From: Octopus sinensis
Taxonomy: Eukaryota
Assembly: GCF_006345805.1 (NCBI RefSeq)
Contig: NC_043001.1
Location: 99,572,001-99,636,000 of the forward strand
DNA: 64,000 nt
Reading direction: 5' to 3'
Positions 1-64,000 of this stretch are shown one piece after another. Position 1 is the first letter of the stretch. Every line of letters begins with the position of its first letter. The position numbers and the translations under genes are program-made. The notes below the pieces were generated by a model that made no database searches, was not told where the DNA came from, and saw nothing but the letters and a program-made list of their open reading frames with translations.

Positions 1-61
1 GATCCATTTGTTGTATCCATGTATCCAGGTAGGATTTACTACCCTTCATTTGGAATTGGTC
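1..61 (-). CDS. Exon DQFQMKGSKSYLDTWIQQMD... (runs off window)
   Basis: Acceptor tttttgtag at 62-63; only phase 0 is open, matching the upstream exon. Confidence 0.55.
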
Positions 62-407
62 CTACAAAAATGCATAGGACCATCAAAGTGAAAAACAAAT
101 TGGATAAAAATACACAGCATATGAGTATCTCTCTCTCTCTCTGTATATATATTGGCTGATAACTAGCAGCAACCAAAAAGTTAAAGGATTTGGAACCCAC
201 TAATTTTAACGACTATAACAGATTCATAACATTATCTATGATTCTAAGTTGATGTGTGTGTGTGTGTACAGAAAGAGAGAGATAGTAGGTATATGTGAAT
301 TTTAATGGGGATCTGCTATGACTAGATTTTAAAATGTTCTCTTAAGCTTCCCAAGTTTACAGATTTTATTTTTTTTAGTCTACCACAGAAAATAAATACT
401 CACATAC

Positions 408-441
408 ACACATCAATGTATAAAAGTGAACATATGGAGGG
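408..441 (-). CDS. 34-nt exon (D)PPYVHFYTLMC
   Basis: Acceptor tagtttcag, donor TGT|GTATGT; phase 2 in and phase 0 out link exon 8160-8344 to exon 1-61. Confidence 0.55.
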
Positions 442-832
442 CTGAAACTAAATGCTGTAATGCATACACTTGATAACAACAGTAACAAGAACAACGACAG
501 TAATCATATCAACAACAAACAAGAACATCAACAGCAACAACAAAGAGAAATTTTCTGGATACAGTCATATCCAGAGATAACAGCAATAGAGTGAGAGGAG
601 GAGAAGAAGAAGAAGAAGGTAAAGAGAAAATGGAAGAGAAGGGAAAGAATCAATAGATATGGGTATATATATAGAAAGACAAGGAGTTATACAATGCATA
701 ATCCCATGGTTCTAGGCATTGTTCTGTAAGTGAAACAAATGATATATTGTTAGTTTTGCTTGTTGCTAAATGTGTAGAAGTTTTAATATGATATCAGCAT
801 TATTGAATAAACCAGCATATATTAATGGCACA

Positions 833-878
<46 letters not shown>

Positions 879-1349
879 TAAAGACACTGTTATGCATTCA
901 CACATACACACAGGCATATAATTATATGTATGTATAAGTAAACACACACACATACACAAAAGAAATAGTCCAGCATAAATATACATATATGAATAAATAA
1001 GAATTGATGATGAGTTATGTTAGGTCTGTTTGCCTGGCTCTCTGTATGATATGCACGAAGAGATAGAGATGCATGTGTATGTGTATATACGTATATATAT
1101 TTAATATTTCTACATTAATTTTGCATGTATGCGTGAGTGAGTATGTGTGTGTATGTGTTATTGTGTGTGTGTGTTTGTTATAATTTAGTGAATGAAACCA
1201 ACATTGGCAACTACTGACAGGTCTTTTGCATGAAAATCATGCTATTCTCTTGGTTACTATGGTATTGCATACTTTTTCTGTCATTCATTGATATTGCTTG
1301 TATATATATATATATGTATGTATGTATGTGTGTGTGTATATATATATAA

Positions 1350-1590
1350 TACAAATAAGAAAATGGAGGAACAAATTCTTTTCAATCTTCAACTTACAGA
1401 TATTACCATTTCATATTATTTATTAACTATATAAATAGGAACATCCAAATCAAACAAAACAATATACCATAAGAATAATACACATAAAATGGTCCATACA
1501 GCTGTTTCAGCCTATAGATAAAAGTATCTCATTCTGCCTATATTAGTCAGATGTATTGAGGTAATATGCAGTTAGAAATGAGTTATATAT
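1350..1590 (-). mobile_element. Penelope-associated repeat fragment
   Basis: Minus-strand GAAACAGCTGTA (minimal hammerhead stem III motif); end resembles the 50.5-50.9 kb element. Confidence 0.35.
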
Positions 1591-1599
1591 ATATCCCAA

Positions 1600-4228
1600 G
1601 TCACACCAAACCTTGTTTTCTGTTTTGGCATGGTTTCTATGGCTGGATGCCATTCCTAGGCCAACCACTATATGTGTACTTTTTACATGCCACCAGCAGC
1701 AGTGAGATTACCAAGTAACTTGCAAGGCAATACCCCTTAACTGAGGGATACTGTGGTATTGGAGGACAGAAAAAGAGGGTCCTTGCATACAAGGAGAAAC
1801 AAGGCTGCTTCAGGTGAGAAAGAAGTGGAGAGTGAGAGATGAAAGAGAGGAGATGGTGAAGATGTGATGAGGATGGGATGAGGTAGTGAGTGGGATCAGG
1901 TGAGTCGGTGAGTTCTCAAGATTGAGAAAAGAAAGAAATAGGTGAAGAGGGAGATGAAGTGTGTGTGGGCACAGGTAGAGAGAAGGGGTACTGGGAAGGT
2001 ATGTTGTGGGGAAGAGAATCGGTGGGGACATATTGCGTGTAGGTAGGTATGTGAGGGAGAGTAGAGTGGAATGCAGCAGGAGGGGAGCTTAGATGGGAGA
2101 GGTTTGTTGGGGGTGGTGGTGATTGTGTGGAGGAAGGAGGGTCATGGACATAAAAGACATACCTTAATAGCCTTAATTTCAGTTAGCTGAACAGGTATTT
2201 TTAATCACAGAAAATCACCAGCTATCTCAGTCCTTTGTCATCTCCTATATGAGGCTCAGTGTCTGAAGATTATTTCTTACCGCTTCATTTTACATCTCCC
2301 TTGGTCACACTCTTCCAGACATTCTTTCCACATTTAGAGATCAGCGCTTCTTTATGCAGCTGTCTTCATCCATATACATTGTATGATTGTACCAGCTTAG
2401 TCTGCTTTCCTGCACACTACAACTAATACCTTTTTATACCCAGTTTTTCTCTTGGGACATTTACACTTAGTCATACATGCACACTAGCATTGCACAATCA
2501 GCAGAGCATGCTTCATTTCTTTGAAGCCTTCTTTCACATGTCCTTTGCCATCACAGCCCATGCTTCACTGCAATGTAGCATAGCTGTCCATTCACAAGCT
2601 TCATGCAATTTGCCTTTCACTCAGAGGAAAAGGCCATTTATTACTAACAAAGGTAATAGCTCTCTGCACTTATTATACTAGCAACTATGCTTTTAGAGCA
2701 ACCACCTCTACTGCTAATTTTGTTACCTAGGAAACGGACACTGTCAACTACCTATAGGATTACTCCTAGATATTTGAGGCAGTCTGTTTCCTGCACACTG
2801 TTAGTGTTCATTGTTTCTGCTCACCTGCCACACTCAAAGACTATTTTCTTTGTTAACCTTCCTGTGATTCTGCTGCACCTCTTGTGTGCACTGGGTACAC
2901 TATATGGAAATGCTGCCTGCACCTCTTCTACATTCAAGCAAGACCATTTCCATGAAGGGATTAGTAATTTGCCTGCTTTCCTGCTTACTCATATTTTGGT
3001 CTTTGCTAAATTAACTCAATTCCAGGCCTTGCTTCCATACCTGAAATTTCTTCTCTAATTCTAGCAGAGATTCAGCTATAAGAGATTCATTCGTGTAGAG
3101 GGCAACCAGTTTTCAATTCGTCCAAGGGCAACTAGTTTTCAATTTGTCTGTTATGACCTGGAGGACTATGATAAACAAGAGGGAGCTGAGAGCTAATTCT
3201 TGGTGAGCCCCCATCAGCACACAAATTCATTGCTATACTCATTGGTGACGTTCACCTTACTGACAGCATCTGAATACAGGACTTGGACACCAACAACTCA
3301 TCTACTCCAAGCTTCCACAGTAACCACCAGATAAGGGAGTGAGAGACCCTGTCAAAGGCTTTCCTTATGTTAACAAAAGCCAAGTACAGTGGTTTACTTT
3401 TGGCTAAATGCTTCTCCTGCTATTGCCTTACTTGAAAGATAACATCAATACTGCTTTCCCTGACACAAAATCAAACTGCATCTGATCTAGGTTTACTCAC
3501 TTCCTAATTAGAAGAGCTATGGTCCTTTCTGCAACTTCTATAACCTGGTCCAGTAATTGGATACCTCTGTAATCATGTTTGTCAAAGGCATCACCTTTAT
3601 CTTTGTAGCAGTTAACCATGTTACTAGCTGTTGGGTATGACCCCTTTCTGACCATATTCCACTCCACCAGATATTTTACTCATCTGAGTGGTAATTCCTG
3701 ATGGGCCAGGGGTTTTCCCTGTCTTCATATTCTTAATTGCTTTATCTACCATGCTGCTATCAACTCGGATAGCTGGTCCCTCTGTTGAGTCCACATTAGG
3801 AGGATTCTCCTTCCACGCATTTTCCACATTTAGCAGCCTTTCATTGGGGCATTTCCATACCTCTTTCTTTGTGGAATCACTAAGTGCATGTGTACCATCA
3901 TCCATCCAAACACACTTCTCTCTTACAATGTCATGATTTTCTCTGACACACTGTCCAGCAGTCTGGAACATCTCATTTTTCTGATCATCAAACCATGGAA
4001 CATTGGCAACCTCTTTCCTTTCTGCTTCTCTTCTAGCTAAATATACATTTCACCTATCTTCCCTTCTAGCTACCTGTTCTCTGTGACCCTAATCTTCCAA
4101 TCCTTCTAGGCTTGTTTCTTTACTCTTAAGGCCTTGTCTCCTTTACTGTTTGTTCCACCACCATATCACCCTAGATTTGGTTGAGACTTTGCACCAGCCA
4201 CAAGTTTGGTCTGTGGCCCTCAGTAAGT
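1600..4228 (-). mobile_element. Decayed RTE-clade LINE (RT region plus 3' UTR)
   Basis: KTPGPSGITTQM and CVRENHDIV motifs homologous to the 8377-11637 copy; many stops. Confidence 0.85.
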
Positions 4229-4314
4229 TGTCATATTTACACACATACATGTACATGCGCGCGTGTGCACACACACACACACACATCTACATACTTGCAT
4301 ACATACCTACATGT

Positions 4315-4940
4315 GTGTATGTCAGAGTGCATTTATGACAGAGTGTAAGTGATTTGAGAGAAAAACTGGGTATACTAGCATCAGATGTCATGTGCAAGAG
4401 AGAAGACTGTGCTGGTATGGCCATGTAATGCATATGAATGAGGACAGTTGCATCAAGAGGTGCTGATCTCTAACCATAGAGGGAACATGTGGAAGGGGTA
4501 GATCCAAGAAGATGTGGGACGAAGTGGTGAGAAAGAATCTACAAACATTGGGACTCACAGAGGAGATGACAGGGGACTGAGACTCCTGGCAGTTTGCAGC
4601 ACTTGAAAAGACATTTCAAGCTAAGTAGAAGCATGGTTGCCCTTGGTTGCCTTGCATACAGAATCATCCCCAGCAACCATCTCCAGCTGAGCATCACTTA
4701 ATCTTCTGAGCTCATTAGCGCTGGTGCCATGTAAAAAGCACCCATACTGGTGCTGTGAAAAGCATGCAGTACACTCTGTAAAGTGATTGGCATTAGGAAG
4801 GACATCCAGCCATAGAAACCAAGCCAAAACAGACACAGAGCCTGAATAGCCTTTCAGCTGGTCAGCTTGTCAAACTGTACAACCCATGCCAGCATGGAAA
4901 ACAAACATTAAATGATGATGATGATGATGATGATGATGAT
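4315..4940 (+). mobile_element. RTE LINE 3' end with (GAT)n tail
   Basis: WYGHV...RGRSKKMWDEVV-type coding end, conserved 3'UTR, (gat)n at 4913-4940. Confidence 0.85.
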
Positions 4941-5054
4941 ACACTATGTGTACATCATGGTAAATCAATGCTTTGAAAATGAAATTTGTAATTGGTGGAC
5001 AAAAACTGTAGGGAAACCTGTCATATAATATTTTTGTGTGTGTGTGTATATATC

Positions 5055-5280
5055 TTTTCTATTTTACTTGTTTCAGTCATTTGACTGTGGCCATGCTGGA
5101 GCCCCACCTTTAGTCGAGCAAATCGATCCCAGGACTTATTCTTTGTAAGCCTAGTACTTATTCGATCGGTCTCTTTTGCTGAATTGCTAAGTTACGGGGA
5201 TGTAAACACACCAGCATCAGCTGTCAAGCGATGTTGGGGGGGACAAATACAGATACACAAACATACACACACACACACGT
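5055..5280 (-). mobile_element. Octopus-type SINE, 3' portion
   Basis: cagtcatttgactgtggccatgctggagc...gtaaacacaccagcatc module repeated across the window. Confidence 0.8.
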
Positions 5281-5820
5281 CAACCACTCTGAGAGTGTAG
5301 TGGGTGCTTTTTATGTGCCACCAGCACAGGGGCCAGTCAGGCCATACTGGCAACGACCTCGCTCAAATCTTTTCACATGTGCCACCAGCACAGGTGCCAG
5401 TAAGGCGATGTTGGTAATGATCACGCTCAAATGTGGAACTGGCACGGAAGCCAGTTGGCTGCTCTGGCGACGATCTCGCTCGGATGGTGCTCATGGCACC
5501 CTACTAGCATGGACACAAGTGCCAGTAAGGCGACGCTGGTAATGATCACACTCGAATGGTGCCTTTTATGTGCCACTGGCACAGAAGCCGGTTAGCCGCT
5601 CTGTCAACGATCACGCTCATATGGTGCTCTTCGCACCCTGCTAGTACGGATGCCAGTCATCGAATGTGATTTTGATTTTGATTTTGATTTCACTTGCCTC
5701 AACAGGTCTTCGCAAGCAGAGTTTAGTGTCCAAGGAAGGAAAAGGTATGCATAAGCGGGCTGGTTACACTCCTGGAATGGGCCACAGGCTATGGTCTCAT
5801 TTGGCTTGACCAGTTTTGAA
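5281..5820 (-). mobile_element. RTE LINE 3' UTR fragment
   Basis: Tandem ggtgcttttatgtgccac modules homologous to 8490-8900. Confidence 0.8.
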
Positions 5821-7033
5821 CCATATTCAATAAACAACAAAACCCATATCTAATAAACAATAAAAGAATTAGATATTCCTTTTTGTTGTTGTCATCATTG
5901 TTGCCATCACCATCACCATCATTATTGTCTTTGCAGTTGCCATTGCTAACAATGCTGCTGCCCTCATGGCCATTATTTACACCCCCATCCCACAGATCAA
6001 TCCTACAAACAGGCCTACAATAAAAAGCATTCTGGCTGTGATGACCCTAATATTTTAGGGGTGTGTCAAAAAGTACACAATCCATATATTTCTATTAAAT
6101 TATTTCTATTAAATTAGACTTTTATTATCAAATTTCAGAATGCTTGTTCTAAGAAAATTCTGTTTCATACATGTTACTATTAAGAGGATAGCAAAGAAAA
6201 ATTGAAAGTTATGGTTTAAATTTGATTATTGAAATCAAAGCTAAAATATCAATTTTAGGTGTTTGCTACAAAAACTTTTACATAGTTATTACTGTGATTT
6301 ATCTTGGAATCGCTACAGATCAATTAAAGTCCTGCTCTTCCTATAAAACTTAGAAATTCCTGTCATGTTTCAAATTCACTTTGTTAAAACTGAGTTTTAA
6401 ATTTCTTGCTTGACTAACATTCACTGTACCATGCTACCTATGTAAGTAAGAATAATATTGGATCTGTCTGACTCTTTCCAATTTCTGATACTCTCTCTCT
6501 ACTCAAGCTTTCACCATACTGCCTATGTTATGAAGATTACACTGGATGTACCCATTTTCAATCCTCTCTACTACCATCCCTGTCACTCTGTCTTTGAAAC
6601 TCATCACAAGGTATATGTTTGAGGGATTGCATTGAATCTATTTTTGTTTGTTATATCCTATTATCGCTCTTTCTGTGCTACCTATCAATACCCTGGGCCA
6701 CCTTTTATTGACATTACCTATTACTGTTTCCTTCCCTCTCTCCCCCTCCCTTCTCTCTCTCTTTCTTGCCCCTGTTACTCCCTAAACCCCTCGCTCCCAC
6801 CCCTTGCCCTTGCCCCTCACCCCTCATTCTTTTCTCCCTTTTCTCTCCTCAGCAAACTTGTAACTGCATCACTGGTGCTCTTCTATTACTCTCCTTCTAC
6901 TACTCTCATACCAATCATTCTGTTTCTTCCATCATACTCTTACTCCATTCATCTTTAATTTTCATTTGTTGTTGCTGTCTCTTCCATTCACCTTTTTGCA
7001 TCACTCTCACAAGTACTGGTGCTACAATAAAAA

Positions 7034-7570
7034 TACTGTAATATCTCATTTTATGAGGACTCACTTTATGAGACCCCAAGTTTATGAGTTTTATTTTTCG
7101 AGCACAAGGTCCAAATTTTGAACAAAGTACAAAAGTTCCTACTACCTTAACAAATGCTTCTACGTGTTACTGAGAGATTTACAGAAGTGAAAAAATATTC
7201 CTTCTAAGCAAACAACTTTAGATCTGTTTTTTAAAAAGAAATCTACAAGTCCGTCTACCACTGCTTGTGAATCAGTGATCACATCTACAAGTGAGTCTAA
7301 TGTGAGTGAAGGTGATTCAGAAAACGATTATAATAATAATTTGTTTTTATTTTAAATGATCTTTACATAAAATATTCATTACATTCTACTGTTGTTTTAT
7401 TGCCATTTATCTATGTGTATTATAAATTTTATAGGTGAAATATTTTTCTGGGAACAAATTATGATTTAATAACATTACTACTATGGGAAATTATTGCTCT
7501 GCTTCACAAGCTTTTACTTTGCAAGCAGTCTCTGGGAACAAATTAACTCATATATCAAGGCATTACTGTA
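7034..7570. mobile_element. Tigger/pogo-like MITE
   Basis: Imperfect TIRs tactgtaatatctcattttatgag / ctcatatatcaaggcattactgta with TA ends. Confidence 0.6.
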
Positions 7571-8159
7571 TGCTTAATACATTCTGTAAAGTACTTGGCA
7601 AATGAATGGGGTTGAAAGAAGCATTTAGTGTTGCCGAAGAAATGATGATTTGTCTTGTGTTGGTATCACAATAAAATTCCCCCCAAATATTCTGTAAAAA
7701 GGTTGGTGTTTAGAAGGGCATCCAGTCATAGAAACCATGCCCAAAATAGAATGTGTGAGTAAGATGTGGCCCTCTGACATGTCTCAGAAGTCAGCAACTC
7801 TAAATAAGAACTGACTCATCCAATGCACAACCATGATAAGTGGATGGAAAATGGTGACGATGATGATGATGATGATGATGACGACGACGACGATGGTGAA
7901 TGATACTGAAGCAATAGTTTGAACATTGTCAAACAAAAATAGGCTATCACCCACCCACACACAACATGTGTGTGTGAGAGAGAGAGAGAGAGAGGGGGGA
8001 AGAGGGAGAAAGAGAGAGTGAGAAAGAAATTGAGGGGGAGAGAGAGAGAGAGAGAGCGCAACCATCCAGCATAACTGAAATAAAAATAAAATTTGAGATT
8101 TGTTAGTTTTCAGTAAGAGGAAGAAATATTTGACACTTTGGTCAGAGACCAGCACTTAC

Positions 8160-8344
8160 TCTGAAAATATTTGAATGGAATACCATTCTCTTGTTATATT
8201 TGTAATTTTGCTATTTTGTCTCATGTCTATTTTAAACAACTGAGAGCTGAGGATAGCTATGTTAACTGCAAGCCAGAGTCCATAGTCCATATTGTAAGAA
8301 AGGCAGCATGTTTTATTATCTTTGACCTTTTTTTTTTGAAAATT
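8160..8344 (-). CDS. 185-nt exon NFQKKKVKDNKTCCLSYNMDYGLWLAVNIAILSSQLFKIDMRQNSKITNITREWYSIQIFS
   Basis: Acceptor tattatag, donor AGA|GTAAGT, 61 open codons, NKT and NIT sequons; needs +1 A in the A10 run to join the upstream phase-2 exon. Confidence 0.65.
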
Positions 8345-8376
8345 CTATAATATTGAACACTATGTTGATTATCTAA

Positions 8377-11300
8377 CATCATCATCATCATTGTTTAACG
8401 TCTGCTTTCCATGCTAGCATGGGTTGGACGAATGACTGAGGGCTGGCATACCAGATGGCTGCACCGGGCTTCAGTCTTGATCTGGCAGAGTTTCTCGAAT
8501 GGTGTCTTTTACATGCCACAGGCACGGAGGCCAGATAGCCGCTCCGGCAACGATCACGATCTGATGGTGCTCTTAATACCCTACTAGCACGGCGCTCGAG
8601 TGCCAGTAAGGCAACGCTGGTAACGACCAGGCCTGATTGGTGCCTTTTAAGTGCCACTGGCATGGAAGCCAGTTAGCCACTCTGTCAATAATCACACTCG
8701 TATGGTGCTCTTTGCACCCCGCTAGCACGGACGCCAGTCATCGAATTTGATTTTGATTTTGATTTTTGATTTCACTTGCCTCAACAGGTCTTCGCAAGCA
8801 GAGTTTTGATGTCCAAAGAAGGAAAAGGTATGCATAAGTGGGCTGGTAACGCCCCCAGCATAGGTCACAAGATTATGGTATCATTTGGCTTGTCAGGTCT
8901 TCTCACGCATGGCATATTTCCAAAGGTCTCAGTCACTAGTCATTTCCTTGGTGAGGCCCAAAGTTTGAAGGTCGTGCTTCACCACTTCAACTCAGGTCTT
9001 CCTGGGTCTACCTCTTCCACAGGTTCCCTTAACTGCTAGGGTGTGACACTTTTTCACACAGCTGTCCTCATCCATTCTCGCCACATGACCATACCAGCGC
9101 AGTTGTCTCTCTTGCACACCACATCTGATGCTTCTTAGGTCCAACATTTCTCTCAAGGTACTTACGCTCTGTCAAGTATGCGCACTGACATTACACATCC
9201 ATCGGATCATACTGGCTTCATTCATTGCGAGCTTACGCATGTCCTCAGCAGTCACAGCCCATGTTTCACTGCCATGTAGCATGGCTGTTTGTACACATGT
9301 GTCATACAGTCTACCTTTCACTTTGAGCAAGAGGCCCTTTGTCACCAGCAGAGGTAAGAGCTTTCTGAACTTTGCCCAAGCTATTCTTATTCTAGCAGCT
9401 ACACTTTCAGCGTACCCTCCCCCGCTACTGACTTGGTTACCTAGGTAATGGAAGCTATCAACTACTTCTAGTTTTCCTCCCTGGAATGTGGCGGAAGTTG
9501 TTCTCTGCACATTGCCAGTGCTTATTGCTCCCAAGCATCTGCCACATACAAAAAACTATCTTCCCCATTAGCCTGCCTTTGATATTACTGCACCTCTTAT
9601 GTTTCCATACCTTACACTGGGTACATCTTATAGAGTTTCTACCTACACCTCTACTACAGATCGAACAGGGCCATCTACCTGAAGGGATTTGTGGTTTGCC
9701 TGCCTTCCTACTGACTAGGACTTTGGTTTTAGCTAGGTTGACTCTAAGGCCCTTCGATTCTAATCCTTGTTTCCACACCTGAAACGTCGCCTCTGGTTCT
9801 GATAGTGACTCAGCAATTAGAGCAAGGTCATCAGCATATAGAGGAGCTCCCAGGGGCATCCTGTCTTGAATTCCTCCATTACTGCCTGGAGGACTATGAT
9901 AAATAGGAGGGGGCTGAGGAATGAACCTTGGTGGACCCCTACCACTACCCTGAATTCTTCACTGTACTCGTTGCCAACCCTCACCTTACTAACAGCGTCC
10001 TTGTACATGGCTTGCACAGCTCTCACTAACCATTCATCTATCCCTAGTTTCCTCATTGACCACCAGATAAGGGATCGGGGGACCCTGTCAAAGGCTTTCT
10101 CCATGTCAACAAAAGCCAGGTACAGGGGCTTATCTTTGGCTAGGTATTTCTCCTGCAGCTGGCTTACCAGAAATATGGTATCAGTGGTGCTTTTCCCTGA
10201 CACAAAACCAAACTACATCTCATCCAAGCTGACTCTCTCCCTAACTAGTTGGGCTATCACCCTCTCCGTAACCTTCATTACCTGACCCAACAGCTTGATA
10301 CCTCTGTAATTATTTGTATCTAAAGCATCACCTTTACCTTTGTAGCAGTTGACTATTATGCTGCTACACCAGTCATTGGGTATGACTCCATGTATTACCT
10401 GGTTAACTATACGGGTGACTTGGCTATAGCCGACACTGCCAGATATTTTGAGCATCTCTGCAGTAATTCCTGATGGGCCTGGGGCTTTCCCTGTCTTCAT
10501 ACTTCTAATTGCCTTATCTACCAAGGTACTGTCAACTCGGATAGCTGGTCCCTCTGTTGGGTCGACATTCAGCAGACTCTCTTTCTCCCATTCATTTTCT
10601 TTATTCAGCAACCTTTCATAGTGGCTTCTCCAAACCTCTCTCTTTGCATCCTCATTTAGCGCAAGTGAACCATCATCCATGCGAACAAATTTCTCTCCTA
10701 CCACATCACGATTCTCTCTCACACACTGTCTTGCAACACGAAATACCTCAAGTCTTTCATCCTCATGGTGCAGAACATTGGCAAATTTTTTCTTATCTAC
10801 TTCCCCTCTGGCTAAATAAACCTGCCTCCTAGCTTCCCTTCTGGCAGTCTGATATACTTCCCTGCTACCACTGTTCTACCAGTCCTTCCAAGCCTGTTTC
10901 TTTTGTCTAATAGCCCTGTCAACAACATTGTTCCTCCACCACGTTATTTTGGGTCGAGAGGGGACTTTGCTCCATCCACAGATCTGGTCAGTGGCTGTCA
11001 GCAGGTTGTCCCGTAGGAACCTCCAGTTGTCTTCTGTACCATGTGAAGCTATATCCCCTTCTATTTCGTCAAAGGCTTTGAGTAATATGTCTCTAAATCT
11101 CTGTCCATATGCGGGATCTTTAAGTCTCCAGACTCTTCTTCTCCTTGCTGGTCGTCTTCTGGGCATCCATTTAGCCCTTACCCAGAAGTCTATATTGTGG
11201 GGTACCAGTCTATATTGAGGGGTACATTCTTCGCCTGGGAAGGTTTTGGCATTTATAAGCAGCCATCTTTTCCTTTTTCTGGTGAGGATGTAGTCAATCT

Positions 11301-11637
11301 GACTAGTGTGTCTGCCCGAGTGGCAGGTTTTCTGAAGTTAGTATTGCAAACCATAAGATCATTTGCGTCACAGAACTCCAGCAGCCTGGTTCCCTCTTCA
11401 TTGCAAGAGCCCAAACCGTAACCTCCATGTATGCCATGGAAGCCCCCGACATGTTGTCCAGCATGTCCATTGAAGTCACCAGCCACAAAGAGAAGGTCCC
11501 TGTCATTTGTCAACACGGTAGTCTGCAAGAAGGTGTCATAGAATCGGTCTTTCTGTCCATTGGGTAGCCCTGGCTGAGGGGCATAGGCCGAGATAATGGT
11601 TGCTAACCCATGGTGGAGCATTAAGTATTCTGTCGCA
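8377..11637 (-). mobile_element. Near full-length RTE-clade LINE (APE endonuclease, RT, PHD-like finger), frameshifted
   Basis: IISAYAPQ and AGDFNGH (endonuclease), NYRGIKLL, FVDMEKAFDRV, GVHQGS.LSP, LYADD (RT), Cys/His finger, (CAT)n tail at 8377-8391. Confidence 0.95.
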
Positions 11638-11639
11638 TA

Positions 11640-12235
11640 AAATGTTTTATTGGAGATTAATGTACAGGTTTAAGTCCCGCTTATAAAAAACCCTAGTAAA
11701 GACCCACAGTAGCTCAAACATTTAATACTGGTATTTAATTAAGTATCTATTGTTTGCCATGGTGATGATGCAAACTGCCAATACAAACGGCAGGATGAAC
11801 TACTTAGCGCTAGATTATTAAGCACAATTCATGCGTAATTAAGCCAGCAGTACTTAATCGAACAAATATTTCCGCACATGTGTAATACAATAATGCTGAT
11901 GTTCTTAACTGTTATATGGGAATGTAAATATATTTGCAAATTGTTTTTGTTACATGTTGTTCTGTGTTCTGAATACTTTTATTTTAATAAATGTTGCTTC
12001 CTGCAAGTTATGGATGATTCTTTTATGACTTCATTGCTTTCCGGCTTAGCTTAAGGTATTTTCATACCCAACATCACAAAATGCATCTGAATAAACATTG
12101 CCGGACAGCAAATAGAGACTCGGACATTGCTTAGAAAATATTTTTCATTTTTAACCTCATATATAGTACGCACTAGGGATTTTGACCTTTAAATTTTTGG
12201 AAAAAAATGCGGATTAAAGTCGAGGATTTACGGTA
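11640..12235. mobile_element. pogo-like DNA transposon end
   Basis: Terminates in tgcggattaaagtcgaggatttacggta (TA-CCGTA type TIR); partner TIR not seen. Confidence 0.45.
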
Positions 12236-12249
12236 CAGTTCTAAAAATG

Positions 12250-12415
12250 CAATACCAACACACAGCAAATAGACTACAGTGATGGAGCACCACATTATTG
12301 AATTATGACTACAAAATGGAATATTTACCATCAAAAAACTAGGGCATGCAGATGGTTTGTTCAGACTAATACTGAAACACTGCAAGCCATTTGAAGATAT
12401 GGTAATCACAGCTTA
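12250..12415 (+). mobile_element. Gypsy (K02A2.6-like) pol RNase H fragment
   Basis: TANRLQ*WSTTLLNYDYKMEYLPSK/LGHADGLFRLI. Confidence 0.75.
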
Positions 12416-12849
12416 TGATGAGTGGTATGTGCTAGTTGTTATAAATAAGGCAGCATTGGTCATTATAAACAGGGAGTACATATTAGACAGTCGTAGATGG
12501 TCATGGCATTACTGGTCTAACAAATATACCACTATACCAGAGTGGGCATTATAACAATCCAACATTAAGGATTACAACAAAAACAAGGTCTGTTTTCTCA
12601 GTATTGGATACAATACATTGCATGATATTGCAATATATAGATTTCTGGAAATTCTGGATATCTGGAAGCCAGATGAGAGGTCTGGTACTGTATATTTTAT
12701 TGTTGTTGTTGTTCCTTTTGTATGGACATCCTCTGTAATATCCTGTTCCAAAGTATGAACCAAGCCTGAAGCACTATTTTGATTGACAATCATTTCCATA
12801 GTAGTGCAATCTTCTAGACAACATACATGTTGATGTTGTCATGCAAATG

Positions 12850-13022
12850 GTTGGTGAACTTTTCTATTCCTTCTTCAAGAGTCTTAGTACACCAATGATT
12901 ATAGTATTATTTTGGTTTCATATTCTACTTTCTCCTGATATTGATTTCCAGATCTGTGTACTTGGTTAATTTCTCATTGACTCTCATGAAGTCATTTCTT
13001 TCAGAAGGTACTGCAATGTCAA
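12850..13022 (-). mobile_element. Restriction-like endonuclease fragment of an R4/NeSL-type non-LTR element
   Basis: DIAVPSERN...EKLTKYTDLEINI...IIGVL. Confidence 0.65.
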
Positions 13023-13430
13023 AATGCAGACACCTCCCATCCCTAGGTAAGGTTGAATTTCTTCAGGACAAGTAGCCCATCCCACTCAAAGGGTCTTTGA
13101 ATAAGGGTCATTTAAGGATGATGAATGAAACACCCATATTTCTAGAGGTGAATTATTCAAACCTCAAGAGTTCCTCTCTGCACATGACTATGAAGTTCCT
13201 TCACTACTCCTGCTCATGATCAGGGATACACATATCAGCCACTAAGGGACATACTCAACCAGTTAAGGTCAGTCAACTGAGAAGCAAATCTGTGGTATCA
13301 AGCAGAATATTTGCTGAAATCCATCTTTTACACCAAGTGTTAACATGTGCTGCTGTTGTTGTTGTGTCTTAATGATTAAAAGCAATGAAAATTAACTGAA
13401 GAAGGGATGTTCACTTTGACATTGAAATTT

Positions 13431-13486
13431 CAGCAAGGAAGATTGCTTGATGAGCCTTCAGCAAGGAAGATTGCTTGATGAGCCTT
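13431..13486 (+). repeat. Perfect 28-bp tandem duplication
   Basis: cagcaaggaagattgcttgatgagcctt x2. Confidence 0.9.
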
Positions 13487-13575
13487 CCTTGGAAAAACTT
13501 CAATGCTCGAAACATTAAAATTTTTTTTAAAGAATGAATCAATGTATCAATATCAGTATCAAAGAAGATATATAT

Positions 13576-13639
<64 letters not shown>

Positions 13640-13645
<6 letters not shown>

Positions 13646-13870
13646 AAATCTGTTCTGTCTCTGTGTGTGTGTCTTCTAGGATCTCAGGCATCCTCCATCC
13701 AATTGTGCTCAAATTTGATATGTAGATACCAACAGAATCAAGGTGTGTATAAGTCTTGAAAAAATTACAAAAATCGATTCCAGGTGAGAATGCGATTGAT
13801 AAAGCTGTAGGAACATGCAAGTACATCAGCTGTTGTGATCGATAATACATATATGTGAGAAAGTGCATGT
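13640..13870 (+). mobile_element. Helitron-like non-autonomous 5' end
   Basis: atataaaatctgttctgtc-(tg)n...aaatttgatatgtagata architecture. Confidence 0.4.
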
Positions 13871-14665
13871 GCAGTTTGTGCAAAAAAAGCCAGCTGGCTT
13901 GAAATAATGCCACAAAATGGGATGGTCAGACAAGTTGTTTTGAGAAAATTTGGTTTAAATGTTTGACAACTCAGCACTGTCCATTGGACAGGGGGCGTTT
14001 TGCTTGTATATATATATATATATATACATACATACACATATATATATATATGTATATATATATATGTGTACGTATGTATGTATGTATTTATCTCAATAAT
14101 ACTAAAACTATAGGGATGTTTGTGTGTACCTGAAATATTTCAAAAACAGAATATTTTATCTTAATTTTTTTTTGCATATCTATTTTCATACTTAGCTTCG
14201 GCAGTGCAGTACAAATTTTTGTGATATTTGGAGCTCTATTTATTAATGAAAACAAGTAAACATAGTTTTTGTGTTTACTCATAATGTCAACACACATACA
14301 CACATACAGAATACACACATATAATGAATGTCATGGCGAGTCAATCAACACAAACACATGTCCACTATCTGTAATATATACACACACACAGTCTTCACAC
14401 TCTCTAAGAAAGGAAAAAATGTCGACTTTTTGATGTGTACAATATTCTAATAATTCAGAAATATTTTTAACTGAATGTGATTTCAAAAATGTTAGTTGTT
14501 TTGTACAGTAAGTATTTATATTTTAGCTTTCTTTAAAAAGACAATATTTTAATGTTTTTTTAATTATTTTAAAGTCATTAATTTCTGTAAAAAAATTTTA
14601 TTTATTTATTTTTGTTTTAAAGTGAAAGAAAGGAGAAAGTGAAAGATGTATGGGTATATCAAGTA

Positions 14666-14930
14666 GGCGCAGTAGTGGCTGTGTGGTAAGTAGCTTGCTT
14701 ACCACCCACATGGCTCCGGGTTCATTCCCTCTACATGTCACCTTGGGCAAGTGTCTTCTACTATAGCCTCAGGCCAACCAAAGCCTTGTGGGTGGATTTG
14801 GTAGACGGAAACTGAAAGAAGCCTGTTGTATATATGTTTATATATATGTATGTGTGTGTGTATATGTTTGTGTGTCTGTGTTTGTCCCCCCCAACATCGC
14901 TTGACAACCGATGGTGGTGTGTTTACGTCC
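14666..14930 (+). mobile_element. tRNA-derived CORE-like SINE
   Basis: A box tggctgtgtgg, B box ggttcattcc, CORE-like tcaccttgggcaagtg. Confidence 0.85.
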
Positions 14931-15110
14931 GTTAAAACATACCCTATATATATGTATGTATGTATTTATCTTAATAATACTAAAACTATAGTGATGTTTA
15001 TGTGTATCCAAAATATCTTAGAAATAGTATATTATATCTTATTTCTTTTTGCATATTTATTTTCATATATACCTTTGGCGGTGCAGTACAAATTTTTGTG
15101 TCATTTGTGT

Positions 15111-15142
<32 letters not shown>

Positions 15143-15199
15143 ACACATGTATGTATATATGTATATACTTCTTTTTCATACACACACGTAAAGACATAC

Positions 15200-15292
15200 G
15201 AGAGAATTTGTTTTGGATTCCAAATGAAAACTAAATCATTGAAAGTGGTTTCTTCTGTTTCTTGAAAGCTTAATCTTCACAAATTCAAATGC
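15200..15292 (-). pseudogene. 93-nt exon (W)HLNL*RLSFQETEETTFNDLVFIWNPKQIL(S)
   Basis: Acceptor ttttttctgcag, donor CTC|GTATGT, phase 2-2; single TGA compatible with CGA>TGA deamination. Confidence 0.6.
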
Positions 15293-16230
15293 CTGCAGAA
15301 AAAATTTTCTTCCAGTTCAAGGCTGCAATTATAATCCAGTATATGTATGTATGTATGTATGTATGTATGCATGTGTGTGTGTGTGCGTGCACATGTGCAC
15401 ATGTGCAAACATTTATGTGTGATCTCTATGCATATTTCTATTTAGTATTAAAAATACTCTGAACAAGGTGTTAGAGGTATATTTCTACAACTAACATCTT
15501 TGCCTGAGAAAGATTATACGGATGAAGTGAAGAAAAGAGAACAGTATGTGGTGGTGGGGAGTGAAAGGAGGGTGAATAGAAGGCTATGTTGACAGTCTTA
15601 TTCTTAACAAATTATTCTTTTTACAAAGTGCAAAAAATTCCTGGGAGTGATATTTGATTGCAGTTTCAGAAGTATTAAATGATTGAGAAAGAAACTTTCT
15701 CAACTAGTTTGGAAATAGGACACTATTCTATTCTATCACTGCTATATACTTCAGAATTATTTTATTTTATCTACTCTTTGAAACAGTAATTTTTGTTTAT
15801 AGTCAATAACTTACAAGTGTATGTTTTTTTACCTACTGATATGGAGGAATGGTCAATGCTCATGACCTTTGCAGTACCTTTGAAGACAGTGAGCTTGATG
15901 TTAATGTACTGTTTAAACAGTTACAAGTCAATACTTGCAGGAAAGGCATGAGCCAGGAGAAGCTTTGAGAGTGCCAAAGTTCTAGTTTTCTGGTGTCCTG
16001 GGTTGAAGAACTGGGCATAGTAGTTTATAGTAGGGCTGGGGTCAGAGTGGATGCATCAAGAGTAATTAGAGATGATGAGACAAGTGGAAGGAGGTACATA
16101 GTCAATGACTTATTGAGGGTGGAGGCTCTGCCAGGATATTTGTTTTTATGTGCTGATCAGGAGGAATGGTCATTCAAGGCCTTAGAGAACAGAGAGCTTG
16201 ATGTTAATATGCTGTTTAAACAGATGCTGA

Positions 16231-16555
16231 GTGAAGGCACATGGCTCAGTGGTTAGAGTGTCAGACTCACAATCATGAGGTAGGGAGTTCAAGGCTGTCT
16301 GATGTGTTCATGAGGAAGACACTATATTTTACATTGCTCCAATTTACTGAGCTGTATAAGTGAGTTGCAATGTCATTGGTGCCAAGCTGTGTCAGCCTTT
16401 GCCTTTCTCTTTGATAACATCAGTGGTGTGGAGAAAGGAGGCTGGTATATATGGGTGACTGCTGGTCTTCCATAAACAACCTTGCCTGAACTTGTACTTT
16501 GGAGGATAACTTTCTAGGTGCAACCCCATGGTCATTCATGACCAAAGAGAGTCTT
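16231..16555 (+). mobile_element. tRNA-derived SINE (second family)
   Basis: tggctcagtggttagag head, ttgctccaatttactgagctg domain, tail shared with 63040-63260. Confidence 0.8.
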
Positions 16556-17559
16556 TCCTTCTTCCAAAAAGTTGCAGATCAATATTTGCAGAAAAGACAT
16601 AAGCCAAGAGAAGATTACCACAAGTCAATGTTCTGATGTTCTGAAGTTGAAGAACTGACCATAGTGGTTTACATTAGGGGGTGGATACATCAAGGGTGAT
16701 GAGTGATGTTGAGACAAGTTGGTCAAAGTGACTGAATGGAGGAGGTACAAGATGAACCTTTTCCAAGGAACAGAGGTTGTTATGGTTGTGACAGAAAAGA
16801 CAGAGTGAGGAAACAGTATATCTGTGGTCCAGATATGGGATATGTCTGTTGGTAATTGGATGTAGTCTAAGATGACTGTGTGTGTATATGTAGCATCATA
16901 ACCCTCACTTAAGCCATGTGGAGTGCCAACAGCAATTGGTGGTTGAAATATTTTCTGGCCCTAAGTTGAAGAGATAGTCTTTGGAATATGGCTCTAGCTA
17001 TGTTAAGAATATGATTTTGCTAGAAGAGATCCAATATTTGGAGTAACCATGCTCATATTTAGTGGTTGGGGATGATATGAGTAAATCTTGAGTTCTTTTA
17101 TTTTTTTCTTTCTATGTAGTGAATCAAGAGGAGAACGATTTCCTTTTGATACACTTCATTGAAATAAATCTTTAACAATGGATTAAAAAGTATTTTGTAT
17201 CACAAATAACTCATAGGAAAATCTGGTGCCTATTCTCTTCAATTGGCTAAACTAATCCTTTTCTTTACAAAATCTGTAACCCAAAGAGGCCATAGGTATA
17301 CAGTGATAGATGCAACTTAATTTTGCCCCTCTTTTCTGGTTATTAGCCTGTTTGACCCCCTCCCCCATTACCACTTTTGATTCATTATGTATTTTAAGTT
17401 TGGATGCATCTTCAAATAGTATTTCAACATGCAGATAACCTATGGTATTTGCCTCCATTTCATGTATAGTTAGTTGTTGGCTTCCCTTTGAGAGACACTT
17501 CCTCATTTGACAGGTTTTTAAAAAATATTTAAAATTTTGTTGGACCCTCAACCTCTCAC

Positions 17560-17615
17560 CAGTAAATGGTTTGGGGCTGGTTTGAATTAAAGTGCAGCAA
17601 ATATGAAATTATGAC
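17560..17615 (-). CDS. Open 56-nt exon VIISYLLHFNSNQPQTIY(W)
   Basis: Acceptor ttttcttttgttgtcag, donor CTG|GTGAGA; only phase 0 is open; phase 2 out. Confidence 0.6.
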
Positions 17616-18504
17616 CTGACAACAAAAGAAAATTTATTGAATGGATAAAATCTCAAATGCCATTCAATCCAGTTGGAGGTAACTTACAGAGCCACAGTTA
17701 ACTGAGTCCGTAGGAGGATAATCCCTAGTATGAGGTTAACAGATGGTGGGTAGATGGATGTGTGGTTGGATGTATGGATGGATTTTATCTGTCTTTTCCT
17801 CAGAAGGATGACAGGCATCTTGGTGAAGCTAGAAAAAAAGCACAAGATATTTTATCTGAAGTCAGTAGAAATATTAAAAGTTTTAATTTCTAAGTTCAAA
17901 TTTGACTGGGGACAACTTAGTCTTTCAATAACAAACTTGATCTCAATAGTACTCATTTACTAAAGCCTTATCTTTTCAGTAATTCCTTTTCCATCACTTG
18001 TTAGAGAATGGCAGAGAATTGTTTAGTCCCAAGTTAGACCTGATAATAGATTAATAGATTATAGATGTCAGATTCATGATCATAGACGTTTCAGCCATTA
18101 CTTTGCCTTTTTTTTATGTATGGCAATTGAATTAGCAGAATTGATAGAGTATGAGAAAAAAACCTTGCAGTTTTTATGCCAGCACTCTCTGTACTCTGGT
18201 TCAAATCCTGCTTTGACATTCAACCTTTCAGAGGTTGATAAAATACAATACCAATTCAGGGCTGATTGCTGTGACTATTAGAATATCAGATGAGGTTCAA
18301 TGCAGTACTTGTTTCAGCTATTTGTGCTCTGAGTTCTTGGATTGTAGACTTAACCCACTGTTTGTTTAACACCATTATCTTGGATGTTACAAGCATTCAG
18401 GTTAGGATTCCAGTTTGAGAATAACTCCTTTTTTTCCCTCCCACCAATCTTAAAAATCCTGAAAAATAAAGAGTCAGGGACAACCTTTCCCTCCCTGACT
18501 AATG

Positions 18505-18750
18505 GTGGAGGCACATGGTCTAGTGGTTAGGGCATTGGACTTATGATCATAAGAGCGTGGTTTTGATTCTTGGATCAAGTAATGTGTTGTGTTCTTGAGC
18601 AAAACACTTCATTTCACATTGCGCCAATCCACTCAGTCGGCAAAAATGAATAATTCTGTGATGGACCAGGTTGGGAATTTATATGCTATGGAAACCAGAA
18701 AATTGGCCCTTATTAGTTGGCATGACTCGAGAAGGTAACTTTACCTTTTT
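18505..18750 (+). mobile_element. tRNA-derived SINE
   Basis: tggtctagtggttaggg head, tgttcttgagcaaaacact, ccactcagtcggcaaaaatg. Confidence 0.75.
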
Positions 18751-19949
18751 TCTCTCTTTGACTAATTGATTAAAAAGCAAAAAAAAAACAACAAAAGGGC
18801 CATCCTTTTAAGGATAAAAAAAATGGAAAATATATCCTGTCTTAAATTTCCAGAGACAATGCATCTAGAACTACATGATCCAAAGTGTTCATTCTTATTT
18901 ATGGTGGAAGGGTGTCTTTTGAAGGATATTTGGCTGTTATTTCTAACAGATTGAGCAACTATGAGGAGGATCCCTTGTAATTAGAGTAGCAAATTATTTT
19001 TATTGCTTATTCAGAAGGGAAGAGAATGGTCTGAAAAACATGAGGTCAGGAACAACCTTTCTATCCCTAAATAACTGGTAAAAAATACTGAAAAAGAGGA
19101 CCAGATTGAAGCATACAGTCAAGTTCAAATCTCACTAGGTTTGGCTTTGCTTATTATCCCTCTAAGGATGATAAAAAAGAAAAATTTCAAGGATCACACT
19201 AGCCAATGTCTTCTCCACTTTCAAAACAACCAAAATGTGATTTGATAAAGAGTGGTTGCTATTTTTAGCAGTTCAAGGAATCAAATAGAAGCTCTCTTAT
19301 TGGCTTATTCATAAGAGAGTAGAATTCAGATCCACTGACAAGAGTTTAAAATAATTGCTTTAAATGTTCAAGACCAGTAAGTCCCTACCAACATATGTTG
19401 TGACAGAATTAACAACAATATATGGTGCTAAAGTCTATAGTTCAATATACTTACTGACATTGTTGGATTTAAACATAACATAGATAATTGTTTAATGTAG
19501 TAGTGTAGTGTGTCAAATTGTGTGTGTGTGTGTATGATATGTATATGTATATATGTCTATATATATATCATATATATCATTATCTTCATCATCATCATTT
19601 TATGTCTGCTTTCCATGCTGACATGGGTTGAACAGTTTGACTAGAGCAGGCTAGGCAGAAGACTGCACCAGGCTTCAGTGTCTGTTTTGGCATGGTTTTT
19701 GTTTTACAGCTGGATGCCCTTCCTAACACCAACCACTCTGCAGAGTGGACTAATTGCTATTTACATGGCACCAGCCCAGGCGAGGTCAGTTTTGGCATGG
19801 TTTTTACAGATGGATGCCCTTCCAAACACTAGCACTCTGTCAAATATGTACACTTACATTACACAGTCCCTCGTGGTGCTCTGCTCTCTCTCATGTTGCA
19901 GACTCATGGCGCATGACACTCCTGCAGTGCCAAATGAAACCTTCACCAC

Positions 19950-20447
19950 ACTTAGTTGGTCTTCCTCGTCCATCTCAAGGTACAGTGCCAGTGTCCTTCC
20001 CTCCAGGTACAGGGCCATGAGACCCGCTACATCATCAATGCCTTGTAACCTGGCCACTACTTTGATCTTACAGATCCAGGCCACTTCATCTCTGTCACCA
20101 TAGAAAGGTCCAATGGCATCACTACTGATCCTTATGTTCACTGCCATCACGTGGAAGGAGATAACAATGGAGAAATATACTTTTACTCGATTGCCAAAAT
20201 AACATGTTGTGCAAAGGGAAAATAAGAAACAATTCACCTACCATCTCGTTGTTTTGCTGTGCAGCTGCACTCAATCCAAAATTCATGCCTAGCTTGTGCA
20301 CCTAACAATAGCAGCTGCTAGTGCCCGTCCCAATCAGCTTGCTCATCTCACAACTGCTCATTGTGAGAACCCAAAGTGAAACAGGTTGACCACTGGTCTT
20401 CCTTCTCTCACTCTTCCTGTTCCGGTCAAGCTATTTGACCATTGACA
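19950..20447 (-). mobile_element. Gypsy LTR (20205-20447) plus gag N-terminus
   Basis: TG...CA-bounded LTR followed by MAVN..FYGDRDEVAWICKIKVVARLQGIDDVAGLMALYLEGRTLALYLEM. Confidence 0.75.
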
Positions 20448-21170
20448 TCACAGCCATTTCCTTCCGGCTCATCTCATCCCCACACTTTCTCATGTCCTCT
20501 GCATCCAGGGCCCATGTCTCACTATCATGTAGAATTGTTGTCCATATACATGCATCATACAGTCTTCCTTTCACCTGGAGAGAGAAGCCTTTCATGGCCA
20601 ACAGAGGTAACAGTTTTTTTGAATATCCTCCATCCTATTTTTATTCTAGCTATCACACACTCCATGCAGCCTCTCCTACTACTTATTTGGTCCTCTTGGT
20701 AGCAGAAGTTATCTACTACCTCGAGTGAGCCACCAGGGCATTTGAGAGATCAATTTTCTGAGTCGTTAAAATTTTTATGGATCCTATGCATCTTCCATGT
20801 ATGAAAACCATCTTCTCTGATAACCTTCCTACTAATCCACTGCAGTTTTTGTGTGTCCATAGGTACTAGATACACTGTATAGAGTTGCTGCCTACACCTT
20901 TCTTACAAATCAAACAGGGCCACCTACCTGAGTGGGGTAGGGTCCTGTCAGTTTTCTTGCTTACTTGGAGCTTAGTCATTGCTATATTAACCTTAAAGTG
21001 CTTAGATTCTGGGTTTTGATTCCACACCTGGAATTTTTCATCTAGCTCTGATCTGGAATCAGCTATGAGGGCAAAATCGCCAGCATATAGTAGTTGCCAG
21101 GGACTGCCCGTCTTGAATCCCTCTGTTTTGACATGGAGGACAATGATGAAAAGGAGAGGACTGACAGAGT
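20448..21170 (-). mobile_element. Decayed RTE LINE fragment (RT C-terminus, finger)
   Basis: Homologous to 9240-9920. Confidence 0.8.
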
Positions 21171-21211
21171 GTCCAAGTTATTTTTCAAATTTTTCAAACA
21201 TAGTTTATACT

Positions 21212-21536
21212 TAAAGACTCCACCGGTTACAACGACAAGGGTCCCAGCTGATACGATCAACGGAACAGCTTGCTCGTGAAATTAACGTGCAAATGGCTGA
21301 GCATTCCACAGACATGTGTACCTTTAACGTAGTTCTCGGGGATAATCAGCGTGACACAGAGAGTGACAAGGCTGACCCTTTGAAATACAAGTACAACTCA
21401 TTTTTGCCAGCTGAGTGGACTGGAGCAACGTGAAATAAAGTGTCTTGCTCAAGGACACAAGGCGTCGCTGGGAATCGAACTCACAACCTTACGATCATGA
21501 GCCGAATGCCCTAACCACTAAGCCACGCGCCCTCAC
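21212..21536 (-). mobile_element. Full-length young tRNA-derived SINE with 11-bp TSD
   Basis: Intact A/B boxes (tggcttagtggt, gagttcgattcc); TSD tagtttatact at 21201-21211 and 21537-21547. Confidence 0.92.
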
Positions 21537-21645
21537 TAGTTTATACTAGGACTATGTTATCACAAGTGATCTTCACTTTTTTCGTAGATAGTAGAGCATG
21601 ATATTAGCGATATTTAGATTCTATTTTTAACAAATTGAGACTCAC

Positions 21646-21840
21646 CTGCCTAATTTTTTAAGGATCTACTTGTGGCCAGCAAAACTTTTAAAACAAATAG
21701 GTGCAGACAAGCAAGATGGGTTGGGTTAGGGCAATGTACTTCCTCATTTAGAAATGCCAACACCTAATTGATGTAAACACCATTCGTAAATTCAGGTCAT
21801 GTTAAATGGAAATTTGATTATGAACATTTGCATAAATATG
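21646..21840 (-). pseudogene. Exon SIFMQMFIIKFPFNMT*IYEWCLHQ.../VHCPNPTHL with stops and frameshift
   Basis: Acceptor ccttag at 21841-21842, donor CAG|GTGAGT at 21645; phase 2 in matches the previous exon. Confidence 0.5.
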
Positions 21841-22751
21841 CTAAGGCCACACACACAGACACAGTTGCCCTAAATGTAAGATTATATATATATATATATA
21901 GAATTACTTTTTGATAAAAAAAATAATAATAAAATATAACAATATAGCCTTTTCTTGCTTTCATCTATTTTTGTTATTTCATATATTTATTTAAATTTTG
22001 ATTATTGATCAGAAATGCTGTTACTTTTTTGATCAATAGTTTTTTCTTAGCAGCAGTTTCTGGTAAATTTCCATAAATTTTTGATGAATGTCCAACAATA
22101 GTATCAACATTTCAAATCCTAAGGCTTTTTAAATTCAACATATCTGTGCATCTACAGAAAGATTTGAAATCATGGCTCTCAGATTAAAAGTCAGATATTC
22201 TATTGACTACCTTATGTAGGTGGAGACCAAACCATAAATTTCAAGGAATCTGAGGAAACTGGTGAAGGCCTGTGTACACAATAACACTTAATCCAAAAGA
22301 GAGATTATAAACAATAATGGTTTAACTGCACAATTATGATCCCTGATTTTGTTTCCTCATAACTTTCTGAAAATTCTTTATCTTTTCTCTTTTACTATGG
22401 CCAAGTTGGGGCACTGCCTTGAATTTTTTGTGGAATGAATCAACATCAGTACTTTTTTAAAAGTCTGATAATGATTCTATTGGTCTCTTTTGCCAAACCA
22501 CTAAATTACAGGGATGTAAACACATCACCAGTTGTCAAGGGGTGTTGGGGATCAAACAGACCCCCCCCCATATATATATATATGTTGGTAAAAACGGTAA
22601 GATAACAAAAGAAAGAAAGAAACCTCAATATTATGTAAATAGAGGAAATTATATAGATTCATTTGTACACGTGTGTGAATATGTATGAGTGGGCAGTTTT
22701 AGATGTGTGCGTGTGTGCGGGCATAAGAATGCATATATATATATATATATC

Positions 22752-24674
22752 TTTCATCAAACATTCATCAGACATTTTCATCAAACATTTTCATCAAGTA
22801 TTTTCACCAAATATTTTTATCAGACATTTTAATCAAACATCTTCATTAGATATTTTAAACAGACATTTTCATCAAAGAGATTCTGAAAACAGACATTTTC
22901 ATCAAACATGTCCATCAAAAATTTACAGACATTTTCATGAAACATTTCCATCAAACATTTTCATGAGACATTTTCATGAACATTAGATATTTTTATCAAG
23001 AATTTTCATCAAACGTTTTCATCAAATATTTTCATCAAACATTTTCTTCAAACATTTTCAACAGACATTTTCATCAGACATTTTCATCAAACATTTAATC
23101 AGACATTTTCATCAGACATTTTAATCAAACATTTCATTAAACATTTTCATGAAACATTTTCCATCAGACATTTTCATGAAACATTTCAACAAACATTTTC
23201 ATCCGACATTTTCATCAAACATATTCATCAGACATTTTCATCAGACATATTCATCAGACATTTTCTTCAAACATTTTCACCAAACATTTTTATCAGACAC
23301 TTTCATCAAACATATTTCATCAAACATTTTCATCCAACATTTCAATAAAACATTTTCATCAGAACATTTCTCATTAGATATTTTCATCAGACATTTTCAT
23401 GAAACATTTCATCAAACGATTTCTGGAAACATTTTCATCAAACATTTTCATTAGATATTTTCTTCAAACATTTTTATCAAAGATTTTCAAGAAAAATTTT
23501 CATCAGACATTTTTACAAAATATTTTCATCAGACATTTTCATCATATAATTTCATGAAACAATTCATCAAATATTTTCATCAAACATTTTCATCAGAAGT
23601 TTTCTTCAAACATTTTCATCAGACATTTTCATCAAACATGTTCCTCAAACATTTTCATCAGACATTTAAAAAAATTTTTTTCATCAGACAATTTTACAAA
23701 ATATTTTCAGACATTTTCATCATATAATTTCAAACATTTTCATCAAACAATTTCATCAGACATTTTCATGAACATTTCTCAGATATTTTTATCAAGAATT
23801 TCCATCAGACATTTTCATGAAACATTTTCATGAAACATTTCATCAAACGTTTTCATCAAACATCTTCATCAGATATTTTCATCAAACATGTTCATCAGAC
23901 ATTTTAATCAAACATTATAATCAGACATGTTCATAAAACATTTTCATCACAATTTTTCATCAAATATTTTCATCAAACATTTTAATCAAACATTTTCATC
24001 AGACATTTCATCAAACGTTTTCATCAAACATCTTCATCAGATATTTTCATCAAACATGTTCATCAGACATTTTAATCAAACATTATAATCAGACATGTTC
24101 ATAAAACATTTTCATCACAATTTTTCATCAAATATTTTCATCAAACATTTTAATCAAACATTTTCATCAGACATTTTTCAAAACATTTTCATCAGACATG
24201 TTTATAAAATATTTTCATAAGACAGTCATTAAATATTTTCATGAAACATTTCATCAAACGTTTTCATCAAATAATTTCATCACACATTTTCATCCAACGT
24301 TTTCATCAGATAGTTTCAGACAATTTCATGAACATTTCTCATTAGATATTTTTATCAAGAATTTTCATCAGATATTTTCATGAAACATTTTCATGAATAA
24401 TTTAGTCAAACGATTTCATCAAACATTTTCAGGAAACATTTTCATCAGACATTTTCTTCAAATATTTCCATCAAACTTTTTCCTCAGACATTTTCATTAG
24501 ATATTTTCTTCAAACATTTTCATCAGACATTTTAACCAAACATTTTCATCAGACATTTTCATCAAACATTTTAATAAAACATTTTCATCAAACAATTTCA
24601 ACAGACATTTTCATGAACATTTCTCATTAGATATTTTTATCAAGAATTTTAATCAGACATTTTCATGAAACATT
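22752..24674 (+). repeat. 13-bp satellite (ACATTTTCATCAR)n
   Basis: ~1.9 kb tandem array; near-perfect 168-bp higher-order duplication starting at 23835 and 24003. Confidence 0.95.
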
Positions 24675-26703
24675 TAACCCTAACCCTAACCCTTACCGTA
24701 ACCCTAATTTTAACACTAACCCTAACCATAATCCAAACCCTAACCCTAACCACTAACCCTAAACCTAACCCTAACCCGAACCCTAACCCTAATTCTAACC
24801 CTAACCCGAAACCTAACAATAACCCTAACCCTAACCCTAACCGTAACCGAAACCCTAAACCTAACCCAAACCCTAACCGTAACCCTAACCCTAATTGTAA
24901 CCCTAAACCCTAACCCTCACCCTAAACCTAACCCTATACCTAACCCTAAACCAAACCCTAACCCTAACACTCACCTTAACCCTAACCCGAACCCTAACCC
25001 TAAACCTAACCCTAACTCTAACCCAACCCCTAATGCTAACACTAACCCTATCCATAACCCTAAACCTAACCCTAACCCCAACTGTAACCCTAACTCTAAA
25101 CCTAATTGTAACCTTAACCCTAACCTTAAATCTAACCGTAACCCTAAACCAAACCCTAACCCTAACCCTGACCCTAAACCTAACCCTGACCCTAAACCCT
25201 TACCCTAACGCTAACCCTATTCCTAACCCTAACCCTAGCCCTAAACCTACCCCTAACCCTACCCCTAAAGCCAGCCCTAGCCCTAGTTATAGCCGTAGCC
25301 CTAGATCTAGCCCTAACCCTAGTTCTAGCCCTATCCCTAACGCTAACCCTTCACCTAACCCTAACCATAACCCAATCCCAAACCCTAACCCTAACCCTAA
25401 ACCTCACCCTAAGCCTAACACTAACCCTAAACCTAATGCTAACCCTAACTCTAACCCTAGCCCTAAACCTACCCCTAAATCTAGCCCTAGCCCTAGTTCT
25501 AGCCCTATCCCTAACCCCAACCTCAACCCTAACCCTAACCCGAATCTTAACCGTAACCATAACCCTAAACGTAACCGTAACCCTAACCCTGACCCTAACC
25601 CTTACCCTAACCTTAACCCTACACCTAACCCTAACCATAAGCCAAACCCTAACCCTAACCCCAACCTTAACCCTAAACCTAACCGTCACCGGAATCCAAA
25701 CCCTAAACCTAAACCTAACCCTAGCGCTAACCCTAACCCAAGCCCTAAACCTACCCTAACCCTCACCTTAAAGCTAGCCCTAGCCCTAGTTCTAGCCCTA
25801 TCCCTAACCCTAACCATAACCATAATACTAACCCTAACCCAAACCCTAATCCTAACCCTACACCTAACCCAAACCCTAGCCCTAGCCCTAGCTCTAACCC
25901 TAATCCTAACACTAACCCTAACCTTAACCCTAACCCTAACCATAAGCCAAACCCTAACCCTAACCGGAATCCAAATCCTAACCCTAATGCTAACACTAAC
26001 CCTAGCCCTAAACCTACCCCTAAAGCTAGCCCTAGCCCTAGTTCTAGCCCTATCCCTAACCCTACACCTAACCCTAACTGTAACCATAATACTAACCCTA
26101 CACCTAACCCTAACCCAAACCCTAATCCTAACACTAACCCTAATCCTAACCATAACCCTAACCCTACCCCTAAACCTAGCCCTAACCCTAACCCTAACCC
26201 CAACCTTAACCCTAAACCTAATTGTATCCCTAACCCTAACCCTAACTCTAACCCAAACCTTAACCCTAACTGTAGCCATAACCCTAAACCAAACCCTAAC
26301 CCTAACCCTAAATCTAACTCTACCCCAACCCCTAACGCTAACCCTATCCATAACCCTAACCCTAACCTTAACCCTAACCCTAACCGTTACATTAACCCCA
26401 ACCCTAAACCTAACCCTAACCCAAAACCTAACCCTAACCTAAACCCTAACCCAATCCCTAATCCTAGCCCTAAACCTAACCCTAACCTATCCTGAAACCT
26501 AACCCTAACCCTATCCCTAAACCAAACCGTAGCCCTAAACCTAACCCTAAACCTAATCTAACCCTAACCTTAACACTAACCCTAGCCCTAACGCTAACAT
26601 TTAACCTAACCCCAACCCTAACCCTAAACCCAACCCAACCCTAACCCTTAACCCCAACCATAACCCCTAACCCCACCCTAACCCCTAACTCTAACTCTAG
26701 CCC
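24675..26703 (+). repeat. Degenerate telomeric array (CCCTAA)n, interstitial
   Basis: ~2 kb of CCCTAA with CCCTAG, CCTAAA, CCGTAA and CCATAA variants. Confidence 0.95.
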
Positions 26704-27928
26704 AAAGATATCAAAGAGTGTGCCGAAAGAGATCAAAGAGTGTGCCGAAAGAGATAAAAGAGGGTGCCGAAAGAGATCAAAGAGGGTGCCAAAAGAGATC
26801 AAAGAGGGTGCCGAAAGAGATCAAAGAAGGTGCCGAAAGACATCAAAGAGAAGTCCCGAAAGAGATAAAAAAAGGTGCCGCAAGAGAGGAAAGAGATCAA
26901 TATGGGTGCCGAAAGAGATCAAAGACGGTGCCGAAAAAGATAAAACAGGGTGCCGAAAGAGATAAAACAGGGTACCAAAAGAGATAAAAGAGGGTGCCGA
27001 AAGAGATCAAAGAGGAGTCCCGAAAGTGATAAAAGAGGGTGCCGAAAGAGATAAAAGAGGGTACCAAAAGAGATAAAAGAGGGTGCCGAAAGAGATCAAA
27101 GAGGAGTCCCGAAAGTGATAAAAGAGGGTGCCGAAAGAGATCAAAGCGGGTGCCGAAAGAGATCAAAGCGGGTGCCGAAAGACATCAAAGCGGGTGACGA
27201 AAGTCATCAAAGAAGGTACCGAAAGGGATCAAAGAAGGTGCCGTAAGACATCAAAGAGGGTGCCGAAAGAGATAAAAGAGGAGTCCCGAAAGAGGCCGAA
27301 GAGTGTGCCGAAAGAGATCAAAGAGGGTGCCGAAAGAGATCAAAGAGGAGTCCCTAAAGAGATCAAATAGGGTGCCGAATAAGATCAAAGAGGGTGCCGA
27401 AAGAGATCAAAGAGGAATCCCGTAAGAGAGCAAAGGGGGTCCTGAAAGAGATCAAAGAGGGTGCCGAAAAAGATCAGAGAGGGTGCCGAAAGAGATCAAA
27501 GACGGTGCCGAAAGAGATCAAAGCGTGTCCCGAAAGAGATCAAACAGGAGTCCCGAAAGAGATCAAATTGGGTACCGAAAGAGATCGAAGAGTGTGCCGA
27601 AAGATATCGATGAGAGTGCCGAAAGAGATCAAAGAGGAGTCCCCAAAGAGATCAAATAGGGTGCCGAATAAGATCAAAGAGGGTGCCGAAAGAGATCAAA
27701 GAGGAATCCCGTAAGAGAACAAAGGGGGTCCTGAAAGAGATCAAAGAGGGTGCCGAAAGAGATCAGAGAGGGTGCCGAAAGAGATCAAAGAGGAGTCCCG
27801 AAAGAGATCAAAGAGGGTGCCGAAAGAGATCAAAGAGGGTGCCAAAAGAGATCAAAGCGGGTGCCGAAAGAAATCAAAGAGTGTGCCGAAAGTGATCACA
27901 GAGGGTGCCGAAGGAGATCAAAGAGGGT
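26704..27928 (+). repeat. 22-bp satellite (GGGTGCCGAAAGAGATCAAAGA)n with 23-bp GGAGTCCC variant
   Basis: ~55 copies; higher-order duplication with period 289 (27361 vs 27650). Confidence 0.95.
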
Positions 27929-28559
27929 CCGTCCCTAAACCTAACCCTAACTACATACTAAAGGGAGATAACTACAAAATATCTTTTAGAGTTGCATATT
28001 ACAATTTAATAATGTAACTCTAAAAAGGAAGACGCGACACATAACTACAAAATCCTCTAGAGTTACTTCACATCCATATAATTATTTTATCACTATTATT
28101 AAATTATGACGATGGAAGTAAGTTTAGAAAGGCAAGGGAAGTAACCTTAGGAAGGGAGATAACTACAAAATCTTCCAGAGTTACTTCCCTTACATAAAAT
28201 TACGATACGACTGTTATTAAATTGTAATAGAGAAAGGAAGTAACTCTATAATATAATACTCATGACACATACACTGTTACTCTTTTCCTTGTTTAGTCAT
28301 TTCACTGTGCCCATGCTGGAGCACAGCCTTTTCTAGAGCAAATAAACACCAGGACTTAATCTACGTCAATCTAGTATTTATTCTGTTGGTCTTCTTTTCC
28401 CGAAAGGCTAAGTTAATGGAGTGTAAAAAACACCAGCATCGTTTGTCAAGCGGTTTTGGGGACACAGAAACATACATATAAATATCTATATGTATATACA
28501 TATATGTCTCACTCTATACATATATTTATATCTCTCTCTCTCTATATATCTATATCTAT

Positions 28560-28568
28560 CTATTTCTA

Positions 28569-28650
<82 letters not shown>
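28560..28650 (+). repeat. (TCTA)n microsatellite
   Basis: Direct observation. Confidence 0.95.
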
Positions 28651-28651
<1 letters not shown>

Positions 28652-29833
28652 ATATATATACCAATCTATATACGACGGGCTACTTTCTGTTTCCGTGTAC
28701 CAAATCTACTCAGAAACTTTGGTCCGTCCGAGGCTATATTGGAAGACACTTGGCCATGGGGCCACGTAGTTGGACTGAACCAGAAACCCCGTGATTGGAA
28801 AGCAAGCTACAGATGCAACCACCTTGGGTATGGGTGCACTGTGCTCACACACGTACAAACAGCCACACGTCCGCACTCACGCATATAGATACATGCAAAG
28901 ACGCAAACTCGTAGCTATTTATGTTTTAAATATGTTGACCTTAAAAATGCGACATTCTGAAAACATAGTATGAGTTTGTAGGTCAGCCGAAGAGTGTGTG
29001 AGCTTGTGCTTTCATTTCTGTCTGTGTGCGCGTGCGCATGTGTAATAGAGTGTTTCCAGTTCATACCTTTAAATGTGTGCTCGTGTAAAACTGTTTTAAT
29101 TTCTGAGTGTATTTATGTGTGTGTGTGTGTATGTGTGTTTATTTCTGTGTGTGTTGTACATATATGTATATATAAATATATAAGTACAAACACCCACACA
29201 GATTTTAAGACACTCACATACAGAACTATATATATATATACGTTAATACGCCTCTTTATCCATCGAACATAACGTGAAATCCGATGTTTGTGAGTTCACG
29301 TCCCCGTAACTTAGCGTTTCTGCAAAAGAGACCTATACATTAAGTACTACGCATACAAAGAATAAGTCCTGGGGTCGATTTCCTCCACTAATACACCACA
29401 ATTTAATAACAATAATATAATAATATACAAGGTAAGTATATCTATATAATATTTTGTAGTTATCTCACACAAATATGTGGTTAACGAGAGATAGGGTAAG
29501 GGTTACTTGCATATTATATTTATTAAGATTAAATTATCATAGGTAAGGGAATTAACTCTTGAAGATATTTGGTATCATAATAAAGACGTGACACATACAC
29601 TTTTTCGCTTTTCCGTGTTTTAGTCATTTGACTGTCACCATGCTGCAGCACCGCCTTTTCTAGAGCAAATCGACACCAGGACTTATTCTTTGTAATTCTT
29701 TGTAAGCCCACTATTTATTCTATCGGTCTTCTTTTGCCGAACCGCTAACTTACGGTGATGTAAACACACCAGAATCGGTTGTCAAGCGATTTTGAGGACA
29801 CAAACGCAGACAGAAACATAGACACACACATAC

Positions 29834-29926
<93 letters not shown>

Positions 29927-30070
29927 TACGAAGGGCTTCTTTCTGTTTTTTTCCCCACTGCCTGACATCTTGTGCAATTGTCTTCTACTATAGATCCGGA
30001 CCGAATAAAGCCTTGTGATTGGATTTGGTGGAAGGAAACTAAAATAATCCAGTCGTATACATGTATATAT

Positions 30071-30138
<68 letters not shown>

Positions 30139-32354
30139 TGTGTGTGTGTGTGTGTATGTGTGTTTGTTCCCAAACATCGCTTCACAACTAATGCTAGTCT
30201 GTTTACGTCCCCGTAACTTAGAGGTTCACAGAAAGAGACTGATAGAATAAGTACTAGGCCTACTAAGAATAAGTTCTGGGGTCGATATGCTCGGCTGAAG
30301 GTGGTGCTCAAACATGGCCACAGTCAAATGACTGAAACAAGTAAAGGAGAGTAAAAGAGTAAATAGCGACAAAAGTCTATGACCTGTTCACTAGGGAGAT
30401 AGCTGAAAATATCTCCTAGAGTTACTTCCCTAACATCATATAATACGTTTTATGTAATTTCTGTAATAGGTGTGTTCGCTTTACGCCTGCGAAAGGAGAC
30501 ACGACCATGCGCACACCAACAGACACACATACACATGCAAGTAATCTGCTGGAACCTTTAACAAATAAGCATTGACTACCTAATCATTTACATTTCATTA
30601 CACCCCACAAGTATATAAAGTAATAATATTATCTAGTACTACCATTCGGATATAATTAAGTTTCTTTTTTTGTTTTAGATAGTACATATACGTGTAGGTA
30701 TATCTGTATGTGTATGTGTGTGTGTGTATATATATATATAAAATTGTATATATACTGCTGGAGCACCGCCATTATTCGAGCACATTGTCCGCAGAACTTA
30801 TTCTTTGTAAGCCTAGTATTTATTCTAACTTATTCTTTTTTGCTGAACCGTTAAAACACAGGGAGGAAAACACACCAGCATCGGTTGAAAAATCTACAAT
30901 AGCCCAGGGCCGACCAAAGCCTTGTGATTGGATTTGGTAGATGGAAACTAAAAGAAGACTGTCATATATATATGTAACAGTAAGAGTGGCTGTGGTATGT
31001 GTGTTCCTTTTACGCCTGCGAAAGGGGACAAGAGCATGCTGATCATTTACATTTCATTACACCCTATAAATATATAAAGTAATAATGTTTGTTGTAGCTG
31101 TAATTGTCGCACACACACAAACGAATAAAAACACACAGACGCTCACACAGAAATAAAAACATTCACGCAAACACAAACACTGAAATGAAAATACCAACAC
31201 ACACACAAATAAAAACAGTCCCACGCACACAAACACTTAGAAAAAATACTCACACACAGAAATGAAAATACACAGCTACATACTACACTCAAACACGCGG
31301 ACAAACACAGAAATGAAAACAGTTACACGCACACACTCGAACACACAGAAAATAAAACACTCACACACACACATATAGAAATGAAAAATACAGTTACACA
31401 TCCAAACACTCACACACTCACAAACACACACACACACAGAAATGAAAATAGTCACACACAAACATACGCACCCACACACAGAAATGAAACCACAGTTACT
31501 CACTCACACATAAAACCCTAACCCTAACTAGCACACACATACAATTTATTCAGAATAGAACAGGGCATTGGGTGCTTTGCACTCGCAGTTAGAATATCAG
31601 CCCCCTCCACGCCAGTATGAGAATTTCTTTTATCCACTTATGAAATTAATACATTGTCGCCATATGAGAAAAATATGAGCAATATCTGAAGTCACTAAAG
31701 GTGTAATAAATTGAACTTATTTTGATTTAGTAGTTAGTGATCTCAAATGTGGGTATCTTAGAAATGGTCAAAGTGTTTGTTGTAGTAGTAATTGTCGCAC
31801 GCACACAAACAATTAAAAACACTCAGTCGAGCAAACACGCGCGCACACACAAATAAAAACACTCTCACACACACAAACACTGAAATGAAAATACCCACAC
31901 ATACATTCACACACACTCATAAATAAAAATAGTCCCACACACACACAAGGAGACCCCATAGGTATATCAAAAAAGTTTCTAGTATCTTTCCTAGCCCATA
32001 CTTTATTATGATAATTGAAGTTCTTATAATAAATAAGTACCTACTAAATCAGTACAACCAACATTACGTCCCCGTAACTTATCGGTTCTGCAAAAGAGAT
32101 CTATACATTAAGTAATATGCATACAAAGAATAATTCATGGGGTTGATTTGCTTGATTAGAAGCGGTGCTCCACCATGGCCACAGTGAAACAACTGAAAGA
32201 GTGTAACATCGAAAAAGTGTAAATTACGATAACTACATACTTAAGGGAGATAACTACGGAAACTAAAAGAAGACTGTAGTATATATATGTAACAGTAAGA
32301 GTGGCTGTGGTATGTAGCTTGCTTTCCAACACACCAGCATCGGTTGAAAAATCT

Positions 32355-32612
32355 AACCCTAACAACTACAGTCAATCGAAGATAATGACCAAACTGTCTA
32401 CTCTTATCCACCACTTCCAACAAGATTTGACAAAAAATGAGACAAATTACTCGACTAGATTTGACTGCAAAGCCAATAACGTCTGTGGACTTCCCAAAAT
32501 CTACAAAAGTGAGGCCAGAAACGTAGCCTTATAAACAAGTTAACTTCTATAGTCATAAATATTCCACACCCGAGAGATTTACGAATGAGACCAATCATGG
32601 CCGATCCAGGAA
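32355..32612 (+). mobile_element. Penelope-like RT N-terminal fragment (partial second copy at 36433-36512)
   Basis: DLTKNETNYSTRFDCKANNVCGLPKIYKS...PRDLRMRPIMADP resembles the PLE motif FYGLPKIHK...RPIVAGP. Confidence 0.8.
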
Positions 32613-34867
32613 TGTAGATACGGGGGACATTGGGTGCTTAACACTCGCAAATAGAATATCAGCCCTCTCCACGCCAGTATGAGAATTTCTTTTATCCACT
32701 TGTGAAATTAATACATTGTCGCCATATGATAAAAATATTAGCAATATCTGACGTCGCTAAAGGTGCAATAAATTGAACTTCTTTTCATTTAGTAGTTAGT
32801 GATCTGCAAATGTGGGTATATTAGATATGCTTAAAGTGTTTGTTGTAGCTGTAATTGTCGCACACACACAAACGAAAAAAAACACGCAGTCGCTCAAACA
32901 CACGACAGACACAGAAATAAAAACACTCACACACAAACACTGAAATGAAAATACCCACACACACTCATATAGAAATGAAAATACACAGCTACACATTCAC
33001 ACACACACACATGCAGACAAACACAGAAAGGAAAACAGTTACACACCTACACACGCACACACAAACGTACGCGCCCACACACAGAAATGAAAACAGTTAC
33101 ACACTCACACATAAAACCCTAACCCTAACTTGCACACACATACAATTTCTTCAGAATCTAACGGTTTTAGGGTCAACATATATAAAGCATAAATAACTAC
33201 AAATGTTCATCTTTGTATGTAACAGAGCGACAAAGTGTATAGTACAACTACGTTTTCAAAGGAGATAACTACAAAATATCTCTAGAGTTACTTCCCTTGC
33301 ATATTACAATTTAACAATAACTATAAAGCAAAGTAACTCTAGAAGATATTTTGAAATTATATCCCTTATAAATGTAGTTAGCGGGACATAACTACAACAT
33401 ATCTTCTACAGTTACTTTCCTTACATTTAAAGTATATTATTACTATTATTAAATTCAGACGTGATACACTTTTACTCCTTTGACTGTGCCTATGCTGGAG
33501 CACAGCCTTTTCTAGAGCATATCGACACCAGGACTTATTCTTCGTAAGCCCACTATTTATTCTATTGGTCTCCTTTTGCCAAATCGCAAACTTACGGTGA
33601 CGTAAACACACCAGAATCGGTTGTCAAGCGATTTGGGGGACACAAAAGCAGACAGATTAATACACACACACACATATATATGTGTGTGTGTATATATATA
33701 TATTTTTTTTCATATATACGACAAGCTTCTTTCTGTTTCCATGTATGGGTGAAACAGACTTTCGCGGTCGGTCACATTAGCCGATGAGACCACCTTGAGT
33801 ATGTGTGGACTGTGCTCACACACGCACAAATACCCACACTTCCGCACTCATGCACATAGATACATGCAAAGACGCAAACTCGTAGCTATTTATGTTTCAA
33901 ATATATTCATCTTAAAACCGTGACATTCTGAAGAAATGATATGAGTCTGTGGGTCAGCCAATATGTGTGTGTGTGTGTGCTTTCACTTCTATGTCTGTTT
34001 GCGCGCGCGTATGTCTGTGGATTTTTGCTCACCAACAACAATGTACTGGGTTCAATCCAACAGCGTGGCACCTTCGGCAAGTGTATTCAACTATACCCCC
34101 GGGCCAACCAAAGTATTCTCAGTGGAGTTGGCAGAGGGAAACTGAAAGAAGCTCGTCGTATATATGAATATCGACACAGGAATGGATATGTGGTAAGTAG
34201 TTTGCTTACGAACCACATGGTTTCAGTTTCATTCCCACTGCCTCGCATCTTGTCCAACTGTCTTCTACTGTAGCTCCGGGCCGAAAAAATCCTTGTGATT
34301 GGATTTGGTGGAAGGAAACTAAAAGAATCCCGTCGTATATATGTTTAAATATATGTGTATGTGTGTGTGTTCGCACTCGAAGGGGACATGAGCATACACG
34401 CACGAACCATCATACATAAAAATGCAAGTTCTCTTACTAGGGAAAGAACTCCCATTCTATCCCTTAAATTTTCCGAGATATATGAGTAAAATCCTTTCCT
34501 TTAACTAATTTTAGTATTATATATTTGTAAGGGAGCCAACTCTCCATACATCCCATAGAACCTATTATTATTGAAACACTAATTACGTTTCCTAATATTA
34601 AATTGTATTACCATCAATAAAAGGACGTAACTCTTGTTATAGGTGTAATTGTCGCACACACACAAACGAATAAAAATACAGTCGCTCACACACACGTACA
34701 CACAAATAAGAACATTCACACAAACACAAATTTAATAATAAACTAATATGGATGGGAAGTAACTCTAGAAGATATTTTGAAATTATATCCCTTAAATATG
34801 TAGTCAGCGGGATATAACTACAACCTATCTTATACAGTTACTTTCCTTACATACAATTATATTATTA

Positions 34868-35509
34868 ACGTAAGGGGTATTAGCCATCTGAATGTGGTTA
34901 GCCACTGGGGGTGGGGTGGGGTGGGGGTGTTACTGATGCTTTTAGCCCCAGGCGATCAACGTCGCCAGAAGGACTTTAGACACTATCTCAGTGCCCTTGT
35001 GTTATTTTCAAAGGGAGATCATCCTCCCTCGAAGACCCGAGTACTATATACGGACTATAGTTTCAAGGTAATTGCCTCTCGTCAACGCATTGCAAGCACC
35101 GGTCTTCGATGAAGGAGTCCCCTTGCAAATAATATATAACGTTTTTCATTGTTTTCAGACAGTTTTTCTACATCAGTGACAGTGGTTACTGTGAAAAACG
35201 TTATATATTATTTGCAAGGGGACTCCTTCATCGAAGACCGGTGCTTACCATGCGTTGACGAGAGGCAATTACCTTGAAACTATAGTCCGTATGTAGTACT
35301 CGGGTCTTCGAGGGAGGATGACCTCCCTTTGCAAATAACACAAGGGCACTGAGATAGTGTCTAAAGTCCTTCTGGTGACGTTGATCGCCTGGGGCTAAAA
35401 GCATCAGTAACACCCCCCCCCAGTGGCTAGCCACATTCAGATGGCTAATACCCCTTACGTTGTCGAGCGGTTACTGTTTATATCTCGTTCAGAGATTTAT
35501 TATTGTTTT
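34868..35509. mobile_element. Fold-back insertion with ~280-bp inverted arms and 13-bp TSD
   Basis: Arms 34867-35148 and 35192-35461, 43-bp spacer, TSD aattatattatta at 34855-34867 and 35510-35522. Confidence 0.9.
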
Positions 35510-38500
35510 AATTATATTATTACTATTATTAAATTTAGACGTGACACACTTTTACTCGTTTTATTTATTTGACTGTGCCCATGCTGGAGCACAGCCTTTT
35601 CTAGAGCATATCGACACCAGGACTTATTCTTTATAAGCCCACTACTTATTCTATCGGTCTTCTTTTGCCGAACCGCTAATTACGGTGACGTAAACGCACC
35701 AGAATCGGTTGTGAAGCGAATAATGGGACACAGAAACGTACACACATATATATTTAAATTTCTATATGTATATACATATATCTATCTATCTATATGTATA
35801 TATATATATATATCTTTATCTATAAATATACCTGTATATACATCTACCTATATATATCTATATCTCTCTCTATATATATATCTATATATCTCTACCAATC
35901 TATATACGACGGGCTACTTTCTGTTTCCGTGTACCAAATCTACTCAGTAACTTCGGTCTACCCGAGGCTATGTTAGAAGACACTTGCCCAAGGGGCCACG
36001 CAGTTGGACTGGAGCATAAACCCCGTGGTTGGAAAGCAAGCTAAATACCACGGCCACTCTTAATGCTATATATATACCAGGACTTATTCTTTGTAAGCCC
36101 ACTATTTATTCTATCGGTCTTCTTTTGCCGAATCGCCAACGTACGGTGACGTAAACACACCAGCATCGGTTGTCAAGCGATTTTGGGGACACAAAAGCAG
36201 ACAGATAAATACACAAACACATACATGTGTGTATATATATATATATATATTCATATATACGACAAGCTTCTTTACTGTTTCCGCGTACCAAATCCACTCA
36301 CAAAGCTTTGGTCTGTCCGAGGCTATAGTAGAACACTTGACATTAGTGCCACGTAGTGGGACTGAACCAGAAACCATGTCTTTGGTAAGCAATATACTTA
36401 CCGCAAAGCACTCATACGGGTATATATTTACACAAACAAGTTAATTTCTATAGTCATAAATATTGCACATCCGAGAGATCTCCGAATGAGACCAATCATG
36501 GCCGATCCAGTTATGTAGATACGGGGGGCATTGGGTGCTTAACACTCGCAAATAGACTATCAGCCCCCTCCACGCCAGTATGAGAATTTCTTTTATCCAC
36601 TTGTGAAATTAATACATTGTCGCCATATGATAAAAATATTAGCAACATCTGAAGTCACTAAAGGTGCAATAAATTGAACTTCTTTTCATTTAGTAGCTAG
36701 TGATCTGCAAATGTGGGTATCTTGGAGTTGGTTAAAATGTTTGTTGTAGCTGTAATTGTCGCACCCACACAAACAAATAAAAACACTCAGTCGCTCACAC
36801 ACACGTACACACAGAAATAAAAACTCTCTCACATACACACTGAAATGAAAATACCCACACACACTTTCACACACACATAAATAAAATCAGTCCCACACAC
36901 AAACACTGAAAAAAATACACACTCACATACGCCCAAACACACACACACATAGAAATGAAAATACACAGCTACACATACAAACACTCACACACACGGACAA
37001 ACACAGAAATGAAAACACAGTTACACACCTACACACTCAAACACACAGAAATGAAAACACACTCACACACACACACATAGAAATGAAAACTTAGCAACCA
37101 CATGGCTTTGGTTATGTCCCACTACGTGGCACTTTGGGCAAGTGACTTCTAATATAGCCCTCGGACAGACAAAAGTTTCTGAGTGGGTTTGGTACATGGA
37201 AATAGAAAGAAGCCCGTAGAATATATGAATATATATATATGTATTTATGTTTCTGTGTCCCCAAAACCGCTTCACAACTGATGCTGGTGTTTACGCTCCC
37301 GAAAATTGCGGTTCGGCAAAGAGGACAAATGTCTTGCAAACAACTTGCACATGCAAGTGCTACCAGTTAAAAGCTCCGTATATCGGAAGCTAGCAAGTGT
37401 ATGGGGTCATCAGGAGAGAATGCGCGCCGTTTCGGGGCCTACCTCTCGACGGCATCAATGCGCACCGAACCACCTCACTGATATGAGGCTCCGCTTGCTA
37501 GATCAGCTGGTTATGAAGAACTCAATATACTTCTAGCCATCGCTCGTCGTCTCTTTTTAACCTATAGAATAAGTCCTGGTGTCGATTAGCTCGACAAAAG
37601 GCGGTGCTCCAGCATGGGCACAGTCAACTGACACAAACAAGGAAAAGAGTAATTGTGAACGTGTCACCTCTTAAATATACAAAATACCTTGTAGAGTTAC
37701 ATCTCTTGCAAATTATACTTGAATGATATTACTAATATATTACTAATGATATTATTAATGATATTACTAATATGCAAGGGAAATAACTCTAGAGTGCATA
37801 CTGCACTTATCTCCCGTTAACTACATATTTCAGAGATATAACTACAAATTATATTCTTGAGTTAGTTCCCTTGCATATTCATTATTTAAATTATTATTTG
37901 TAATGGAATTAACTCTAGAATATATTTCATATTTATCTCCCCTAAATATGTAGTTATCGTAATATATACTTTGTCGCTTTGTTACACTCTTTCAGTTATT
38001 TCACTGCGGCCATGCTGGAGCACCGCCTTTAGTCGAGTAAATCAACCCCAGGACTTATTCTATAGGTCTCTTTTGCAGAACCGCTAAGGTAAGGTGACGT
38101 TATGTTCGATGGATAAACAGACATGTTAACGTGTATATGTATATACGTAGAAACACGATACACACAGATTTTAAAACTCACATACGCATACATACACACA
38201 GTTACACAGTCACGCACCGCAATGAAAACACACATCAAGTATTCATGTATATAAATATATATATGCATCTTGTATATATACATATAGATATATTTGTAAT
38301 TATATATAAAACTTAGATATGTTTGTGTGTGTGCTCCCATTTCTGTGTCTGTGCGCGCGCACCTGTGTGACAGAGTGTTTCCAGTTCACTGTTGGTGTCT
38401 GAGCGTTTGTGTTTGTGTGTGTGAGTGAGTGAGTGTGTGCATGTGTGTTTTCATTTCTAGGTGTGTGAGTTTGTAAATGTGTGTTTTCACTTCTGTGTGT

Positions 38501-39289
38501 GCGCGCATCCGTTTGTTTGTGAGTGTGTTGACTAATAAAAATAAGAAATAAGTGTAAATGTTTACCGGTGAGTGTGTTAAATAATAAGGCACTAAAAGAG
38601 AATGACCCTTCCCAGACACAACAGAATATGCTTCAACACACGAACTCATATAAAGAATCTTGCAAACTAAATCCAAAAACGAAATATAGTGTTTATTCCG
38701 TTGACAAATTTAAGGGAGATAACTGGAAAACCTCTTCTACAGTTACTTTCCTTGAATATTATAATAAAGACTTGTTTCATTCTTTTGACTGTGCCCATGC
38801 TTGAGCACCACCTTTTATCGAGCAAATCGACCCCAGGACATATTCTTTGTAAGCTTAATATTTATTTTATCGGTCTTCTTTGCCGAACCGCTAAGTTATG
38901 GTGACGTAAACACACCAGCATCGGTTGTCAAGATGTACTGTGAATGATGGTTAACAATAGAAGAACGAATTATATGATGCTTTCCGTGGTTATATTTTTC
39001 CTATTGTAGTAGATGAGGCATGATCGCACAAGGCATTAACCTTAGCCCTCATCCCTGCTTTTCAATGCTAAACCCGATATAAAACAGTGATCAACACTCG
39101 AAATAAACCTGTTCAATCTCTACCCTCCTCATCACCCAAAATCCTAACCCCTAGTTCAAACTTTGATCTCTTACCTGACTATTCTCTCTAAAAACCCTTC
39201 ACAAACCCCCAAGCTAACCCTAATATAGACTAAACTCTGAAAACCAATCCTAACAGCAAACCCACACCAAAATAAGAAAAACCACTTAC

Positions 39290-39357
39290 CTTTGGCCATT
39301 TGGGATCTATAATACAAGGCATGATATGCAAACAACAAGCAAAATATCAACCAACAT
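39290..39357 (-). pseudogene. First coding exon, signal-peptide-like MLVDILLVVCISCLVL*IPNGQ
   Basis: ATG at 39357, hydrophobic stretch, in-frame TAG, strong donor AAG|GTAAGT at 39289, phase 2 out. Confidence 0.55.
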
Positions 39358-40269
39358 TTGAAAGTCAAGTTTTCTCTATGTGTCGAATCATGAAATACAC
39401 TTGTTTAATAAATACGGTTGTCCTTACATTTACACAGTACATTGCTTCCACAAGTCATCAAACTAATCATTCTCATGCGAAATGAAATTGATGTTTTTAT
39501 TTATAATATAAACAAATTAATTATTGAAATTAATATAAGACATACAATTAACGTGTATGTATGTCATCATCATTTAACATTCGATTTTCATGTTGTCATG
39601 GGTTGGATTATTTCACACTATCTGAGATGAATTACAACACGTACCTCTAATGTCTGTTTTCACATGGTTTCTATGTCTGAGAAATGTTTTGGTAACACTG
39701 ACACAAGTAAAATTAAAAAGTAAATTTCAAGGATGAGTGAATTGCTAGTAGTGAGGGCGGTGGCTTCATCCTAAGCTGTAGTATGATAGAGAGACAGGCA
39801 GAGGTGTGTTGCTGTAGAGAAAGTACATGGTTACCCTGCATATATGTATGTATATAGGTAGACATCGATTAGAGCGCTTTCTCATTGCTAATATGTTAAC
39901 ATATGCTTGATGTGTGCTTTAAAAATAAAGTGCTTGCACTGGCACTAATTTCTTCAGATGATGAAAATCACGGAAAAGACTTAATCTAGATGAGATGCAA
40001 TTTGGTTTTGTATCAGGAAGAAACACCAGTCATGATATATTTCTGGTAAGAAACCCCCAAGTATAAACCACTGTACTTGACTTTTGTTGGTATCATGATT
40101 CCACTTTCTACAGTAAATAGAGTAATTTTTCAATTCACTAAACAGGAAAGTAGTCCATATAACCTTACCCAGGTAGACTAAGGCCCTCTGACAGAACACT
40201 TTGCTTTCTTAAGAGAAGTGTGTAAGATACTCCTCATTGCAAGGCCTCCAATATAGCAGAATAAGTTGA

Positions 40270-41076
40270 TGTCAGTCCCAGAATAGCTGTCAGTTATCTC
40301 TGCAAAATTGGCTATTATGGCAGAGCAGCAAGAAAGAAGACACTGCTTTGACCAGCCAATATCAAATGGAGAAAAGATTAGACAAGTGAGATGGTAGGGA
40401 GGTCACTAGCACTTTGGGACACTGTCAAATTCTCTGATGAATCCAGATTTGCTGTATTTTCTGACACTGGTCGAGTGTGGGTCTGGAGAATCAGTCACCA
40501 ATATTTTCACGTGAATATATTGCAGCCAACATTGAAACATGTGATGGTCTGGAGAGCAATTTGGAGCAATGGTCAATCAGAAATGGTGGAGTGTGAGGGA
40601 TACATAAACTCAGATAAATATGTGTCCATATTATAGAAAAATCTTCTTCCTATATCCTCCAGTGGTAAAATAATTAAAGAACACTATTTATGGAAGATAG
40701 GGCTTTCTTGCACAACTAAAAGACCCAGGATTGGTTGGAAGAGAATGGCATTAAAAAGCTTCCATAGCTAAGCCAATCACCAGATATGAACCCTACTGAA
40801 CACCTCTGAGGCATGATGGATGGGACATTTCCTAAAAAGAAAAAGAAAGCATCCTTACAGCCAGATCTTTTGATATTACTGCAAGAAACTTGGCAAGAAA
40901 ATCATGAAGAGAATATTCATCAGATCAGTAGCATGCCTGATAGGGTCATTGCATTCAAAAATGCAAAGGAGCCTGTCTACTAAATATTAGATATTCACAT
41001 TATAATAATTAATAAATAACTTAGATAAATTTTAACAATTATAAGGATGTCTATTTAATTCTGTCATGTCCATGTA
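40270..41076 (+). mobile_element. Tc1-type transposase pseudogene with 3' end
   Basis: WDTVKFSDESRF, VMVWRAI, SQSPDMNPTEHL motifs. Confidence 0.9.
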
Positions 41077-41199
41077 GTTTTTGAAGCAAAACACAATGGA
41101 AACATTCACAGGAAAATTAGTATTAAGACCTTTTCAAAAATCTCTCTCAAGCTTTTCATGCACACTAAGATTTTATTGACATTCATTCAAATTCACTCA

Positions 41200-41940
41200 T
41201 TCCAACATGAACCAATTTTTTCCATCAAAAACTTTGTGATGTTTTCACTTTCTCTAATTTGATCTAGATCCTCTAAGTGTCTCTAATGCATTCATGCCTT
41301 AATTTCAATTTGTTGCCTAGAATTTTCCTCAGGGCCAACTCACCAAACAGAAATTAATTAGAGACCTAATTGCCTTTCATCTTGACCACATAAATACTCC
41401 CACATATTTGGTGCTCAAATACAGCATGCTCCCCACTAGGAGATTGACAGTTACCCAGTATATGCAAAAATCAAACATCATACATTTGCAGTACTAACAA
41501 GCCATTACTATTGCATTTTCTAGCTTCATGTTTCCCAATCATATCCCAAAATTTTTTATCTCTGCAAATGCTTTCATTGAAATCACCAAGTATGAAGATT
41601 TTATAAGCAGAAAGAACACTGCACAGAAGCTTTTTTTCATGAAAGATAGAATATTAGTCTTTTTTTTCTCTTCAGAGGAACACATGGTTGGAGGGTAGAC
41701 ACTTACTAAGGTAACAAATCTCTTGTTTGACAATGGCATTCTCACTGACATCAAGGTAATCAGTAAATCCAAAGAGAAATCTCTCACAGTGTAGAAACTA
41801 TGAAATTTTTGAACTTCTTTTTTCAAACATTGCACTGTCTACTATCCTCACCACCCAATGAAACATATAGCCACCACAATGTATGGTGAAGTGACCCTCA
41901 TTTTAGACAATAACATTATGTCTATGTTATATCACTGCAG
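41200..41940 (-). mobile_element. RTE/BovB-like endonuclease fragment
   Basis: LMSVRMPLSNKRFVTLVSVYPPTM. Confidence 0.65.
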
Positions 41941-42226
41941 CTCCTATGATTCAAAAACTGATCCTCTTTCAGGGAAAGTTGAAGAGGATTCATAATGTGA
42001 GATGCATTTGTTGGTCCCTACCTATAGTCGAAGACTCTTGCCCAAACTGCCACACAATAGAACTAGACCCCAAACCATGGCATTGGGAAACAAACATATT
42101 TTACATTTGCAAACATATATGTCTTATAGAAATTGTTCAATATACACAGAGAAACAGGTGTTCAATTTACAAACAGCTATGGTTAACTAACAGAAAACTT
42201 AATAAATTAACAAAAACATTATGTAC

Positions 42227-42596
42227 TCGCGTGTGAAGCTTCGCATGGGGCTACTTTTTTGGTAAATTCCACATGTATAAACTGTTGTGATGAGAGTCAT
42301 TTACACCCCTACGGGATTGAAAGAATGGACTAGCAAAACTCTTATAAAAAAGTATTGTATTGGTTGAGATAAAGAGAGTCATAAGAGTCACTGGGAGTTC
42401 ATGGAAGTTGTTGACGTTGTTCAGAGTTTGTATTTATTGGAGTATTGTGTTTAGTGGAGTAATCTGAAGTAGGTTGTGTGAAGACAGTTGTGTCTATCCC
42501 TGCTTCGTGAAATTTGCATATCCAACATATAGAAGGATATAAAATAAACAAAAGTTTGCATGTAAACCAATAAGTGTAATCATTCATTTTTTAACC
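42227..42596 (-). other. Candidate upstream (5'UTR or decayed) exon
   Basis: Strong acceptor ttttcatttttactttcag, AAAATG context opening a 62-aa ORF, weak donor GTACAT. Confidence 0.3.
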
Positions 42597-43772
42597 CTGA
42601 AAGTAAAAATGAAAAACATCCTAATAGTAGCGAAAGGAAAATTTTGGCTTTAATATCAGTTCACTACTCTTTACTTGAAGTGACAAGCAGCCAAGTATTA
42701 TACAAATGGAAACTTTTACATGTCTCAAGAAAGATATAAATGCAAGCAATGTGAGACCAACTTTCATTAAAACTACACAAGAAATTCATCAAAATTCATT
42801 CACAGATTTTATTCTATTAAATTTAAGATGGTGGAGAGGCACAATTGTTAGAGTGTTGGCAAAATACCTTCCAATATTTCTACCAGCTCTTTATATTCTA
42901 GTTTCAAATCCTGTTAAGGCTAACTTTGTTTCTCCTCCTTTCATGGTTGATAAAAAAAGTGCAAGTCAAGTAATAAAATCAATTTAATCAATTAACCACT
43001 TCCTCTAAAATTTGAGGCATTCCACTGTTTTACAAACAAACATAACCAATTAATCAAATGTCTTTGGAAAAATAAATCTGCTTGTTAGGAAACAGGATAG
43101 CTTTCCTGTCATTCAAATATTCGTGAAATTTACAATATATCATAATTTCAGCAATTAACATAGTCATATTGTAGGAGATTTCATCACCATTTCACTAAAG
43201 AAGCATGCAGTAATATAGAAAAAGATATTGCCAAATCAGCTTTCCATATGAAAACTTTCATTAATTAAGAAATCTTAACCATAACCAATATTTTTTATGC
43301 TATTTCATCAATGAGCAACTAATAAGGCAGAGTTTAAATCCATGCTTCCTTCTCCAGTTTATCATATGCCTCTCAATCCATTCAACCATTTATTGAAAGG
43401 TCAATAATCACCAGTTTATGTTCAATGATTCCAAACAGAAATTATCTGTGTGCTTGTATGTGAGTGCCTGAGCAAGTGCATGTATATCTCTCTTGAGAAC
43501 AATAGATTTCGTTGGTGGTACCTGTTATCTCAATTCTAACTTTTGGTGGCTGAGAAGAGGTCAGGAGGGTCAAGTGACAAAGATATTATTCTGCTTAGAT
43601 AAGGACTCTGGTAAATTTAACTGCTGTCACTCACAGAAAAACTATTGTTTTAGCGTGAGAAAAGTGCTGTTGAACTGTTAAGTGAAATTTGGCGATCAAC
43701 AATCAAATCCACGCCATGCCTGCATGAAACCACTTAATCACCTATGTCTATCCCTCTATTCATAATCTAACC

Positions 43773-44023
43773 CAGTGCTACTCAACCATTTCTCACCTAT
43801 GAACCTTAATCTCTGTTTTGCTCAGGAGGGCTCTCATAGCCAATCAGTGTTTTAAAAATTCATTATTATATTTTTATAATTGCATTTATTAGTAATTTTA
43901 AAAAGAGCTACTGAAATATTTTGTATGACACAGAAGTATAAAAAATTTTATCAACATAATTTTTCACAACAACCCATTTTATAGACCCCCAAAGGTCAAA
44001 TGGACCTCATTTGAAAAGAACTG
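43773..44023. mobile_element. hAT-Charlie-like MITE
   Basis: Degenerate TIRs cagtgctactcaa / ttgaaaagaactg. Confidence 0.55.
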
Positions 44024-44039
44024 CTTTAATTACTCATCA

Positions 44040-44630
44040 CCTGGCACAAATCCATTTCACTCAGTGTTACTCCCCACTCAGTTGAAGTATCTTGTCTTGC
44101 AAGTTTCTTGGTAATTTCACTGCTGGTGCCACATGCAAAGCACTCAGTAGGGTACACACTATAAAGTGCTTGGAATCAGGAATGGTAGAAACCATGCCAA
44201 GGCAGACAATAGAGCTTAGCACAGTGTTCTGAATTTGCAGCTCCTGTCAAACAGTCTATCCCTTTCCAGCATGGAAGGCAGACGTTAAATGATGATAGTG
44301 ATACTACAGACCATACTCATAGATATGGTGGTTTTTGAGGAAGCTAAATATAGACAAATAGTTTTTGAAATCTGCACAGGCTATGTACAAGGGTACTATC
44401 AGTAACAAGACATTTCACCATGAGTACAATGACAAATTTAGTGTACAGGTAGGTATTCAACAGGGCTCGGCTCTCAGCCTCATCTCATTCATCATCATTC
44501 TGCAGGTCATAACAGAGGACTTCAAAACTGCCTGCCCTAAGAGCTAATATATGCTGATGGTCTCACTCCAGTAGTTGAATCTATAACACAGTGCAAAAGA
44601 AATTCCAGGTGCGGAAGCAAAACGGAACTA
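44040..44630 (+). mobile_element. RTE 3' tail followed by RT fragment
   Basis: gacgttaaatgatgat tail; VGIQQGSALS...EDFKTACP. Confidence 0.75.
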
Positions 44631-44907
44631 AGCAAGAAAATTAAAAAAAGATGCTACACCATGCAGGTTAAAACGCTAAGTGCAAACAGTGCAGATATTA
44701 ATTCCTTAACACAAGACGTGCAGGTCAATCACAAAAAATAGACAAGATGAGTGATGAGTAGCAATGAACAACGTAAGTATCTATCTATCGAGCAATCTAT
44801 CTTTCTAGATGTTTGATAATCGGTATGTCTATTCTTCTTCTGACTCCATCTATTTCTGTCGAATTATTTATCTATGTTACAATCTGCTTTTCTCTCTCTC
44901 TCTCCAT

Positions 44908-44953
<46 letters not shown>

Positions 44954-44959
44954 AGAAAT

Positions 44960-45230
44960 TAAATATAAATTATAAATTACAAAGTGGGACAAGAACGCAA
45001 AAACACACAAAGAGACGACACAAAAAAAAAAACAGACAGGTCACTCGAAGCCTCTAATTTTCAGTCGGGAACCGGATCATTTTAGCAATTTTGGCTGTTT
45101 AATCTCGATATCGCTCCGATCCGGCCAGCCCCCAAGAAAAACTAAGCCACGGGCATTAGATTTCTTGGAAAGAGGATCGAATGTATACGAAACAAGGACA
45201 GGATGCCACACGAATATAAATACAAGAAAC
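44960..45230. mobile_element. Interspersed repeat, unfolded relative of the 46.9 kb hairpin
   Basis: gggacaagaacgcaa...cgaagcct...accggatcat shared with 46880-46990. Confidence 0.7.
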
Positions 45231-45414
45231 AAAAAATAGAAATAAAAAACAAGAATAGTAAACAGGACAAAAACAATATATATATTTATATATATCTTAG
45301 CCTATCACTATTTCTATCTATCAACGTTTTTATATACTTACACAAGTTACGAAATATCACTAGGGGCAATTTTCGCCATGTCAAAGTAAATAAATCCAAA
45401 AGTAATTAACTTAC

Positions 45415-45760
45415 GTTCGTATATTGAGTATAGAAAATAACCTTCTTTTCCAGAAACTAAATATTAAAACAACCGAGTAACTTTCCTTCAATTTTTCCAG
45501 CGACTTTCATTTAAATATGGCGCTTCGATTAATTATTGATTGCAATTTCTACGTCATATTACTTTCGTATTCGTATCACACGAAATAACTGAATTAAGAT
45601 TTATTAACAGGGAATAAAACCAGCAAAAAATATTTTAAGCTGTTTTTTATTCAACTTTATTCAAACTTGAATTATATTCGCTTTGTAATCCGCTAATCAT
45701 TGCTGTCTTAATTGTAGACGCGTTGTTTCGTATTAGGCAGAATACATATATCGTTATTTT
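45415..45760 (-). promoter_or_regulatory. Candidate promoter and non-coding first exon
   Basis: Local CpG enrichment in non-repeat DNA, YY1-like AATATGGCG at ~45514-45522, minus-strand donor AAC|GTAAGT at 45414. Confidence 0.4.
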
Positions 45761-45778
45761 CGTACTCTATACAAAATA

Positions 45779-45835
<57 letters not shown>

Positions 45836-46164
45836 AAAGAAACTATTGATAGGATATTATAATTCATAACAGTCTTTCCTGATGAGCTAAAATTTAACCA
45901 CGGTTCCTGGTCACTTTTCATCAAACAGACACATGATCAAAGGAATTCTGTATCCGTTTAACGGTATCATGTGCACATTATAAACACAGCAACCATTGAC
46001 TCCTTACATCTCTTGATTATATATATAATTGTATCTTTTTGTATACACACATACTACAATGAGGAAAGCGGGAACAGTTAACAACACTAACAAAAAAAAA
46101 AACACCTTATATATCTCCCTAACAAGTGTGCTATATCTTCACGTCTGTTTTTTTAAACCTTTGT

Positions 46165-46735
46165 ACTACGGTATGGAATGGTACGCCGTAATGCTGAACA
46201 GGAATACAAAATACACAAATCAGAGATCAACAGGAAAAAGCGCAATAGATCGTCCAACCATCTCAAGCAGGCGACAAAAAAGGCAGTGCTTGAATTCGAA
46301 CAGCGCATAGCAACCAACCCTGACAGCAAAGTGTTCTGGAAGTATGTACATTCAAAGCAGAGACCTCACTCTCCAATTGGCCCCCTTCGCAATCCCCACA
46401 CAGGCCAGATTACTGCCAATCCCAAAGAATGTACAGAAATCATTGTCGGATGCTCTGCAGGCATCTTTACTGTCGAAGATCAAAATGTTCCATCTCCATC
46501 ACCTCTGACATCGGACTCTATAACTACTATGAGATTTACATCAGCAATGCTACAACACCACCTTAAGAATAAACGTTACTATGCCTCTCCTGGTCTTGAT
46601 GGTGTTACATATCTACTTCTCAAACACGGTGGGTACTTTCTTCTAAAACAACTTTCACTATTCTTTCAATTCTGTGTTGACAATGGTATTACTGCAGAGC
46701 AGTGGAAAACTGCCAGTGTTATCCCTCTGTTCAAT
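46165..46735 (+). mobile_element. CR1/L2-like LINE ORF2 fragment
   Basis: KVFWKYVHSK, IGPL, SPGLDGV, WKTASVIPLF. Confidence 0.8.
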
Positions 46736-46869
46736 ACACACACACACACACACAGACAGACATATAGATGCATACATGCAATATTTTAGTTTGCAAATGA
46801 AAAGGAAAGAATGCTACAAACAGTAGATGGTAAACAGGATATTGTGTTCATCACTGATTATGTAAATAC

Positions 46870-47101
46870 AAAAAAAATACAAACTGGAACAAGAACGCAA
46901 CACATTTAGAAGACGACACAAAAAACACAGACGGGACATTCGAAGCCTTCAATCTTCAGTCAAGAACCGGATCATCCTCGCAGTTTTGGCTGTGCGAGGA
47001 TGATCCACTTCTTGGAGATTGAAGGCTTCGAATGTCCCGTCCGTGTTTTTTGTATTGTCTTCTAAATGTTTTGCGTTCTTGTCCCAGTTTGTATTTTTTT
47101 T
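46870..47101. repeat. Fold-back hairpin, ~110-bp arms, 10-nt loop
   Basis: Arms 46870-46982 and 46993-47101 are reverse complementary. Confidence 0.9.
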
Positions 47102-47139
<38 letters not shown>

Positions 47140-47159
47140 TAATATGTATATCTACAACT

Positions 47160-47680
47160 GTATGCCCTTCCTAATGCCAACCACTCCGAGAGTGTACTGG
47201 GTGCTTTTACATGCCACCGGCACGAGGGCCAGTCTGGCGGTACTGGCAACAGCCATGCTCAGATGGTGTTTTTTACATGCCACCTGCACAGGAGTCAGTC
47301 CAGCGGCACTGGCAACGACCTCGCTCAAATGTTTTGTTCACGTGCCACTGGCACAAGTGCCAGTAGGGCGATGCAGGTAATGGTCACACTCAAATGGTGA
47401 TTTTGACGTGCCTCTGGCATGGAAGCCAGATGGCTGCTTTGGCAGTGATTCCACTTGGATGGAGCCGTTAGCGCTCCACTGGCACAAGTGCCAGTCATTG
47501 AATTTGGTTCAATTTCGATTTCACTTGCCCCAACAGGTCTTCACAAGCAGAGTTTAGTGTCCAATGAAGGATGGTTGGCATTGGGTGCCAGTCGAATTTG
47601 GTTTGATTTTGAATTCAGTTTTGATTTTGATTTCACTTCCCTCAGCAGGTCTTCGCAAGCAGAGTTTTGTGTCCAAAGGA
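47160..47680 (-). mobile_element. RTE 3' UTR fragment
   Basis: Tandem gtgcttttacatgccac modules. Confidence 0.8.
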
Positions 47681-47789
47681 CACACATACACATGTGAGAT
47701 AATAGTTTCATTATGTATATATCATATACATAGTGAAACTATTATCTCACATTACAATAGAAATTTTTTTCACTTTTGACATGTATTAC

Positions 47790-47980
47790 TGAAACAGTCT
47801 AAAAGATTGCTCCGGGCTTGCATTTGGCAAGAAGTTGAATCTTTTTTGGCCAATGAAATTCCATGGATCCTATGTAAGGCATGTGTAAAATTTGAATAAA
47901 ATGGGTTGGGTAGTTCTCAGGTTTTAGTGATGCACACAGACAGACAGATGGACACATGCTCAGTTTTATATATACAGATT
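47790..47980 (-). mobile_element. Helitron/DINE-like 5' end
   Basis: Reverse strand reads atctgtatatataaaactgag...(tctg)n. Confidence 0.5.
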
Positions 47981-48554
47981 ATGGATGAAGATTAAAAAAA
48001 AAATTATAATAAAGTGTAAAACTTGCAACTATTTATTTCAGTGAGACCAAAATCAGTACACCCACTTCAGAAAATAAATCCCAGCAAGTTGGTAAGTGTC
48101 AAACTATAAATATTACCTTCACCTGAGCTATAAATATTACCTTTACCTATCAGAATGATTGGGAACAGGGCCCATTCCTATTTTCCATTTGAAAGTAAGA
48201 TGTAAAAATGATTCTATGAAATATATTGCTAAAAAAAAATTAATAAAAAGGAAAGACAAAACTAAGAGATAAACAGTGTTATCAAGGAGTAATTAGATGA
48301 GATAATTGCAGAATTATTAAATAGTGTATGGTGTCTGAATAGAGAGAGGAGATTTAGAAATGTGAATCTATTTTATTGTAGACTTAAATATTGAACTATT
48401 CCTTAGTAACACTGAGAGAATATTTTAAAATGTTGACCAAAACCATTATGGTCATCAGTTGAATGTTGATGAAAGAAACGTCTCATCTCAAAATAAAAAA
48501 AATATTGTATATTAATAAAGATAAAGAAATTTTACTCATCATCATTTCACTGTT

Positions 48555-49865
48555 GTACATGTGCACCTTCCACACTCAAAAACTATTTTGCCAGTTAACC
48601 TTCCTTTGATATTGATGCGCCTGTTATGAGTCTATAGCTTGTACCGGATAATCTTATGAAGTTTATACCAATACCTTTCCTACAGATCGAGCAGGGCAAT
48701 CTACTTCAAGGGATTTGAGATTTATCTGCTCTCCAACTTACTAAGACTTTGGTTTTTGCTAGATTAGCTCTAAGACTCTTTGACTCTAGATTTTGCCTCC
48801 ATGGTTGAGATTTCTTCTCCAGTTCGGGTAAGGAATTGATTATAAGAACAAGGTCATCAGCACAGAGGATCTCCCAGTGGTAGCATGTCTTAAATTCCTC
48901 TGTTAATGCCTGCAGGACTATGATGAACAATACGGGGCTGAGGACTGATCATTGGTGAACCCCTACTTGTACACTGGCTATACCTGTTAGTAATCTTCAC
49001 CTTTCTGACAGCATCCCTGTACTTGACCTGTACAGCTCCCACCAAACACTCATCTATCCATAGCTTCTGCATTGACCACCAGATAAGGGAATGGGGGACT
49101 CTGTCAATGGATTTCTCTGTGTCAACAAATGCCAGGTACAGAGGTTTCTTTTTGGCTAGATATTTCTTCTGCAGTTGCCTAACTAGGAATATAGTGCTGG
49201 CACAAATCCGAACTGCATTTAATCTACTCTAATATTTCTCTCCCTAACTGATTGAGCTATGACCTTCTCCGTGATTTTCTCCAACTTGTCCAGCAGTTTG
49301 ATGCCTCTGTAATTATTCCTGTTCAAGGCGTCAACTTTGCTTTTGTAGCAGTTAACTATGATGCTGCTAAACCAGTCGTTGGACATGAATCTCTTGTTGA
49401 AAATTTGATTAACTATATGGGTGGCATAGCTGTATAGTCCGCCAGATATTTTAAGCATCTTAGTGGAAATTCTTAATGGACTGGGGGTTTCCCCTGTCTA
49501 CATGTCCTTAATTGCTTTATCTACTAAGCTACTGTCGATTCGGATAGCTGGTCCCCTCAGTTGGGTCAACATCTAGCAGAAGACTCTCTTCCTCCCTTTC
49601 AGTTTCCACATTTAGCAGTTTTAACAATGGAATTTCCAAGCCTCTTTTTTGGCAGAATCATTACATACATGTAAACCATTATCCATGCAAACACATTGTA
49701 TGACCTTATGATTTTCTCTCACAAACTGTCTTGCAATCAGTAACACTTCAAGTCTTTGGTGCTCATGTCATTTTTGCTACTCCCTTGGCTAGATATACTT
49801 GTCTCTTAGCTTCTCATCTGGCTATGAGATACAGTTCCCTGCTACCCCTATTCTTCCACTCTGAT
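48555..49865 (-). mobile_element. Decayed RTE LINE (RT)
   Basis: NNYRGIKLL, WEILCADDL. Confidence 0.9.
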
Positions 49866-50267
49866 ACAGTGCTATGATATATAAATCTTAGAAACATATT
49901 TCAGAGACTCCAATGATGGAAGAGAAGTAAGTCTGGATGGTGACAGAGGCAGTTGGTGAGTATAAATTAACAATACACAATTGATTTCCATAACGTTTAC
50001 CTTCACTGAGAACAGGTCGCCTTCTTACATTCCATTTGATAGGTTAGCTGTAAAATAATGATATTAAAGATATCACTGAATGTTCATTAAATTGAGATTA
50101 GCATTGTTGATAAAATGGATACATTAGAAGACAGAACAGAAATAATGTTGTCCTTTGGAACAGAGAACCAAAATGTTTTATTTTAATGAAGGCCACATAT
50201 TCTTTAGTCAGGTTATATACAATCTATATCAATACCTAGTATTGCTCTGTCAGTCAGTGTGCTATAG

Positions 50268-50386
<119 letters not shown>

Positions 50387-50464
50387 AACAGAGAGAGAGA
50401 GATGAGAGACAGATATTCCCCATATAGAAAAGACTTCGTAGTGCTCAAGTGCACTTGAGCAGGT

Positions 50465-50951
50465 AGAGGAGCAAATGTAAGAATAAGCAAGTTAAGCAAG
50501 ATGATAGACAAAAATATTAAATACATGTAATACAATATTGTAGAAATGTTTACATCTAAAAAATCCGACTTACACAGAAGAGAAATAATATCAGGAATTA
50601 AAGGTTTTGAATAAGAGTTTAACGAGTCTAACAGCTGTCTCTGGTGGTTTGGTGGTCCAAAATAATGATTGTAAATTGATTCCATCATCGGATAATATAA
50701 CCATCTGTCTTCAGGGAAGAATTTTACATTAGAGGTGTTGACAGAGTGAAATTTAAGTATTCCAACCCCACTGAAACAGCTGTTGGACTCGTAAAACTTT
50801 TCTTCAACCCCTTTAATTCCTAATATCATTTCTATTCTGTGTAAGTCGGACTTATTCAGTTGTAAACATTTCTACAATTTTGTATTAAATGTATTTAATA
50901 TTTTTTGCATATCATCTTGCTTAACTTGCTTATTCTTACATTTATTCCTCT
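50465..50951. mobile_element. Inverted repeat pair, Penelope-pLTR-like
   Basis: ~190-bp diverged arms 50465-50652 and 50761-50951, each with GA(A/G)ACAGCTGTT. Confidence 0.8.
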
Positions 50952-51194
50952 GTGTGTGTGTGTGCATGTGTGTATGTGCGTGTGTGTGCATCCACCATTA
51001 ACATGATAATTAATCTACTATTATTCATTAATTTTCTTATACCTGTATGTCTATGTAACCTTATTTTGTTATCTTCCCTCACCTAACATTTTACACCGTG
51101 TTACCTTGTATGTAATTCGATTGTTTTGTTTGGGTACAGGACCCTACAAAGTAGGATTATTCCTGTATTTATATGAAATGAACTGTAAAGAAAA

Positions 51195-51557
51195 TAGACT
51201 ACATCGACTCCCAGGATGGTAAGCTAGAGGTAGTTGGTAGCTTTCTTTCTTTAGGTAGCAATGTCAATAACACATGTGGATGCTCTGAGAGTGTAGCAGG
51301 GAGAATAAGAATAAGCTGGGCAAAGTTCAGAGAGCTCCTACCTCTGGTGACAACAAAGAGCCTCTCTGTCAGAGTGAAAGGTAGATTGTATGATGCTTGT
51401 GTATGAACCACTAAGCCACATGGCAGTAACGTGTACTGTGACCGCTAAGGACATGCCTAGATCTGAAAGAAAGGAAGCTTGTAAGATTCGCTGGATGTGC
51501 AATGTCAGTGTGCCCGTACAACAGGGAGTAAACATCTTGAGAGAAAAGTTGGGCATG
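51195..51557 (+). mobile_element. RTE C-terminal fragment
   Basis: RIRISWAKFRELLPLVTT. Confidence 0.85.
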
Positions 51558-51574
51558 TAAAATTAGGAATGTAA

Positions 51575-52260
51575 TACTTCTCGAGTTCTGATAGTGACTC
51601 AGCAATTAGAGCAAGGTCGTCAGCATAGAGGAGCTCCCAGAGGCATCCTGTCTTGAATTCCTCTGTTATTGCCTGGAGGACTATGATAAATAGGAGGGGG
51701 CTCAGGACTGAACCTTGCTGGACCCCTACCTCTACTCTGAATTCTTCACTGTACTCGTTGCCAACCCTCACCTTACTGACAGCGTCCCTGTACATGGCTT
51801 GCACAGTTCTCACTAACCATTCATCTATCGCTAGTTTCCTCATTGACCACCAGATAAGGGATCGGGGGACCCTGTCAAAGGCTTTCTCCATGTCAACAAA
51901 AGCCAGGTACAGAGGTTTAATTTTGGCCAGGTATTTCTCCTGGGAAACAAAGTCATAGTCTCTATGTATGCCATGGAAGTCCCCTGCATGTTGTCCAACA
52001 TGCCCATTGATGTTGCCAGCCACAAAGAGAAGGTCTCTGTCACTCGTAGACAAGGTAGTCTGCAAGAAGGTGTCAAAAATCAGTCTTTCTGGTCATCAGG
52101 TAGCCCTGGCTGAGGGGCATAGGCTGAGATGATGGTTGCTAATCATTTCTAATCTATTCTAAAGTATTCTATAACAAACTCTATCTTGATTACCTTATCA
52201 ACCCATTTCTCTGCAAAAGTATACCCACACCCCCGACCCCATCAATATACCCTGCCCAGA
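51575..52260 (-). mobile_element. RTE copy with internal deletion joining endonuclease to RT in frame
   Basis: ..GIHRDYDFVS|QEKYLAK..LYADD. Confidence 0.85.
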
Positions 52261-53534
52261 AACATCTCACCTTAATGAAATGAAATGGGCATTCTTCGTT
52301 GAAATGTCTAAGCAGAACTGAAGCGAAGGAACACAGATGGAAGGCAAAGCTTTTATCAGAACTTTCATCATAAGTTTCAAAATTCTTTTACATTCCAAAT
52401 TCCATATTGGCTGCAACTCACCCAATATCTTTTAGAACATAGTCAATTTATAAGATTTGCAGGTAAATTTCTAAATTAACATACGATCAACAGCATGTTG
52501 GTATTAATCTACCAAAGGAAAAAGGGTAAGCTTATTCATTTTTCATGTTGTAAATGTGGTTAAATGCAGAGTTTGCCCCTCTGATATCCTGTTTTTTTAT
52601 TTCCTTCATCGTTCAGTCTTGTAGAAATAATTTTCTTTTTTCCACCTTTGATAAAAAAATTTTTTTAAATTGATCATATTCCTGCTTGCATTGTATTTTT
52701 TTATTTCTGAGAATAGTCAATGACTTGGTAAAGAAGTCAATAGGTATACAAACATACTTAGAGGAATCTTAGATATTGTTACAGAGAAACTTCAGTGTAC
52801 AAATGATATAATAGATCAATCAGGGATTAAGTCCAGTATAGTCAGGCTTGAAAACACAAATTTTCTGCAAAAAAATTAACACCACAAAGAAGGAAAAATA
52901 GCGTACATCACAGACCATTGTTATTTCAAGACGCTCCTGTTCTGAAAGTTTCCATAATCTCAGAAATTTTGCAATGTGGAGCAAGTCTGGTTTCGTCCAC
53001 TTTCTCTCGCCCAAAATCCAATGTATTTGTGAATTTTTTTTTTTCCTTTTTTGAGACAGGCTTTGGCAATTTATGACATTGCATGCCAACAAGTTCCTTA
53101 AAGCATTCACTCAAAACATACAGAAATAATTGCATTACCAACACTGACTTTGGACGCTCAGAAGAAGTAACAGCTGAGGTGGCTGCAGCTCTCACGTTCC
53201 GACTGAATTCACCCACCTTCGCAGAATATAATCACAAAACCCTGCAAATAAACTAAAAAAGACATCTTAATCAGGTTGTCAAAGGGTTACCCCAGCATAC
53301 ACTACACCTGTAGTTTCGTATTTATTACTAAGTAGCTCTGCGTAAAGTTTCGTAGCCATTCGTTAGTGTTTCGGTGACACTGTTATTGTTTATAGTTTAT
53401 CTCAAGTCATGTTTATTTGTTGATATATTTTTAAATATGGAAATTTAGGCTTAGAAAATAATATTCTGAGTAAGTGGAAAATTTTTTTGAAATACGAGAT
53501 TGCTCACGTTCAGTTTAGTGAGATTTTTCTCATA

Positions 53535-54150
53535 TTATAGCTAAGTTACGCTATACACAAAAAAAATTAACGGAGACCCAACGAAAGATTTATTCAGTTA
53601 AATAAATACACGAAGGCGACAGCGGCTGGTTAAAAAGGAAACCTGCTTCCACGGAAGTCGAGCTCACTGGCCGGCCCGCAGCGAAGTTCCTGTATTCTGT
53701 TTGTCTAGCGTAAATCCTTGGAATTTACCCTACATACAACTTCCCCACGCCGAACTGTTGACTGTCATTGTTGGAACCAAGAAGGCGTTTTAACTGCCCT
53801 GCTTGTGTGTGTGGGCACTTTAGCTCTTTGGTGACTGTTTCTTGCCAAGGGTTTGTGTGATTTGCCTGGGGCGGTCCCTGTTTGGTGGTTCAGCTACTTG
53901 GACGGTTTCAACCCGTCGATGGAAACTGTATCTTGTCATCCGCCAATTAGGAGTTGGAGCGATTTGTCAGCCGGAAATATGACTTCAGATGAGTCATTGT
54001 AGGGTGACTGGAGGGTTTTTTGTTGTGTATCATGTCGAACTGACCCAAAGTTAGCCGTGCGGAGGTCGTTTGGTAGAGATTATCTGGGTGTACCATGTGT
54101 TGACATGGGAATGCAACTGGCCCACAGTCTCTCACTTGCACGAGGTACCT
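53535..54150 (-). mobile_element. Gypsy integrase C-terminus, polypurine tract and 3' LTR
   Basis: VRHDTQQKTLQSPYNDSSEV..LLIGG*QDTVSIDGLKP, PPT ggggaag at 53740-53746, LTR starting TGT at ~53734-53738 with AATAAA. Confidence 0.75.
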
Positions 54151-54810
54151 TTCGGCCGAAATCAAGAAAGTACGGTGCCGCTTTTATTCTTTCTTCCTCT
54201 CTTGTCAGCTCAGTGTAATCTCTACTCTTTCTCTCTCTACTAGCAGACCACAAATTCCTCACTATCGATTACCAACCTGTCGGCGAACCTTTTGTCACTG
54301 TCACTACGATTATTGCTGTCTTACTAACTACTTTCCGGACAAAAAAAAAAAAATTAATAATCCTTCTTTTTGTGGTGTGATATATCCACCCGGCATAAGA
54401 GCCCTTATGCACCGCAGAAACATCAACTTGATGGACTTAAAAGAATTACTGCATTCTGATTATACTTGTTCCATTAGCCGCTACAATATGATTGTTTTCG
54501 TAATTTAACAAACAGTAATTTTGTTTATATATTAAAACCTGCCTAAATTAAGGTTCAATGTCGCTAATTTCTTTGTTATTTTTTTCATTTAAATTAAAGC
54601 CGATGCTAATCCAACTTAAGAAACAAGAAACATTATACATTGAGCAGTATATATATCATTATCTATATTCTTTTTGTTAAATTTTAGCTATAAAAAAAAA
54701 AATTAATACGGTATCTTTATTTGTCTTCAATATTAGGACACTTCATTGTCAAATAAGTAGGAATTAATTAGTAGGAAAAACAAAGCAACACTGGATAGGA
54801 CTCCGATTTA

Positions 54811-55118
54811 GTTGTTTACCTTGGTAGTCATAGCAACATCATTAACACAGCTATTCAGCAGATAATTTATTATAGAGTGGGGAAAAAAATAACATACTTC
54901 GATATATTTGTTTGAGACTAACTTGAATCTCTTATTTAATTTATAAATTTAAAAAAATGATAAACGTTTCTATTTAAAACTTATTCCTAAATAATTTTGA
55001 TATTAAAAAAATCCCACAGCAACATGTTTCTATGACAACAAATATTTATATTACCGTTAACAAACTTTGAATGTTTATTTTTTTTCCTAGTTTTTGTTTT
55101 TTTTTTCTTTAACATAAG
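54811..55118 (+). promoter_or_regulatory. RFX X-box cluster with candidate first exon of a + strand gene
   Basis: GTAGTCATAGCAAC at 54824-54837 and GTTTCTATGACAAC at 55026-55039, followed by donor AAG|GTAAGT at 55119. Confidence 0.5.
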
Positions 55119-56039
55119 GTAAGTCTTAATTTGTTAGTGTATATTATACAAGATTGAGTATATATTCAGTTTATACACTTATAAAATTTAGCAAAATGCG
55201 TATCAATTTTACTGAAACATCCTCTCAGCAAAAGCATTAACAGAAAAACGGCATTTGTTACTTTTCAGTAATTAATTATTTACAATGTATTTTAAATATT
55301 TTTTATCCTCGCCTATAATTTGTATCTAATTTTTATTTTGTACCAACGCCTTCAAATTCATATTTGAAAAATTTTCCGAATTTTCACATCAGCTTTTTAC
55401 GTATCATTTATACATACACATGCAATAGGTGCGAATATATGTGTACACACACACGTCCTTTCATGTGGGTAAGGATGAATTCTTGCCCGCATGAAAGGAA
55501 GTACATTCTATCATACCTGCGCGCCCCACCATGACTGTCACCACAAATCCCATGCCTCGACCTTCAGCGAACGACCTTCCACCAATGCCCTTAAGCCCGA
55601 CAAAAAGAGTTTGACCAAAGCACCCATGTACACACACGCACACACCACTATAAGACAGAAACCCCACAAAATAAACTGTCTCCCACCACCCCAACACACC
55701 CCTTCACACAAATTATACCCCCCACATATACATAGACACCACACACACACACACATTACACACTGAATGCCAACATCCCCCCCTCCCATGCCTTTATCGT
55801 TTACAGAGAGAAAACAGACCAACAAACACAGCTATATATACTTACATCCTTGGAAATAAATTATACATATAACACCGCTACACATAACACACCCCATTCC
55901 CACAGGGGCATAACATTAATAATACACACTTTCTCCACTTGAAGATAACTTTTGGCCCCTTTCCTTTCCACAGCAGCCACTGATCGGTTGTGCTAATCCA
56001 TGTGCATATTGCCAAAATGCCAACACTGTGCAGGTGAAT

Positions 56040-56500
56040 AACTGGATGTTTCGTTAAATCATTCAGAACCAGAAATAAGGATACATTGCCACTCCTATGG
56101 AGGACATTTATCCTCAATTATCTGGATTATGACTCCTGACTGTGGTTAGCACAAAGCATAAAATTGGAGGCAGATGTTGAGGCAATCCAGCACCACTACA
56201 CAAAGAAGGTTTAGCCAGTGAAACAGATGGGCTACTGGGAGAGGCTACAAGAACTGAAGCTCTATTCCCTGGAGAGGAGGTGGGAAAGGTATGCAGTGAT
56301 ATACATATGGAAGGTCTAGCTGCCAGCTTTGGAATTAAAAGCTATACCAACCACTAAACTGGATGGCACTGCATACTGCCAAAGATACCACCTTCTTCAT
56401 CTCAGATAAGGACCCAGTATTGCAAAAGCTTGGGTTTCAGGGAACTACAGCTGTTTAACATCCTGCCAAGGAACCTAAGAACTCTGCAAGGTGTAGAAAC
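56040..56500 (+). mobile_element. CR1-like LINE 3' coding end
   Basis: YWERLQELKLYSLERRWERYAVIYIWK. Confidence 0.8.
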
Positions 56501-56799
56501 GCAAGATAAACCCACATCATGGCAGGAGGCATCCAACTCACTTCTCTAAAAACCATACCAAAAGGAGACCCAAAAACACTGGAAGGCAGTGCTCCAGCAT
56601 GGCTCCATCCTCTGGCTGAATCCAGTGAAAGAACAAAAGAACATACATACATACAGACAGGCTTTTCAATTCGTCTAAGTGTCAAACTAACACACCAGCT
56701 TGTTGTTCCCTCACTTGTCTTTGTCATTCGTTTCCTGTACATTGGAACTATACATATATATTATATGTGATATATATATATATATATATATAAAGTCTG

Positions 56800-59323
56800 C
56801 AGATGATGCAAAATCTCTTCCAGACCTACAGTTACGTGGTGGTGGAATAGTACAGTAGACAAAGCCATTAGAGCAAAGAAACAGGCCTGGAAAGCCTGGA
56901 GTGATGGGGGTAGCAGGGAATTGTACCAGGTAGCCAAAAGGGAGGCTGGGCAGCAGGTACACATAGCCAAGAGCAAAGCGGAAAAGAAGAAGTTTGCCAA
57001 TGTCCAGCGACGTGAGGACCAAAGAACTAAGGTATTTCGGATTGCAAGACAGTGTGTGAGAGAAAATTGTGATGTCTCAGGAGAGAAATGCCCCCACATG
57101 GATGATGTTGCACTTGCTTTGAATGTATCTGAAAAGAAAGAAGCTTGGAGAAGCCATTATGAGAGACTGCTGAATATGAGAAAGAATGGGAGGAGAGCCT
57201 GCCGAATGTTGACCCAGTAGAAGGACCAGCTATCCCAATAGACAGTTCCTTTGTAGATAAAGCAATTAAGGGTATGAAGCTAGGAAAAGCCACCGGCCCA
57301 TCAGGAATCACTGCCGAGATGCTTAAAACATCTGGTGGTGTGGGCTATGGCTTAGTCACCCGCATTGTAAACCAGGTAGTTCATAATGGAGTCATACCCA
57401 ATGACTGGCATAGCAGCACCATAGTCAACTGCTACAAGGGTAAAGGTGATGCTCTAGATAGAAATAACTACAGGGTATTAAACTGTTGGATCAGGTGATG
57501 AAGGTCACAGAGAGGATCATAGTGCATCTCATTAGGGAGAGACTCTGCTTAGATGAGATGCAGTTCGGTTTTGTGCCAGGTAGAAACACCACTGATGCCA
57601 TATTCCTGGTTCGACAACTGCAGAAGAAATACCTAGCTAAAGATAAACCCCTCTACATAGCTTTCGTGGACTTGGAGAAAGCTTTTGACAGGGTCCCCCA
57701 ATACCTTACCTGATGGGTGATGCAGAAACTGGAGATTGACGAATGGTTAATAAAGGCTGTACAGGCCCTATACAGAGAGGCCATCATCAAGGTTAGGATT
57801 GGCAATGAGTATAGTGAAGAATTTTGGGTAGAATTAGGGGTCCACCAAGGTTCAGCCCTCAGTCCCCTTTTATTCATCATGGTCCTCCAGGCAATAACAG
57901 AGGAATTCAAGACGGGTTGCCCCTGGGAGCTCCTCTATGCTGATGATCTGGCCCTCATAGCAGAATCACTACCGCAACTAGGAAAGAAATTTTGGATGTG
58001 GAAGCTAGGTTTATAATCAAAAGGCCTTAGAGTCAATGTAGCAAAGACCAAAGTTCTAGTAAGTAAGAAGGCAAACACACCACACACCCATTCAGGTAGG
58101 TGGGCCTGCTCAGTCTGTAGAAAAGGTGTAGGTAAAAACTCCATAAGATGTACCCAGTGTAAGCTATGGACACATAAGAGGTGCAGCAATATCAAAGGAA
58201 AATTAACCGAGAAGATAGCTTTCGTGTGTGGCAGATGCACAGGGGCAATAGACACCACTGATACTCAGAAAACAGATTCCATTACACTCCTGGAGGAGAA
58301 ACTAGAAGTAGTTGATAGCTTCCGCTAACTAGCTGATCAAGTTAGTAGTGGGGGTGGATGCTCAGAAAGTGTTACCACTAGAATAAGAATAGCCTGGGCA
58401 AAGTTTAGAAAGCTCCTACCCCTACTGGTGACAAAGAGTTTCTCACTCAGAGTGAAAGGTAGATTGTACGACTCGTGTGTGCGAACTGCCATGCTTCACG
58501 GCAGTGAAACATGGGCTGTGACTGCAGAGGACATGCGTAGGCTTGAAAGAAATGAAGCTAGCATGATCCAATGGATGTGTAATGTCAGTGTGCACACACG
58601 ACAGAGTGTAAATGCCCTGAGAGAAATGCTGGACATAAGAAACATTTGATGTGTCGTGCAAGAGAGACATCTGCGCTGTTATGGTCATGTACTACGGATG
58701 GATGAGGAGAGATGTGTAAAGAAGTACCACTCCCATTCAGTTGAAGGAATCCGGGGTAGAGGTAGACCCTGGAAGACATGGGATGAGGTGGTGAAGCATG
58801 ACTTTCGAACATTGGGCCTCACAGAGGCAATGACGAAATACTGTGACTGTGAAGACCTGACAATTGAAGTGAGTTCATGGCTCACAGGACAGCCTACTGT
58901 GCTTACCTTGGATCGTAGGGCGACCTAATGTGCTTGAAGAGACTTATTGAATCAAGTACATCAACATCAAAATAAAAATCAAATGAAAATTGTAGTTGTG
59001 ATACCCGTGCTGGTGGCATGTAAAACACACCATCTGAACGTGGTGAGTGCCAGCGCCGCCTTGACTGGCGTCCGTGCTGGTGGAACGTAAAAAGCACCAA
59101 CCGACCGTGGACGTTGCCAGCCTCCTCTGGCCCCTGTCCTGGTGGCACGTAAAAAGCACCCACTACACTCACGGACTGGTTGGCGTTAGGAAGGGCATCC
59201 AGCTGTAGAAACACTGCCAGATCAGACTGGAGCCTGGTGCAGCCTCCTGGCTTCCCAGACCCCAGTCATCCATCCAACCCATGCTAACATGGAAAACAGA
59301 CGTTAAACGATGATGATGATGAT
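56800..59323 (+). mobile_element. 5'-truncated RTE LINE (RT, PHD-like finger, 3'UTR, (GAT)n tail)
   Basis: FVDLEKAFDRV, GVHQGSALSP, LYADD, C4HC3 motif at 58100-58240, tail at 59309-59323. Confidence 0.95.
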
Positions 59324-59426
59324 ATTGTATGTGACTTGAGCTGCTTACCTTGCCTTAACATTTACTGTTCTCTTTAATACTTGTATAGATATTTGAGGAC
59401 AGATTTATGTGACATATATATATATA

Positions 59427-59805
59427 TACAGGGCATATATAAGGCATTTGAGGACATGGGGTCATTGATGAAGTTTTTGCTAACTCTGTATAATTTTTGT
59501 TTCAGAGAATAATAACGGCAGACCCTCAGCTTACTTAAGAAATGAAGAGGCATGCTGTTATTGTGCTTATAAAGGCTGAGCATCACAATTTAGAAATATC
59601 TTGATTTTTAAAAGTTGCGAAATCTGTCGTCTACAAAGTTTGTTTAGGAGCTAGGGACTGAAGATGGAAACGTATCACTAGAATCAAAGCATAAAAAGCA
59701 TTCTAAACACTGTGAAGTCATCAGAACACCTGAATTTATCCAGCAAGTTCAACAGACCATTGATTACAATCCCAGAAAGTTCAAAGGTCAATTGCAAAAG
59801 GTGTT
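59427..59805 (+). mobile_element. Mariner/maT-like transposase N-terminal fragment
   Basis: EMKRHAVIVLIKAEHHNLEIS*FLKVAKS..RTPEFIQQVQQTIDYNPRK; begins TA-CAGGG. Confidence 0.7.
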
Positions 59806-59814
59806 ACTTATTTG

Positions 59815-59844
<30 letters not shown>

Positions 59845-59845
<1 letters not shown>

Positions 59846-61690
59846 ATGAAAATGATGCTGAAGTTCAGCGACTGTTGGTTGTAAAGCGCCATTCCAACAA
59901 TATATTGCTGTATAGAGGACTTTCAGCTGTGTAATGAAATCTAGCATTTGCTCTCTATAGCAGTGTAAAATCACTGTGATCTCTCAGTAAGATGCAGAAT
60001 ACTTGGTGGGAGGAACTTGCTCGTGATGTTCAGGCTGCTGCTGATGCAAATGACAATAAGAAGCTTTACCATCTTATGAAGCGAGTTTATGGGCCTAACA
60101 GCTTTGCATCAGCTCCTTTGCTTTCCAAGGAGTCTTCTACTCTATTTACTAAATCAACAAGAATCACAGGTCGCTGGATTGAACACTTCTCTGAACTCCT
60201 AAGCCATGAGTCAGTTGTAGATGGAATATTGACTGATACTATGCAACAAAGACCTGTCATTTGCTCCTTAAATTCCATACCCTCAATAGATGAGGTAATG
60301 ACATCAATTGAATCTTGGTAGGGCACGTGGAAGTAAGTTGAATCTTGGTAGGGCAAGTGGAAGTAAATTAAATCTTAGTAGGGCACCTGGAAGGGGTGGA
60401 ATTTGTGCCGAGGTCTTGTGATTTTGGTGGTGATTACATCATACAGTCCCTTCATGAACTTTTTAGTGTAGTCTGGAGGGATGGTGCAATGCCTAAAGAC
60501 TGGAAGGATGCAATTATTCTTCCTCTCTATAAAGGAAAAAGGATCCAGAACAATGTGTGGTAGCTACAGAGGTATTGCTCTACTGTCAGCTGCTGGCAAG
60601 GTTCTGGCAAATATTCTTCTTACCCACCTGAATGGGTGTCTCGTAAATGATGTCCTTTCTGAATCTCAATGTGGCTTCTGATTTGGTAGAGAGACAATGG
60701 ATATAATATCCATAGCAAGACAGATGCAGGAGAAATGCTGACAGAATATGGATCTTGTTCAGGTATTCATTGATTTAACCAAGGCCTTTGATACATGAAT
60801 AGAGCCTTGCTATGGAAAATACTTGGCAAACTTGGATGTCCGGATCACTTTGTATCTATAATTAAATTATTTCATGATTGGATGGAGGCTTCAGTCAGTG
60901 CTGGTGTTGGCATGGCGGAACTCATTCTTGTAGAGAATGGTGTCAAGCAGGGTGATATCCTTGCCTAACTCTCTTTTTTGGTACTTTGCTGCTGCTTTTA
61001 CTCGTGCTTTTGCTAAGGTTAGCTCTCTGGGAATATATGTCAGATATCAATCTTCTGGCCGTCTCTTTAATCTGTGCTGATTTGCTGCCAATTCAAAAGT
61101 TTTCCAGACTTTTATTCGTGACCTCCTTTATGCAGATTACTGTGACTTAGTCACTCATGCATGGATTACTTATGAATCGTATTTCTACTTCTTGCAAGAC
61201 ATTTGGACTTAGCATTAGCCTGGAAAAGATTGTTATAATGTTCCAGCCTGCACCAGGAAATCCATATGTGGAAACAGCTATCTTGATTGAAGGAACAATA
61301 TTGAAAGTGGTAGACAAGTTTGTCTACCTGGGCAGCATACTCAGCTGTTCTTGCTCCCTGGATGGTGAAATATCTTTCAGGCTGTAGAGAGCAACTGATT
61401 CCTTCCTGTCTCTTCAGTCTCGAGTTTGGTCCCAACATGGCATCACAAGGCGAATAAACATTGCTGTGTACTGACATTGTTCCATTACTTATGTGAGACA
61501 TGGATCCTTTCCAAACGTCATGTAAGGGTCCTTGAATGCTTTCATCAGATGTCTCAGACACATTCTGAATGTTGGCTGGACCTTAAAAACTCCAGACACA
61601 CAGGTCTTGAGGAAAGCTGATATCTTGAGTATTGAGGCGATGGTTTCACAAGCACCAGTTACATTGGACTGGACACCTTATAGAATGAAC
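59845..61690 (+). mobile_element. BovB-like RTE LINE (second family), decayed
   Basis: MKRVYGP, GRWIEHFSELL, SYRGIALLSAAGKVLA, ESQCGF, GVKQGD, LLYADY, FVYLGSILS. Confidence 0.9.
60308..60393 (+). repeat. 30-bp tandem triplication inside the LINE
   Basis: ttgaatcttggtagggca(c/a)gtggaagtaa x3. Confidence 0.85.
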
Positions 61691-61694
61691 CACA

Positions 61695-62985
61695 AATCCC
61701 TTCAGTTAGATGGCCCTGCTCGATCTGTAGAAAAGGCATAGGTAGAAACTCTATAAGATGTACCAGTGTAAGCTATGGACACATAAGAGCTGCAGCTATA
61801 TCAAAGGAAGGCTAACTGGGAAGATACTGAAAATGTGAAGAGAACAACTTCCGTCACTTTCCAGGGGAAAAAACTAGAAGTAGTTGATAGCTTCCATTAT
61901 CTAGTAGACCAAGTCAGTAGCGGGGGTGGGTGTGCTGAAAGTGTAACTGCTAGAGTAAGAATAGCCTGGGCAAAGTTCAGGGAGCTCTTACCTCTGCTGG
62001 TGACAAAGGGCCTCTCGCTCAGAGTAAAAGGTAGACTGTATGAAGCATGTGTACGAACAGCCATGCTACATGGCAGTGAAACATGGCTGTGACTGCTGAG
62101 GACATACGTAAGCTCGCAAGGAATGAAGCCAGTATGATCTGAAGGATGTGTAATGTCAGTGTGCATACTCGACAGAGTGTAAGTACCTTGAGAGAAATGT
62201 TGGACCTAAGAAGCATCAGATGTAATGTGCAAGAGAGACGACTGTGCTGGTATGGTCATGTGGCGAGAATGGATGAGGATAGCTGTGTGAAAAAGTGCCA
62301 CACTCTAGCAATTGAGGGAACCTGTGGAAGAGGTAAATCCAGGAAGACCTGGGATGAAGTGGTGAAGCATGACCTTTGAACATTAGGGCTCACCAAGGCA
62401 ATGACTAGTGACTGAGACTTTTGGAAATATGCTGTGCTTGAGAAGTTTCAGCAAGCCAAATGAGATCATAACCTCATTGCCTATGCTAGGGGTGTAACCA
62501 GCCCACTTATGTGTACCTTCCTTTCATTGGACACTGCTTTCGAAGACCTGTTGAGGCAAGTGAAATCGAAATCAAATTCGATGACTGGCATCCATGCTAT
62601 TGGGGCACTAAGAGCACCATCCGAGCATGATCATTGCTAGAGCTGCTATCTGGCGTTCATGCCAGTGGCACGTAAAAAGCACCATTCAAGCGTTATCGTT
62701 ACCAGCGTTGCCTTACTGGCACTTGTGCCGGTGTGCAGTTGGCATGTAAATAAAAACTTTTGGGTGTGGCCATTGCCAGTACCGCCTGACTGGCCCTCAT
62801 GCCAGTGGCACATAAATGCACCCACTACATTCTCGGAGTGGTTGGCGTTAGGAAGGGCATCCAGCTGTAGAAACTCTGCCAGATCAAGATTGGAGCCTGG
62901 TGCAGCCATCTGGTTCGCCAGTCCTCAGTCAAATTGTCCAACCCATGCCAGCATGGAAAGCGGACGCTAAGTGATTATGATGATG
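61695..62985 (+). mobile_element. RTE LINE 3' portion with UTR and tail
   Basis: KLEVVDSFHYL, AMLHGSETW, KTWDEVVKHDL. Confidence 0.9.
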
Positions 62986-63039
62986 ATATATATATACATA
63001 TACACTCAATCACACACATACACACACATATATATAAAG

Positions 63040-63257
63040 GGTGTGTGTTGTGCTCTTGAGCAAGACACTCCATTTCATGTTGCTCCAGTTCACTCAGCTT
63101 TAGAAATGAGTTACAATGTTACTGGTACCAAGCTGTATCAGCATTTGCCTTTCCCTTAGGTAAAAACTGTGGCATGGAGAGGGGGCACTGCTGGACTTGT
63201 GCCTCGAATGGTAACTTTCTAGGTGTGATCCAATGGTCATTCATGATTGAAGTGGGG

Positions 63258-63297
<40 letters not shown>

Positions 63298-63635
63298 TGA
63301 TGTCATGTAACAGGCACCCTTTCTAGTGGCACGTAAAAAGCACCCTTGGAATTTTGGGCCTCATGGAGGTGATCACTGAGACTTTTGGCGATATGCTGTG
63401 CTTGAGAAGACTTGTCGAGCCGAGTGGACTCACAGTTGTGACTGATGCTGGTGTTACATAACTGGCACCCATGCCATCAGCACACAAAAAGCACCAGTTG
63501 TTGGGGTTAGAAAGGGTGTCCAGCTATAGGAACCATGCCAAATCAGATTGGAACCTGGTGCAGCTCTCCAGCTTACCAGTTTCAGTCAAACTGTCTAACC
63601 CATGCCAGCATGGGAAGCAGACACTAAATGAAATG
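63040..63635 (+). mobile_element. Headless SINE (63040-63260) and RTE 3' UTR (63295-63635)
   Basis: Homology to 16231-16555 and to the other RTE tails. Confidence 0.75.
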
Positions 63636-64000
63636 AGGATATCTATATACAGTTGTCTCTTTGTTCGTATGGTACTCAACTTTGATGGTTTTCTTTCAGC
63701 ATATTTGTTTTTACATCTATTAGAAATGCCAATAGTAGAACTAGAATAAGAAACAGAGAGAAGGCTGGAGCTAGGATGATTGAAGGATCTTTATAATTTT
63801 GAAATACACATCATACATACATAGTAAAATTATGGGATCAATGGAAATGCTGTATTATTTTGGAGAGAAGGAAATGCCAAAAAAATTTCATTTATGTATA
63901 AATGTGTTTAGTGAAGAACTTGTAAGGAAATTTGGAAATATTGTCAATGTAGTCATATATATCTTGAACACAATCATATTGTCAATAAAATATATATTCA

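Follow-up and report, generated by a model that had tools for sequence, protein, structure and literature searches.

In the window analyzed here, a 64,000-nt stretch of Octopus sinensis DNA, we found a block that is a known kind of feature, an interstitial, subtelomere-type telomeric sequence. Its array of a presumed telomere motif has non-telomeric DNA on both sides (24 kb on one side and 37 kb on the other, valid if the assembly is right), and its degenerate, one-orientation repeats are embedded in a duplicated patchwork together with two satellites. Such a block is not surprising, since many telomere-type blocks at interstitial sites are known and have been described well. As judged from the sequence, a history of the block separate from that of its flanks is supported: the block appears to have aged in a different chromatin compartment. 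Our best, still tentative, explanation is that it is what remains of a decayed subtelomere, attached to the neighboring DNA on its left through a single break-repair junction.

The block begins with a 13-bp satellite (22752-24675, plus strand; 149 copies, 73% matches) followed by a decayed (CCCTAA)n tract (24675-26703, plus strand), a 22-bp satellite (26700-27931, plus strand; array to ~27928) and an ~11-kb mosaic ending at ~38932. The order of the three arrays, the CCCTAA orientation of the tract and the shuffled nature of the mosaic had been described in an earlier sequence-only reading; our analysis confirmed these along with the array coordinates, and the tract has this orientation only. 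The 13-bp satellite carries a recent 168-bp tandem duplication (23798-24008 versus 23966-24176, 97%), and its family also occurs elsewhere in the genome (summed contig depth in the bin 22755-22799 was 350-11,700 times single copy). The TAACCC tract contains 338 units, all on the C strand, of which 36-37% are perfect; the per-base match is 85%, and the longest perfect run is three units. Purity by sixths of the tract ranges from 0.29 to 0.46 with no trend or gradient, and among the 326 full units CCC is kept in 187 and TAA in 219; the decay is random-like, with local duplication. The 22-bp satellite lies between two CCCTAA stretches, and neither the 64-kb window (no further copies at up to 2 mismatches) nor the searched metagenome and viral contigs (0 matches) yielded it again. 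Next to it, three telomere-type units (27932-27951, plus strand) are joined to a palindromic module via a shared TAAC, which may be a telomerase-seed-like join; the other copies of the module have non-telomeric DNA at the corresponding position. The long frames without stops in these arrays arise simply from their repetitive sequence.

The patchwork (27952-38935) is composed of SINE-like modules, the palindromic module, CA-rich modules and microsatellites, with both orientations represented; module A is one of the SINE-like modules. Between 27930 and 38935, 80% of the mosaic has a match elsewhere in the block and 32% has one in the flanks. The internal duplicates of the block are mostly 70-90% alike, and the palindromic module is, within the window, confined to the block. 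Two LINE references matched 0 bp of the patchwork at 27952-38935 versus 12.8 kb in the flanks; the chance of finding no LINE pieces is 0.02 for the block and 0.08 for the mosaic alone. The patchwork also holds a young fold-back element (34867-35461) with 230-nt arms that are 97% complementary around a 43-nt spacer and that reach further out. Telomere-like remnants of 2-3 units occur at 27932, 31513 and 33114. Seven of the eight small remnants outside the main tract in 22570-39290 are co-oriented versus 7 of 14 in the flanks, a weak polarity with a binomial p of 0.07 and a Fisher p of 0.17 in which two remnants are duplicates.

The separate history of the block is drawn from its CpG dinucleotides. 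The observed/expected CpG ratio is 0.82 in the mosaic versus 0.21 in the left flank (12000-22690) and 0.22 in the right flank (38933-45000), and the same contrast is seen between copies of one repeat. In 13 block copies of module A, 57 CpGs are kept, 14 have become TG/CA and 11 show other changes, whereas the two flank copies keep 4, with 10 TG/CA and 1 other (Fisher p 3e-4 versus the block); counting kept against decayed sites, this is 57/71 in the block and 4/14 outside. Module B behaves alike, with kept, TG/CA and other counts of 22/0/4 in eight block copies and 0/3/0 in one flank copy, so that the CpG test rests on three flank copies in total, with columns defined mostly from block copies. 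The block copies of module A are not younger than the flank copies, since their non-CpG divergence is 10.9% versus 7.3%. Methylation in Octopus bimaculoides is concentrated in exons and introns and low in intergenic DNA (PMC9476566). The block likely aged in unmethylated chromatin, with flanks of probably methylated, gene-body-type DNA. In a genome with gene-body methylation, the CpG decay of paired repeat copies can show where a block aged.

The left edge of the block is sharp. The CpG-poor, single-copy left flank (21540-22320) is represented by one contig per run at depths of 60.5 (X1), 42.4 (X2) and 7.2 (X7), and 21540-22450 contains 3 CG against 26 GC. It is followed by a SINE-like flank copy of module A with decayed CpGs (22453-22569, plus strand; 0 CpG kept, 6 TG/CA, 1 other), ~200 bp from the satellite, and then by dispersed high-copy repeat pieces between two (TA)n runs (22570-22751; 4 CG/5 GC), which are the likely left junction zone. 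CpG-keeping DNA begins near 22570, so the switch takes place within ~200 bp; a left change-point fit (best 19780) was discarded, as a young element rich in CpG at 21200-21535 had distorted it. The sole Rfam match was a tRNA-like head at 21460-21531. Summed contig depth in the bin 22575-22619 reached 12,000-32,000 times single copy, and among the contigs listed from three DNA or unlabelled runs none bridged 22570-22776. One X2 contig matches 22495-22569 exactly, but it extends 30 letters past 22539, one short of the bridging rule. X2 depth at 22845-22870 was 4.8 versus 42.4 in the flank; because ~76% of this run was read and such a hole proves nothing, we did not take the drop as a polymorphism.

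The right edge, in contrast to the left, is gradual. Unique CpG-keeping DNA (38936-39640) continues beyond the mosaic and holds a faint CCCTAA-like remnant (39030-39285; eight near-matches, shuffle p 0.04); CpG-rich DNA extends past a proposed exon at 39290-39357, and the change point lies at 39640-39900. With 10 CG/15 GC, 38933-39640 resembles the mosaic (p 0.55) and differs from 39901-44300 (p 0.0007). Since this unique DNA keeps its CpGs as the block does, one new junction, on the left, fits better than two, although the CpG-rich zone at 39300-39700 could instead be a weak promoter. The limits differ from those placed earlier at 22690 and 38935: CpG-keeping DNA runs from ~22570 to 39640-39900. 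Comparison of the two edges (22300-22800 versus 38700-39350) gave no shared word of at least 10 nt and hence no target-site duplication, and a transposon-type insertion with a target-site duplication of at least 10 bp was rejected. Two 9-mers shared between the edges sit in paralogous repeat copies, and inverted-repeat scans of each zone separately returned, among the pairs listed, only (TA)n and 70-81% pairs. Among the loose contig ends listed, with 468 more beyond the listing, none fitted an empty site.

The block had also been placed in an intron, between phase-compatible exons at 39290-39357 and 21646-21840, and tentatively tied to inactivation of the gene. These exons did not hold up: we found no coding support for the left one (21646-21840, minus strand), which has four stops in each of three frames (4.4 expected for local non-coding DNA), and the right one, read from its ATG, is cut off by a stop at codon 17. 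Six occurrences of the donor motif, AGGTRAGT, versus 4.8 expected amount to chance frequency, a Pfam search of the proposed exons, which also covered the third frame of the left one, gave no match, and a homologue search with the other two frames of the left exon gave no credible one. Two proteins matched by one exon frame (~23 bits each, tblastn E 2.4-6) were rejected because they are tandem-repeat proteins, in which weak per-repeat scores sum up. In X12, the one run guessed to be RNA, a contig passes over the left donor without splicing, and this contig could derive from DNA or from pre-mRNA. The same run gave no cover over most of 21646-21840, which was not used as evidence. A gene or pseudogene joining the two segments across the block is thus unsupported by the sequence, as is the link to gene inactivation; a real gene may lie elsewhere in the flanks.

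CpGs kept in the block and lost in both flanks make an old chromosome-end relic moved inward the likely meaning of the separate history. The former chromosome end would have consisted of the telomere tract, the satellites and the subtelomere-type patchwork. In the sequence of events that we propose, telomerase would have capped a break in the palindromic module, starting from a TAAC seed near 27948. The 22-bp satellite would then have expanded within the proximal part of the tract, and addition of the 13-bp satellite on the distal side would have buried the tract and left it to decay. Later the end would have broken near 22570-22750 and been joined to internal, methylated DNA, as by inversion or end capture, while the DNA to the right of 38935 would be the original neighbor of the relic, with no second junction. 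The block would now be without telomere function. This reading is supported by the anatomy, the CpG contrast in paired repeats, the asymmetric edges, the lack of an edge duplication of at least 10 bp, the mostly co-oriented remnants and the telomere join at the TAAC overlap, which is a single case chosen after the fact. The blast fungus provides described cases both of telomere seeds 1-4 nt long and of internal relics that arose through end joining (PMC7367193), and TTAGGG is the sole telomere motif determined for a cephalopod, one octopod (PMC13218726). The TAACCC tract alone is no proof of a chromosome end, because a slug carries interstitial TTAGGG arrays on all chromosomes (PMC12506671).

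Counting against the relic reading are the same-orientation copies of module A at the two edges (22453-22569 and 38770-38932), which favor two junctions: a subtelomere-like segment, perhaps a circle, inserted into once contiguous methylated DNA, possibly through recombination of a resident SINE-like copy with a donor copy. The edge copies have a common 9-mer where the right copy stops, a module A copy ~200 bp from the satellite is unexpected given two copies in 47.6 kb of flank, and both flanks are CpG-poor and LINE-rich while the block is neither. However, it is not unusual for copies from the same repeat family to have a 9-mer in common, there is no true target-site duplication, the host gene is unsupported, and the DNAs that would have formed the empty site differ in CpG state (10 CG/15 GC versus 3/27, p 0.012). 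We regard such an insertion as possible but doubtful. The claim of the sequence-only reading that the block is an insertion rather than a fusion thus survives in part: a head-to-head telomere is lacking, but insertion junctions at both edges are not established, as no edge duplication is seen and the block-like CpG state of the right-hand DNA fits a single left junction better. Far less probable is a more specific version in which the block is a mobile cassette of subtelomeric DNA: a circle carrying telomere, satellites and patchwork would have integrated by recombination between SINE-like copies, leaving the same-orientation copies at both edges and placing an unmethylated island within a methylated gene body. 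If recurrent and polymorphic, it would be an undescribed route spreading chromosome-end DNA through cephalopod genes.

The block might also have never moved. An unmethylated repeat island could have grown in place, either in intergenic DNA or within a first intron whose 5' part is unmethylated, its TAACCC tract being an ordinary satellite that was never at a chromosome end. In octopus, intergenic DNA is unmethylated, as is the first third of 6545 genes (PMC9476566), and oyster mobile elements disperse short satellite arrays (PMC7492417); moreover, the transition on the right is gradual, repeats also found in the flanks make up a third of the mosaic, and the tract is decayed and locally duplicated without a gradient or kept GGG. 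Growth in place is nevertheless unlikely in our view: a fully decayed repeat copy adjoins CpG-keeping DNA across the ~200-bp left switch, the palindromic module is restricted to the block, and a separate explanation would be needed both for a telomere-type tract of 2 kb and for remnants that mostly point the same way. A misassembly, raised earlier as an alternative, would have joined two loci within the zone of repeat fragments and (TA)n runs around 22570-22751. The sharp edge does fall on high-copy repeats and microsatellites that no listed contig bridges, but the window has no N gap, and the joining repeats of only ~180 bp, like duplicates 70-90% alike, are resolved by long reads. Contigs from X1 agree fully with the flank (896 bases without a difference, depth 60.5) and with the satellite start at 22776-22870 (0 differences) at a similar depth of 51.3; since X1 may be the source sample, this match is not independent support. 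A misassembly is less likely than was feared, and we consider it improbable.

If the relic reading is right, the block marks a rearrangement breakpoint that is datable by comparing related genomes. The papers listed in our literature searches included none on octopus subtelomeric satellites. As candidate subtelomeric sequences, the two satellites, together with the palindromic module, offer probes for chromosome ends in a group with barely studied telomeres.

Among known systems, the block resembles subtelomeric interstitial telomeric sequences (ITS; PMC6410037) in its kb-long, degenerate, one-orientation tract among satellites and duplicated patchwork, but its distal side runs into single-copy, CpG-poor, LINE-rich DNA. 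With the fusion ITS at human 2q13-14 (PMC6410037) it shares degenerate telomere repeats at an internal site; it has no second head-to-head array, and a head-to-head fusion was rejected, as no 250-bp bin holds a G-strand array. The remnants at 27932, 31513 and 33114 recall the short ITS that telomerase inserts at breaks (PMC6410037), a class rejected for the block, whose decayed 2-kb main tract has 338 units and is packaged with satellites. Proximal telomere variant repeats (bioRxiv 10.1101/2022.05.09.491186) likewise mix variant and canonical units in locally duplicated clusters; human variants largely keep GGG, whereas the block does so in 187/326 units and has no pure distal part, and a functional proximal telomere was rejected, as GGG is not preserved and the tract does not grade into pure repeats. 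Oyster HINE/Helentron elements (PMC7492417) offer molluscan tandem arrays beside microsatellites and hairpin modules without target-site duplication, but the pairs listed in our separate scans of the block edges included no paired terminal modules, and the block has three unrelated arrays and an 11-kb patchwork. The MoTeR relics of Magnaporthe (PMC7367193) parallel the history proposed here, being once-terminal telomere-repeat DNA that is now internal, as explained by end joining, and having telomere seeds of 1-4 nt; in the block we found no telomere-specific retrotransposon, but 16 kb of satellites and non-coding modules.

Tandem Repeats Finder recovered the three arrays claimed by the sequence-only reading, in the same order: a 13-bp satellite at 22752-24675 (149 copies), a TAACCC array at 24675-26703 (338 copies) and a 22-bp array at 26700-27928. 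CCCTAA near-matches number 27-35 per 250 bp within the tract versus 0.9 on average and 5 at most in the flanks, and the same scan (250-bp bins) detected no G-strand telomere array in the window. The shuffled mosaic described to the right of the arrays was also confirmed, since 80% of 27930-38935 is repeated elsewhere in the block and 32% in the flanks. Its modules occur in both orientations, duplicate pairs are mostly 70-90% alike, and four motifs of a palindromic module are confined to the block in a scan of the window. As to younger changes, the 13-bp satellite carries a recent 168-bp tandem duplication (23798-24176, 97% identity), akin to the 289- and 89-bp duplications in the 22-bp array, and the patchwork contains a young CpG-rich fold-back element at 34867-35461 (arms of ~275 nt, 43-nt spacer, 230-nt arm core with 97% complementarity).

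The TAACCC tract appears to be a decayed relic and looks unlike a functioning telomere. Roughly 37% of its units are perfect, compared with 38% expected if changes were independent at 85% per base; no more than 3 perfect units occur in a row, and we found no purity gradient along the tract. Among 326 full units, 187 have an intact CCC and 219 an intact TAA. Since GGG is largely kept in human proximal variant repeats (bioRxiv 10.1101/2022.05.09.491186), this CCC count makes the tract look different from a working telomere. The 22-bp array is flanked by CCCTAA stretches on either side, and three telomere-type units to its right overlap the palindromic module by a TAAC common to both, a place occupied by non-telomeric DNA in the module's other copies. 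As a single case found after the fact, this join may be likened to telomere healing at a short seed, reported in PMC7367193 for 19 of 24 blast-fungus events. Small telomere-like remnants are co-oriented in 7/8 cases in the block versus 7/14 in the flanks, a weak signal.

The block has a CpG history separate from its surroundings: the observed/expected ratio stands at 0.21 and 0.22 in the near flanks but reaches 0.82 across the mosaic and 0.94 across the 22-bp array. For module A, a SINE-like dispersed repeat, 13 block copies have 57 CpG sites kept, 14 changed to TG/CA and 11 otherwise changed, versus 4, 10 and 1 in two flank copies (p 3e-4), and for module B, a second dispersed repeat, the corresponding counts are 22/0/4 in eight block copies versus 0/3/0 in one flank copy, a comparison with only three flank copies and with CpG columns set mostly by block copies. 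Non-CpG divergence is higher inside the block (10.9% for module A and 15.9% for module B) than in the flank copies (7.3% and 9.3%), so young age does not explain the CpG retention. In O. bimaculoides, methylated CpGs are concentrated in introns and exons and scarce between genes (PMC9476566); from this pattern and the kept CpG, the block probably aged somewhere other than a methylated gene body. The CpG-poor flanks suggest gene-body DNA on both sides of it. One exception in the otherwise CpG-poor flank is 21200-21535, a repeat that is rich in CpG and likely young. It has a tRNA-like head (Rfam tRNA at 21460-21531, 33 bits) and is probably a SINE.

The window DNA is of animal type, AT-rich and without N, with many LINE fragments. 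The flanks contain 11 pieces, 12.8 kb in all, that match the two LINE references used, and the block contains none; the chance of zero pieces is 0.02 for the block and 0.08 for the mosaic alone. Long broken LINE copies, which we take to be of the RTE family, lie at 2225-4583, 8890-11600, 48563-49861, 56796-58847 and 59950-62445, related ones being 66-80% alike. Of the 96 homologues of a reverse-transcriptase frame at 10216-10875, four are assigned to an organism: two are Octopus proteins, at 60% and 72% identity, and the other two are bacterial and presumably contamination. Together with the likeness of the short repeats, this makes an octopus the likely source of the window.

That the block interrupts a gene between phase-compatible coding exons was not borne out, and the interrupted-gene story is unsupported. 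In the proposed left exon (21646-21840) every frame contains 4 stops, versus 4.4 predicted from local non-coding DNA, and the proposed right exon (39290-39357) begins with an ATG but is closed at codon 17. Counting both strands, there are 6 donor motifs versus 4.8 expected, and 38/100 shuffles contain at least 6. Three frames of 21646-21840 gave no Pfam match, and two gave no candidate homologue among proteins of 115-2000 residues, which is weak evidence; two HMMER matches from a full scan of one frame were both repeat artefacts. Across 21540-21874, contigs from two sequencing runs (X1 and X2) show no difference, and those from a third (X7) differ at 3 places, including a change at 21781 that adds a stop in the frame required by the claimed phase (derived by hand; one contig, depth 7). 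A contig from a run guessed to be RNA reads straight through the left donor without splicing (106 letters on one side, 31 on the other) and may be DNA or pre-mRNA. There may still be a non-coding exon here, in which case phase compatibility would be meaningless. Elsewhere, promoter-like CpG-rich zones at 45000-46300 (ratio 1.37) and 53200-55600 (0.89 for 53200-54600), with donor-like sites near 45415 (minus strand) and at 55117 (plus strand), are possible transcription starts. An exon-like stretch at 52811-53242 (minus strand) follows a good acceptor and holds overlapping 96- and 101-codon open frames; its only Pfam match, AOX, is weak and under the cut-off (E 0.07). An element with ~85-nt terminal inverted repeats at 50470-50950 overlaps a 205-codon stop-free frame that has no Pfam match.

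The two edges of the block differ. Read rightward, the left edge passes from single-copy DNA through a fully decayed copy of module A (22453-22569) and high-copy repeat pieces bounded by (TA)n runs (22570-22751) to the satellite. On the right, the mosaic ends at ~38932-38936, and the unique DNA beyond it to 39640 keeps a block-like CpG state (10 CG/15 GC; p 0.55 versus the mosaic, p 0.0007 versus 39901-44300), with the change point at 39640-39900. The proposed right exon falls inside this CpG-keeping DNA, as does a faint CCCTAA-like remnant at 39030-39285 (p 0.04). The edge zones share no words of at least 10 letters; a 9-mer is identical at 22531-22539 and 38924-38932, in same-orientation module A copies, and is a possible crossover point. 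The summed depth of the 13-bp unit, which is not a copy number, is ~1,490 (X1), 350 (X2) and 11,700 (X7) times single copy. Because the X1 and X7 values are far above what 149 diverged local units could give, the family occurs elsewhere in the genome. The ~30-fold difference in relative summed depth among these runs, which carry different organism labels, is seen at 22755-22799 and may reflect fast satellite turnover, with the same caution about copy number.

Because the left edge is sharp and the right edge gradual, we tentatively favor a chromosome-end relic joined by one new junction, though we would not give it an even chance. An inversion would supply that junction, and PMC10700109 describes inversions between related octopus genomes, whose set of 30 chromosomes is stable. 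Integration by recombination between repeats is rather unlikely: it would fit the same-orientation module A copies at both edges and the common 9-mer where the right copy ends, features that count against the one-junction relic, but the DNA meeting at the empty site would be unlike in CpG state (p 0.012). That the block grew where it now stands, in a first intron or an unmethylated gap, is a little more doubtful still; there are parallels in a slug with interstitial TTAGGG arrays on all chromosomes (PMC12506671) and in oyster arrays spread by HINE elements (PMC7492417). Misassembly is the least likely and seems improbable. It would fit the lack of a contig, among those listed, that bridges 22570-22776; against it, an X1 contig is identical to the satellite start at a depth of 51.3 versus 60.5 for the flank, although X1 may be the source sample and hence not independent.

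We compared the block with known systems using the telomere motif given in PMC13218726. It has no G-strand array and thus differs from a fusion-type interstitial telomeric sequence (ITS); it does not match a short ITS, nor, given its CCC count and lack of a purity gradient, a functional proximal telomere. Our literature search, which covered material outside subscription journals and supplements, found no paper on octopus subtelomeric satellites. By the classes in PMC6410037, the block resembles a subtelomeric ITS or an internalised telomere relic, with subtelomere membership as a candidate assignment. The block is real, has a distinct history and is of an already known kind.
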